A DNA stretch of 24,000 nucleotides from contig CAVZHT010000001.1 of NCBI GenBank assembly GCA_963775175.1, positions 2,434,940 through 2,458,939 on the forward strand, given 5' to 3'. Below the pieces are notes generated by a model that saw nothing but the letters and a program-made list of their open reading frames with translations, had not been told where the DNA came from and searched no databases. The first letter of the stretch is position 1. Each line of letters starts with the position of its first letter. Positions 1 through 24,000 of the stretch are shown here, piece by piece. The stretch comes from an uncultured Actinomycetota bacterium. GTDB taxonomy: Bacteria; Actinomycetota; Actinomycetes; Mycobacteriales; Jatrophihabitantaceae. Both the position numbers and the translations under genes were made by a program.

Positions 1-18
1 GGTGCCTGGTTGGAGCCG

Positions 19-300
19 ATGGCCGACAACGGGGCCGAGCTCGTCGTCACCATCGGCGGTGAGGTCGACATCTCCAGCGTCGCGCCCCTGCGTGCGGCGC
101 TGGACGAGATCCTCGACCGGCAACCAACCAAGGTGATCTTCGAACTGCGCGACCTGCGCTTCATGGACAGCTCGGGCATCGCGTTGCTGATCACCGCCGC
201 CCAGCGGGTCGGCCGGGTCGAGCTGCACCACCCTTCGGCCATGGTGCGCCGGGTCATCGAACTGGCCGGCCTGGCCTCGACGCTGCCGATGACGCAATGA
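19..300 (+). CDS. STAS-domain anti-sigma-factor antagonist (SpoIIAA/RsbV-like)
   Basis: This is the tracked ORF 10..300. The translation 'ELVVTIGGEVDISSVAPLRAAL...LRFMDSSGIALL' fits the STAS pattern, including the phosphorylatable Ser of the 'DSSG' motif. GGAG at 12-15 precedes ATG19; TTG10 is an alternative start. The stop overlaps the next start (ATGA at 297-300). The gene lies at the window edge, so an upstream start cannot be excluded. Confidence 0.8.
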   Translation: MADNGAELVVTIGGEVDISSVAPLRAALDEILDRQPTKVIFELRDLRFMDSSGIALLITAAQRVGRVELHHPSAMVRRVIELAGLASTLPMTQ

Positions 301-689
301 GCTCCGACCGGACCTGGCCCGGCGAGCCGCGGTCGGTCGCCGCGGCCCGGCGCTTCGTCACCGAAACCCTGGCCGGGCTGAGCCAGGAGGTGCTCGACGT
401 CCTCGTCCTGATGGTGTCCGAGCTGGCGACCAACTCGGTCGTGCACGCCCACAGCCCGTTCCGGGTCCGGGTCGAGCGGGGGCCGCGGGCGGTGCGCATC
501 GAGGTGCACGACCACGACAGCGGACGGATCGAGATCGCCCACGCCGCGCCCGAGGATCTGCACGGCCGCGGGCTGTCGATGGTCGACGTGCTCTCCGACG
601 ACTGGGGCGTCACCCGCTCGGCCGACGAATCCGGCAAGACCGTGTGGTTCACCCTGAACCTGCCCGAAGGCGTGCCGGCGCTGGCTTAG
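297..689 (+). CDS. Anti-sigma regulatory factor, HATPase-type Ser kinase (RsbW/SpoIIAB-like)
   Basis: 130 aa. It has an N-box-like 'ELATNSVVHA' and a G-box-like 'HGRGLSMV'. The size and 'WF' C-terminus are typical of RsbW-like kinases. It is translationally coupled to the STAS gene through the ATGA overlap. Confidence 0.8.
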   Translation: MSSDRTWPGEPRSVAAARRFVTETLAGLSQEVLDVLVLMVSELATNSVVHAHSPFRVRVERGPRAVRIEVHDHDSGRIEIAHAAPEDLHGRGLSMVDVLSDDWGVTRSADESGKTVWFTLNLPEGVPALA

Positions 690-706
690 CCCGAAAGGCC
701 GCGGCC

Positions 707-3049
707 TCAGCGGTGCGCGGCCAGCGGCGTCGGCTGCGGGCCGTAGGCGGTCAGGAACCGGTCGCGGAAGCTGTCCATCGGCCACACCGGGGCCTTCGCG
801 CCCGGCAGCAGCCCGTCCGGCCAGCCCCACGCCGCGATCCGGTCCATGACCGACGGGTCGGCGCTGATCACGCTGATCGGCACGTCGTGGCTCGCCTGCG
901 TCCCGCTCACGATCGTGGCCGGCTGATGATCGCCGAGCACCACCAGCACCAGGTTCTTGTCGTGGAACGTCGTCACGAACGACACCAGCGTGCTGAGCGT
1001 GTACCGGATCGACTGCCCGTACGCCGCCTGCACATCGCTCGCGTGCTGCCACACCTCCTGCGGGGTGCGGCCCTGCTCGGGCATGCCCTCGAAGATCGTC
1101 CCGTCGCCGACGGCGTTCCAATCGACCGGGTGCGGCAGCGGCGCCCACGGCGTGTGCGACGAGACGAGGTCGATCTCGGCCATCACCGGGCGGTGGTGCG
1201 GCGCCGCGAGCTCGCGCTGCCGGAACGCCGACAGCACGTACTGGTCGGGCATCGCGGCGTAGCTGAACGACGGGCCGCGGTAGCCGACGTTGCGCCGGTC
1301 GTAGATCTTGTCGTAGTGGTAGAACGACCGGCCGACCGCCCAGTCCCGGTAGTTCGACGGCACGTCGTCGACCGTCCGCCACCCCGCCCGCTGGAACGCG
1401 CGGCTCAGCGTGAAGTGGTCGCCCTCGACGAGCTTGTCGTAGCGCTGCTGGCTGCTGATCCACAGCCCCGACTGCAGGGTGGAGTGCGCCAGCCAGCTGA
1501 TACCGCCGAACGTCGGTGACGTGAGGAACGCGCTGCGGGACGCGAAGCCGGCGGCCGCGAGGCTGCGGGTGCCGGACCTGAGCACGTCGTCCACCTGCGG
1601 CGAGAACGACGAACCCTGCACGGCCACCCTGCCGTAGCTCTCGACGAACGCCACGATGACGTCCTTGCCCCGCAGCCCGGTGAGCAGGTCGCTTCCCGGC
1701 TCCTGCGCGAACCGGTCGCCGGCCGAGAGCGCGTGGGAGAACCGGTGCTCGTCGGCGATCGCGGACCGGACGGCGTGGATCTGGTCGTAGGCCAGGCCGG
1801 CCGCGCTGGTGGAGGCGACCGGTGCCCCGGCGACGATCTGCACGCCGGAGACGGCGCAGACCACCCAGACCGCACCGAGCGCGCCGAGCGCCCGCAGCGA
1901 TCCGCGCCGGTGCCTGGCGGCGACCCGGCTCAGCCGCAGCATCGACAGCGGGACGAGGACGACGACGGCGATGCCGGCGAGCACCGCGGCGAGCTCGGCC
2001 ACGACGGCCCACCCCGGCCCGACCGAGTCGCGCAGCACGCCGGCCGCAGGCCCGAACGACCCCCAGTCCGACACCGGGTTGAACGGCCGGCCGAGCTGGT
2101 TGTAGAAGCCCACATCGAGGACCTTGACGACCCCCACCATCCCGAGCAGCAGCCCGACGAGCACCGCGAAGCCCGACCGCAGTCTCGTCGGCAGCACGAG
2201 GCCGGTGACGAGCACGACGAGGCCCTCGACCGGCACCCGGAGGAAGGCGCCCGGCGTCAGCTGTTCGAGGTGGTTCGGCGCCACCAGGGCGGCCCACACG
2301 AGCAGGAAGGCGAGGCCGGTGAGCACGAGAGGCAACGTCGACCGGTCCACGACGTCCTGGCCGCGGTGCCGCAGCCAGAGCCACCGCACGTCGTTTCCGA
2401 ACGACTCGGCGAGCAGCGCGAGCGCGGCGGCCACCGCCAGCACGATCAGCGGACCGGGCAGCAAGCCCGCCGCCGCCACGGTGAGCACGACCCCCTGGAT
2501 CGCCGCCACGACCTTGCACCAGTAGCGCGGCGGGGTCGGCTCGCGCAGCCACGACCATCGGCGGCCGGCCAGCCCGAACAGGTAGCGGGCCGCCCCGATC
2601 GCCAGCACCCACGGGCCCAGCAGCCGGGCGACGTACCCGCTGAGCACGAGGATCAGGAACGCGTCGACCTCCATGTCGAAGCGCGCCCCGTGCGGGGTGA
2701 CGGTGCCGGTGCGCCGCGCGATCCAGCCGTCCACCGCATCGAGGAGGAGCGCGGCGGAGGCCAGGGCGACCAGCGCGGCCACGGAGATGGACCGGTCCAG
2801 GGAGTCGGCGACCAGCGCGGCCACGCCGGCGGCGAGGTTGGCCCGGGCCAGCGTGACCCGGTCGGCCGGCCCGAACGCCGCGACGCCCGGCCGGGCGAAC
2901 GCGTACCGCACGACCGCGTTGACCCCGGCTGCCGCGACCGCGCCGGCGATCCAGCCCGCCGGCCCGAGCCCGACCGTCACCGCCAGCGCGGCGAGCAGCG
3001 TGATCGCGGCGGTCAGGCCCGCGACCGGGCCGGTTCGAACCGTCAGCAC
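707..3049 (-). CDS. Fusion protein: N-terminal CDP-alcohol phosphatidyltransferase, polytopic membrane linker, C-terminal LtaS/MdoB-type (sulfatase/alkaline-phosphatase superfamily) domain
   Basis: This is the C-terminal 780 codons of the tracked 1128-aa minus ORF. I place the start at GTG 3049, preceded by GGAGG with a 5-nt spacer. The CDP-OH transferase motif 'DGWIARRTGTVTPHGARFDMEVD' (DGxxAR..G...D...D) is present. Multiple hydrophobic helices follow. The C-terminal domain carries 'VIVAFVESYG', 'TSPTFGGISW' and 'VVLGDHQP', typical of LtaS/phosphoglycerol-transferase-like domains. The ORF part upstream of 3049 is antisense to the MDR gene and Arg/Pro/Gly-rich, so I excluded it. Confidence 0.8.
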   Translation of the reverse strand: MLTVRTGPVAGLTAAITLLAALAVTVGLGPAGWIAGAVAAAGVNAVVRYAFARPGVAAFGPADRVTLARANLAAGVAALVADSLDRSISVAALVALASAALLLDAVDGWIARRTGTVTPHGARFDMEVDAFLILVLSGYVARLLGPWVLAIGAARYLFGLAGRRWSWLREPTPPRYWCKVVAAIQGVVLTVAAAGLLPGPLIVLAVAAALALLAESFGNDVRWLWLRHRGQDVVDRSTLPLVLTGLAFLLVWAALVAPNHLEQLTPGAFLRVPVEGLVVLVTGLVLPTRLRSGFAVLVGLLLGMVGVVKVLDVGFYNQLGRPFNPVSDWGSFGPAAGVLRDSVGPGWAVVAELAAVLAGIAVVVLVPLSMLRLSRVAARHRRGSLRALGALGAVWVVCAVSGVQIVAGAPVASTSAAGLAYDQIHAVRSAIADEHRFSHALSAGDRFAQEPGSDLLTGLRGKDVIVAFVESYGRVAVQGSSFSPQVDDVLRSGTRSLAAAGFASRSAFLTSPTFGGISWLAHSTLQSGLWISSQQRYDKLVEGDHFTLSRAFQRAGWRTVDDVPSNYRDWAVGRSFYHYDKIYDRRNVGYRGPSFSYAAMPDQYVLSAFRQRELAAPHHRPVMAEIDLVSSHTPWAPLPHPVDWNAVGDGTIFEGMPEQGRTPQEVWQHASDVQAAYGQSIRYTLSTLVSFVTTFHDKNLVLVVLGDHQPATIVSGTQASHDVPISVISADPSVMDRIAAWGWPDGLLPGAKAPVWPMDSFRDRFLTAYGPQPTPLAAHR

Positions 3050-3127
3050 CCTTGCCTCCGTGTCTATGAGGTACAGGATTGGTACGGCGTGCACGAGCAC
3101 GCGGTTCAGCGAGAGGTCCGGACGGCG
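3050..3127. promoter_or_regulatory. Divergent promoter/operator spacer between the fusion gene and the MDR-led operon
   Basis: The 78-bp gap between the divergent start codons contains the least GC-rich stretch of this neighbourhood ('tgtctatgaggtacaggattggtacgg'). A direct GGTAC repeat sits at 3070-3074 and 3081-3085, 11 bp apart. I could not assign -10 or -35 elements with confidence. Confidence 0.35.
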
Positions 3128-4117
3128 ATGACGGCGGTGCGGCGAGAGGCCCGGGCGTTCTGGGTGCAGGCACCCGGTGCGGGTGAGATCCGGCCCGCGA
3201 CCCTCGCGCCGCCCGGCCCGGACGACGTCGTCGTCCGCACCCTGCACTCCGGCATCAGCCGCGGCACGGAGACGCTGGTGTTCCAAGGGCGCGTGCCGAA
3301 GGACCAGTACGCCGCGATGCGGGCGCCGTTCCAGGAGGGCGAGCTGCCCGGGCCGGTGAAATACGGCTACCTCAACGTCGGCGTGGTGGAGCACGGGCCG
3401 CGCCACCTGCAGGACCGCACCGTCTTCTGCCTGTACCCGCACCAGACGGCCTACGTGGTGCCGGCCCGGGCGGTGATCCCGGTGCCGGACGGCGTGCCGG
3501 CGTCGCGGGCCGTGCTCGCCGGGACGGTGGAGACGGCGGTCAACGCGCTGTGGGACGCCGCGCCGCTCGTCGGTGATCGGATCACCGTCGTCGGGGCCGG
3601 CATGGTCGGCTGCTGTGTCGCCCGGCTGCTCGCGCGGTACCCCGCCGTCGAGGTGACCCTCGTCGACATCGACGCCGGCCGGGCCGAGATCGCCGCGCAG
3701 CTGGGCGTCGGGTTCGCCCGGCCGGAGGACGCCACCGGCGAGCGCGACCTCGTCGTGCACACCAGCGCCACGTCGGCCGGGCTGCAGCTGGCGCTCGACC
3801 TGCTCGCGCCGGAGGGCACGGTCCTCGACCTCAGCTGGTACGGCGACGCCGACGTGACGCTGTCGCTGGGCGGCGCCTTCCACTCCCGGCGCCTCGGCAT
3901 CCGGTCCAGCCAGGTCGGGAAGGTCGCGCCCGCCCGCCGGGCCAACCGGACGACGACCGACCGGCTGGCCCTGGCCCTCGAGCTGCTGCGCGATCCGGCG
4001 TTCGACGCGCTGCTGACCGGCGCGTCGCCGTTCGAGGAGCTGCCCGACGTGCTGCCCCGCCTCGCCGACGGCCGCCGCCCGGCGCTGTGCCACAGCGTCA
4101 CCTACGGCGAGGGGTGA
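3128..4117 (+). CDS. MDR-superfamily (zinc-ADH-like) NAD(P)-dependent oxidoreductase, apparently lacking the catalytic-zinc Cys/His ligands
   Basis: ATG 3128 is in frame with the tracked ORF 1733..4117; only this 3' part has coding-like composition. A GroES-like N-terminus reads '[15 protein letters not shown]' where classical enzymes have 'CGxCxSDxH'. The Rossmann motif is '[15 protein letters not shown]'. Confidence 0.8.
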
Positions 4118-4122
4118 CCGGC

Positions 4123-4520
4123 ATGTTCAGCGTGACCGTCCGCGACCACATGATGATCGCCCACAGCTTCCGCGGCGAGGTCTTCGGCCCGGCCCAGCGG
4201 CTGCACGGCGCGACCTACGTCGTGGACGCGACCTTCCGTCGCGCCGATCTCGACGCCGACGGCATCGTGGTCGACATCGGCCGGGCCGCCGACCAGCTGC
4301 ACGCCGTGCTCGGCGAGCTGACCTACCGCAACCTCGACGACGAAGCGGCGTTCGCCGGCAGCAACACCTCGACCGAGGCCTGGCCCGGGTGATCGCCGAC
4401 CGGCTCGCCGGCCGCATCCACGCCGGCGCCCTCGGCGACGGCGCCGCGAGATCGCTGGCTCTCGCCGTCACGCTGCACGAGTCGCACATCGCCTGGGCGA
4501 GTTACGAGCGGACACTGTGA
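4123..4520 (+). pseudogene. 6-pyruvoyl-tetrahydropterin synthase (PTPS/QueD)-family gene interrupted by a 1-nt deletion-type frameshift (or sequencing error)
   Basis: Frame 1 (4123-4392) gives '[38 protein letters not shown]...NTSTEAWPG*'. The family C-terminus '[13 protein letters not shown]...[19 protein letters not shown]' continues in the -1 frame (4389-4520). Adding one C at the CC run 4379-4380 would give '...[15 protein letters not shown]...', which restores the conserved T-x-E-x-L-A-x-x-I pattern of the family. Confidence 0.7.
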
Positions 4521-5555
4521 ACCGCGTCCACGTGGTCGTGCCGGACGGCATCGACGACCCGCGCCGGCCGAGCGGCGGCAACGCCTACGACCGCCGGGTC
4601 TGCGCCGGGCTGACCGCCGCCGGGTGGGACGTGCGGGAGCACGGCATCCCGGGGGCGTGGCCGCATGCCGGAAGCCGCCGCGAACGCGGCCCTCGCTGTT
4701 GCCGTCGCGGCCGTTCCCGACCGGGCGACGGTCCTGGTCGACGGGCTGGTCGCGTCGGCGGCGCCGGCCGTGCTCGTCCCCCAGGCGGCGCGGCTCCGGC
4801 TGGTGGTCCTGGTGCACATGCCCCTCGACACCGGCGAGCCGGAACGGGCCGTCCTCTCCGCGGCGGCCGCGGTGATCACCACGAGCGCCTGGACGCGGCA
4901 GTGGCTGGTCGATCGCTACGGGCTCGCGCCGGGCACCGTGCACGTGGCCGTGCCCGGCACCGACCCGGCCGGCCTCGCCGCCGGGACCCCGACCGGGGGC
5001 GCGCTGCTCTGCGTCGGGGCGGTGAGCCCGCACAAGGGCCATGACGTGCTGGTCGCCGCGCTGGGCGCGCTGGTCGGCCGGCCGTGGCGCTGTGCCGTCG
5101 TCGGCCCGCTCGACCGCGACGTCGGCTTCGTCGCCCGGCTCCGATGCCGGGCCGTGGCCGACGGCATCGGCGCACGGATCGACTTCACCGGCTCGCGATC
5201 GGATGCCGACCTCGACCGCGCCTACGCGTCGGCCGACGTGCTCGTCCTCGCTTCGCGGGCCGAGACCTACGGCATGGTCATCACCGAGGCGCTGGCCCGC
5301 GGGCTGCCGGTGCTCGCCACCGCGGTCGGTGGCGTGCCCGAGGCGCTGGGGCGCACCGCGGACGGCCGGCGGCCGGGCATCCTCGTCCCGCCCGACGACC
5401 CCGGCGCCCTGGCCGGCGCGGTCGGCCGCTGGCTCGGCCAGGCCGACCTGCGCCACCGGTTGCGGCGCGCGGCCCGCGATCGGCGAGCGGCACTGACCGG
5501 CTGGCCCGTCACCACCGGCCGCGTCGAACGGGTCCTGAGCGGGGTGGCGGCGTGA
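4517..5555 (+). pseudogene. GT-B/GT4-type glycosyltransferase interrupted by a +1 frameshift near 4655-4667 (or sequencing error)
   Basis: GTG 4517 overlaps the PTPS-like stop (GTGA). The first ~49 codons ('[49 protein letters not shown]') have high GC3. After ~4664 GC3 collapses in that frame. Coding signal resumes in the tracked ORF 4665..5555 ('MPEAAANAAL...GRSRAETYGMVITEALARGLPVLATAVGGVPE', a GT1/GT4 C-terminal E-x7-E-like region). Removing one nucleotide (for example C4664) joins the halves as '...GAWPMPEAAANAAL...'. Confidence 0.7.
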
Positions 5556-6529
5556 CCGTCACCCTCGAGCGGCCGCCGGTCGACGCGACCCCGGCGGCGG
5601 ACCGGCCGCGGCGTCGGTGGCTTCTCGGGCTGCGCTGGGCCGGCGGGGCGGCGATCCTTTCCGCGCTGGTCTGGCGGGTCGGCACCGGGCCGATCGTCGA
5701 CGGGCTGCGGACGGTCAGCGTCGGCTCGCTGCTGGCCGCCGCGGCGATCGGCGCCGTCACCACCGCCGCCTCGGCGTGGCGGTGGACCCTCGTCGCCCGC
5801 GGCCTCGGCGTCGCCATCCCGTGGCCGGCCGCGTTCGCCGCCTACTACCGGTCGCAGTTCCTCAACACGACCTTGCCGGGCGGGGTGCTCGGCGACGTCC
5901 ACCGGGGGGTTCGGCACGGGCGCGCGGCCGGCGACGTCGGGCGGGGCCTGCGTGCGGTCGGCTGGGAGCGCGCGGCCGGGCAGGTCGTGCAGGCCGCGCT
6001 CGCGGTCGTGGTGCTGCTGGCGATGGCCTCGCCGGTCCGGGCGGCGATGCCGCTCGTCCTGGTGATCGTCACCGCCGCAGCCCTGCTGGTGGCCCGCGGC
6101 GCCCGGGCGCGGCCCCGGCCCGGCGGCTCACTGCTCGGGCGGACGCTGCGGGCGATCCGGGACGACCTCCGGCACGGGGTCCTCGCCCGGCGCACGTGGC
6201 CCGGCGTCACCGGCGCGTCGATCGTCGTCGTCGGCGGGCACGCGCTCACCTTCCTGGTCGCCGCCCGCACCGCCGGCTCGACCGGGTCGCTGGCCCAGTT
6301 GCTGCCCCTGGCGATGCTGGTGCTGCTGGCGATGAGCGTGCCGGCGAACGTCGGCGGCTGGGGGCCGCGGGAGGGCGCGGCGGCCTGGCTGTTCGCCGCC
6401 TCCGGCCTGGGCGCCGGGGCCGGGGTGGCGACGGCCACCGTGTACGGCGTGCTCGTGCTCGTCGCCAGCCTGCCCGGTGCGGCGGTGCTCGTGTGGCCCG
6501 ACCGGACCCGGGGGGCCGGCGATGGTTGA
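5552..6529 (+). CDS. Flippase-like / lysylphosphatidylglycerol-synthase-TM-region family (UPF0104-type) integral membrane protein
   Basis: GTG 5552 overlaps the GT stop (GTGA) and is in frame with the tracked ORF 5084..6529. The protein is polytopic and hydrophobic, with 'RWTLVARGLG...YYRSQFLNTTLPGGVLGDVHR' and 'NVGGWGPREGAAAW', characteristic of this family. Confidence 0.75.
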   Translation: MTVTLERPPVDATPAADRPRRRWLLGLRWAGGAAILSALVWRVGTGPIVDGLRTVSVGSLLAAAAIGAVTTAASAWRWTLVARGLGVAIPWPAAFAAYYRSQFLNTTLPGGVLGDVHRGVRHGRAAGDVGRGLRAVGWERAAGQVVQAALAVVVLLAMASPVRAAMPLVLVIVTAAALLVARGARARPRPGGSLLGRTLRAIRDDLRHGVLARRTWPGVTGASIVVVGGHALTFLVAARTAGSTGSLAQLLPLAMLVLLAMSVPANVGGWGPREGAAAWLFAASGLGAGAGVATATVYGVLVLVASLPGAAVLVWPDRTRGAGDG

Positions 6530-7232
6530 GCGCCCCTACACGGTGCTGAGCTGCGGCATGTCGATCGACGGCTATCTCGACTGCACCTCGGTGAAGCGGC
6601 TGCGGCTCTCGAACGACGCCGACTTCGACCGGGTCGATGCGGTGCGCGCGACCTGCGACGCGATCTTCGTCGGGGCGGCCACCGTCCGCAACGACAACCC
6701 GCGCCTGCTCGTCCGCTCGGCCGCCCGGCGGCAGCGGCGCGTCGCCCGGGGCCTGCGCCCGTCACCGATCAAGGTGACGGTGACCGGCCGGGCCGAACTC
6801 GACGCGCAGGCCGCCTTCTTCGTCACCGGCGACACCGAGAAGCTGGTGTACTGCGAGAGCTCGAAGCTCGCCGAGGCCCGCGACCGCCTGGGCACCGTCG
6901 CGACCGTCGTCGACGGCGGCCGGCCCGTCGAGATGACGGCGATCACCGAGGACCTGCGGGCCCGCGGCGTCGAGCGGTTGATGGTCGAGGGCGGCGGTTC
7001 GCTGCACACCCAGTTCCTCACCGCCGACCTCGCCGACGAGCTGCATCTCGTCGTCGCCCCGTTCTTCGTCGGCGACTCCCGGGCCCGCCGCTTCGTCGAC
7101 GACGGCCGCTTCCCGTGGAACCCGCGGCGGCGGGCGACGCTGGCCGGGGTCCGGCAGATCGGCGACGTCGTCCTGCTGCGCTACGCGCTGTCGGCGCGGT
7201 TCTGCCCGGACGAGTTGTGGGAGCAGGCGTGA
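6522..7232 (+). CDS. RibD C-terminal-domain / dihydrofolate-reductase-like NADPH-dependent reductase
   Basis: ATG 6522 overlaps the upstream stop by 8 nt (ATGGTTGA). The translation 'PYTVLSCGMSIDGYL...DAIFVGAATVRNDNPRL...LMVEGGGSLHTQFL...DELHLVVAPFFVG' matches the RibD_C pattern. Confidence 0.8.
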   Translation: MVERPYTVLSCGMSIDGYLDCTSVKRLRLSNDADFDRVDAVRATCDAIFVGAATVRNDNPRLLVRSAARRQRRVARGLRPSPIKVTVTGRAELDAQAAFFVTGDTEKLVYCESSKLAEARDRLGTVATVVDGGRPVEMTAITEDLRARGVERLMVEGGGSLHTQFLTADLADELHLVVAPFFVGDSRARRFVDDGRFPWNPRRRATLAGVRQIGDVVLLRYALSARFCPDELWEQA

Positions 7233-7254
7233 CACCCGGCCGCGAGCTGGGCCG

Positions 7255-7728
7255 CTAACCGACCCGCAGCCGCGGCGGGGCCGGCTGCCCGTCGGCGTCG
7301 CGTCGTGCGGTCTCGGCCCAGGCGATGAGGCCGTCGACGTCGATGCCGTGGGGCGCCGACTCGCGGTAGGGGAGCACCCGCTCGACGGCCCGGGTGAGCA
7401 GGGCGCGGGCGCCGGCCGGGTTGCCGCGCAGCGCGTGCGTGAGGCCGACCGCGAGCTGGGCCAGGCCCTGCCACAGATCCCGCTCCCCGGCCGGCGCGCC
7501 CTTCCAGGCCGCCTCCAGCACCTCGTGGGCCTGGAACGGGAAGCCCTCGTCGAGCAGCCGCTGGGCCTCGGTCAGGGTGTCGTCCGGGCCGAGGTCGAGG
7601 GCCTCCGGCACGCCGGGCACGCCGGCCGCGCCCGGGGCGAGCGGGCGGCCGAGGGCGTCCCGCGGGCGGGCGTTGCGCGGCCGCCCCCGCGCGTCCCGAT
7701 CCCGATCCGCGTCCGTCACGGCGATCAT
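7255..7728 (-). CDS. DUF309-family protein
   Basis: I chose the internal ATG (7728) of the tracked ORF 7255..7908. The translation 'RDARGRPRNARPRDALGRPL...EAQRLLDEGFPFQAHEVLEAAWK...LWQGLAQLAVGLTHALRGNPAGA' is the typical DUF309 pattern. The ORF upstream of 7728 overlaps the neighbouring divergent gene. Confidence 0.75.
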   Translation of the reverse strand: MIAVTDADRDRDARGRPRNARPRDALGRPLAPGAAGVPGVPEALDLGPDDTLTEAQRLLDEGFPFQAHEVLEAAWKGAPAGERDLWQGLAQLAVGLTHALRGNPAGARALLTRAVERVLPYRESAPHGIDVDGLIAWAETARRDADGQPAPPRLRVG

Positions 7729-7765
7729 TCTCCGCCTTGAACGCCCCGGCAGGGATGATGGACCG

Positions 7766-8998
7766 ATGGCGGACACGCGGCGGGGGCGCCGGCTCGTCTC
7801 GATGCTGACCGGCCTGCTCGCGGCCGTCCTGCTCGTCGCCGGCTGCAGGTCGTCATCGCGGCCCACATCGAACCGGGCGCCCTCGACGCCGCGGACGACC
7901 GCGTCCACGTCGTCGCGCCCGGCCGCGGCGCTGCCCTCGGCGCGCCCGGTGGCGGTCGCGCCACTACGCCGCGGCGAACGGTGGGTGAGCCTGCCGATGC
8001 CGGGTGGCAGCTACCGGCCGCAGGCCCCGGCCGGCGGCACGGACGACTACCGCTGCATCCTGCTCGACCCGAAGCTGACCACCGATGCGTTCCTGTCCGG
8101 CGTGGTGCTGCGCCCCGGCAACCCGAAGCTCGTCCACCACGCGATCCTGTACCGCGTCGACCCGGCCCAGGTGGCGGCGGCGCGGGCGAAGGACGCCGCC
8201 GACCCCCGGCTCGGCTGGTCGTGCTTCGGCGGCCCGGAGCTGCCGAGCACCGGCGGGGTACTCGGTGGCCTCGACTCGGCGCCGTGGGTGGCGGCCTGGG
8301 CGACCACCGGCGGCGAGCAGCACTTCGCCGCCGGCACCGGGCAGCGGCTGGCCGCCGGCAGCCGGGTGATCCTGCAGATGCACTACAACCTGCTCAACGG
8401 CGGCGGCACCGACAGCACGTCGGTCGCGTTGCGGGTTGCCCGCACCGGTGTCGGGCTGAAGCCGCTGCAGACGCTGCTGCTCCCGGCGCCGGTCGAGCTG
8501 CCCTGCCCGGCCAGCCAGCACGGCCCGCTCTGCGACCGGACGGCCGCCGTCCTGGACGTCGAGCGGCGGTTCGGGGTCGACGCCGGCGCGACGATCGGCG
8601 GCCTGCAACTGCTCTGCGGCGGCTCGCTGACCCATCCGCGGGCCGGGGTCACGCAGTCGTGCCGCCGGCCGGTGCCCGGTCGGATGGTCATCCGGGCGGT
8701 GGCCGGGCACATGCACCTGCTCGGGCGCAGCATCCGGATCGACCTGCTGCGGGCCGACGGCACCGATCGCCGGCTGCTCACCGTCCCCGTTTGGGACTTC
8801 GACGACCAGCGGGCGACCGTGCTCGCGAAGCCGGTCACCGCCCGGCCCGGAGACGCGCTGCGGGTCACCTGCACGCACGACGCCACGCTGCGCGAGAAGC
8901 TGCCGGAACTGCGCAAGCTGGCGCCCCGTTACGTCGTGTGGGGTGAGGGCTCGTCGGACGAGATGTGCCTCGGGATCGTCACCTACACGCTGACCTGA
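7766..8998 (+). CDS. Copper type-II monooxygenase (PHM/DBH-like) lipoprotein
   Basis: ATG 7766 is in frame with the tracked ORF 7394..8998. The signal peptide has the lipobox 'LLVAGC' (Cys codon 7844-7846). All ligands of the two Cu sites are present: CuH 'LVHHAILY' (8135-8140) plus 'LQMHYN', and CuM 'GHMHLLG' (8708-8716) plus 'SSDEMCLG' (Met 8963-8965). Confidence 0.8.
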   Translation: MADTRRGRRLVSMLTGLLAAVLLVAGCRSSSRPTSNRAPSTPRTTASTSSRPAAALPSARPVAVAPLRRGERWVSLPMPGGSYRPQAPAGGTDDYRCILLDPKLTTDAFLSGVVLRPGNPKLVHHAILYRVDPAQVAAARAKDAADPRLGWSCFGGPELPSTGGVLGGLDSAPWVAAWATTGGEQHFAAGTGQRLAAGSRVILQMHYNLLNGGGTDSTSVALRVARTGVGLKPLQTLLLPAPVELPCPASQHGPLCDRTAAVLDVERRFGVDAGATIGGLQLLCGGSLTHPRAGVTQSCRRPVPGRMVIRAVAGHMHLLGRSIRIDLLRADGTDRRLLTVPVWDFDDQRATVLAKPVTARPGDALRVTCTHDATLREKLPELRKLAPRYVVWGEGSSDEMCLGIVTYTLT

Positions 8999-9019
8999 GT
9001 GCCGCGCGAACTTGAGAGC

Positions 9020-9039
9020 TGGGGCACAGGCTCGCCCCA
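9020..9039 (+). terminator. Possible stem-loop after the monooxygenase gene
   Basis: TGGGGC (9020-9025) pairs with GCCCCA (9034-9039) across an 8-nt loop, followed by 'tacggtcggttt'. The U-tract is weak, so this may only be a processing or attenuation structure. Confidence 0.25.
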
Positions 9040-9078
9040 TACGGTCGGTTTGACGATCACGCGGGCAAGGAGCAGTGC

Positions 9079-10170
9079 ATGGCGAACTCGACGCGCCGAC
9101 CGCCGACGAAGCGAGCGCCGGCCCGGCCGTCCGCGCCGCCCGCCCCCGAGCGGCGCCCCGTCCCGCCCGCGCTCGCCGCGCTGCAGCGGGACCCGCGCTG
9201 GATCCTGCTGCCGCTGCGGGCCTACCTCGGGTTCACGTTCCTCTACGCCGGGTTGTCCAAGGTCGGTGGCCACAGCTTCCTGGACGCCTCGTCGCCCACG
9301 TCGATGCACGCCACGCTGGTGGCGGTGCGCGGGCAGAGCCCGATCGGCGGGCTGCTCGGCCCGGTCGAGCAGCACTCGTACGCGTTCGGTCTGCTCATGG
9401 CCCTCGGCGAGCTGGCCGTCGGCATCGGCACCGCGCTCGGACTGTTCGCCCGGGTCGCGGCCACCGGCGGAGCCCTGATCTCGCTATCGCTCTTCCTGAC
9501 GGTGAGCTGGAACGCGACGCCGTGGTACACCGGCGCCGACATCGTCTACCTCTTCGCGTTCACGCCGATCCTGCTCGGCGGCGCCGGCCCGGTCTCGGCC
9601 GACGGCTGGCTGGCCCAGCAGCGGGCGCGCAGCACCGGCCGTGACGCGGTTGCCGAGGACCGCACCCGCCGGGCCGTCCTCGGCGGCATCGCCGGCATCG
9701 CCGGCCTGCTGGCCTTCGCGGTGGCCAGCCTGGTGCGCAAGGGAACGGGCGGGAGCCCGAGCGTCCAGGCCGGCGGCAACCAGACGGGCAGCGGGCCGAC
9801 CGGCGGGGCGCCGGCCGCGAGCGCGCCCGCCCCGAGCGGGTCGACGACCCCGGCGCGCGCGGCCACCGGCGGCAAGCCGATCATCGCCGCCGCCGCCGTC
9901 CCGGTCGGCGGCGCGGCCCCGGCCACGGATCCCAAGAACGGCGACCAGATCTTCGTCCTGCAGCTGAACGCCGGCGAGTTCACCGCGCTGGACAGCGCCT
10001 GCCCGCACCAGGGCTGCCCGGTCAGCTTCATCTCGAAGTCGCAGGGCTTCGTCTGCCCCTGCCACGGCTCGACCTTCGACGCCACCGGCGCGGTGACCCA
10101 GGGCCCGGCCGCGACCGGGCTGGCCAAGATCCCGGTCGCGAAGTCGGGCAGCGAGATCGTCCGGAAGTGA
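9079..10170 (+). CDS. DoxX-family membrane domain fused to a C-terminal Rieske [2Fe-2S] domain
   Basis: AAGGAG lies 6 nt before ATG 9079. The N-terminal 'LLPLRAYLGFTFLYAGLSK' plus four hydrophobic helices is DoxX-like. An internal twin-arginine-like anchor 'RTRRAVLGGIAGIAGLLAFAVA' (about 9661-9726) follows, then a Gly/Pro/Ala/Ser linker. The Rieske motifs 'CPHQGC' and 'CPCHGS' come at the C-terminus. Confidence 0.85.
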   Translation: MANSTRRPPTKRAPARPSAPPAPERRPVPPALAALQRDPRWILLPLRAYLGFTFLYAGLSKVGGHSFLDASSPTSMHATLVAVRGQSPIGGLLGPVEQHSYAFGLLMALGELAVGIGTALGLFARVAATGGALISLSLFLTVSWNATPWYTGADIVYLFAFTPILLGGAGPVSADGWLAQQRARSTGRDAVAEDRTRRAVLGGIAGIAGLLAFAVASLVRKGTGGSPSVQAGGNQTGSGPTGGAPAASAPAPSGSTTPARAATGGKPIIAAAAVPVGGAAPATDPKNGDQIFVLQLNAGEFTALDSACPHQGCPVSFISKSQGFVCPCHGSTFDATGAVTQGPAATGLAKIPVAKSGSEIVRK

Positions 10171-10230
10171 GGACCGCGCGGCGGCCTGCGTGACGTGCAC
10201 GCGTCATAGCCAGTTCCGCACCTGCCCTCC

Positions 10231-10248
10231 GGGCTGCGGGCGGGTGGG
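10231..10248 (+). other. Canonical G-quadruplex motif (G3-N4-G3-N1-G3-N1-G3)
   Basis: The literal sequence is GGGCTGCGGGCGGGTGGG. Confidence 0.6.
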
Positions 10249-10274
10249 TCAGGCCCGCCGGATGACCGCTCGCC

Positions 10275-10291
10275 GGGGGGGGGGGGGGGGG
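10275..10291 (+). repeat. Homopolymeric G17 tract in an intergenic spacer
   Basis: I counted 17 consecutive G directly in the sequence. Further G runs are G7 at 10362-10368 and G6 at 10406-10411. Confidence 0.95.
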
Positions 10292-10415
10292 CACCCTGCC
10301 GGTCGGGCCGCGAGCGCCGGCCGGCCGGGCCGACCCGCGACGGCGCAGGTCGTTCGCCCCTGGGGGGGTGGCTGGTCCGGGTCTAGGTTCGCTGCTTACG
10401 CCGAAGGGGGGACCG

Positions 10416-10547
10416 ATGTCTCGTGTCCTGACTCGCAACATCGTCGTCCGCAACATCGTGGTCAGGGTCCTGGTCGCGGCCGGGGCCGCTTGGGTGCTCG
10501 GCTCGGCCGTCGGTGCCGCGACGATCGGGACCGGCGCCCGCCACTGA
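10416..10547 (+). CDS. Small hydrophobic protein/peptide (43 aa), not in the supplied ORF track
   Basis: GAAGGGGGGA lies 4 nt before ATG 10416. The translation is 'MSRVLTRNIVVRNIVVRVLVAAGAAWVLGSAVGAATIGTGARH*'. About 39 of 43 codons end in G/C, the coding-type bias seen in neighbouring genes. It has a basic N-terminus followed by one hydrophobic segment. GC-rich hairpins and a T-rich run follow the stop. Confidence 0.5.
   Translation: MSRVLTRNIVVRNIVVRVLVAAGAAWVLGSAVGAATIGTGARH
10434..10463 (+). repeat. 15-nt tandem duplication inside the small ORF (encodes RNIVV-RNIVV)
   Basis: cgcaacatcgtcgtc is followed directly by cgcaacatcgtggtc, 14/15 identical and in frame. Confidence 0.9.
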
Positions 10548-10550
10548 GAG

Positions 10551-10619
10551 TGGCCGCCATTAGCGCCACGTGACCGTGGCGGCCGGACCGGCCGGCCGGC
10601 GCGCCGGATTGTCATTTTC
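10551..10619 (+). terminator. Candidate intrinsic terminator region after the small ORF
   Basis: There are alternative stems: GGCCGCCA (10552-10559) with TGGCGGCC (10577-10584), or CGCCACG (10564-10570) with CGTGGCG (10575-10581) across a tgac loop. The palindrome CCGGCGCGCCGG (10596-10607) follows, then 'attgtcatttt'. Confidence 0.35.
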
Positions 10620-10786
10620 GCGGGCCGTTCGTCCCTGGGTCGGTCTCCGCCGCGGGGCTAACTTCGCCCGTGACGCAGCCGGCCGGACGCGTCGATCGGG
10701 GGCCCGCCTGCCCCCGGAGTGACGCGGGCCGCGGTCGCGCCGCCGGCACGGTCCCGCGCCGGATCCGCGTCCTGGAGGGAGATCAC

Positions 10787-12076
10787 GTGTCCCGTCCCCG
10801 CCGTCGCAAGATCCTCGTTCTGGGCCTCGCGGCCGCCGCGATCGCGTGGCTGGTCGGCTCTGGGGCCGGAGCCGCGTCCGCCTCCGCGCACCCCCATCGC
10901 AGCCATACGCTCGTCGTCGCGGCCGGGGCGAGCACCACCAGCCACACCGCCGACCGCGGAAACCGCCACTCCTGCCGGCACGCCGGCTTCACCACCATCG
11001 GTGCCGCAGTGGCCGCGGCGTCGCCCGGCGACACCGTGCTGGTCTGTCCGGGCACCTACGCCGAGGACGTGCTCGTCGGCAAGAGCCTGCACCTCGTCGG
11101 CCGGCACGCGACGATCGACGCGACCGGGCGGGAGAACGCCCTGCAGATCGTCACGTCGTGGGTCTCGGTCAGCGGCTTCCGCCTCGCCAACGCGAACGGG
11201 GAGGGGCTGCTCGTCGGCGTCGACACCCTCGGCGACGCCGGGCTGCTGACCTCGCAGGTCCTCACCCACGTGCGGGTCGACCACGTTGCGGCCGTCGACA
11301 ACAACAAGGGCTTCAACGGCACCGAGAACAGCAACTGCAAGTACCCGGGCGACTGCGGCGGCGGCATCCACCTGCAGGTCACCAAGTGGTCGTCGGTGCG
11401 TGACTCGGTCGTGGTCGGCAACTCCGACGGCATCCTGGTGACCGACGACTACGGGCCGGCCTCGCACAACCTGGTCGAAGGCAACTACGTCAGCGACAAC
11501 ACGACCGAGTGCGGCATCGTCCTGCCGTCCCACAACCCCGGTGCGGTCACCTTCGACCCGCAGACCTTCGCGGTGACCGGGCGCAACCCGGACGTCGGCG
11601 GCGTCTTCGACAACGTCGTCAAGCACAACATCACGGTGCGCAACGGCACCGCGAAGGCCCCGCCCGAGTTCGGCGGCGGCGGCAGCGGCTCCGGCATCGG
11701 GATCTTCGGGTCGGGTCCGGGCACCGGCGCCTACGACAACGTGGTCGAGGACAACTACGCCGCAGGCAACGGCCTGGCCGGGTTCACCATCCACGCGCAC
11801 CTGCCCGGCGGCGAGGACGTCAACGGCAACCGGATCGTCGGCAACCTGTTCGGCACCAACAACACCGGCGGGGACGGCTACGACGGGCCGCCGGGGCCGA
11901 TCGACTTCCAGACGACCGGCATCGCCGTGTACTCGGCGCCGACGGTCCGGATGACCATCGAACACAACCGCATCTTCGACAACGAGATCGGGATCTGGTT
12001 GAGCAACACCGTCACCGCGCACGGGCTGAACCACAACCGGTTCTTCCACGTGACGACCCGGGTCGTTCGCGGCTGA
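10787..12076 (+). CDS. Secreted right-handed parallel beta-helix repeat protein (pectin-lyase-fold/NosD-like)
   Basis: GGAGGGA lies 6 nt before GTG 10787, in frame with the tracked ORF 10670..12076. The signal peptide is 'RRRKILVLGLAAAAIAWLVGSGAGAASASA'. Repeated 'N..(V/I).(G/D)N' beta-helix rungs are visible ('VVGNSDGILV', 'VEGNYVSDN', 'VVKHNITVRNG', 'VEDNYAAGNG', 'IVGNLFGTNN', 'IEHNRIFDNEIGIW'). Confidence 0.8.
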   Translation: MSRPRRRKILVLGLAAAAIAWLVGSGAGAASASAHPHRSHTLVVAAGASTTSHTADRGNRHSCRHAGFTTIGAAVAAASPGDTVLVCPGTYAEDVLVGKSLHLVGRHATIDATGRENALQIVTSWVSVSGFRLANANGEGLLVGVDTLGDAGLLTSQVLTHVRVDHVAAVDNNKGFNGTENSNCKYPGDCGGGIHLQVTKWSSVRDSVVVGNSDGILVTDDYGPASHNLVEGNYVSDNTTECGIVLPSHNPGAVTFDPQTFAVTGRNPDVGGVFDNVVKHNITVRNGTAKAPPEFGGGGSGSGIGIFGSGPGTGAYDNVVEDNYAAGNGLAGFTIHAHLPGGEDVNGNRIVGNLFGTNNTGGDGYDGPPGPIDFQTTGIAVYSAPTVRMTIEHNRIFDNEIGIWLSNTVTAHGLNHNRFFHVTTRVVRG

Positions 12077-12110
12077 CCGAGTGCCGCCGCGCTTCGCTAC
12101 CGTGGGGGTA

Positions 12111-12995
12111 ATGCGAGCGCGGAGACGGACCGGCGGCCGGCCGGGGGACGCCGGCCGCCGGTCCATCGGCACCTTCGTCGCCGTCGACGTGCCCGGGTTC
12201 CGCGGTCGCGTGCACGTGCGCGAGGACGGCCCGACGACCGCGCCGCCGCTGGTGATGCTGCACGGCTTCAGCGGCTCGCTGCACTGGTTCGACCGGGTCG
12301 TGCCGCTGCTCGCCGACCGGTTCCGGCTCGTCCGCATTGACCTGCTCGCGCACGGGTCGACCGGGGGCCCGGCCCTCGACGCGCCCGGCCAGGCCCGCGC
12401 CGTCGACGCCGTGCTCGCCGAGCTCGACGTCCGCGGCGCCACCGCGGTCGGCCACTCGTTCGGGGCCGATGTCGCGGTCGAGCTGGCCGAGCGGTCGGCC
12501 CGGATCGCGCGGCTCGTGATCGTGACCCAGGCGCCCGACTACTCGGACGCGACGCTGCCGCGCGGCAGCGTCCTGATGACCGTGCCCGTGCTCGGGCCGA
12601 TCCTCGGGGGCGTGCTCCAGCTGCTCGCCGCGACCCTCGGCGCCCTGGTCGTGCGGCGCCGCGCCGCCGCCCCCGGCGGCGAGCTCGCCGTGCAGGGGCT
12701 GCACGACTTCCGCGCCCTCGACCTCGCCATGTTCCGGGTCGTGCTGGTCGACCGGCGCGACCGCATGCAGGCCCGCCCGCTCGACGCGCAGGTCCGCGAC
12801 ACCGCGAAACCGACACTCGTCATCCTCGGCGAGCGGGACCACTTCTACGGCGCCCGCTCGGCGGCGCGCTACCGGGACGCCGGGGCCGAGGTGCGGGTGC
12901 TCGAGGACTCCGGGCACTCGCCGCTCGTCGAACTGCCCGGGCCGGCCGCCGGCCTGATCGGCGAGTTCGCCTGCGGCGCGCTGTCCGATTCGTGA
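12111..12995 (+). CDS. Alpha/beta-fold hydrolase
   Basis: It has the oxyanion-region 'LVMLHGFSGS', the nucleophile elbow 'GHSFG' and the C-terminal catalytic His context 'DSGHSPLVE'. I chose ATG 12111; the tracked ORF starts at GTG 12081. Confidence 0.8.
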   Translation: MRARRRTGGRPGDAGRRSIGTFVAVDVPGFRGRVHVREDGPTTAPPLVMLHGFSGSLHWFDRVVPLLADRFRLVRIDLLAHGSTGGPALDAPGQARAVDAVLAELDVRGATAVGHSFGADVAVELAERSARIARLVIVTQAPDYSDATLPRGSVLMTVPVLGPILGGVLQLLAATLGALVVRRRAAAPGGELAVQGLHDFRALDLAMFRVVLVDRRDRMQARPLDAQVRDTAKPTLVILGERDHFYGARSAARYRDAGAEVRVLEDSGHSPLVELPGPAAGLIGEFACGALSDS

Positions 12996-13038
12996 CGGCT
13001 GAGAGCAAACGCAGAGACCCGGATGCCAACCTGACGTC

Positions 13039-13689
13039 ATGTCGCATGACGTGCTGGAGTCGGAGACCCGGTCGACCGATGGCCAGGCCGGGGTCGAGGC
13101 CAACTCGCGGCTGACCGCCACCACCGGCACCCTGCTCACCCTGCTGCTGCTGGTCGAGGGCTTCACCGTGCTCGACGTGCGTGGGTACATCACGCTGCAC
13201 ACCGCGGTCGGGCTCGTCCTCATCGGGCCGGTCGTGCTCAAGACGATGAGCACCATGTACCGCTTCTTCCGTTACTACACCGGTCGGGCGGCCTACGTGG
13301 AAAAGGGCCCGCCGAACGTCGTCCTCCGGCTGATCGGGCCGCTCGTCGTGCTCAGCAGCCTCGCCGTCCTCGGCACCGGCGTCGCCCTGCTCGCACTGCA
13401 CGGAAAGAGCGACACCTGGCTCACGCTGCACCAGGGCAGCTTCGTCGTCTGGATCGCGGTGATGACGCTGCACTTCCTCGGCCACCTGCGGGAGGCGGCC
13501 CTCGGGACGGCGCAGGAGCTGCAGCGCGCGAGCGGCGACCCGGCCCGTCGAGGCAAGGCCGTCCGGTGGATGGTCGTCGCCGTGTCGCTGGTCGTCGGCG
13601 TCGGCGTCGCCGCGGCCTTCACCCCTAGCGCGTCCTCCTGGCATCTGCACCACGACGGCGACCACGGGCGGGCCGGCCAGCGCCACTGA
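13039..13689 (+). CDS. Integral membrane protein of unknown function (about 4 TM helices, conserved His in helices, His-rich tail)
   Basis: Tracked ORF with high GC3. Hydrophobic helices include 'LLTLLLLVEGFTVL', 'HTAVGLVLIGPVVL', 'LIGPLVVLSSLAVLGTGVALLAL' and 'FVVWIAVMTLHFLGHL'. I recognise no family. Confidence 0.7.
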   Translation: MSHDVLESETRSTDGQAGVEANSRLTATTGTLLTLLLLVEGFTVLDVRGYITLHTAVGLVLIGPVVLKTMSTMYRFFRYYTGRAAYVEKGPPNVVLRLIGPLVVLSSLAVLGTGVALLALHGKSDTWLTLHQGSFVVWIAVMTLHFLGHLREAALGTAQELQRASGDPARRGKAVRWMVVAVSLVVGVGVAAAFTPSASSWHLHHDGDHGRAGQRH

Positions 13690-13744
13690 CCCGCCACGGG
13701 GACGGGTCGTCCCGATCGCCCCCCTGAAGGGCGAAGATGGAGCG

Positions 13745-14644
13745 GTGAACCTGGATCCCGAAGAGCTGTTCGACCTCGACGCCGACCGCCCTGACCTCGC
13801 CGGTGTGGTGCTGGTGCACATCCTCGACGGCTTCGTCGACGCCGGCGCGGCGGTGCAACTCGCCCGCAGGTCGTTGCTCGCCGGCGACGCGTCGGTGGTG
13901 GCCCGCTTCGACATCGACCAGCTCCACGATTACCGCGCGCGACGCCCGATCATGCACTTCGACGTCGACCACTGGACCGACTACGACAGCCCGGAACTGG
14001 CGCTGTACCTGCTGCACGACACGGAGGACACGCCCTACCTGGTGCTCACCGGGCCGGAACCGGACAGCCAGTGGGAGCGGTATGCGGCCGCGGTCTCGTT
14101 GCTCGTCGAGCGGCTCGGGGTGCGGATGGTCATCGGGCTGGACGCGTTCCCGATGTCCGTGCCACACACGCGGCCGACCCCGATCATCCTGCACGGTTCC
14201 CGGCGCGAGCTCTTCGCCGATTACCGGGCCTGGCTCGGCCAGATCATGGTGCCGGCGAGCGCCGGCCACCTCGTCGAGTACCGCCTCGGTGCGGCCGGCA
14301 CGGACACCCTCGGGATCGCCGCGCCGGTGCCGCCCTACCTGGCCCAGGCCGAGTACCCGGCGGCCGCGCTCGCCCTGCTGCGCGAACTCGGCGCGCGCGC
14401 CGGACTTCGCTTCGACACGACCGCTCTCGAGCAGGCCGAACGCCTGAACCGCGAGGTGATAGAGCGGCAGATCGCCGGGTCGGCGGAGCTGCAGACGCTC
14501 GTTGCCGCCATCGAGCAGCAGTACGACGCGGCCGCCGCCGCAGCCCAGACCGCGCTCGCCGAAGGGGACTTGCCGTCGGCCGATGAGCTGGGGGCCGAGC
14601 TGGAACGCTTCCTCGCCAACGAGTCGCGTGGCGAGCAGGGGTAG
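13745..14644 (+). CDS. PAC2 (proteasome assembly chaperone 2-like) family protein
   Basis: GGAG precedes GTG 13745. The translation 'VLVHILDGFVDAGAA...YLVLTGPEPDSQWERY...GLDAFPMSVPHTRP' matches the actinobacterial PAC2-family pattern. Confidence 0.8.
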   Translation: MNLDPEELFDLDADRPDLAGVVLVHILDGFVDAGAAVQLARRSLLAGDASVVARFDIDQLHDYRARRPIMHFDVDHWTDYDSPELALYLLHDTEDTPYLVLTGPEPDSQWERYAAAVSLLVERLGVRMVIGLDAFPMSVPHTRPTPIILHGSRRELFADYRAWLGQIMVPASAGHLVEYRLGAAGTDTLGIAAPVPPYLAQAEYPAAALALLRELGARAGLRFDTTALEQAERLNREVIERQIAGSAELQTLVAAIEQQYDAAAAAAQTALAEGDLPSADELGAELERFLANESRGEQG

Positions 14645-14685
14645 CGGCGTCGAAATACGACGAGTGGCCACCGGGTTGTGGCGGT

Positions 14686-15540
14686 ATGGCGCTCGAGAAA
14701 CTCGGCCCCATCGGTATCTGGGCTCGCTACTCAGCACTGACCCCTGAGCTCGCGCAGGAGCTGGAACGCCTTGGCTATTCGGCCCTCTGGCTGGGCGCTT
14801 CCCCCGCCGCCGGGCTCGATGTGGTCGACCCGCTGCTCGCCGCCACGGAGCGGATGATCGTGGGCACCAGCATCGTCAACGTGTGGACGGCCGATGCGCG
14901 GCAGGTGGCCGAGTCGTTCCACCGCCTGGAGGCGGCCCACCCGGGTCGATTCATCCTGGGCGTCGGGGCCGGACATCGCGAGAGTGACGCTGACTACCGC
15001 AAGCCCTACGACGCGCTGGTCGCCTATCTCGACGAACTGGACCGCAGCGAAGTACCGGTCCAGCAGCGAGCCTTGGCCGCCCTCGGCCCGCGCATGCTGG
15101 AGCTGGCCGGCCGCCGCACCGCCGGCGCGCTGCCCTACCTCGTCACCCCGGCCCACACGCGCGCGGCGCGGGCGCAACTCGGCCCGGCTGCGCTGCTGGT
15201 CGCCGAGCAGAAGGTCGTGCTGGACGCGGACGTCGAACGCGCGCGTACCACCGGTCGCGCTCGCGTGGGCCCCTATCTCCGACTGTCCAACTACGTTGCC
15301 AACCTGCGGCGTATCGGCTTCGAGGACGACGACGTGGCGTTCCCCGGCAGTGATCGGCTGGTGGACGCGCTCGCCGTCCACGGGGACGCGTCCGCGGTCG
15401 CCGATGGCGTGCGAGCGCACCTGGAATCGGGCGCCGATCACGTCGACGTCCAGGTGCTGAGCGCGGACACGGACATCCGGCCCACCGCCCGCGCCCTGGC
15501 CGGCGAACTTCGAAGAATGTCGCCCCCGCCGCAGGCCTGA
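14686..15540 (+). CDS. Luciferase-like monooxygenase (LLM) class oxidoreductase, probably F420-dependent
   Basis: The features 'LGPIGIW...ELERLGYSALWLG', 'FILGVGAGH', 'GALPYLVTPAHT' and 'LAVHGDASAVADGVRAHLESGADHV' are typical of the short actinobacterial LLM/F420 subgroup. Confidence 0.8.
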   Translation: MALEKLGPIGIWARYSALTPELAQELERLGYSALWLGASPAAGLDVVDPLLAATERMIVGTSIVNVWTADARQVAESFHRLEAAHPGRFILGVGAGHRESDADYRKPYDALVAYLDELDRSEVPVQQRALAALGPRMLELAGRRTAGALPYLVTPAHTRAARAQLGPAALLVAEQKVVLDADVERARTTGRARVGPYLRLSNYVANLRRIGFEDDDVAFPGSDRLVDALAVHGDASAVADGVRAHLESGADHVDVQVLSADTDIRPTARALAGELRRMSPPPQA

Positions 15541-15575
15541 TGTGGCAACATCAGTGGTCGACCGTTCGAGTCGGA

Positions 15576-15619
15576 AGGAGGTGCGACGTCCCGTGTCGAT
15601 GACCGTTTCCGCGCCTCCT
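15576..15619 (+). promoter_or_regulatory. Stem-loop pairing a strong SD-like AGGAGG with a downstream CCTCCT
   Basis: AGGAGGTGCG (15576-15585) pairs with CGCGCCTCCT (15610-15619). This gives 10 bp, including one G-U pair, around a 24-nt loop that holds GTG 15593 and ATG 15599 of a 10-12-codon ORF ending at TGA 15629-15631. Confidence 0.3.
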
Positions 15620-15677
15620 GGCCTCGGCTGACGACCGATCAGCTCGCCCGGCGGCGCCGCCTGTGAGAGGTGGCCTC

Positions 15678-16298
15678 GTGGCCGTAGACAATCAACTCCA
15701 GCTCGACCGACTCGCCCGCTCGTTCGCCGCCGTGGGCGACTTGATCGACGCGATCCAACCCGGCCAGTGGTGCGCGCCGACGCCATGCCTGGACTGGACC
15801 GTGCAGCGGCTCGTCGAGCACCTGGTCGGCAAGAATCTCGTGTTCACTGCGGTGCTCGCCGAGCGTCCGCTGCCGCAGCGCGGTGACGGCATGCCGAGCG
15901 ACCAACTCGCCCCCGCCTACCGCGCATCGGCCGCCGAACTGCTCGACGGGTTCGCGCAGCCCGGCGTTCTCGATCGCGTCCACCAGGGCCCGCTCGGGGC
16001 CGCCACCGGCGCCGAACGGTTGAAGATCCGCAGGTACGACCTGCTGGGCCACGGCTGGGACCTCGCTCAGGCTCTCGGGCGACCGGCAAAGCTGCCGGAG
16101 GACGCGGTGACGGATTCGCTGGCCTTCGCCCGCGCGGATGGGCGGGCGGTACGGCCCGGCGGCGGGTGCTTCGGCCCGCCCCGGCCCATCGACGACGCCG
16201 CCCCGGCCATCGAGCGGCTGGCCGCGTTCCTGGGCCGCGACGTGCCGGCCAACCGGACGATCAGACTAGCTCGAGGTCGCGGACCCCGAGCTCGGTGA
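15678..16298 (+). CDS. DinB-like / mycothiol-maleylpyruvate-isomerase N-terminal-domain family protein (actinobacterial uncharacterised subgroup)
   Basis: The pattern 'W..PTPC.DWTV..L..HL' is visible in 'QWCAPTPCLDWTVQRLVEHLVG', and the C-terminal region reads 'DLLGHGWDLAQALG'. I prefer GTG 15678 because of the upstream GAGAGGTGG; the tracked start is 15663. The last ~12 codons have poor GC3 because they overlap the convergent activase gene. Confidence 0.75.
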   Translation: MAVDNQLQLDRLARSFAAVGDLIDAIQPGQWCAPTPCLDWTVQRLVEHLVGKNLVFTAVLAERPLPQRGDGMPSDQLAPAYRASAAELLDGFAQPGVLDRVHQGPLGAATGAERLKIRRYDLLGHGWDLAQALGRPAKLPEDAVTDSLAFARADGRAVRPGGGCFGPPRPIDDAAPAIERLAAFLGRDVPANRTIRLARGRGPRAR

Positions 16299-16986
16299 GT
16301 TGCGTGCCGTAGGCCGCCAGGCGGTCCGGGTCGGCTTCGTTCCAGATCCGGGCGGCCCCGCGGGCGCCGTGCCGGCGAAAGCCGATCACCTTGATCCGCA
16401 TGGCCGGGTCGACGTCGAGCAGCCACCGGACGGTGCGCTCCAGGGTCGCCGGGCCGTCGTTCACCCCGGGGACGAGCAGTAGCCGGGTCTCGTACAGCTT
16501 CCCGGCCGCGGCGGCCTGCCGGATCGCGGCCAGGACGGGCGCGTTCTCCGCCCCGGTGAGCTCGCGATGGGCGGCCGGGTCGAGGGCCTTCAGGTCGAGC
16601 ATCACACCGTCGGTCACCGGCAGCAGCGACGACCACACCTCGGCCGGGGCCGCGCCGTTGCTGTCGATGAACCGGGTGAGGTGACGCAGCTGCCGGTCCG
16701 CGGCCAGGGCCGCGAAGAAGGCACCGACGAACGGCGCCTGCAGCGTCGCCTCGCCGCCGGAGACCGTGACGCCCGACAGGAACGGCGCGACCGCCCGCAC
16801 CTCCGCCACCAGCTCGCCCACCTCGACAGTGCGGGCGCGCGGCGTCTTCACCGGGATCGTCTGCGGGTTGTGGCACGCGAGGCAGTTGAAGTTGCAGCCC
16901 TGCAGGAAGATCACGAACCGGTTGCCCGGCCCGTCCACCCACGAGAACCGGATGACGTCAGCGACGAGCGCCGGCGGCGGTCTCAA
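16261..16986 (-). CDS. yjjW: Glycyl-radical enzyme activating protein (radical SAM, YjjW-type)
   Basis: The N-terminus 'SWVDGPGNRFVIFLQGCNFNCLACHN' carries the CxxxCxxC radical-SAM cluster motif in the PFL-activase context, and 'TVSGGEATL' is the SAM-binding motif. The gene lies immediately downstream of, and overlaps, the glycyl-radical enzyme gene. The only start codon available is TTG 16986, a 29-nt overlap, so the start is uncertain. Confidence 0.85.
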   Translation of the reverse strand: MRPPPALVADVIRFSWVDGPGNRFVIFLQGCNFNCLACHNPQTIPVKTPRARTVEVGELVAEVRAVAPFLSGVTVSGGEATLQAPFVGAFFAALAADRQLRHLTRFIDSNGAAPAEVWSSLLPVTDGVMLDLKALDPAAHRELTGAENAPVLAAIRQAAAAGKLYETRLLLVPGVNDGPATLERTVRWLLDVDPAMRIKVIGFRRHGARGAARIWNEADPDRLAAYGTQLTELGVRDLELV

Positions 16987-18514
16987 TGCTGATCACCCGC
17001 TTCGGCGCCCGGTCGGTGACATGGCTGTTCGCCACCGACCCGGCGGCCAGGTACGTGCTGGCGTGCCGGGCACCCTCGGCCGGCAGGGCGGCGAGATCGG
17101 ACTTGCGCACGAGGTAGCCGGTGATCCGGATGAAGTCGTTGCTGTCGAGGTTGAACGTGAAGTCCCGCAGCCCGACCTTGAACGCGCCGCGGATCACATC
17201 GACGACCGCCCGCGGGTTGCGCCGCGCGGTGTCGTCGAAGGCGAGGACGTCGCTGATCCCGGAGGCGAAGCGCTTGTGGTGCGGGGCCACCGTCAGCAGG
17301 TGCTCGACCAGCGGTGGCTCGCTGCCGACCGGTATGCGGGTACCGGCGGTGACGTCGTGGTCGAGATCGATGCCGGACTGCGAGTGCAGGAAGCAGCGGC
17401 CGGCGTTGCCCGCGCAGTAGGGCATCGGCCGCTCGGCGACCAGGGTGGCGACCCGGTCGATGATCCGGTACGACAGCTCGTTCGCGGCGTGGTCGTGGCC
17501 GTAGCGGGCTTGCGGCGAGCCGGCCCGTTCCATCAGCAGGTCGACCGCCTCGGCGAGGCCGAAGATGCCGAACATCGCCGAGAATGCGTCGAGCGAGATC
17601 AGCCCCTCATGGACGAGCCAGCTGTGCTCGTAGAACCGCGCCTGCTCGACGAGATGCCGGATGCGGGATTCGGCGAGCTCGGCGGTCAGCTCCACGTAGG
17701 TGGGCAACGAGTCGGCGAGGAACGAGTCGGCGTCCCCGTCGTGGGCGACGACGGCCTGCTTGAGGTTGAGCCGGACGAGCGTGTGCGACCCGCCGCCGAT
17801 CCGCAGCGAGTTGTAGCAGCTCACCGCCGCGTACCGCTCGCCGAGGTCGTGGGTCATCATCGGGTGGGCGACGAAGTGCGGCTTGCCGCACTCGAAGACG
17901 GTGCGGACGGCGTCCAGCAGGTAGTCGTCCGGCGTCCGCTCCGGGTCGACCCGCAGGGTCAGGTTCGGCACCACCTGCAACAGCTCGCGTTCGAGGCGCA
18001 GCACCGTCCGGCCGACCCGGCTGTCGTCGGGGCCCAGGTCGGTGTGCGTGAAGGCGTCCGGGAACATCCGGTCGAGGCTGATCCAGAACAGCCGCAGCCG
18101 CCGGTACAGCTCGTCGTCGCCGACCCCGTCGAGGTAGGGCTCGAGCAGCGCGTCCAGATCGCCCAGGTACACCGGATAGCCGGTGATGGACGGGACGTGG
18201 GTGTAGAGGATCAGCAGGAAGGCCAGCGCCTCCTCGAGATCGCCCGCGGGCGGCAGCTCGAGGAACGCCGAACCGTTGCGAAGCGCCACCGCGTAGTCGG
18301 GCAGGACGTAGCGGGGCCGGTAGGGCGCGTTGCCCTCGTACATGTCGCAGATGACGCGCTTGTCCAGCGCCTGCGCGCAGGCGTCCGAGACCGGGGGCGG
18401 ATCCACGGCATTCTCCGCCAGTGCCGCCAACTGGTGCAGGCGCTGCCGGTAGGTGAGCGCCGGGTCGTCGACCACGCGGCGCACGAGGCAGCGGAGCTCG
18501 AAGGTCTCCATCAC
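16958..18514 (-). CDS. yjjI: YjjI-family (DUF3029-type) short glycyl-radical enzyme
   Basis: 518 aa. The C-terminal glycyl-radical fingerprint is 'FIRITGYLVRK' (Gly codon 17117-19, matching RVxG[FWY]). Its size is well below PFL-type enzymes. It is paired with a dedicated activase, as in the E. coli yjjI-yjjW arrangement. The start is GTG 18514 or ATG 18511. Confidence 0.85.
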   Translation of the reverse strand: MMETFELRCLVRRVVDDPALTYRQRLHQLAALAENAVDPPPVSDACAQALDKRVICDMYEGNAPYRPRYVLPDYAVALRNGSAFLELPPAGDLEEALAFLLILYTHVPSITGYPVYLGDLDALLEPYLDGVGDDELYRRLRLFWISLDRMFPDAFTHTDLGPDDSRVGRTVLRLERELLQVVPNLTLRVDPERTPDDYLLDAVRTVFECGKPHFVAHPMMTHDLGERYAAVSCYNSLRIGGGSHTLVRLNLKQAVVAHDGDADSFLADSLPTYVELTAELAESRIRHLVEQARFYEHSWLVHEGLISLDAFSAMFGIFGLAEAVDLLMERAGSPQARYGHDHAANELSYRIIDRVATLVAERPMPYCAGNAGRCFLHSQSGIDLDHDVTAGTRIPVGSEPPLVEHLLTVAPHHKRFASGISDVLAFDDTARRNPRAVVDVIRGAFKVGLRDFTFNLDSNDFIRITGYLVRKSDLAALPAEGARHASTYLAAGSVANSHVTDRAPKRVISIETAAGARR

Positions 18515-18667
18515 CTCAGGCTAGGCACCGGCGACCGGGCCGGTAGGGCCCAAGGTCCAGGCGAAACCGGGCCGGGCCGAGATGCTCATCCGCGCCGTTC
18601 CCCTGCCGATACCTGAATTGCGGGCCTCGTGCGGGGTGCCCGCTTCGTGCCGATGGAGGGAGCGCGC
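18515..18667. promoter_or_regulatory. Divergent promoter region between the glycyl-radical operon and the c-di-GMP gene
   Basis: This is a 153-bp non-coding gap between divergent starts. I did not recognise an operator; no FNR/CRP-like TTGAT-N4-ATCAA site was seen. Confidence 0.35.
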
Positions 18668-21600
18668 GTGGCCGAGCCGGGAACCGTCCTCGCGCTGACC
18701 CCGAGCATCGGCGGCTACTACTTCGGCGAGCTGCTCACCGGCCTGAACCGCGAGATCGCGGCGGCCGGCGGGCGGCTCCTTCTCGTGCAGACGCCACCGG
18801 CCGGCGCCCGCGACGACGGCGTCGAGTGCAGCACCTTCTCGACCCCGGTGGCCTGGTCACACATCGACGGCGTCGTCTCGGTCACCACCGCGGCCCGCGG
18901 GACCTACCTGCAGCAGTTGCGGGACGCCGGGAAGCCCGTGGTTCTGGTGAGCACCCGGATGCCCGACTTCGAGGCGCCGCTCGCCGTGCCGGACAACCGC
19001 GGCGGCGCCCGGGCCGCCGTCGAGCACCTGATCTCGCACGGCCACACCCGGATCGGGTTCGTCGGCAATCTCGGCCAGCCGGACATCCGCGACCGGCACG
19101 CCGCCTACCTCCAGGTGCTCCGGGCCCACGGCCTCCGAGCCGAGCCCGGGTTCCTGTACCGGGCGGCCAACAACGACTGGACCGGCGGCGAGGAGGCCGC
19201 CCGGGCGCTGCTCGCCGGGCGTGACCGCCCGACCGCGGTCTTCGCGGCCACCGACCGGAACGCGATCGGCCTGATGCGCACGCTCGCCGAGGCGGGCTTG
19301 GGGATGCCGCGCGACCTCGCGGTCATCGGTTTCGACGACGTCGAGGCCGCCGCCTTCAGCACCCCGACCCTGTCCAGCGTCAGGCAGCGGTTCGACGACG
19401 TCGGCGCGCTCGCCGGCCGCATGCTGCTCGAGCGCATCAGGGGGCGGTCCGTGGCGTTCCGCGAACACGTGCTGCCGACCTCCATCCTCACCCTGCGCGG
19501 TTCGTGCGGGTGCGCGACCGATGCGATGGGGGTCGGGATCGAGCACCTCGACCCGCTGCCCGGCGCGACCGCGGCGCCTCGCCGGTGGGACGAACTGCAG
19601 GCGACGATCGTGCGATCGCTGTACACCGGGCACCGCGCCATCGACGGACCGGCCCGGCGGGCCGTCCGGGCGACCGTCGGCGAGATCGAGCGGGTCGTCC
19701 GGGCCGGCGACGCCGCGACCGCCGAGGAGTTGCTGAGCGTGACGGACTCGATCAACGACCTCTCGGCGCACCCGGTCGTCCAGCGCCGGATCGTCGGGGC
19801 CGTCCTCGACCACCTGCGCTCGGCGCCGGGCGGCGAGCCGTCCGCGGCCGCCGCCACCCAGCTGATCGCCGCGTTGTGGCGCCTGCAGGTGCGGGCCTTC
19901 CTGCAGCAGGTGGAGAGCACGCAGACGGCGCTGGAGGAGCAGTACCAGGTCGACGCCGGGCTGCTCGACGGCCAGGCCGATGCCCGCGACCTCGCCTGGC
20001 TGACCGGCACCCACGTCCGGGCCGGCGTCCTGGCCCTGTGGGAGGGCGGACCCTCGTCCGGGCGCCTTCGCATCGCCGGTCACTACGACCCGCACGGCCT
20101 GCTGGCCGACCCGCCCGGTGACGTGACCACGCCGCAGCAGTTCCCGCCACCGGCGCTGCTGGATGCGGCCGGCACCCCCGACGGCGGCGTCTGCATCGTC
20201 GTCCCGGTCGCGAGCGCCGAGGACGACTGGGGGCTGCTCGCGGTCATCGGCGAGATCAACACCGCGTCGACGCTGGAGACCTACCGGCACTGGGCCACCC
20301 AGCTGTGCGCGTCCTTCCAGGAGGAGAAGCTGCAGGAGGCGGTCCGCGACAGCGAGCAGCGCTACGCGCTCGCCGCCCGCGCGACCAACGACGGCTTGTG
20401 GGAGTGGGATCTCGGCACCGACGCGTTCTACATGTCCGAGCGGTGCATCGAACTGGTGGGCCTGGACCGGGCCGACGCCGAGCGCCGCCTCGACCAGTGG
20501 CGGGCGCGGGTGCACCCGGACGACGTGGGCGAGATGGAGCAGGCGATGGGCCGGGTCCTGTCCGGCTCGCAGCAGACCGTCAGCGTCGAGTACCGGGTGC
20601 GCGCCGGCGACGGGACGCACCGGTGGGTGCTGTCGCGGGCGCTGTCGGTCCGCTCGGCCGACGGCGGCGCCGAGCGGTTGGTGGGCTCGCTGTCCGACAT
20701 CCACGACCGCCGCTCCCTGGAGGAACAGCTGCGGGCCAACGCGCTGCACGACGAGCTGACCGGCCTGCCCAACCGGCGCCTGTTCCTCGCCCGGCTCGAG
20801 CACGCCGTCGAGCTGCAGAAGCGGTTCGCCACCCCATTCGCGGTGATCTTCCTCGACCTCGACGGGTTCAAGGCGATCAACGACTCGCTCGGCCACCAGA
20901 TGGGCGACCGGCTGCTCGCCGCCGTCGGTGATCGCATCCAGGGCGAGTTGCGAGGCGTGGACACCGGCGCCCGCTTCGGCGGCGACGAGTTCGCGATCCT
21001 CCTGCACGACGCGACCCACGACGACGTCCTGCGGGTCGCCCGGCGGGTGCAGTCGGCCGTCCGGGAAGTGATCGCGATCGACGGTCACGAGTTCGTGATC
21101 GGCGCGAGCCTCGGCGTCACCACCAGCGACGTCGACTACTCCTGCGCCGAGGACGTCCTGCGCGATGCCGACACCGCCATGTACCACGCGAAGGAGACCG
21201 AGCGCGGCACGCTCGCGTTCTTCGACGAGACGATGCACGCCCGGGCGCTGAACCAGCTTCGGCTCAACGCCGAACTGCGCCGCGCGCTCGACGACGGCCA
21301 GTTCGAGGTGCACTTCCAGCCCATCGTCGACCTGGTGTCCGGTCGGGCCGACGAGTTCGAGGCCCTGGTGCGCTGGCGGCACCCCGAGCGGGGGCTCGTC
21401 CCACCGGGGGAGTTCCTGCCGCTCATGGCCGAGACCGGCCTCATCGTCCCGCTCGGCCAGTGGGTGATCGACGAGGTCTGCCGCCGCCTCGCCGAGTGGG
21501 GGCCGGCCGTGGCCGGCGTCTCGGTGAACCTGTCCGACCGGGAGTTCTGGCACGCGGACCTGCTCGCCCACCTGTCGGCCTGCCTGACCCGGCACGACGT

Positions 21601-22096
21601 CGACCCGGGCCGGCTCACCCTCGAGATCACCGAAGGCGTGATCATGCGCCGGCCCGAGGCGGCGCGACGCCTGATGCAGGCGATGCACGCGGCCGGGCTG
21701 CGCCTGCACATCGACGATTTCGGAACGGGCTACTCGTCGCTGGAGACCCTGCACAAGTTCCCGGTCGACGCGCTGAAGATCGACCGCTCGTTCGTCGCCG
21801 GACTCGCGACCGGCGACCACAGCGACGAGCTGGTCCGCGCCATCATCGCCATGGGCGCGGCCCTCGACCTCACCGTCGTGGCCGAGGGGGTCGAGACCGA
21901 CCTCCAGCTCCGCTTCCTGCGCCAGGCCGGCTGCGAGGCGGCCCAAGGGTTCCGGTTCCGGCCGGCCGTTGCCGGGGACGAGGTCGCGGCGATCCTCGGC
22001 ACCGTGTTCTGCACCGAGCAACGCCGCGCGGGCGCCCGCCGCCCCGCCACCGCGCACCGCGGACGGCCCGAGCGGGCCGACACCGTCCCGGTCTGA
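18668..22096 (+). CDS. Multidomain c-di-GMP turnover protein: LacI-type ligand-binding core (no HTH), GAF-like region, PAS, GGDEF and EAL
   Basis: GGAGGGAG lies 5-7 nt before GTG 18668; the tracked ORF starts at 18629. The N-terminal ~280 aa align by eye with LacI/PurR sugar-binding cores ('RIGFVGNLG', 'TAVFAATDRNAIGLMRTLAEAGLGMPRDLAVIGFDD', 'PTLSSVRQ'). The PAS domain includes 'NDGLWEWDL...HPDD...EYRVR..DG..RWV'. The GGDEF domain has an intact 'GGDEF' (20978-20992) and an RxxD I-site 'RGVD' five residues upstream. The EAL domain has 'EALVRW', 'NLS', 'EITE', 'DDFGTGYSS', 'KIDRSF', 'EGVET' and 'QGF'. Confidence 0.85.
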   Translation: MAEPGTVLALTPSIGGYYFGELLTGLNREIAAAGGRLLLVQTPPAGARDDGVECSTFSTPVAWSHIDGVVSVTTAARGTYLQQLRDAGKPVVLVSTRMPDFEAPLAVPDNRGGARAAVEHLISHGHTRIGFVGNLGQPDIRDRHAAYLQVLRAHGLRAEPGFLYRAANNDWTGGEEAARALLAGRDRPTAVFAATDRNAIGLMRTLAEAGLGMPRDLAVIGFDDVEAAAFSTPTLSSVRQRFDDVGALAGRMLLERIRGRSVAFREHVLPTSILTLRGSCGCATDAMGVGIEHLDPLPGATAAPRRWDELQATIVRSLYTGHRAIDGPARRAVRATVGEIERVVRAGDAATAEELLSVTDSINDLSAHPVVQRRIVGAVLDHLRSAPGGEPSAAAATQLIAALWRLQVRAFLQQVESTQTALEEQYQVDAGLLDGQADARDLAWLTGTHVRAGVLALWEGGPSSGRLRIAGHYDPHGLLADPPGDVTTPQQFPPPALLDAAGTPDGGVCIVVPVASAEDDWGLLAVIGEINTASTLETYRHWATQLCASFQEEKLQEAVRDSEQRYALAARATNDGLWEWDLGTDAFYMSERCIELVGLDRADAERRLDQWRARVHPDDVGEMEQAMGRVLSGSQQTVSVEYRVRAGDGTHRWVLSRALSVRSADGGAERLVGSLSDIHDRRSLEEQLRANALHDELTGLPNRRLFLARLEHAVELQKRFATPFAVIFLDLDGFKAINDSLGHQMGDRLLAAVGDRIQGELRGVDTGARFGGDEFAILLHDATHDDVLRVARRVQSAVREVIAIDGHEFVIGASLGVTTSDVDYSCAEDVLRDADTAMYHAKETERGTLAFFDETMHARALNQLRLNAELRRALDDGQFEVHFQPIVDLVSGRADEFEALVRWRHPERGLVPPGEFLPLMAETGLIVPLGQWVIDEVCRRLAEWGPAVAGVSVNLSDREFWHADLLAHLSACLTRHDVDPGRLTLEITEGVIMRRPEAARRLMQAMHAAGLRLHIDDFGTGYSSLETLHKFPVDALKIDRSFVAGLATGDHSDELVRAIIAMGAALDLTVVAEGVETDLQLRFLRQAGCEAAQGFRFRPAVAGDEVAAILGTVFCTEQRRAGARRPATAHRGRPERADTVPV

Positions 22097-22142
22097 CCCG
22101 GGCCGCCGTGCGCCGCCGCGCCGGGCAGGCCAGGATGCGGGG

Positions 22143-22748
22143 ATGGAGAAGCTGGATCTGCTCGTCTGGTCGCCCGACGCGCTCGACGCCGCCCGCCAGC
22201 TCGACGTCGACGGGCTGCGCTCGGTGCGCGTGTCCCGGGCCGCGGGGCTGGAGCGCCCGACCCTGCTCATGGGCCGCGGGGCCGAGCTGGCCGGGCTGGT
22301 CACGATCTGGGTCGACAGCGTCGACTCGTGGCCGGCGATCGTCGACCAGGTGCCCGCCGACGCCTACCTCGTCACCGAGTCGGTGCCCCAACCGGTGGCC
22401 GACATCCCGGGCCTGCTCACCCATCTCACCTGGTTCCCCAAGCCCGACCGGCTGTCGGAGGCCGACTTCTTCCACGGCTGGCACGTCGTCCACACGCCGT
22501 CGTCGGCGCTGCTGCACCCGCGCCGCCAGGGGTACGTGCGTGACTCCGTCGCGCGGACGCTGACCCCGGGCTCGCCACCGGTGCGGGCGATCGTCAGCGA
22601 GTTCTTCGAGGTCGACGACTACCTGGACCCGGCCCGGCTCTTCGGCGGCCCGGAGGCGCTGCAGCGCACGGTCGAGGAGCTGCCGCTCTACGCCGACGCC
22701 GCCGACATCTCCAGCTGCCCGGTCTGCGCGGACGGGGACCGACGATGA
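22143..22748 (+). CDS. Hypothetical protein; C-terminal half tentatively EthD-like (dimeric alpha/beta-barrel)
   Basis: ATG 22143 is in frame with the tracked ORF 21969..22748, and GC3 is very high throughout. 'LTWFPKPDRLSEADFFHGWHVVHTP' resembles the EthD pattern (weak, by eye). A C-terminal 'CPVC' is present. The stop overlaps the next start (ATGA 22745-22748). Confidence 0.55.
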   Translation: MEKLDLLVWSPDALDAARQLDVDGLRSVRVSRAAGLERPTLLMGRGAELAGLVTIWVDSVDSWPAIVDQVPADAYLVTESVPQPVADIPGLLTHLTWFPKPDRLSEADFFHGWHVVHTPSSALLHPRRQGYVRDSVARTLTPGSPPVRAIVSEFFEVDDYLDPARLFGGPEALQRTVEELPLYADAADISSCPVCADGDRR

Positions 22749-23917
22749 AGGCCGTCGCGTGCCGGGGCGGCGAGCTCGCCGTCGTCGACCGGCCGACACC
22801 CACACCGGCCCGTGGCCAGCTGCTGCTCGAGGTGCTGCGCTGCGGCATCTGCGGGTCGGACCTGCACGCCCGCCGGCACAGCGACGCCCTGGCCGACATC
22901 ACCGCCGAGGTCGGCTACGACGGGATCTTCCGCTCCGACCAGCCCGTCGTGCTCGGCCACGAGTTCTGCGGCGAGGTGCTCGACCACGGCCCGAAGACCG
23001 GCAAGTCGCTGCGGGCCGGGACGAGAGTGGTGGCCTTCCCGCTGCTGCGGGCCGGCGGCGGCATCCACCCGACCGGGCTGTCGGTCTCGGCGCCCGGCGG
23101 CTACGCCGAGCAGCTGCTCGTCGAGGAGTCGCTGACCTTCGCCGTGCCCAACGGCCTGCCCACCGAGCTCGCCACGCTCACCGAGCCGATGGCCGTCGGG
23201 CTGCACGCCGTTCGCCGCAGCGACATCGGCAAGGGTCAGGTGGCGGTGGTCGTCGGCTGCGGACCGGTCGGGCTCGCGGTCATCTGCATGCTCAAGGCCA
23301 ACGGCATGCGGACGGTCGTGGCCAGTGACTTCTCGGCCGGTCGCCGGGCGCTGGCCGCGGCCTGCGGCGCCGACGTGGTCGTCGACCCGGCCGACGGTTC
23401 GCCGTTCGACGCCGCGGCCGGGCACGGCCACCTCGAGTCGGCCCCCGACGTGTTCGACCTCGCGGTCGGCACCATGGAGAAGCTGCGCCGGCTCCCGCTC
23501 GTCCCGTGGTGGCGGGTCTGGCAGGCCGCCGAGCTGGTCGGTGCCGCCACCCCGAAGCACCCGGTCGTCTTCGAGTGCGTCGGCGTCCCCGGCGTGCTCG
23601 ACCAGCTCATCAGCACCGCGCCCTTCTTCGCCCGCCTGGTCGTCGTCGGGGTGTGCATGGAGCCGGACCGGATCCGCCCGGCCATGGCGATCAACAAGGA
23701 GATCGACCTGCGCTTCGTCCTCGGCTACACGCCGCTCGAGTTCCGGGACGCGCTGCACCTGCTCGCCGAGGGCAGGGTGAACGCCGCTCCGGTCGTCACC
23801 GGCGCCGTCGGGCTGGGCGGGGTGGATGCGGCGTTCACCGCGCTGGCCGACCCCGAGACCCACGCCAAGATCCTCATCGACCCGAAGTCCGCCGGGTCGG
23901 AGGTCGGGCGGCCGTAG
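22745..23917 (+). CDS. Zinc-dependent alcohol dehydrogenase family (MDR) oxidoreductase
   Basis: It has 'LRCGICGSDLH' and 'GHEFCGEV' catalytic-zinc motifs and the Rossmann motif 'VVVGCGPVGLAV'. At 390 aa it is longer than typical family members. Confidence 0.85.
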   Translation: MKAVACRGGELAVVDRPTPTPARGQLLLEVLRCGICGSDLHARRHSDALADITAEVGYDGIFRSDQPVVLGHEFCGEVLDHGPKTGKSLRAGTRVVAFPLLRAGGGIHPTGLSVSAPGGYAEQLLVEESLTFAVPNGLPTELATLTEPMAVGLHAVRRSDIGKGQVAVVVGCGPVGLAVICMLKANGMRTVVASDFSAGRRALAAACGADVVVDPADGSPFDAAAGHGHLESAPDVFDLAVGTMEKLRRLPLVPWWRVWQAAELVGAATPKHPVVFECVGVPGVLDQLISTAPFFARLVVVGVCMEPDRIRPAMAINKEIDLRFVLGYTPLEFRDALHLLAEGRVNAAPVVTGAVGLGGVDAAFTALADPETHAKILIDPKSAGSEVGRP

Positions 23918-24000
23918 CGGCGCGCAGGTCCTTGACCGCGGCGATGTCGGCCGCCTGCTCGCGGTCCTGGGTCTCGACGACCATCGGCACCCGCCGCGTC
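23874..24000 (-). CDS. 3' end of an unidentified minus-strand gene (partial, runs off the window)
   Basis: The minus-strand frame reads '...TRRVPMVVETQDREQAADIAAVKDLRAAATAARPPTRRTSGR*' with near-uniform GC3 from 24000 down to about 23915. The stop TGA is the complement of 23874-23876. The 3' tail would overlap the ADH gene end by 44 nt. It is too short to assign a family. Confidence 0.35.
   Translation of the reverse strand, partial: TRRVPMVVETQDREQAADIAAVKDLRAATAARPPTRRTSGR

Follow-up and report, generated by a model that had tools for sequence, protein, structure and literature searches.

A divergent six-gene locus joining small-molecule enzymes, a glycosyltransferase and membrane lipid proteins belongs to a widely conserved, partly studied orphan operon family

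The 24-kb stretch of DNA analysed here (the window, 24,000 nucleotides) raises the question of what six neighbouring genes may do together. They encode enzymes that act on small molecules, a glycosyltransferase and proteins that handle lipids in the membrane. This combination had been pointed out in a first-pass annotation and stands after closer analysis: the coordinates of the six genes and of their junctions were re-read, and all agree (Table 1). On the plus strand, a 5-nt gap separates the stop codon of the MDR gene from the start of the PTPS gene (4123), followed by overlaps of GTGA between PTPS and GT4 genes (4517-4520), of GTGA between GT4 and flippase-like genes (5552-5555), and of ATGGTTGA between flippase-like and RibD_C genes (6522-6529), the last of which ends with a stop codon at 7230-7232. 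The reading frame of each gene is backed by GC3 frame plots. The order and junctions of the five chained plus-strand genes are as first described, but two of them, PTPS and GT4, are not intact open reading frames. Promoters of the two transcription units presumably lie in the 78-bp spacer, in which no consensus of sigma-70 type could be found. The same divergent layout is seen in about 27 of 67 related loci.

Table 1. Features of the six-gene locus, in coordinates of the window.
Feature	Position	Strand	Remarks
CDP-alcohol phosphatidyltransferase::LtaS-like fusion gene	707..3049	-	780 aa; GTG start at 3049
Fusion, N-terminal module: CDP-alcohol phosphatidyltransferase	~nt 2267-3049	-	Pfam PF01066
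Fusion, C-terminal module: five TM helices and extracytoplasmic LtaS/alkaline-phosphatase-superfamily domain	nt 707-2266	-	predicted fold
Divergent intergenic spacer	3050..3127	.	78 bp, read from sequence
MDR-fold (polyol/threonine-dehydrogenase-like) NAD(P) oxidoreductase, no zinc-ligand motifs	3128..4117	+	329 aa; predicted fold
PTPS-IV (SCO6650-type T-fold protein), frameshifted	4123..4520	+	132 aa corrected; Pfam PTPS, 3D7J match
GT4 (GT-B) glycosyltransferase, frameshifted	4517..5555	+	~345 aa corrected; Pfam Glycos_transf_1
LPG_synthase_TM / flippase-like polytopic membrane protein	5552..6529	+	325 aa; Pfam PF03706
RibD_C-family NADPH reductase, archaeal/fungal Rib7 type, without deaminase domain	6522..7232	+	236 aa; Pfam RibD_C

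A PTPS-IV relative is encoded in at least 592 species genomes, the best 80 of these relatives all belonging to Actinomycetota (Micromonospora, Streptomyces, Pseudonocardia, Solirubrobacterales, Thermoleophilia, Gaiellales and Nocardioidaceae). Across 67 well-flanked loci, the MDR, PTPS and GT4 genes are each present in 67/67, with MDR directly upstream of PTPS and GT4 directly after it, so that the order MDR-PTPS-GT4 is invariant. Other genes take variable positions around this core: the flippase-like gene (66/67), the CDP-alcohol transferase (58/67), RibD_C (a close ortholog in 55/67, and in another 7 a distant one), GTP cyclohydrolase II (GCH II, 51/67), the AlkP domain (47/67) and, frequently, a SAM methyltransferase. 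This adjacency is far beyond chance, and supports the view of the six genes as a single functional unit. Co-occurrence of the families across actinobacterial genomes, which the first-pass annotation had proposed to examine, is found in many genera, with a fixed order for MDR-PTPS-GT4 only. In one related locus (L002) the fusion is split into two genes, so that both parts cooperate and their fusion is no accident. The window contains neither GCH II nor a methyltransferase, a point not made in the first-pass annotation. Both are present in most relatives, and entry from GTP is consequently deduced from other genomes.

One of the nearest known systems is the SCO6648-SCO6655 region of S. coelicolor, which includes the GCH II paralog SCO6655 and resembles the window in its PTPS ortholog SCO6650, in the FGPAQ motif and in its gene series. 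Streptomyces loci run CDP-OH, MDR, PTPS, GT4, (MT), LPG_TM, then RibD_C and GCH II. They differ from the window, whose RibD_C is of Rib7 type, in carrying a distant RibD_C, and no LtaS-like domain was detected within 10 kb, whereas a domain of this kind is fused to the CDP-alcohol transferase in the window. The window in turn lacks the methyltransferase and an adjacent GCH II, and has two frameshifts. In alphaproteobacterial (Pseudolabrys) clusters, a creatininase/ArfB-family hydrolase adjoins GCH II, an OpgH/MdoH-family glucan synthase takes the divergent position, and a Sulfatase/LtaS-like membrane protein is encoded separately close by; neither a CDP-alcohol transferase nor a flippase-like gene was found in these clusters. 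Given what is missing in Streptomyces and Alphaproteobacteria, the membrane steps are not universal.

The cluster is not without precedent, as its PTPS ortholog has a crystal structure (3D7J) and a named subfamily, PTPS-IV. Once corrected for its frameshift, the PTPS-like protein matches SCO6650 (PDB 3D7J) over its full length (E = 1.3e-59) and Pfam PTPS with 79.3 bits, and is an ortholog of this Streptomyces coelicolor protein. It bears FGPAQ, the signature of PTPS-IV, for which a neighbourhood with PF00925 and PF01872 has been published (PMC5445326). It stays below the cut-off of the QueD equivalog (35.8 against 89.25). The "LHGAT" motif noted in the first-pass annotation was read directly in the sequence. 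The 2008 paper on the SCO6650 structure reportedly found neither zinc nor a catalytic triad in the protein and detected no PTPS activity.

The MDR-like protein is likewise non-canonical, as had been claimed for both. It shows GISRGTE and KYGYLNVG in place of the GICGxD.H and GHE..G of zinc-dependent MDR enzymes, and these substitutions at the zinc-ligand motifs are invariant among its homologs, which number more than 8000 (the best about 80% identical, the alphaproteobacterial counterpart 55%). Its assignment to the MDR family is weaker than first stated: no family scored above Pfam or NCBIfam cut-offs (ADH_zinc_N 21.5 bits against 31.8; BchC TIGR01202 49.7 bits), and the call draws on the predicted fold, an AF2 model (pLDDT 74) with TM of about 0.7 to threonine, idonate, xylitol and sorbitol dehydrogenases. 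Profile searches did bear out CDP-OH_P_transf, PTPS, Glycos_transf_1, LPG_synthase_TM and RibD_C, with no Pfam match for the LtaS-like part. The GT4 protein scored 107 bits with Glycos_transf_1; its best NCBIfam matches, EpsE (87 bits) and MshA (73.6 bits), are all under cut-off.

Dihydroneopterin triphosphate, which the first-pass annotation had named as the type of substrate used by PTPS/QueD-family enzymes, is probably not the entry compound, in view of GCH II in 51/67 loci, a Rib7-type RibD_C and the creatininase/ArfB neighbours in Alphaproteobacteria. Entry probably occurs instead through a ribitylaminopyrimidine, formed as in the first steps of the archaeal/fungal type of riboflavin synthesis. 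The RibD_C protein (Pfam RibD_C 130.7 bits) is closest to archaeal Rib7-type reductases, with 5xux, 6p8c (2,5-diamino-6-ribosylamino-4(3H)-pyrimidinone 5'-phosphate reductase) and 2azn as best PDB matches; it scores 135.4 bits with TIGR01508, the archaeal diaminopyrimidinone-ribosyl reductase, for which the cut-off is 186. The GCH II of related clusters keeps the three zinc cysteines, and at the position of E. coli Y105 has Tyr in 44 cases, Met in 6 (all from Streptomyces) and His in 3. Met at this switch position of the Streptomyces GCH II matches SCO6655, which reportedly forms a formamidopyrimidine (Spoonamore et al. 2006). The archaeal/fungal riboflavin-F420 route (GTP cyclohydrolase, ArfB deformylase, ArfC/Rib7) is thus mirrored by the stand-alone Rib7-type RibD_C, the dedicated GCH II of related clusters and the alphaproteobacterial ArfB-family hydrolase, although scores remain sub-cut-off (for ArfB, 32 against an equivalog cut-off of 180).

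These parallels to archaeal ArfA/B/C invite a reading in which the genes provide an alternative, archaeal-style supply of 5-amino-6-ribitylaminouracil for riboflavin or F420 (FO), next to unrelated glycosyltransferase and membrane genes. PTPS-IV would here stand in for the pyrimidine deaminase that is missing, or supply a related step. This reading would agree with a published remark, citing unpublished data, which describes PTPS-IV as "involved in F420 synthesis" (PMC5041015) and speaks for a cofactor more than for a function in the envelope, and an F420-dependent LLM oxidoreductase is encoded at 14686-15540 of the window (TIGR03620, 356 bits). We nevertheless regard this supply role as improbable. 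PTPS-IV lies between MDR and GT4 in 67/67 loci and is translationally coupled to them, and the cluster genes are tied to a glycosyltransferase and membrane enzymes; RibD_C is under its equivalog cut-off; and no deaminase, riboflavin synthase, lumazine synthase, FO synthase or CofC/D/E genes were found in the listed neighbourhoods.

The membrane proteins suggest a different destination, the cell envelope. The CDP-alcohol transferase module matches PF01066 (CDP-OH_P_transf, 40.9 bits, aa 65-208), and its motif DAVDGWIARRTGTVTPHGARFDMEVD is intact (aa 104-129). The C-terminal module has no sequence match in Pfam or PDB, and similarity to LtaS itself is undetectable at this level, so that the earlier "LtaS-like" label holds for the predicted fold and is weaker than stated. 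In the AF2 model (pLDDT 84) an alpha/beta domain comes after five long helices, and the best Foldseek matches are LtaP, LtaS, GacH, EptC and MCR-1, consistent with an LtaS/GacH/EptC-like domain. E209, S250, T252, H371, D446 and H447 (numbering of a 519-aa fragment) are conserved without exception across 63 homologs, and a precomputed PF00884 Sulfatase match exists for some homologs. A protein identical to the fusion (P0121) was also found on a public contig of 4.05 Mb. The flippase-like protein matches PF03706 (LPG_synthase_TM, 96.3 bits, aa 31-309) across the whole protein, with TIGR00374 under cut-off at 22.9 bits; it is a putative flippase which, like the flippase domain of MprF and the LPG_synthase_TM proteins of HpnL type, accompanies a lipid-linked pathway, and it has no aminoacyl-transferase domain.

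A close parallel is found in lipoteichoic acid and periplasmic-glucan transfer (LtaS/LtaP, GacH, OpgB/MdoB, and EptA/MCR-1 with phosphatidylethanolamine), which shares the five TM helices and AlkP-superfamily ectodomain. In LtaS/OpgB-type systems the donor lipid is made by a CDP-alcohol phosphatidyltransferase, PgsA, which leads to phosphatidylglycerol. Here, in contrast, transferase and lipid-synthesising enzyme form one fused protein, and the proposed head group is other than glycerol phosphate. In alphaproteobacterial relatives the soluble module goes together with a synthase of the OpgH family; this synthase and the Sulfatase/LtaS-like neighbour again link the module to envelope chemistry.

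Alternatively, the product could be a soluble pteridine or ribityl-pyrimidine glycoside (cofactor, pigment or protectant), which membrane proteins only export or anchor without a phospholipid head-group cycle. Cyanobacterial biopterin glucoside is made by GCH I, PTPS, sepiapterin reductase and a glucosyltransferase, and the cluster parallels this logic of cyclohydrolase, T-fold protein, NAD(P) oxidoreductase and GT-B glycosyltransferase. The cross-phylum core is indeed MDR-PTPS-GT4(-MT) with RibD_C and GCH II, and membrane partners vary between Actinomycetota, Streptomyces and Alphaproteobacteria. The cluster differs from the cyanobacterial pathway, however, in a cyclohydrolase of type II rather than I, a T-fold protein without the CxxxHGH or HGH catalytic/zinc site, an MDR rather than SDR reductase, and the addition of a ribosyl reductase and membrane enzymes. 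We consider a purely soluble glycoside unlikely: a membrane enzyme stands at the divergent position beside the MDR gene in every lineage examined, and export alone hardly explains an intact CDP-alcohol motif and a fused or adjacent LtaS-like domain with conserved catalytic residues.

The two frameshifts, on which the first-pass annotation was silent, bear on the state of this copy. They were located by tblastn with intact orthologs. The PTPS-like gene has a 1-nt deletion near 4379/4380, in the Ala87 codon, where a further base completes a GCG codon in nine intact relatives from metagenomes; frame 1 halts at TGA 4390-4392 and the final 46 codons lie in another frame, to TGA 4518-4520. The GT4 gene has a 1-nt insertion at 4664-4667 (4 nt where homologs have one codon), the match of orthologs from two loci (L001, L002) breaking between WP and PE, and the uncorrected frame from 4517 terminates at 5044. 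The copy is thus either mis-assembled or recently inactivated, and may make nothing. Decay into a pseudogene cluster, with real frameshifts and a product no longer made, would be in line with their occurrence in adjacent genes 290 bp apart and nowhere else found in the window, with an insertion outside any homopolymer, and with the lack of an independent contig of the same sequence for comparison. Mis-assembly is judged about twice as probable as inactivation. None of the other four genes is truncated; their GC3 is about 0.95 and they share 60-80% identity with orthologs. Conserved protein sequence can still be read from both shifted segments; the closest relatives stem from long-read MAG projects, and split genes are likewise seen in related long-read contigs (an MDR gene in L088, a GT2 gene in L087).

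The data show which genes are present, the folds and catalytic motifs of their products, the orthology with SCO6650 and a conserved neighbourhood. From these a pathway can be proposed, of which we infer each chemical step, the order of steps and the acceptor. A dedicated GCH II, encoded next to the operon in most relatives but absent from the window, would open GTP to 2,5-diamino- or 5-formamido-6-ribosylaminopyrimidinone 5'-phosphate, whose ribosyl moiety the Rib7-type reductase would turn into a ribityl (polyol) chain. The zinc-less PTPS-IV T-fold protein and the zinc-less, polyol-dehydrogenase-like MDR protein may then remodel the ribitylaminopyrimidine, possibly by side-chain oxidation and ring closure to a pteridine-like compound. 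GT4 would add a sugar and, in most relatives, the SAM methyltransferase a methyl group. The CDP-alcohol phosphatidyltransferase domain would join the product to CDP-diacylglycerol at the cytoplasmic face (its donor could be another one), the MprF-flippase-like protein would flip the new phospholipid, and the LtaS-like ectodomain would transfer the phospho-head group to an extracytoplasmic acceptor, in parallel to the path from PgsA through phosphatidylglycerol to LtaS/OpgB.

In agreement with the first-pass annotation, which could assign no product, none was found characterised in the literature for the cluster or its relatives, including that of Streptomyces; it may be a glycoside of a pteridine, the head group of a lipid or a substituent of the envelope. 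The region belongs to a partly studied family of orphan operons that is widely conserved, and we see about an even chance that this operon builds a glycosylated head group from GTP and passes it on to the cell envelope.

The genes of the cluster at 707-7232 are not adjacent by chance. A minus-strand fusion of a CDP-alcohol phosphatidyltransferase (N-terminal) and an LtaS-like module (C-terminal) diverges here from five plus-strand genes, encoding a medium-chain dehydrogenase/reductase (MDR)-like protein, a PTPS-like protein, a GT4 glycosyltransferase, a flippase-like protein and a RibD_C reductase. One genome per species was scanned with a PTPS alignment, giving at least 592 confirmed relatives. 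The best 80 of these at least 592 loci were searched with the window proteins, and the 67 with enough flanking DNA were counted. The best 80 belong to Actinomycetota throughout (Micromonospora, Streptomyces, Pseudonocardia, Actinomadura, Nocardioidaceae, Solirubrobacterales, Thermoleophilia and Gaiellales). MDR, PTPS and GT4 genes are always contiguous and in fixed order in the 67 loci, and the remaining genes shift around this trio on either strand, the pattern expected from selection for co-inheritance. As to the suggested check for recurrence of these families in this order, they do co-occur elsewhere, with a fixed order for MDR-PTPS-GT4 only.

Cluster genes, other window features and examples from related loci (L-numbers), with occurrence among the 67 loci counted
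Feature	Position	Strand	Loci of 67	Remark
STAS-domain and HATPase_c_2 pair	1-689	+
Fusion gene	707..3049	-		780 aa; GTG start at 3049
CDP-alcohol transferase			58
LtaS-like domain			47
MDR-like gene	3128..4117	+	67	first plus-strand gene, beyond 78-bp spacer
PTPS-like gene	4123..4520	+	67	interrupted frame
GT4 gene	4517..5555	+	67	interrupted frame
Flippase-like gene	5552..6529	+	66	LPG_synthase_TM
RibD_C gene	6522..7232	+	55 (close form); 7 more (distant form)	last gene of five
GTP cyclohydrolase II			51
DUF309 gene	7255-7640	-
Copper type II monooxygenase-like ORF	7394-8998	+
DoxD/DoxX::Rieske fusion	9079-10170
TIGR03620 and TIGR03086 genes	14686-16298	+
YjjI-like enzyme and activase	16261-18520	-
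Signalling protein	18617-22096	+		1159 aa
Methyltransferase, example	L004 11460-12284
Methyltransferase, example	L010 about 11530-12254
Gram-negative/alphaproteobacterial variant loci	L085 323-11923; L086; L087 7890-16679; L088 7079-14337; L083 7170-12163
Split MDR gene	L088 8494-9987			205 + 268 aa
Split GT2 gene	L087 6848-8930			three parts

In about 48 of the 67 loci, a class I SAM methyltransferase (~270-300 aa) is encoded between the GT4 and flippase-like genes. It is missing from the window, where GT4 and the flippase-like gene overlap by GTGA, and from about ten further loci. Neither the methyltransferase nor the cyclohydrolase was found in the 24-kb window, which represents a shorter form of the cluster, like loci L001, L017, L022, L038 and L047. 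Two MDR-PTPS-GT4 cores with differing partners occur in the metagenome-assembled genome MFD04463.bin.2.227 (L006, L043), one with a divergent RibD_C and GTP cyclohydrolase II (GCH II), the other with CDP-alcohol/LtaS-like and flippase-like genes.

Reading frames in the window (~75% G+C) were set by third-position GC and homology. The junctions described in the first-pass annotation, i.e. the 5-nt gap, the GTGA overlaps at 4517-4520 and 5552-5555, and the ATGGTTGA overlap at 6522-6529, are all present. Five of its family assignments were recovered by Pfam: CDP-OH_P_transf (PF01066, 40.9 bits vs a threshold of 22), PTPS (79.3 bits, frame corrected), Glycos_transf_1 (107 bits vs 26.4), LPG_synthase_TM (PF03706, 96.3 bits vs 33.4, aa 31-309 of 325) and RibD_C (130.7 bits). 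The MDR and LtaS-like assignments are upheld by predicted structures, sequence profiles being insufficient for either. Scanning for promoters and terminators gave no hits. The five plus-strand genes are not all intact, the PTPS and GT4 frames being interrupted when compared with intact orthologs by tblastn.

The PTPS frame ends at 4392 and its final 46 codons run on in another frame; tblastn with the intact orthologs as queries maps the loss of 1 nt to the Ala87 codon, at ~4379. The GT4 frame changes at 4664-4667, where 4 nt stand in place of one codon. Programmed frameshifting was rejected, since the two shifts lie in separate genes and each leads to an early stop. An exact pattern search of metagenomes for the same PTPS deletion returned no copy, and a shorter pattern retrieved nine relatives with the same flanking DNA, all with an intact PTPS gene and GCG at the Ala87 codon. 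It is possible, though on balance doubtful, that the copy in this genome is dead, which would be compatible with any of the other readings considered below. Both frameshifts lie within 290 bp and are the only ones detected in 24 kb, but the shifted segments still encode conserved sequence, the remaining four genes look fully selected, and similar split genes are found in related long-read contigs (MDR in L088, GT2 in L087). Frameshift errors therefore seem common in such assemblies. Taken alone, the window is one further member of the cluster family, possibly broken.

Beyond the cluster, the STAS-domain protein and the anti-sigma-type kinase following it form a partner-switching pair directly downstream of the fusion gene 3' end, on the opposite strand. 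The small DUF309 gene is convergent on the end of RibD_C and overlaps a long plus-strand ORF, in which copper type II monooxygenase-like domains start only about 240 codons in; the true start of this ORF is therefore probably after 7394. It is followed by the DoxD/DoxX::Rieske fusion. Further along, an F420-dependent LLM oxidoreductase (TIGR03620, 356 bits) and a mycothiol-type DinB-family protein (TIGR03086) point to use of F420 and mycothiol by the host; GC3 of this segment is slightly below that of neighbouring genes. A YjjI-like glycyl-radical enzyme (652 bits) is paired with a radical-SAM activase, a combination usually tied to anaerobic metabolism and here present in a high-GC actinobacterium. 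The large signalling protein combines a LacI-type periplasmic-binding-protein fold with PAS, GGDEF and EAL domains.

A variant of the cluster extends beyond Actinomycetota. Distant PTPS-IV proteins (about 61% identity) occur in Pseudolabrys-type Alphaproteobacteria and in another Gram-negative context. MDR-PTPS-GT4-methyltransferase is kept intact in these loci, with identities to the window proteins of 55% (MDR) and 41% (GT4); methyltransferase identity in the comparison of these loci is 34%. After the core come a RibD_C of eubacterial type, a GCH II of 376 aa that is extended at its N-terminus, and a creatininase-family hydrolase; the archaeal deformylase ArfB belongs to this family, though MftE matches better. 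A conserved protein of 478-480 aa is also present. The divergent slot is taken by an OpgH/MdoH-family GT2 glucan synthase (NF003958, 499 bits vs a cut-off of 419), and L085 also has a free-standing Sulfatase/LtaS-like membrane protein close by. Across lineages the soluble core does not change; its membrane partner does, yet is always an envelope enzyme.

Residues 1-132 of the corrected PTPS-like protein align end to end with residues 21-152 of its Streptomyces coelicolor ortholog SCO6650 (3d7j_A, E = 1.3e-59). The protein has an FGPAQ signature, no upstream Cys and HGA instead of HGH, bearing out the non-canonical motif noted earlier. What distinguishes PTPS-IV (COG0720) is FGPAQ instead of the Cys...HGH motif for catalysis and zinc (PMC5445326, PMC5041015); the neighbourhood published for this subfamily is PF00925 and PF01872 (PMC5445326). 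As to these neighbours, the window has RibD_C but GCH II, adjoining 51 of the 67 related loci, is missing. Judged from its sequence, the cluster protein belongs to PTPS-IV of the SCO6650 type. A canonical QueD or PTPS-I-II-III enzyme was rejected, with the CxxxHGH/CxxxxxHGH/ExxHGH motif absent and 35.8 bits against TIGR03367 (QueD) vs a cut-off of 89.25. The 2008 structure paper on SCO6650 is said to have found no zinc, catalytic triad or PTPS activity, and pterin-binding residues kept. Proteins with three tandem PTPS-IV-like domains (P0249, P0267, P0277, P0297, P0322 and P0379; 45-48% identity to the window protein) are encoded by the haptophytes Emiliania huxleyi, Gephyrocapsa oceanica and Prymnesium, and the presence of this subfamily in eukaryotes was unexpected.

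The RibD_C protein is a stand-alone reductase, nearest to archaeal 2,5-diamino-6-ribosylamino-pyrimidinone-phosphate reductases (best PDB matches 5xux, 6p8c and 2azn). TIGR01508 (Rib7/ArfC) is its best family, yet the score of 135.4 bits is below the equivalog cut-off of 186.45. The cluster-linked GCH II proteins keep the three zinc cysteines and mostly have Tyr at the equivalent of E. coli Y105, with Met in six Streptomyces copies and His in three others. Spoonamore et al. in 2006 reportedly described this Met as the switch by which SCO6655, the S. coelicolor GCH II paralog, releases formamidopyrimidine. A housekeeping riboflavin operon was rejected: deaminase, RibB, RibH and RibE are lacking and scores are under cut-offs. 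A role of the cluster as an alternative source of riboflavin or F420 precursors is quite improbable. PTPS-IV has been said, citing unpublished data, to take part in F420 synthesis (PMC5041015), and an F420-dependent enzyme is encoded in the window; against this, FO, lumazine and Cof genes are absent nearby, and in the loci MDR and GT4 flank PTPS-IV without exception.

The MDR protein scores under every curated profile cut-off (Pfam, NCBIfam). Its model matches threonine, idonate, xylitol and sorbitol dehydrogenases in Foldseek (TM about 0.7, E about 1e-16) and is predicted to have a GroES-like plus Rossmann domain fold. The catalytic-zinc ligands (Cys, His, Glu/Cys) are missing, as had been proposed: the canonical Zn-MDR motifs GICGxDxH and GHExxG are replaced by GISRGTE and KYGYLNVG, and S44, Y79 and Y81 are invariant among homologs. 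GT4 reaches no equivalog, its best sub-threshold matches including MshA (73.6 bits vs 462). An anti-phage 'GT4-conflict' role was rejected, the match being weaker than that to Glycos_transf_1 and the surroundings not defence-related.

In the membrane module, the CDP-alcohol motif D(x)2DG(x)2AR(x)7-9G(x)3D(x)3D is complete at aa 104-129 of the fusion. The PgsA, PssA and PIP/AIP synthase equivalogs are not reached (21-23 bits at best vs cut-offs of 107-240), and the transferase appears on these scores to match no known specificity. The C-terminal half gave no PDB or Pfam sequence match in frame, with Pfam even at E = 10, and was therefore assigned from predicted structure; some homologs have a precomputed PF00884 (Sulfatase) match. 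The AF2 model of the C-terminal 519 residues (pLDDT 84) has five long TM helices spanning 13-140, followed by an alpha/beta domain, for which Foldseek matches in the PDB are LtaP, LtaS, GacH, EptC and MCR-1 (E 1e-9 to 1e-5). The model thus predicts the five-TM bundle plus AlkP-fold architecture of the LtaS branch. E209, S250/T252, H371 and D446-H447 are invariant and follow the expected metal/nucleophile-site order, the comparison being one of residue order. In L002 each half of the fusion has its own gene. Variation among the membrane partners would suit a soluble pteridine or pyrimidine glycoside that these proteins only export, but the transferase fusion with its intact catalytic sites would not, and we consider this reading unlikely.

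We propose instead a lipid-linked product. GCH II, the Rib7-like reductase and, where present, the deformylase-family hydrolase of the cluster family correspond to the archaeal/fungal steps that lead from GTP to 2,5-diamino-6-ribitylaminopyrimidinone 5'-phosphate, and a ribitylaminopyrimidine intermediate was therefore chosen. The committed intermediate would be this compound or its N5-formyl form, not dihydroneopterin triphosphate. It could be remodelled by PTPS-IV, a T-fold binder of 2-amino-4-oxopyrimidine rings, and by the zinc-less polyol-dehydrogenase-like MDR; we speculate that the ribityl C2' hydroxyl may be oxidised, with ring closure onto the 5-amino group to yield a dihydropterin. 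GT4 would add a sugar to the product; MshA, among its best sub-threshold matches, glycosylates a polyol phosphate. The CDP-alcohol transferase would join the alcohol to CDP-diacylglycerol, the MprF-flippase-like protein would flip the lipid, and the LtaS-like ectodomain would move the phospho-head group to an outside acceptor, by analogy with LtaS, GacH and OpgB, which perform the same head-group transfer with glycerol phosphate. What speaks most strongly for a cycle of this kind is that the lipid-making and head-group-transferring enzymes are fused. We regard the overall model, i.e. a GTP-derived glycosylated head group built into a lipid, flipped and transferred to the envelope, as evenly balanced between right and wrong. 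Its specific form is put forward tentatively, as rather less probable: a phospholipid with a glycosylated GTP-derived ribitylaminopyrimidine/pteridine head, made in the cytoplasm, flipped and used by the LtaS-like domain to decorate an extracellular polymer, which would be new envelope chemistry.

The cluster family is already in the literature via SCO6650, SCO6655 and the PTPS-IV neighbourhood. SCO6650 reportedly has a crystal structure with no known activity and SCO6655 is said to be an altered GTP cyclohydrolase II, both studied in S. coelicolor almost twenty years ago; to our knowledge, that work found no pathway. Literature on SCO6648-6655 and on the family combinations gave no product, nor was an account found of the constant MDR and GT4 link, the CDP-alcohol-transferase::LtaS-like fusion or the OpgH-linked alphaproteobacterial variant. 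SCO6650 and SCO6655 are now placed in an operon that at least 592 species of soil Actinomycetota share and that has an alphaproteobacterial variant; it joins early riboflavin-like chemistry to phospholipid and LtaS-type envelope enzymes. An old open question becomes testable, and may lead to lipid head groups or wall substituents of a new class. If true, the specific form of the model would give a physiological role to the long-orphan PTPS-IV and the SCO6655-type cyclohydrolase, and the decorated polymer in Alphaproteobacteria would be the OpgH-made glucan. MAIT-cell antigens derive from ribityl-pyrimidines, and a ribityl-pyrimidine derivative exposed on the cell surface would be of wider interest.

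Follow-up and report, generated by a model that had tools for sequence, protein, structure and literature searches.

A predicted lipid-anchored copper monooxygenase of the PHM/DBH superfamily in an uncultured actinobacterium, an ordinary representative of a very large branch in bacteria

Introduction

Among the non-coupled binuclear copper monooxygenases, the textbook examples are peptidylglycine alpha-hydroxylating monooxygenase (PHM) and dopamine beta-monooxygenase (DBH), both of which have been investigated in eukaryotes. A gene in a stretch of 24,000 nucleotides of DNA from an uncultured Actinomycetota bacterium (the whole of this stretch is hereafter called the window) appears to encode a protein of the same kind. 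This raises the question of whether the protein truly belongs to this superfamily and, if so, where it would be located, which donor would supply its electrons, and what class of substrate it might hydroxylate. An earlier note, made from the sequence alone, had described the product as a two-copper monooxygenase exported as a lipoprotein, and had suggested a link with the Rieske gene that is found downstream. Here, these proposals are evaluated through sequence searches, structure prediction, fold comparison, and the analysis of gene neighbourhoods in related genomes.

The gene and its export signal

The gene and the segments of its product, in window coordinates, are the following:

7766..8998, plus strand: complete gene of a PHM/DBH-like two-copper monooxygenase lipoprotein, 410 codons and TGA (Pfam, homologues, fold matches)
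7766..7846, plus strand: signal peptide with an Arg-rich n-region (R5, R6, R8, R9), a hydrophobic core, and the lipobox LLVAGC (read from the sequence)
7847..7966, plus strand: low-complexity tether rich in Pro, Ser, Thr, and Ala, predicted disordered, residues 28-67 (pLDDT below 50 at residues 26-50)
7973..8488, plus strand: N-terminal jelly-roll domain with the predicted CuH site, residues ~70-241 (alignments, model)
8135-8140, plus strand: predicted CuH ligands H124 and H125, aligned with PHM H107 and H108
8381-8383, plus strand: predicted CuH ligand H206 in LQMHYN (residues 203-208), aligned with PHM H172
8498..8650, plus strand: helical insert of ~50 residues (245-295), absent from PHM (unaligned in hhalign; model)
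8651..8995, plus strand: C-terminal jelly-roll domain with the predicted CuM site, residues 296-410 (Pfam PF03712, alignments)
8708-8716, plus strand: predicted CuM ligands H315 and H317 (H-M316-H), aligned with PHM H242 and H244
8963-8965, plus strand: predicted CuM ligand M400 in DEMC, aligned with PHM M314

The reading frame at 7766-8998 (+) is translated without interruption into a product of 410 aa, with the N-terminus MADTRRGRRLVSMLTGLLAAVLLVAGC. The frame is coding, with a GC3 of 0.95 versus a GC1 of 0.73 and a GC2 of 0.58, and its product shares up to 84% identity with homologues. The ATG at 7766 is the only plausible start, there being no in-frame start codon among the codons that precede it. 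An AGGGA is found 11-15 nt upstream of this ATG, and in the close-homologue alignment the homologues start at the same position. The gene is real, and every coordinate that the earlier note had given for it and for its motifs is correct. The assignment to an actinobacterium also stands, with the nearest relatives, among the matches listed, belonging to Jatrophihabitantaceae and other Actinomycetota.

The lipobox covers residues 22-27 (nt 7829-7846), and the putative lipidated residue is Cys27 (nt 7844-7846). LVAGC fits the lipoprotein pattern [LVI][ASTVI][GAS]C, a helix is predicted by the structural model over residues 4-24 of the signal peptide, and, of the 26 close homologues that possess the N-terminus, 24 have the lipobox cysteine at the aligned position, in agreement with the proposed export as a lipoprotein. 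The pair of arginines in the n-region is kept in several of the close homologues, not in all, and the tether that follows the signal peptide is variable among homologues in both length and sequence.

Assignment to the PHM/DBH superfamily

The search with the two Cu2_monooxygenase models, which had been put forward as a check, bears out the C-terminal domain and leaves the N-terminal one below threshold: PF03712 (Cu2_monoox_C) matches residues 308-407 with 31.2 bits (E=1.8e-7), exceeding its cut-off of 23 bits, and PF01082 (Cu2_monooxygen) matches the correct region, residues 114-208, with 16.6 bits versus a cut-off of 30 bits. Among 95 relatives, PF03712 is matched by 92 and PF01082 by 70 at E<=0.01, with one relative (P0158) reaching 39.2 bits for the latter. 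For the N-terminal domain, support also comes from the fold and the motifs. No NCBIfam model matches the protein. When PDB chains are searched by sequence, human DBH is the sole match, and a weak one, with an E-value of 0.078 for the single sequence and of 8e-4 with a 32-sequence profile. PHM escaped this search, and was reached via fold comparison and profile alignment only.

Two AlphaFold2 models were obtained, one with 32 close homologues (mean pLDDT of 76) and the other with 95 diverse relatives (mean pLDDT of 89). In the second model, 320 residues have a pLDDT of at least 90, and the 10-residue blocks past residue 60 average above 90, save for residues 161-170, which are at 66. For both models, the best 31 matches given by Foldseek in the PDB are exclusively PHM and DBH structures, with E-values from 2e-14 to 1e-9 and a target-normalised TM-score of up to 0.69. 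The matches that come after these have E-values above 5e-6, and correspond to unrelated or distantly related beta-sandwich and jelly-roll proteins. According to AlphaFold2 and Foldseek, the two-domain double jelly-roll fold of the catalytic core is present in the window protein.

The reference sequence of the PHM catalytic core was taken from the PDB copy, in which 44 has to be added to the chain index to obtain rat PAM numbers. It was aligned by two independent routes: with hhalign against the close-homologue profile, and with MAFFT --add into a 105-sequence family alignment. The two routes agree that H124, H125, H206, H315, H317, and M400 correspond to PHM H107, H108, H172, H242, H244, and M314, and HMMER aligns the ligands of the window protein with H262/H263, H412/H414, and M487 of DBH (the identities and numbering of the PHM and DBH ligands are those of PMC6123673 and PMC4846438). 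All six copper ligands are intact, as had been claimed, and match those of PHM and DBH residue for residue. The six residues align with the PHM ligands in both alignments, and the objection that the His and Met residues might be misaligned therefore fails. Both alignments also pair residues that are conserved and are not ligands, namely Y95 with PHM Y79, Q204 with Q170, and E399 with E313. From the Pfam match, the predicted fold, and the ligand alignment, which all agree, the window protein belongs to the PHM/DBH superfamily of two-domain copper monooxygenases, in line with the original proposal.

The window protein has nine cysteines, the lipobox Cys27 and eight others. In both alignments, C369 and C401 correspond to the C293-C315 disulfide of PHM, and C97 corresponds to C81. 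The position of C153 depends on the alignment, since it is paired with C126 by MAFFT --add, so that the C81-C126 disulfide would be kept, and with C114 by hhalign. The insert contains, according to the model, helices at residues 258-269 and 271-283, together with the conserved C247, C256, and C284, and C299 is found just past it. These cysteines are present in approximately 77% of the broad family.

The six ligands and the eight cysteines are invariant in the 32 close homologues. Across 104 diverse full-length representatives, with 27-60% identity to the window protein, conservation of the six ligands amounts to 96-99%, with each of H124, H125, and H206 at 99% and H315, H317, and M400 at 96-98%. 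In the same set, Y95, Q204, and E399 are 98-99% conserved, and C97, C369, and C401 reach 100%. By the Pfam score, the PHM and DBH matches of Foldseek, and the conservation of the ligands, the resemblance to these enzymes is not accidental. Approximately 25 positions of the family are conserved at 90% or more, and these consist for the most part of PHM catalytic residues (the ligands, Y95, Q204, and D398/E399) and four cysteines. The remaining positions at this level are Gly, Pro, Trp, Phe, and Asp.

Distribution of the bacterial branch

A word-indexed search gave 4,750 relatives among the 8,000 candidates that were scored, and an exhaustive HMMER scan of cluster representatives at 50% identity gave 4,365 clusters at E<=1e-3, with 340 of them at E<=1e-30. 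When one genome per species was scanned, the family was found in at least 555 bacterial species. The best 80 of these are nearly all labelled Actinomycetota, with a few generic or doubtful labels, and include Nanopelagicales, Dactylosporangium, Actinoplanes, and Nonomuraea, with Dactylosporangium sp. NBC_01737, Actinoplanes sp. NPDC051411, and Nonomuraea aurantiaca as culturable carriers. Among Actinomycetota of soil and freshwater, the family is abundant. In a plasmid collection, one unannotated match was observed, in a Nonomuraea gerenzanensis replicon of 11.85 Mb.

In a fold review and analysis from 2022, PHM is described as widespread in eukaryotes (PMC8812541). The description of these proteins as animal enzymes, given in the earlier note, proves too narrow in view of a bacterial branch that comprises 4,365 clusters (50% identity, E<=1e-3) and occurs in at least 555 species. 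The window gene is an ordinary member of this very large branch, which is labelled by domain in the databases; one close homologue, with a RefSeq WP_ accession, bears the UniRef name 'monooxygenase'. No characterised bacterial PHM/DBH-like member was found in the literature searched, which misses most subscription journals, and the branch appears to be without any characterised member.

Electron donor and gene neighbourhood

Relatives that are longer than the window protein, and share 37-43% identity with it, contain at their N-terminus either a mono-heme c-type cytochrome or a YceI domain followed by a cytochrome. Of 104 representatives, 70 have a CxxCH motif upstream of the core, with the family consensus ahead of the core being PI....C..CH..GG...MPPW. 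Pfam assigns Cytochrome_CBB3 to 41 and YceI to 14 of the 95 relatives. A scan of the window protein sequence revealed no CxxCH heme motif, and by its sequence the protein is placed in a heme-less lipoprotein subgroup of Actinomycetota. The fused c-type cytochromes in most of the distant relatives point to electrons borne by a protein over electrons borne by ascorbate: given that most members of the branch carry their own c-type cytochrome domain, the donor is probably a redox protein and not ascorbate. This lends indirect support to the view of the earlier note that an electron donor other than ascorbate would be needed. The loci of three cytochrome-fused relatives have contexts that are all different and provide no common clue to the substrate. 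One of these relatives is part of a gene string that also encodes an SDR, a P450, a ferredoxin, and an M8 peptidase.

The neighbours of the gene in the window are the following:

9079..10170, plus strand: fusion of a DoxX/DoxD membrane domain with a Rieske [2Fe-2S] domain (Pfam), the latter at residues ~270-363; 80 nt downstream of the monooxygenase
9661-9687, plus strand: twin-arginine segment RTRRAVLGG inside the DoxX-Rieske protein (read from the sequence)
7255..7728, minus strand: DUF309 protein, divergent upstream neighbour, with its likely start 37 nt from the monooxygenase start

The DoxX-Rieske gene is preceded by an AAGGAG Shine-Dalgarno sequence and is followed in the window by a gene for a secreted NosD-like beta-helix protein. 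Its product has both Rieske boxes, CPHQGC and CPCHGS, intact. No terminator was detected in the 80-nt spacer that separates it from the monooxygenase gene, and nothing informative was obtained from a scan for terminators and promoters or from folding this spacer (z = 0.58).

The conservation of this arrangement was evaluated in 80 related loci, with flanks of up to 6 kb to either side, using tblastn with the window neighbours. None of DoxX, Rieske, NosD-like, RibD_C, DUF309, hydrolase, and PAC2 adjoins the gene in the 80 related loci. The DUF309 gene occurs in one related locus, approximately 5 kb away, and is adjacent in none of the 80. DoxX-Rieske is beside the monooxygenase in 0 of the 80 loci, which include relatives at 70-79% identity. 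The homologues of DoxX-Rieske form their own family, with 929 matches and the JGI name thiosulfate dehydrogenase [quinone] large subunit, and the reverse look-up, in four loci of other genomes that contain such a homologue, showed no adjoining copper monooxygenase. A conserved partnership with DoxX-Rieske, and with it the suggested link to the downstream Rieske gene, is rejected on both counts.

The search for any other conserved neighbour, in which all flanking ORFs were clustered and 60 downstream genes were submitted to a Pfam census, gave only heterogeneous or housekeeping genes (SpoU-type methylase, CDP-alcohol transferase, GcvH/FHA/MerR). The downstream neighbours in the 60 loci are mixed and often convergent, and no conserved neighbouring redox gene was found in the 80 related loci or among the 60 downstream neighbours. 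The monooxygenase behaves as a stand-alone gene, and its Rieske neighbour is genome-specific. In 13 Nanopelagicales loci, a protein of ~250 residues with predicted membrane-spanning ends and without a Pfam match is encoded directly downstream; no homologue of this protein was found in the window.

Despite the absence of conservation, the two proteins might cooperate in this particular genome, with electrons flowing from a membrane quinol to an exported Rieske [2Fe-2S] cluster and from there to CuH. The genes are on the same strand, separated by those 80 nt in which no terminator was detected, with a good Shine-Dalgarno sequence before the second, both Rieske boxes of its product are intact, and relatives of the monooxygenase use a fused one-electron carrier. 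The location of the Rieske domain after the internal RTRRAVLGG segment would also fit its export to the side of the membrane where the lipoprotein is predicted to be. However, DoxX-Rieske is missing within 6 kb in all of the 80 related loci, even in those at 70-79% identity, its homologues in four other genomes are found without a copper monooxygenase nearby, and the genes downstream of the monooxygenase are heterogeneous and often convergent, which makes this cooperation improbable.

The simplest reading is that the bacterial branch would take its electrons from a heme protein, and the actinobacterial subgroup from a separate donor. Given that the window protein has no heme motif, and that no redox gene is conserved beside it, this separate donor is one that we purely infer.

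Substrate

The alignments with PHM also bear on the substrate. R240, N316, and Y318 of PHM, which we take to hold the C-terminal glycine carboxylate and backbone of the peptide substrate (PDB 1OPM), are not found in the window protein. By both hhalign and MAFFT --add, R240 is replaced by Ala313, at a position that varies within the family, being occupied by A, L, G, F, T, or M. The residues after Cys401 are Leu-Gly-Ile, which leaves N316 and Y318 unmatched. Without these carboxylate-binding residues, the protein probably acts on something other than a glycine-extended peptide.

Were it genuinely a peptidylglycine alpha-hydroxylating enzyme, the protein would catalyse the initial step in the C-terminal amidation of secreted bacterial peptides or of cell-wall stem peptides. 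Its fold, its copper sites, and its SSDEMC motif are the same in kind as those of PHM, and its predicted extracytoplasmic site is where peptides and peptidoglycan occur. The exchange of R240 for Ala313 and the unmatched N316 and Y318, at positions that vary across the family, speak against such a function, as does the genetic context: neither the protein, nor the window ORFs scanned, nor the genes downstream in 60 related loci showed a PAL/NHL lyase, and genes for a peptide precursor or a RiPP were seen neither in the scanned ORFs of the window nor in the conserved neighbours. It is therefore very unlikely that amidation is the role of this protein; judged by its sequence, it is unlikely to be a peptide-amidating enzyme (PHM proper, EC 1.14.17.3), and an assay with glycine-extended peptides is a poor bet. 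With respect to the DBH/TBM/MOXD subgroup (EC 1.14.17.1), Pfam gives no match to a DOMON domain in the window protein, and no evidence points to an amine as substrate.

Discussion

The analysis shows the fold, how the ligands align, how far the sequence is conserved, a signal for export, fusions with other domains in relatives, and the absence of a conserved gene partner. The reading that we consider probable is that of an extracytoplasmic non-coupled binuclear copper monooxygenase of the PHM/DBH superfamily, lipid-anchored, and probably with a substrate other than a glycine-extended peptide and a protein as electron donor. The least probable of the alternatives is a lipoprotein for copper binding, buffering, or chaperoning, or an inactive pseudo-enzyme, which would agree with the fact that no activity is known for any bacterial member and that exported His/Met copper sites also serve copper-handling proteins, but not with the counterparts of PHM Y79, Q170, and E313 being 98-99% conserved across the family, nor with the cytochrome c fused in most relatives, which suits redox turnover and not storage.

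For a monooxygenase anchored at the membrane, a mechanism can be proposed by analogy with PHM and DBH, in which we infer the copper binding and the O2 chemistry as well as the kind of donor, the class of substrate, and the direction in which electrons flow. The lipid anchor at the N-terminus and the disordered linker of ~40 residues would tether the enzyme to the outer face of the cytoplasmic membrane. The predicted CuH (His124, His125, and His206) would take single electrons from an outside donor, which for the heme-less actinobacterial lipoproteins would be a separate one. The electrons would then pass from CuH across the interdomain cleft, a transfer that Tyr95 and Gln204, the counterparts of PHM Tyr79 and Gln170, may assist. 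At the predicted CuM (His315, His317, and Met400), O2 would be bound and activated, leading to hydroxylation of a C-H bond of the bound substrate.

Given that the family is abundant in soil and freshwater Actinomycetota, it probably performs a cell-surface oxidative reaction that has gone unrecognised. The YceI fusions and the presence of the gene in Nanopelagicales hint at the class of substrate, and a tentative and still doubtful proposal is that a large prokaryotic branch runs on respiratory-type protein carriers in place of ascorbate, with a cytochrome c fused in most members and a separate, membrane-linked donor for the heme-less actinobacterial lipoproteins, and that its substrate, hydroxylated at the cell surface, is a lipid, an isoprenoid, or a component of the envelope. 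In the small-genome freshwater Nanopelagicales, the gene is found within a housekeeping neighbourhood. What makes the locus of interest is the family rather than this copy, namely the substrate of the family and an electron supply that is likely independent of ascorbate. For long-range electron transfer from CuH to CuM, a tractable model would be provided by a soluble homologue from bacteria that consists of one polypeptide and has the whole catalytic apparatus, and the cytochrome c fusions offer a testable answer to how such an enzyme may function without ascorbate.

Comparison with known systems

Among the closest known systems is the PHM catalytic core of PAM (rat; 1PHM, 1OPM, and 6ALA), with which the window protein shares the two jelly-roll domains and, by alignment, the three-His set of CuH, the His-x-His and Met of CuM, and the counterparts of Y79, Q170, and E313. 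The motifs VHH, LQxHY, HxHxLG, and SSDEMC are common to both, and the best PHM match to the predicted fold has a TM-score of 0.69 with an E-value of about 1e-12. For the disulfides of PHM, C293-C315 has a counterpart in both alignments and C81-C126 has one by MAFFT --add, whereas C47-C186, C114-C131, and the partner of C334 have no counterpart. The identity is only ~16-18%, and, unlike PHM, the window protein is bacterial, predicted to be lipid-anchored, and without the PAL lyase domain. Furthermore, it contains the helical insert of ~50 residues with three cysteines, for which PHM has no equivalent, and, in contrast with PHM, its reductant is unlikely to be ascorbate.

The same catalytic core is found in DBH, tyramine beta-monooxygenase, and MOXD1 (human DBH, 4ZEL). 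DBH is the best match by sequence among solved structures (profile E=8e-4) and also has the best Foldseek E-value (2e-14), and the Arg240 of PHM is missing from DBH and from the window protein alike. DBH has DOMON and dimerisation domains, whereas the window protein has neither, and contains the signal peptide and disordered tether instead.

Within the bacterial branch, the comparison is with relatives fused to cytochrome c or to YceI and cytochrome c, such as P0138, from a Gaiellaceae genome, and P0181, with the JGI name 'polyisoprenoid-binding protein YceI'. These carry an N-terminal mono-heme CxxCH, with or without the lipid/isoprenoid-binding YceI domain, whereas the window protein carries neither; what they share with it is the catalytic core (37-43% identity), all of the ligands, and the Cys-rich insert.

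Genes adjoining the monooxygenase gene

The gene for the PHM-like copper monooxygenase is flanked on its 5' side by a divergent gene and on its 3' side by genes on its own strand, which are the following, given with the motifs of the second:

7255-7728, minus strand, DUF309 gene
9079-10170, plus strand, fusion of a DoxX/DoxD membrane domain with a Rieske [2Fe-2S] domain at the C-terminus
9661-9687, plus strand, internal twin-arginine segment RTRRAVLGG of the DoxX-Rieske protein
10000-10017, plus strand, its Rieske box CPHQGC
10054-10071, plus strand, its Rieske box CPCHGS
10670-12076, plus strand, NosD-like parallel beta-helix protein

The likely start of the DUF309 gene lies only 37 nt from the ATG of the monooxygenase gene, which leaves hardly any space for two promoters and suggests that the transcription of this pair is leaderless or overlapping. 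The DoxX-Rieske protein belongs to a family of 929 homologues, to which JGI gives the name 'thiosulfate dehydrogenase [quinone] large subunit'. The NosD-like gene begins 500 nt 3' of the DoxX-Rieske gene, with a terminator-like hairpin (nt 10592-10607) between the two, and its product, which has an Arg-rich, hydrophobic N-terminus, is probably secreted.

Other genes in the window

16261-16986, minus strand, radical-SAM/Fer4_12 protein
16958-18514, minus strand, YjjI-like glycyl-radical enzyme (PF11230, E=6e-196)
18629-22096, plus strand, large signalling protein of 1155 residues, with a LacI-type periplasmic-binding-protein domain fused to PAS, GGDEF and EAL

The radical-SAM/Fer4_12 protein, whose gene adjoins that of the YjjI-like enzyme, is likely the activase of the latter. 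Glycyl-radical enzymes of this kind are oxygen-sensitive, and the genome that encodes this one is that of a high-GC actinobacterium. In 707-4117, a very long ORF on the minus strand (1128 residues), with a CDP-alcohol phosphatidyltransferase match at residues 413-556, overlaps another very long ORF on the plus strand (794 residues), which has weak matches only.

Neighbours of the monooxygenase in other genomes

A protein of about 250 residues is encoded directly 3' of the monooxygenase gene in L061 and in 12 other Nanopelagicales-type loci, two examples being:

L061:6957-7766, plus strand
L051:7239-7988

Both ends of this protein are predicted to span the membrane, it has no Pfam match, and in several of these loci the overlap of its gene with the monooxygenase stop codon is about 36 nt long. 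This protein is possibly a partner of the monooxygenase in the Nanopelagicales-type lineage; the window contains no counterpart. The YceI-cytochrome c-monooxygenase fusion P0181 is found in a same-strand gene string (L085:1773-9634, plus strand) with the order SDR, P450, ferredoxin, SnoaL-like protein, unknown 419-residue protein, P0181, M8 (leishmanolysin) peptidase and DUF6457, which resembles a small-molecule oxidation cluster.

Predicted domain arrangement compared with PHM

The best superposition of both AlphaFold models of the monooxygenase was with PDB 6ALA, the citrate structure of H108A-PHM (TM 0.68-0.69). A large interdomain rearrangement has been described for a PHM structure (PMC6123673), which may be that of 6ALA. 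If so, the interdomain arrangement predicted for the monooxygenase would be more closed than that of wild-type PHM.

Follow-up and report, generated by a model that had tools for sequence, protein, structure and literature searches.

A gene in the 24,000-nucleotide stretch of actinobacterial DNA analysed here (the window) encodes a fusion of a DoxX-type membrane domain to a Rieske [2Fe-2S] domain. [quoted passage not shown]

Domain architecture and topology

The predicted protein, whose open reading frame begins with the ATG at 9079, matches three Pfam profiles above their gathering scores (GA): DoxD at residues 44-181 (E 3.4e-8, 34.0 bits, GA 22.7), DoxX at residues 43-143 (E 8.7e-6, 26.7 bits, GA 23.6) and Rieske at residues 287-351 (E 2.1e-13). 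Hydropathy and an AlphaFold2 model (mean pLDDT 86.5) agree on four transmembrane (TM) helices in the DoxX part (residues 39-63, 100-120, 124-143 and 153-167). Profile matches and helix number together are those of the DoxX/DoxD superfamily (Pfam PF07681/PF04173), and K61, E111, W144, P148, W149 and D154 of this domain are invariant in the homologue alignment. In the model, a single long helix (residues 190-221) holds both the twin-arginine (RR) motif and the fifth TM helix (TM5). The stretch that follows is disordered from about residue 222 to 260, with pLDDT below 50 for residues 225-253, and the Rieske part is beta-rich. Linker columns are variable in the alignments, and the spacing from RR to Rieske box I, estimated with a fixed 20-residue helix, is spread widely among divergent representatives. 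PDB and Foldseek matches all fall on the Rieske domain or the anchor; no solved structure matched the DoxX part by sequence or by fold. The order DoxX, anchor, linker, Rieske put forward in the original prediction is borne out at every position by Pfam, hydropathy and AlphaFold2 (Table 1).

Charged residues are distributed unevenly across the predicted topology, with nine lysines and arginines in the N-terminus and six in the loop between TM4 and TM5 (both inside) vs one and none in the outer loops. This pattern supports an N-terminus inside the cell, and because of this positive-inside distribution the Rieske domain is placed on the extracytoplasmic side.

Table 1. Features of the DoxX-Rieske locus, in window coordinates.
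Feature	Position	Strand	Details	Basis
PHM/DBH-like copper monooxygenase lipoprotein	7763..8998	+	Upstream neighbour	Cu2_monoox_C E 1.8e-7
Upstream element TGAGAGC-N4-GCACAGG-N9-TACGGT	9001..9045	+	In the 80-bp gap	Shared with L171 and L084
6-bp hairpin TGGGGC/GCCCCA	9020..9039	+	8-nt loop; proposed terminator	No U-tract, not conserved
Shine-Dalgarno AAGGAG	9067..9072	+	6 nt before ATG 9079	Kept in L171
DoxX-Rieske gene	9079..10170	+	363 aa, stop codon included	ORF list; Pfam DoxD, DoxX, Rieske
DoxD/DoxX four-helix membrane domain	9199..9588	+	aa 41-170, N-terminus predicted cytoplasmic	Pfam, AlphaFold2 helices, positive-inside counts
Cytoplasmic loop after TM4	9589..9660	+	aa 171-194; short helix 174-184	Six Arg in aa 171-199
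Twin-arginine motif R-T-R-R-A-V-L	9661..9681	+	aa 195-201	RR conservation in homologues
TM5, putative Tat signal-anchor, then R220-K221	9676..9741	+	aa 200-219	Hydropathy, model helix 190-221, bc1 Rieske alignment
Gly/Pro/Ala/Ser/Thr low-complexity linker	9742..9873	+	aa 222-265	Length varies among homologues
bc1/b6f-type Rieske [2Fe-2S] domain	9874..10167	+	aa 266-363	Pfam, PDB profile, Foldseek
Rieske box I CPHQGC	10000..10017	+
Rieske box II CPCHGS	10054..10071	+

A predicted internal twin-arginine anchor

The segment RTRRAVLGGIAGIAGLLAFAVA (residues 195-216, nucleotides 9661-9726) places T-R-R-A-V-L before a hydrophobic stretch, a match to the Tat consensus (S/T)-R-R-x-F/L-L that is conserved family-wide. 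R197 is present in 120/120 close homologues, R198 in 119/120 and T or S at position 196 in 101/120. The RR pair followed by a hydrophobic stretch also recurs in 107 of the 114 divergent full-length representatives (50%-identity clusters), with the consensus R-R-x-[LFV]-[LV]; the n-region is longer in divergent members of the family. PDB profile matches to proteobacterial bc1 Rieske subunits cover not just the cluster domain but also the RR-TM anchor. This alignment with the N-terminal anchor of bc1 Rieske proteins, along with the conserved RR, supports the earlier suggestion of a Tat signal-anchor of the Rieske type at this internal position.

Dual Sec/Tat membrane proteins are described as having the N-terminus inside, Sec helices that are even in number and lead up to a cytoplasmic RR just ahead of the final helix, and a loop of at least 8 residues (Keller 2012; Tooke 2017, PMC5449189). 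The window protein presents four helices, a cytoplasmic loop that sets TM4 about 26 residues apart from the RR motif, the RR itself and then TM5. Positive charge on the C-terminal side of the final helix is a Sec-release feature (Tooke et al. 2017, PMC5449189); here R220 is found in 120/120 homologues, and position 221 is K or R in 59/120. The window protein thus resembles in architecture the dual Sec/Tat membrane proteins that Tooke et al. (2017) describe. The last helix of validated substrates is poorly hydrophobic, with a positive predicted insertion free energy (PMC5449189), whereas TM5 has a Kyte-Doolittle value of 2.21, the highest of the five helices, and a crude 19-residue Hessa-scale sum of about 0.0 vs 1.9-4.8 for TM1-4. 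Given this hydrophobicity, Sec insertion of TM5 is conceivable, and TM5 might be inserted by Sec.

Among the known systems nearest to this protein is QcrA of actinobacteria (e.g. S. coelicolor Sco2149), the founding example of a Rieske protein inserted by both Sec and Tat. It is likewise polytopic and N-in, with an internal RR directly before the last helix, positive charge after it and an exported bc-type Rieske domain. It differs in having three helices, a QcrA_N domain and a place as a bcc subunit, where the window protein has a four-helix DoxX domain and a long disordered linker. QcrA identity was rejected for the window protein, which scored 39.1 bits vs 275 for NCBIfam bc1_QcrA_actin (NF050121) and has no QcrA_N domain. 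The Sco3746 and polyferredoxin families (Tooke et al. 2017) also have five TM domains (TMDs) and export a cofactor domain, with RR preceding TMD5 and positive charge following it. Unlike the window protein, they have di-heme or polyferredoxin membrane domains and MoCo or 4Fe-4S cofactors. Insertion of their TMD5 is predicted to have a positive free energy, whereas crude scales rank TM5 of the window protein as its most hydrophobic helix. Tooke et al. (2017, eLife, PMC5449189) describe Kitasatospora setae KSE_30950 as a Rieske homologue from an actinobacterium for which five TMDs are predicted, with the RR adjoining TMD5, and by that description it is probably a member of the DoxX-Rieske family. 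It occupies a single sentence of that paper, in which DoxX is not mentioned, the protein was not tested and no function was proposed.

Type and predicted potential of the Rieske domain

The cluster-binding region follows the bc1/b6f-type pattern CxHxGC...CxCH with both ligand pairs and the disulfide cysteines. All four cluster ligands and both disulfide cysteines are present in 120/120 homologues, the invariant residues being C308, H310, C313, C326, C328 and H329. The fold is that of a Rieske domain: the best Foldseek matches (8hn2, 2zt9_D, 6rqf_D, 5nqd_B and 5cxm, all at probability 1.00) include b6f and AioB, and the best PDB sequence matches by hmmsearch, PetC3 (5cxm) and b6f PetC, agree with them. 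By these matches, the domain is assigned to the exported bc/b6f/AioB class with disulfide cysteines.

The closest solved Rieske domains are Synechocystis PetC3 (PDB 5CXM) and the soluble domain of the Chlorobaculum tepidum Rieske protein (8HN2), with a sequence E of 7e-17 and TM scores of 0.83 and 0.74, respectively, on the target. Like the window domain, both are of minimal size for a Rieske domain, at about 100 residues, and contain the disulfide. PetC3, a protein of unknown function outside the b6f complex, is tethered to the plasma membrane; it is lipid-anchored with no membrane-domain fusion, whereas the window Rieske domain is fused to DoxX. At the hydrogen-bond positions PetC3 has Ala and Phe vs Ser and Phe in the window protein, and across the homologues Ser331 is present in 119/120 while the Tyr of CPCHGSxY is replaced by Phe333 in 113/120. 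Ser and Tyr hydrogen-bond donors after box II tune the Rieske potential (rule reviewed in PMC10172866). By this rule, the retained Ser331 and the exchange of Tyr for Phe333 predict an intermediate potential, between those of PetC3/Chlorobaculum (+135/+160 mV) and bc1 (about +300 mV).

Family distribution and gene neighbourhoods

DoxX-Rieske proteins constitute a large, uncharacterised, mainly actinobacterial family; our search returned 932 homologues at E<=1e-5, almost all of them sharing this architecture. Many homologues are named 'thiosulfate dehydrogenase [quinone] large subunit' by JGI automatic annotation, and the Pfam DoxD match is in line with a thiosulfate:quinone oxidoreductase (TQO, DoxD). 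This identity is almost certainly wrong for the window protein, which reaches 17.3 bits against NCBIfam TQO_large_DoxD (NF041179), far under the curated cut-off of 300, with no DoxA domain or gene in the protein or the window genes scanned. Characterised TQO is not known to have a Rieske domain. The JGI name arises from domain-level transfer. What DoxDA TQO does share with the window protein is a DoxD-type four-helix membrane domain with an extracytoplasmic partner, a likeness on which the proposed quinone coupling is based; in the window protein the partner is an iron-sulfur domain and not DoxA.

Gene order in a sister clade (55-59% identical) brings the family close to respiratory genes. Its members lie in the fixed order CobT-DUF3043-[DoxX-Rieske]-ErpA-PfkB-AsnB-CtaC-CtaF-QcrCAB at 19 genome loci (L001-L018, L041) and on two additional contigs (L169, L170), and at two Acidimicrobiia loci (L046, L047) a ctaC match lies 5-9 kb from the DoxX-Rieske gene, in L047 as a ctaC-ctaD-ctaF cluster. 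These neighbourhoods, and a Rieske type that is also that of quinol-oxidising complexes, would fit an accessory paralogue of the respiratory chain that would work with the bcc-aa3 branch, either as an alternative quinol-oxidising Rieske module or as an assembly or redox-maintenance factor. Nonetheless, we consider such a role unlikely. The block belongs to the conserved core genome of a single lineage, where proximity may reflect inheritance and not function, the DoxX-Rieske gene never lies inside the qcr or cta operons, and unrelated genes separate it from the cta operon, about 5 kb away, in Acidimicrobiia. Kitasatospora genomes encode orthologues of the window protein at 41-46% identity (L019-L050), with neither cta nor qcr in the vicinity, and genomic position varies for the window copy and the rest of its clade. 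Relatives of the DoxX-Rieske protein also carry a separate QcrA.

At the Kitasatospora-syntenic site, the Streptomyces orthologues are DoxX-only, and the DoxX domain can therefore work without its Rieske partner, a point against the relay function proposed below. Together with DoxX family membership, these orthologues would fit a thiol or oxidative-stress oxidoreductase resembling the M. tuberculosis DoxX-SseA-SodA complex, with the Rieske cluster as an added redox centre. As a precedent, M. tuberculosis DoxX is reported to belong to a membrane complex that acts as a thiol oxidoreductase (Nambi et al. 2015, cited in PMC7907618). That the window protein acts in this way is very unlikely, as no SseA or SodA genes occur nearby at any locus examined, the DoxX domain contains no conserved cysteines, and a Rieske cluster is not a thiol-disulfide catalyst. 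At one locus (L049) a stand-alone Tat-Rieske gene lies immediately upstream of the DoxX-Rieske gene, an arrangement that speaks for DoxX and Rieske belonging together.

Relationship to the adjacent copper monooxygenase

Exactly 80 bp separate the stop of the PHM-like gene (8998) from the DoxX-Rieske ATG on the same strand. The PHM-like protein, a member of a family of more than 3000 proteins, retains six copper ligands (HH124/125, H206, H315, H317 and M400) and a conserved lipobox, LVAGC. The lipobox and the distribution of lysine and arginine bear out the original prediction that the lipoprotein and the Rieske domain would both sit on the outer face of the membrane. The dedicated path from menaquinol through the Rieske domain to the copper monooxygenase that it built on this shared location is not supported, and the absence of conserved synteny, named there as grounds for refutation, is essentially what was found. 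PHM-like genes occur within 10 kb on either side at 0/80 DoxX-Rieske genome loci, and tblastn with profile searches of six-frame ORFs found DoxX or Rieske genes at 0/80 PHM-like metagenome loci, 47 of which have at least 1.2 kb of downstream sequence (15 of those 47 at least 64% identical). Wherever the upstream flank could be read in close DoxX-Rieske homologues (58-68% identity), the neighbour differed from one homologue to the next. The gene downstream of a 79%-identical PHM-like gene is unrelated, and PHM-like genes at 74-80% identity have no DoxX-Rieske partner at L150, L165, L088 or L099. In other lineages no conserved redox partner was found near PHM-like genes, whose neighbours encode a SpoU methylase, a photolyase-related protein, a CDP-alcohol phosphatidyltransferase, GcvH and an ABC ATPase.

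The pair recurs only on L171, a 1.6-kb contig from a sister organism in which the PHM-like protein is 84% identical; shared descent explains the pair at this level of identity. On the gene orders compared, the position behind the PHM-like gene is a local feature of one lineage. It is quite unlikely that the DoxX-Rieske protein is the dedicated reductant of its neighbour, replacing ascorbate by a route from menaquinol through DoxX and Rieske to CuH. Common strand and short gap, the predicted outer-face location of both domains and retention of the pair in the nearest relative are consistent with this role, and electron transfer from menaquinol through a Rieske cluster at roughly +150 to +250 mV to copper would be downhill. 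On one further contig, L172, whose DoxX-Rieske is 69% identical, just 94 nt precede the gene, and a PHM-like neighbour could lie beyond the contig end. Weighing more heavily against a dedicated reductant are the empty counts in both directions, the closely related PHM-like genes that lack the partner, the housekeeping character of PHM-like neighbours elsewhere, and a conserved 5' element belonging to the DoxX-Rieske gene itself.

This upstream element recurs in L171 and L084 with its internal distances of 11 and 16 nt preserved and a local alignment z of 4.9 vs shuffles; in L084 the gene upstream of it is divergent. It is probably the promoter or regulatory region of the DoxX-Rieske gene. Because the neighbours differ and the element is common to L084 with its divergent upstream gene, we regard DoxX-Rieske, on this comparative evidence, as an autonomous gene with no fixed gene partner. 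The terminator that had been proposed at 9020-9039 did not hold up, the hairpin there being weak. A consensus scan found no terminator in the 80-bp gap, 8990-9085 folds no more stably than shuffled sequence (z = +0.58), and in L171 the 5' arm reads TCAAGC while the 3' arm is unchanged, with no compensation; a conserved terminator at this position is ruled out by these results. A sigma-70 promoter scan of 7000-11000 gave no sites, although such a scan is uninformative for a 75% GC actinomycete, and an Rfam search of the whole window gave no matches. Since the hairpin is weak and unconserved and the DoxX-Rieske gene appears to have its own conserved upstream element, neither obligatory co-transcription with the PHM-like gene nor full separation is implied.

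Proposed function

In the mechanism we favour, Sec would insert the four-helix DoxD/DoxX bundle with its N-terminus inside, leaving the conserved twin-arginine motif at the end of the cytoplasmic loop. TM5 would then act as a Tat signal-anchor and move the Rieske domain, already folded and cofactor-loaded, to the outer face, where it would hang on a flexible 45-residue linker. Assembled through this putative division of labour, the protein would by itself relay single electrons between the menaquinone pool and redox partners outside the cytoplasm. We infer this role, with its quinone coupling and direction of electron flow, from the parallels offered by DoxD of TQO and the mobile Rieske head of bc1/b6f. 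A quinol donates two electrons, and a second acceptor, comparable to heme b of bc complexes, is not evident in the DoxX-Rieske protein, which counts against a quinol relay.

A bolder and highly unlikely reading would make DoxX-Rieske proteins minimal 'cytochrome-b-less' quinol:acceptor oxidoreductases and a further dual Sec/Tat family, feeding single menaquinol electrons to extracytoplasmic metalloenzymes, with one paralogue recruited in this lineage to reduce a PHM/DBH-like copper monooxygenase lipoprotein. If true, such recruitment would show how the bacterial representatives of an 'ascorbate-dependent' enzyme family can do without ascorbate as their reductant. Gene order lends no support to DoxX-Rieske explaining the reduction of bacterial PHM-like monooxygenases.

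For the family as a whole, the JGI label 'thiosulfate dehydrogenase [quinone] large subunit' is an over-transfer. If the DoxX-Rieske protein is the quinone-linked, outward-facing Rieske carrier that we favour, it would give Actinomycetota a simple and widespread route by which single electrons leave the membrane for the cell surface. The unusual hydrophobicity of the last helix would, in addition, make the DoxX-Rieske family well suited as a further test of the model of hand-over from Sec to Tat.

The DoxX-Rieske fusion and its family

The domain layout of the DoxX-Rieske protein in the window (G+C ~75%) is summarized in the table below. The original prediction had described a DoxX domain, an arginine-bearing segment, a linker, Rieske motifs and a short gap to the upstream PHM-like copper monooxygenase gene; ORF, Pfam and AlphaFold2 analyses confirmed all of these in full, positions included. 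The gap from the PHM-like stop codon (8996-8998) to the DoxX-Rieske start is exactly 80 bp, with both genes on the same strand. In an AlphaFold2 model built from 120 homologues (mean pLDDT 86.5, pTM 0.68), the four DoxX helices are followed by a short helix on the cytoplasmic side and then by a single long helix (190-221) that holds both the RR motif and the fifth span; residues ~222-260 are disordered, and the Rieske domain is rich in beta structure.

Features of the DoxX-Rieske gene, its product and surrounding sequence
Feature	Position	Strand	Remarks
CDP-alcohol phosphatidyltransferase	nt ~707-3115	-	~767 aa; homology to contig L172
Rossmann-type protein	nt ~3117-4117	+	~333 aa; homology to contig L172
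PHM/DBH-like monooxygenase	nt 7763-8998	+	lipoprotein, lipobox LVAGC conserved; all six PHM copper ligands invariant
Shine-Dalgarno AAGGAG	nt 9067-9072	+	ATG of DoxX-Rieske 6 nt further on
DoxX-Rieske ORF	nt 9079-10170	+	363 aa, ATG start
DoxX	aa 43-143		Pfam, E 8.7e-6, above gathering score
DoxD	aa 44-181		Pfam, E 3.4e-8, above gathering score
RR/TM5 segment RTRRAVLGGIAGIAGLLAFAVA	nt 9661-9726	+	string quoted in the original prediction
Gly/Pro/Ala/Ser/Thr linker	nt 9742-9873	+	
Rieske	aa 287-351		Pfam, E 2.1e-13, above gathering score
CPHQGC	nt 10000-10017	+	
CPCHGS	nt 10054-10071	+	
17-G homopolymer	nt 10275-10291		in ~500-bp gap after DoxX-Rieske stop; could be an assembly artefact or slippage-prone tract
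Small ORF MSRVLTRNIVVRNIVVRVLVAAGAAWVLGSAVGAATIGTGARH	nt 10416-10547	+	43 aa; purine-rich Shine-Dalgarno-like stretch just upstream; just before NosD-like beta-helix gene
Terminator-like hairpin	nt 10592-10607		T-rich tail; after the small ORF

A word-indexed search returned 932 homologues at E<=1e-5, nearly all DoxD plus Rieske, and an exhaustive search of 50%-identity cluster representatives returned 209 clusters at E<=1e-30, with full-length fusions in 114 of the best 150 representatives. Relatives in the genome collection number at least 591 and belong to Jatrophihabitantaceae and related Actinomycetota MAGs, Kitasatospora, Streptomyces and Acidimicrobiales. Among 120 aligned homologues, the four cluster ligands, both disulfide cysteines and R220, directly after the fifth helix (TM5), are invariant, as is R197 (120/120); R198 is kept in 119/120 and T/S196 in 101/120. 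An RR pair followed by a hydrophobic stretch separates DoxX from Rieske in 107 of the 114 divergent full-length representatives (consensus R-R-x-[LFV]-[LV], several being textbook RRxFLxK). Judged from sequence, the fusion is a real family rather than an accident, and its architecture has already been catalogued and mentioned in published work.

A four-cysteine motif, CG-x-[YF]-x2-G-x-C-x6-8-C-x4-5-C, which may form an extra cytoplasmic metal or Fe-S site, occupies the cytoplasmic loop from TM4 to RR in 16 of the 150 best representatives (P0262, P0270, P0274, P0275, P0279 and 11 more); the window protein is without it. It recurs in a 402-aa DoxX-Rieske protein of an Acidimicrobiaceae MAG (L049, 10413-11621), where a stand-alone Tat-signal Rieske gene (9857-10309; 150 aa, box II CPWH, one disulfide cysteine missing) lies directly upstream.

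Topology, export and domain relationships

On the inside, the N-terminus of the window protein carries 9 lysine and arginine residues, the TM2-3 turn 1 and the TM4-5 loop 6; the two outer loops carry 1 and 0. This distribution indicates an N-in protein with five helices and the Rieske domain outside, and so agrees with the outer-face placement originally predicted. The proposed resemblance of the internal segment to a Rieske Tat signal-anchor is likewise upheld: profile matches to proteobacterial bc1 Rieske subunits cover both the cluster domain and the RR-helix anchor, and the segment is therefore homologous to such an anchor. Keller et al. 2012 and Tooke et al. 2017 (PMC5449189) define dual Sec/Tat-inserted proteins by an RR motif that precedes the final helix, a loop at least 8 residues long, positive charge following the final helix, and low hydrophobicity of that helix. 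The window protein has the same layout and fits the RR, loop and charge features (three of four); on crude hydropathy scales TM5 is its most hydrophobic helix. Orthologues of the window protein occur in Kitasatospora (L019-L050), and the Kitasatospora setae Rieske homologue KSE_30950, described by Tooke et al. 2017 (PMC5449189) as having five predicted TMDs and the RR motif beside TMD5, therefore very probably belongs to the same family.

Among curated models, the Rieske domain matches b6f PetC, proteobacterial bc1 Rieske, actinobacterial QcrA and arsenite oxidase AioB best, though none of these scores comes near its equivalog cut-off. Its nearest solved structures are Synechocystis PetC3 (5CXM), b6f PetC, Chlorobaculum tepidum Rieske (8HN2), Kuenenia Rieske domains and AioB, all of which are exported and contain the disulfide. 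At the positions after box II where bc1/b6f proteins carry Ser and Tyr, this family carries Ser331 and Phe333. Because Ser331 is kept and Phe replaces Tyr, the hydrogen-bond rule for Rieske potential (PMC10172866) predicts a value between those of PetC3/Chlorobaculum (+135/+160 mV) and bc1/b6f (~+300 mV).

PDB sequence-profile and Foldseek searches returned no solved relative of the DoxX domain, which by its sequence is a superfamily-level member only. Thiosulfate:quinone oxidoreductase DoxD was rejected as an identity: its equivalog model gives 17 bits where 300 are required, and no DoxA turned up in the protein or in the window genes scanned, so the JGI label 'thiosulfate dehydrogenase [quinone] large subunit' is a domain-level over-transfer. 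K61, S87, E111, W144, P148, W149, T151 and D154, counted as invariant polar or aromatic residues, cluster in the outer loops and at helix ends, where the tethered Rieske head could dock.

Genomic context and candidate partners

The original prediction had proposed an electron path dedicated to the PHM-like monooxygenase. We found no tblastn match to this protein or any other window neighbour within +-10 kb of DoxX-Rieske in 80 genome loci, and no DoxX-Rieske near PHM-like genes in 80 metagenome loci (tblastn plus the A1 profile on six-frame ORFs; 47 loci with >=1.2 kb downstream, 15 of those >=64% identical). Close homologues with readable flanks instead adjoin NAD_binding_1 (P0019, 64% identity), HTH_20/MFS (P0020, 67%), GH35 (P0005, 67%), adh_short/PNPOx (P0013, 65%), Aldedh (P0038, 60%) or LPG_synthase/TetR (P0012, 68%). 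The PHM-like family exceeds 3000 members, mostly annotated 'hypothetical', and has no conserved redox partner gene beside it in any lineage examined; on a 398-kb contig, the gene after a 79%-identical homologue encodes an unrelated secreted protein, and neighbours in other lineages are housekeeping genes. The one exception is the nearest relative, the 1.6-kb contig L171, with DUF309(-), PHM-like(+) (84% identical) and the first 19 codons of DoxX-Rieske, a pairing explained by shared descent at that distance. Contig L172 (DoxX-Rieske 69% identical) begins 94 nt before the gene and gives no information on the upstream neighbour; downstream it carries genes orthologous to window 707-4117, indicating local rearrangement. 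In the window this region presents two long overlapping ORFs on opposite strands, resolved by homology to L172. A lack of conserved synteny elsewhere had been named beforehand as a refuting outcome and is essentially what we observed; the dedicated path is not supported. The evidence for the PHM-like enzyme as a local client consists of adjacency in two closely related contigs, and we consider this role improbable.

A tie of the family to the respiratory cta/qcr region is a lead, not proof. A sister clade (P0046, P0049 and P0078; 55-59% identical) occupies a fixed position, CobT-DUF3043(-)-[DoxX-Rieske]-ErpA-PfkB-AsnB-CtaC-CtaF-QcrCAB, flanked by DUF3043 and by erpA, which encodes an Fe-S carrier, a few kb from ctaC-ctaF-qcrCAB in the conserved actinobacterial respiratory region. 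This site recurs in 19 genome loci (L001-L018, L041) and contigs L169 and L170, with L168 sharing the DUF3043/erpA placement. The location is confined to one lineage, at no locus does DoxX-Rieske fall within a cta or qcr operon, and in Acidimicrobiia the cta operon lies 5 kb off with unrelated genes between. The window copy shares 60-73% pairwise identity with variable-context homologues against 49-60% with cta-block copies; it groups loosely with the former and looks like an accessory paralogue. Gene order does not specify the extracytoplasmic partner of DoxX-Rieske.

In Kitasatospora, DoxX-Rieske adjoins a LuxR-type response regulator gene. The syntenic site in Streptomyces (L051-L080, e.g. 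L054 9860-10441) carries a DoxX-only orthologue of ~193 aa, ending soon after TM4, beside a histidine-kinase-like ORF, indicating that the Rieske module was gained or lost between these sister genera.

Upstream elements

A terminator suggested at 9020-9039 did not hold up as a conserved feature: the hairpin stem is six base pairs long and lacks a U-tract, the terminator scan did not call it, the region folds no better than shuffles, and in the sister contig L171 the 5' arm is altered to TCAAGC while the 3' arm stays the same. Transcripts from the PHM-like gene may read through into DoxX-Rieske. A composite element, TGAGAGC-N4-GCA(C/T)AGG-N9-TACGGT, has identical spacing in the window (9013/9024/9040), L171 and L084 (local alignment z = 4.9 against mononucleotide shuffles), and TACGGT precedes the start by 39 nt (window) or 40 nt (L084). 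Because L084 keeps it beside a different upstream gene, a divergent glycoside hydrolase, the element suggests that DoxX-Rieske travels with its own promoter or regulatory region. Three other loci (L172, L082 and L081) share an AT-richer element 30-50 nt upstream of the start with a short inverted repeat (e.g. GGTTG-TGAGTT-CAACC or TGTTG-N10-CAACA), which might serve as an operator; L082 has an ArsR-type HTH_20 gene immediately upstream.

Proposed function

The best-supported reading is an autonomous five-helix Sec-DoxX/Tat-Rieske membrane protein. Its DoxX part would be Sec-inserted and would carry the Rieske [2Fe-2S] domain on a flexible tether, with the latter probably sent to the outer face by Tat. 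On the analogy of DoxD and of the mobile Rieske head in bc complexes, its most likely role would be as a one-electron relay linking the menaquinone pool with extracytoplasmic partners.

Follow-up and report, generated by a model that had tools for sequence, protein, structure and literature searches.

Background

Among the glycyl radical enzymes (GREs) of E. coli, YjjI (b4380), whose activase is YjjW (b4379), is one that still has no reaction assigned in the literature up to August 2026, and it goes unmentioned in a June 2026 review of the superfamily. The preliminary description of the locus examined here had held that the family has no assigned substrate, which agrees with these sources. A radical-trap probe has labelled Gly465 of E. 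coli YjjI, the homologous glycine, in live cells (preprint 10.64898/2026.08.13.742689). In E. coli and Salmonella, yjjI has FNR-like motifs and is expressed together with narG. It was also noted that the deoCABD nucleoside-catabolism operon adjoins yjjI in E. coli.

Regulation by low oxygen in actinobacteria has been described for the response regulators DevR/DosR and OsdR, for which box consensus strings are available (PMC6448022, PMC5069765, PMC3177182). Activation by DevR usually requires a tandem pair of boxes at the promoter, the secondary boxes carry little information, and the primary box of tgs1 is centered at -42.5 (PMC3177182). The preferred SigA -10 element in M. smegmatis is TANNNT (PMC6448022), and the targets in the OsdR paper include a pyridoxamine-phosphate oxidase (PMC5069765).

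Gene organization

The gene pair lies on the reverse strand of the 24-kb window, by which we mean the whole stretch of DNA that was analyzed. The coding sequence of a YjjI-family GRE occupies 16958..18514 (reverse strand; ORF list, PF11230, TIGR04040, AF2 model and Foldseek), followed by that of a short-form, radical-SAM glycyl-radical activating enzyme of 241 aa with a TTG start at 16261..16986 (reverse strand; PF04055 and PF13353). A translation check recovered every element listed in the preliminary description, namely ORFs of 518 and 241 aa with a 29-nt overlap, RITGY with its Gly codon at 17117-19, DGPGNR, CNFNCLAC and AVSCYNS. The length of 518 aa applies to the ORF read from GTG at 18514. 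Read from ATG at 18511, the protein has 517 aa (57.3 kDa), and this is probably the true start, since an identical database protein (P0001) has 517 aa and the promoter geometry favors the same codon.

The 3' end of the enzyme gene and the 5' end of the activase gene share 29 nt at 16958..16986 (reverse strand; ORF list and translation check). The same 29-nt overlap was found in E. coli K-12 (L001 9516..9544) and in 54 of the 80 related loci, with GTG, TTG or ATG as the activase start codon at the overlap position among relatives, and it probably serves translational coupling.

In HMM searches the enzyme scored 693.4 bits with TIGR04040 (cutoff 498.3; model positions 3-497 of 497 covered) and 651.9 bits with PF11230 (against 23; E=6e-196). 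Third-position GC was 0.95 in both genes alike, and dN/dS against relatives ranged over 0.17-0.33 in the enzyme gene and 0.29-0.54 in the activase gene. Because of the third-position GC, the family scores and dN/dS values below 1, both ORFs are real genes and not chance ORFs. Identity to E. coli YjjI was 49% over the full length. The enzyme belongs to the YjjI family over its full length, and the earlier family assignment was confirmed by the curated HMM cutoff, by this identity and by the fold.

Upstream box and predicted promoter

Through de novo k-mer enrichment, a position weight matrix (PWM) and consensus matching, we found a DosR/DevR/OsdR-like box, CTGGACCTTGGGCCCT, at 18545..18560 (reverse strand). 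The box had a PWM score of 22.8 with no other PWM match in the window, and it was the window's sole match to GGACCTTSGGCCCT at up to 2 mismatches, the match being exact. A PWM match at -120..-30 of yjjI was present at the same offset in 34/80 loci, 14 of which had played no part in building the matrix. The enrichment test was run with the published stringent DosR consensus, not with our own matrix. At up to 1 mismatch, this consensus occurred upstream of yjjI in 15 of the 80 loci (0.017 expected) and at 6 sites in the remaining 2.59 million positions; with Y at position 6, it occurred upstream of yjjI in 28/80 (0.056 expected). The motif consensus cGGGACCTTCGGCCCT and the OsdR consensus AGGGCCGATCGGCCCT agree at 12 of their 16 positions, and the window box agrees with GGGACTTNNGNCCCT at 10 of 12 specified positions. 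The window box departs from the stringent DosR consensus in having T in place of G at position 1 and C in place of T at position 6.

A -10-like hexamer, TAGCCT (TANNNT), was located at 18518..18523 (reverse strand) at a fixed offset from the box; across loci, it stands 40-41 nt from where the box-containing 20-nt PWM window begins. Both transcription and translation are predicted to begin at the ATG at 18509..18511 (reverse strand), 6 nt downstream of the hexamer, which would give a leaderless mRNA, and a spacing of 6-7 nt from the -10 to the start recurs in most box-bearing loci. Given this predicted start, the box would be centered at about -41.5. Two strong boxes, 18 nt apart, were found in locus L009 only, and no clear second box was seen in the window or in the other loci. 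The same box was encountered ahead of Pyridox_ox_2 and Rv2632c-like/DUF1918 genes in related loci. It was not found in low-GC Planktophila-type loci, in Trueperaceae or in non-actinobacterial carriers, so regulation through the box appears lineage-specific.

As another reading, the motif could be a -35 recognized by an alternative sigma factor, or could be bound by a regulator of another kind; the link to hypoxia would then be spurious. In favor of this alternative are the lack of a linked regulator gene (no DevR/DevS gene lies within the 24-kb window), the two departures of the window site from the stringent consensus, and the presence of obvious tandem boxes in a single locus. However, the motif agrees with all three DevR/DosR/OsdR consensus strings, which were published independently, and the enrichment held with the published consensus. 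The distances to the -10 (about 31 nt from GGACC and about 22 nt from the right half-site) exceed what a -35/-10 pair allows, and the box also stands ahead of genes whose families are known in DevR/OsdR regulons. On this evidence we regard the alternative as rather unlikely. Judging from the upstream sequence, the pair looks like it is controlled by a low-oxygen promoter of the DosR/DevR type, and such control would explain an oxygen-sensitive enzyme in an aerobic lifestyle.

Predicted fold and catalytic residues of the enzyme

The preliminary description had proposed locating the catalytic loops by structure prediction. The AlphaFold (AF2) model (pLDDT 93, pTM 0.92) has the GRE barrel fold, with G466 and C233 each placed at a hairpin tip. 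The best Foldseek matches were class III ribonucleotide reductases (RNRs), with probability 1.0, E down to 5e-17 and a query-normalized TM-score (TMq) of 0.65-0.75, followed by PflD/YbiW, PFL and dehydratases.

The Gly loop R463-I-T-G466-Y467 (RITGY) lies at 17114..17128 (reverse strand; translation check) and contains the predicted glycyl radical site G466 (codon GGC, 17117..17119, reverse strand) within the motif R-[VI]-x-G-[FWY]. Both R463 and G466 were invariant in 19 diverse members and also in 60 family members, and the model puts the motif at the tip of hairpin E461-464/E467-470. The protein had been described as ending with RITGY; the motif is present but stands 52 residues ahead of the C-terminus, and the general GRE fingerprint tail x4-Q-x2-[IV]-x2-R is absent from the window's enzyme after RITGY.

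The Cys loop S232-C233-Y234-N235-S236 was found at 17807..17821 (reverse strand), with S232, C233 and N235 invariant. Its cysteine, C233 (codon 17816..17818, reverse strand), is the predicted thiyl radical site, being the only invariant Cys of the YjjI family among the 19 diverse members and lying in the model at the tip of hairpin E228-232/E235-238. Both observations favor the cysteine of AVSCYNS, which had been named earlier as a candidate. In a weak profile alignment, 'vvSCYNS' falls opposite the PFL Cys loop 'iaCCVSS'. The residues invariant among the 19 members were E60, R68, Y69, D121, D148, H157, N184, S232, C233, N235, R248, E303, H377, Q379, D385, R393, R463 and G466, a set with four Arg, two His and five acidic residues. 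By its sequence, YjjI appears to fit no characterized GRE class, as it has neither a two-Cys loop nor a C-x-E motif nor a second redox Cys.

The structural matches raise the question of whether YjjI is a minimal oxygen-independent RNR, or a close mechanistic relative, giving deoxynucleotides in hypoxia. Class III RNRs are its top structural matches, there is a weak Pfam NRDD match, the family profile reaches P. copri NrdD (E=0.014) with the same RITGYLV, and yjjI stands next to deoCABD in E. coli. The M. tuberculosis DosR regulon includes an alternative RNR, nrdZ, which also counts toward this reading. However, the PF13597 (NRDD) match reached 21.3 bits, under the gathering score of 26.2, and covered residues 196-357 only. 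NrdD has a C-terminal Zn(Cys)4 site; the enzyme has no Cys beyond residue 374, so this site is absent, and it also has no ATP-cone. A class III RNR requires an active-site Cys pair (June 2026 review), whereas YjjI has one invariant Cys, and E. coli NrdD C175 fell in a gap of the hhalign profile alignment, itself weak (probability 29%). A normal NrdD is also present in E. coli and many clostridia, and we consider the RNR reading unlikely.

We hold it equally improbable that YjjI is an ordinary, merely truncated PFL-like enzyme, that is, a 2-keto-acid formate-lyase or a C-x-E dehydratase/isomerase. The Foldseek probability of 1.0 to PflD/YbiW, PFL, and diol and hydroxyproline dehydratases, the faint PF02901 matches in many homologues and the profile placement of the YjjI Cys loop on that of PFL are in keeping with such an origin. 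Against it, two loop cysteines occur only in PFL/TdcE, and eliminases/isomerases retain C-x-E (June 2026 review), whereas YjjI has an invariant S-C-Y-N; the fingerprint tail Q-x2-[IV]-x2-R is missing, the mass is 57 kDa against the typical 80-100 kDa, and CoA- or aldehyde-handling genes are not linked.

Activating enzyme

The activase contains three Cys residues only (C31, C35 and C38), which form the radical-SAM [4Fe-4S] motif CX3CX2C in CNFNCLAC at 16873..16896 (reverse strand; translation check), and CX3CX2C was present at the same motif position in 79 of the 80 related activases. The motif DGPGNR, glycine-rich and N-terminal as is usual in glycyl-radical activases, lies at 16918..16935 (reverse strand) and aligns with DGPGSR in YjjW of E. 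coli. The activase is 37% identical to that protein, with a 46-residue gap where YjjW has its Cys-rich insert. The best NCBIfam model was TIGR04041 (YjjW), ahead of PflA, with 228.3 bits. This is below the 250.2 cutoff because the activase has no ferredoxin-like insert, and, with model positions ~45-86 missing, the match fell into two parts. The earlier label of a YjjW-type activase was therefore upheld by position and motifs and not by the model cutoff; from its sequence and place in the locus, the activase is the positional orthologue of YjjW. The short form without the ferredoxin-like domain was found in 47/78 related activases.

Distribution and gene neighborhood

Relatives of the enzyme were found in at least 569 species-level genomes, mostly Actinomycetota, with carriers that include freshwater Nanopelagicales and streamlined Planktophila genomes. 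The high-GC actinobacterial context pointed out in the preliminary description is present but not special, as the yjjI pair is common in actinobacteria. The activase was directly downstream of yjjI in 80/80 related loci and in E. coli. A survey of neighborhoods for co-conserved genes, which had also been suggested, showed the activase alone to be conserved; no other neighbor was conserved or syntenic with yjjI among the 80 related loci, and no linked pathway gene or transporter was found in any lineage examined.

A micro-oxic capability had been inferred from the typically aerobic neighbors in the window. The inference is retained by way of the conserved DosR/DevR-like box, while its original reason is not, since none of these genes is syntenic among the 80 loci and they are unrelated passengers. 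The LLM and PAC2 neighbors named earlier were present; the Cu monooxygenase was not found among the ORFs scanned, where only NosD-like and Rieske/DoxX proteins were seen. It is very improbable that the two genes are a remnant without function in an aerobe: the host lineage is usually deemed aerobic and the surrounding genes are unrelated, but both frames are intact with all catalytic motifs kept, dN/dS is low in both genes (values above), the overlap and promoter architecture are conserved across families, and the gene is retained in the genomes counted above, streamlined Planktophila included.

Proposed mechanism and significance

On balance, we lean toward an autonomous two-gene module, in which a small YjjI-family GRE and its own activase would be expressed under DevR-type hypoxic control and carry out radical chemistry on a substrate. 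Low oxygen or NO/CO stress would act through a DevR/DosR/OsdR-type response regulator on the box at 18545..18560, and the regulator would switch on the promoter with the -10 TAGCCT, giving a leaderless mRNA from ATG 18511. The 29-nt overlap would tie activase translation to that of the enzyme. From family knowledge, the activase would carry a single [4Fe-4S] cluster on C31/C35/C38, without auxiliary clusters, cleave S-adenosylmethionine and take the H from G466. The G466 radical would then pass to C233 on the opposing hairpin, and the thiyl would take an H from the substrate. The least certain step is the identity of this substrate, which may be a central metabolite, small and probably anionic, with a redox-neutral reaction that cleaves a bond or rearranges the molecule. 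We propose it because there are no linked pathway or transporter genes, because of the invariant Arg, His and acidic residues, because the loop is C-Y-N and not C-C or C-x-E, and because there is no second redox Cys. Such chemistry would be distinct from that of the characterized GRE classes.

A broader and more tentative proposal, which we put forward as a possibility short of a preferred view, is that YjjI may be an eighth GRE functional class with an RNR-side structure, a single-Cys C-Y-N loop and an undescribed reaction. It might also act on a central metabolite as a conserved DosR/DevR-type hypoxia (dormancy) effector, in many Actinomycetota and in related Acidimicrobiia.

The pair is a genuine copy of the known, uncharacterized YjjI family with its activase, and it bears on a GRE of E. 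coli that the 2026 superfamily review omitted. The abundance of the family in nominally aerobic Actinomycetota is an ecological surprise, and it suggests that oxygen-sensitive radical chemistry may be routine for low-oxygen survival. The DosR-like promoter provides a concrete candidate expression condition and so narrows the search for a substrate. In addition, one orthologous enzyme family is paired with activases having or lacking the ferredoxin-like domain, whose function is unknown (June 2026 review), which amounts to a natural experiment.

Comparison with known systems

The closest described system is E. coli YjjI/YjjW. Its enzyme has a Cys loop of S-C-Y-N and a Gly loop of R-[VI]-T-G-Y, as the window enzyme does, and in both systems the activase gene comes next downstream, overlapping the enzyme gene by 29 nt. 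The two systems differ in that E. coli YjjW has 287 aa with a ferredoxin-like insert of ~46 residues, whereas the window activase has 241 aa, 3 Cys and no insert. E. coli yjjI has FNR/NarL-type motifs, whereas the window has a DosR/DevR-like box and a predicted leaderless start.

By its predicted structure, the enzyme is best matched by class III RNR (8p2s, E=5e-17; 9dca, TMq 0.75). The Gly motif RITGYLV of P. copri NrdD is identical in the window enzyme, and NrdG consists of the radical-SAM domain only (June 2026 review), like the window activase. However, identity to class III RNR is just 12-15%, the enzyme is ~100-200 residues shorter, and the second active-site Cys, the C-terminal zinc-site Cys and the ATP-cone are missing. 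Like PFL (PflB), the enzyme is predicted to fold into a ten-stranded barrel with finger loops for Cys and Gly, but PFL has two Cys on the loop and the enzyme one, and the PFL fingerprint tail does not occur in the enzyme. At 57 kDa, the enzyme is small next to the 80-100 kDa typical of the GRE superfamily (June 2026 review). The activase is PflA-like in its single predicted cluster, and TIGR02493 was its second-best family at 137.7 bits, far under the cutoff of 231.75.

With the promoters of DevR/DosR (M. tuberculosis, M. smegmatis) and OsdR (Streptomyces), the locus shares a box resembling GGGACTTNNGNCCCT and AGGGCCGATCGGCCCT with a predicted center near -42, although the tandem second box of DevR promoters is mostly not evident upstream of yjjI. 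No glycyl radical enzyme figures in the OsdR paper (PMC5069765), where the word 'glycyl' does not occur. Sister targets of DevR/OsdR, Pyridox_ox_2 and Rv2632c-like genes, recur behind the box in related loci.

Gene pair and family assignment of the enzyme

The enzyme gene (16958..18514(-); 518 aa) and the activase gene (16261..16986(-); 241 aa, TTG start) were exactly recovered by ORF calling, together with the 29-nt overlap that the preliminary description had claimed for them. Its three motifs were each confirmed by direct translation, namely R-I-T-G-Y in the enzyme (17114..17128(-), with Gly466 encoded by GGC at 17117..17119) and DGPGNR (16918..16935(-)) and CNFNCLAC (16873..16896(-)) in the activase. 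An S-C-Y-N-S motif was located in the enzyme in the same way (17807..17821(-)), with Cys233 encoded by TGC at 17816..17818. An identical 517-aa protein in the public databases begins one codon later, at ATG 18511. Both ORFs are real genes, as third-position GC is 0.95 in the two frames (window approximately 70-79% GC) and the family matches are overwhelming. Both are under purifying selection: dN/dS against relatives lies at 0.17-0.33 in the enzyme gene and at 0.29-0.54 in the activase gene, which argues against a relic. It was noted that an MDMPI_N/DinB-like gene (15663..16298(+)) converges on the activase gene and overlaps its 3' end by 38 nt.

The proposed membership in the YjjI family was borne out by an end-to-end match to NCBIfam TIGR04040 (693 bits; cutoff 498) and by a match to PF11230 (YjjI-like; E=6e-196), and the enzyme shares 49% of its residues with YjjI of E. 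coli K-12. Searches of solved structures returned only chance matches with the single enzyme sequence and only marginal matches to NrdD and PFL with a family profile. An AlphaFold2 model, for which 60 diverse family members served as input, reached a mean pLDDT of 93 and a pTM of 0.92. Foldseek comparison of this model with the PDB gave matches at probability 1.0, of which the top 23 were all class III ribonucleotide reductases (RNRs), including those of P. copri (8p2s; E=5e-17), S. thermophilus (9dca; query-normalised TM-score 0.75) and phage T4 (1hk8). These were followed by PflD/YbiW, PFL, and the diol and hydroxyproline dehydratases.

A comparison of 19 full-length family members, the most distant at 32% identity, showed 30 invariant positions. 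They include G466 and R463, the loop residues S232, C233 and N235, arginines including R68, R248 and R393, the histidines H157 and H377, and the acidic residues E60, D121, D148, E303 and D385; C233 is the sole invariant cysteine. G466 aligns with Gly465 of E. coli YjjI, at which live-cell radical-trap labelling was described in an August 2026 preprint (10.64898/2026.08.13.742689).

The earlier statement that the family has no assigned substrate stands, since full-text literature searches returned no functional study of YjjI and a June 2026 superfamily review makes no mention of YjjI, YjjW or DUF3029 (PMC13450708). A 2011 biclustering paper found yjjI of E. coli and Salmonella co-expressed with narG, with FNR-like motifs, and predicted a role in 'nitrogen metabolism'. 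The window pair is a further, correctly identified member of a known orphan family, and the finding gains in value from the link to a promoter and from the variant form of the activase described below.

Two forms of the activase

The activase had been described as YjjW-type, and TIGR04041 (YjjW) was its best family, but the match came in two pieces and scored 228 bits, under the 250-bit cutoff. BLASTP against E. coli YjjW (37% identity) accounted for this through a 46-residue gap at the Cys-rich ferredoxin-like insert of YjjW, which is missing from the window protein. Only three cysteines remain, C31, C35 and C38.

We sorted 78 complete activases adjoining YjjI into two forms. The short form (47 of 78; 232-302 aa) has 2-7 cysteines, mostly 3-4, and no CX2CX2CX3C motif, and was found in the group of Nanopelagicales, Nocardioides and Dactylosporangium as well as in the window. 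The long form (31 of 78; approximately 285 aa) carries 10-14 cysteines with one or two CX2CX2CX3C motifs and was found in Ilumatobacteraceae, other Acidimicrobiia, Trueperaceae, E. coli and the clostridial examples. The superfamily review ascribes the ferredoxin-like domain to most activases, describes its role as not known, and excepts only the activases of PFL and class III RNRs (PMC13450708). Because both forms occur within the YjjI family, the family offers a natural comparison for this domain. One related locus (L011) encodes an activase, at approximately 11523..12248 of that locus, with only 2 cysteines and no recognisable CX3CX2C; a frameshift, misassembly or pseudogene status may explain this.

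Distribution and genomic neighborhood

Identity to the enzyme is 69% or higher for its 120 closest relatives in the database; the named ones belong to Nocardioides, Dactylosporangium, Nanopelagicales and Acidimicrobiales, where the label 'YjjI family glycine radical enzyme' is already in use. With one genome per species, at least 569 loci were found to encode yjjI, and the best match among species representatives was 85%. The best 80 of these loci, taken for closer analysis, are mostly from Actinomycetota, with carriers among Nanopelagicales (including Ca. Planktophila), Ilumatobacteraceae and other Acidimicrobiia, Nocardioidaceae, Dactylosporangium, Planomonospora, Phycicoccus and Jatrophihabitantaceae, and a few from Trueperaceae, one Verrucomicrobiales genome and one deltaproteobacterium. 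The family also has more distant members, from Clostridia, Halanaerobiales, Bacteroidota and Gammaproteobacteria. Judged by database clustering the family is compact: of the clusters formed at 50% identity, only 500 were matched at E<0.001, approximately 20 of them full length.

The activase gene lies directly downstream of yjjI in all 80 loci, with an overlap of exactly 29 nt in 54 of them; the E. coli pair shares this same overlap with the window pair. All-against-all ORF clustering of the 80 loci revealed no other conserved neighbor, and nine window neighbors checked for synteny with yjjI showed it in none of the related loci. The nearby 'aerobic' genes (LLM, PAC2 and others), which had been read as a clue to the enzyme, are therefore uninformative. 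In the anaerobes Anoxybacter and Tepidibacter the pair forms an isolated two-gene unit with no informative neighbors. One or two ABC-exporter-like genes (approximately 540-625 aa) abut the pair only in a subset of Acidimicrobiia/Ilumatobacteraceae, either upstream (loci L055, L056, L058, L060, L070 and L078) or downstream (L028, L031, L040, L044 and L065). This neighbor is lineage-specific, and the window has none. In loci L051 and L052, which come from different contigs of a single Nocardioidaceae MAG, the adjoining ABC gene has identical coordinates; the two are probably an assembly duplication, not two paralogues.

Two further ORFs were also noted in the window. In one of 1128 aa (707..4093(-)), the sole domain recognised was a central CDP-alcohol phosphatidyltransferase, and a long shadow ORF (1733..4117(+)) lies opposite. 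The other (9079..10170(+); 363 aa) encodes a fusion protein with a DoxX/DoxD membrane domain and, at its C-terminus, a Rieske [2Fe-2S] domain.

A DosR/DevR-like box upstream of yjjI

Comparison of the 150 nt upstream of yjjI with random windows from the same loci showed GGGACCTT to be enriched (12 loci versus 0.2 in the background). The full motif, (c)GGGACC-TT-(C/G)GGCCCT, lies 44-46 nt ahead of the start codon. In the window it takes the form CTGGACCTTGGGCCCT (18545..18560(-)). A position weight matrix (PWM), built from 22 sites and applied at a score of at least 12 to the zone -120..-30 of yjjI, matched in 34 of 80 loci, 14 of them outside the training set, with only 47 further matches in 2.6 million scanned positions.

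As a non-circular test, our matrix was replaced by the published stringent consensus of the mycobacterial regulator DosR, GGGACTTNNGNCCCT (PMC6448022). With at most one mismatch, it was found upstream of yjjI in 15 loci (0.017 expected) and at 6 sites elsewhere. When position 6 was relaxed to Y, in line with the published weak consensus (PMC6448022), the number rose to 28 loci (0.056 expected); the window box itself deviates from the stringent consensus at two positions. The consensus of the Streptomyces regulator OsdR, AGGGCCGATCGGCCCT, said to conform to the DevR box (PMC5069765), agrees with our motif consensus cGGGACCTTCGGCCCT at 12 of 16 positions, the right half being identical. DevR contacts GGGACT in each half-site (PMC3177182).

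The box was missing from low-GC Planktophila-type and non-actinobacterial loci. A clear tandem second box was found only in L009 (Acidimicrobiales), where the two lie 18 nt apart upstream of yjjI (3289..3326 of that locus) and the distal copy, GGACCTTGGTCC, is perfectly palindromic. Rex, FNR, CRP and exact GGGAC..GTCCC patterns had no match upstream of yjjI, an NsrR-like pattern matched 2 of 81 upstream regions, and a scan for sigma-70 promoters and intrinsic terminators found none.

A TANNNT-type hexamer stands at a fixed offset from the box across loci (TAGCCT at 18518..18523(-) in the window; TAGCGT, TACCGT or TACGGT in others), followed after 6-7 nt by an ATG or GTG start. From this conserved spacing, a leaderless yjjI mRNA is predicted, with the box centre near -41.5. 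For comparison, the primary DevR box of tgs1 is centred at -42.5 (PMC3177182), and roughly one quarter of mycobacterial transcripts are leaderless, with TANNNT the preferred -10 element (PMC6448022). A role for the box as the -35 region of a promoter read by an alternative sigma factor was rejected because 22-31 nt separate it from the -10 element.

In related loci, the box also precedes Pyridox_ox_2 genes (L022, 947(-)/979(+); L023, 5689(-)/5712(+)), a Rv2632c-like/DUF1918 gene (L010, 12251(+)) and further genes (L003, 19403(+); L032, 6115(+)). A pyridoxamine-phosphate oxidase, SCO0214, is listed as an OsdR target with its box at -50 (PMC5069765). Taken together, the box-preceded genes may sketch a hypoxia regulon of the genomes concerned. 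It was noted that dehydrogenase E1 alpha subunit and nitronate-monooxygenase-like genes are among those preceded by a box, and that the Pyridox_ox_2 gene of L022 forms a back-to-back pair with a gene for an MMPL-like transporter.

Divergent from yjjI in the window, across a 114-nt intergenic region, is a gene (18629..22096(+)) for a 1155-aa protein with a LacI-type periplasmic-binding-protein sensor and PAS, GGDEF and EAL domains. Measured from the start of this gene, the box is 69-84 nt upstream, so the gene might be co-regulated with yjjI in the manner of divergent DevR promoters. None of the related loci showed it in synteny with yjjI.

Proposed mechanism and comparison with characterised classes

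We propose that a DevR-type, hypoxia-responsive promoter would give a leaderless yjjI-activase transcript from which the two genes would be translationally coupled. The activase, with a single cluster, would then place a radical on G466, from which it would pass to C233, and the resulting thiyl radical may attack a small, probably anionic, central metabolite. Such a reaction would differ from the formate-lyase, C-x-E eliminase and RNR types.

The superfamily review distinguishes seven classes, each with hallmarks: two Cys-loop cysteines occur only in PFL and TdcE, C-x-E is kept by eliminases and isomerases, class III RNRs have an active-site cysteine pair, and aminoacyl radical enzymes are without the glycine (PMC13450708). 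YjjI differs from PFL and TdcE, and from the eliminases and isomerases, in its S-C-Y-N loop with one invariant cysteine, and from the aminoacyl radical enzymes in its conserved glycine. In comparison with class III RNRs, the Pfam NRDD model gave 21.3 bits, under its threshold of 26.2. C175 of E. coli NrdD fell opposite a gap when aligned with the YjjI profile, in an hhalign alignment whose probability of 29% is too weak for reliable active-site mapping. NrdD has a C-terminal zinc site; a site of this type cannot exist in the enzyme, as it has no cysteine beyond residue 374. The general fingerprint tail Q-x2-[IV]-x2-R was sought in the enzyme and is absent. YjjI, at 57.3 kDa, also falls below the 80-100 kDa usual in the superfamily (PMC13450708). 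By these sequence hallmarks, YjjI fits none of the characterised classes.
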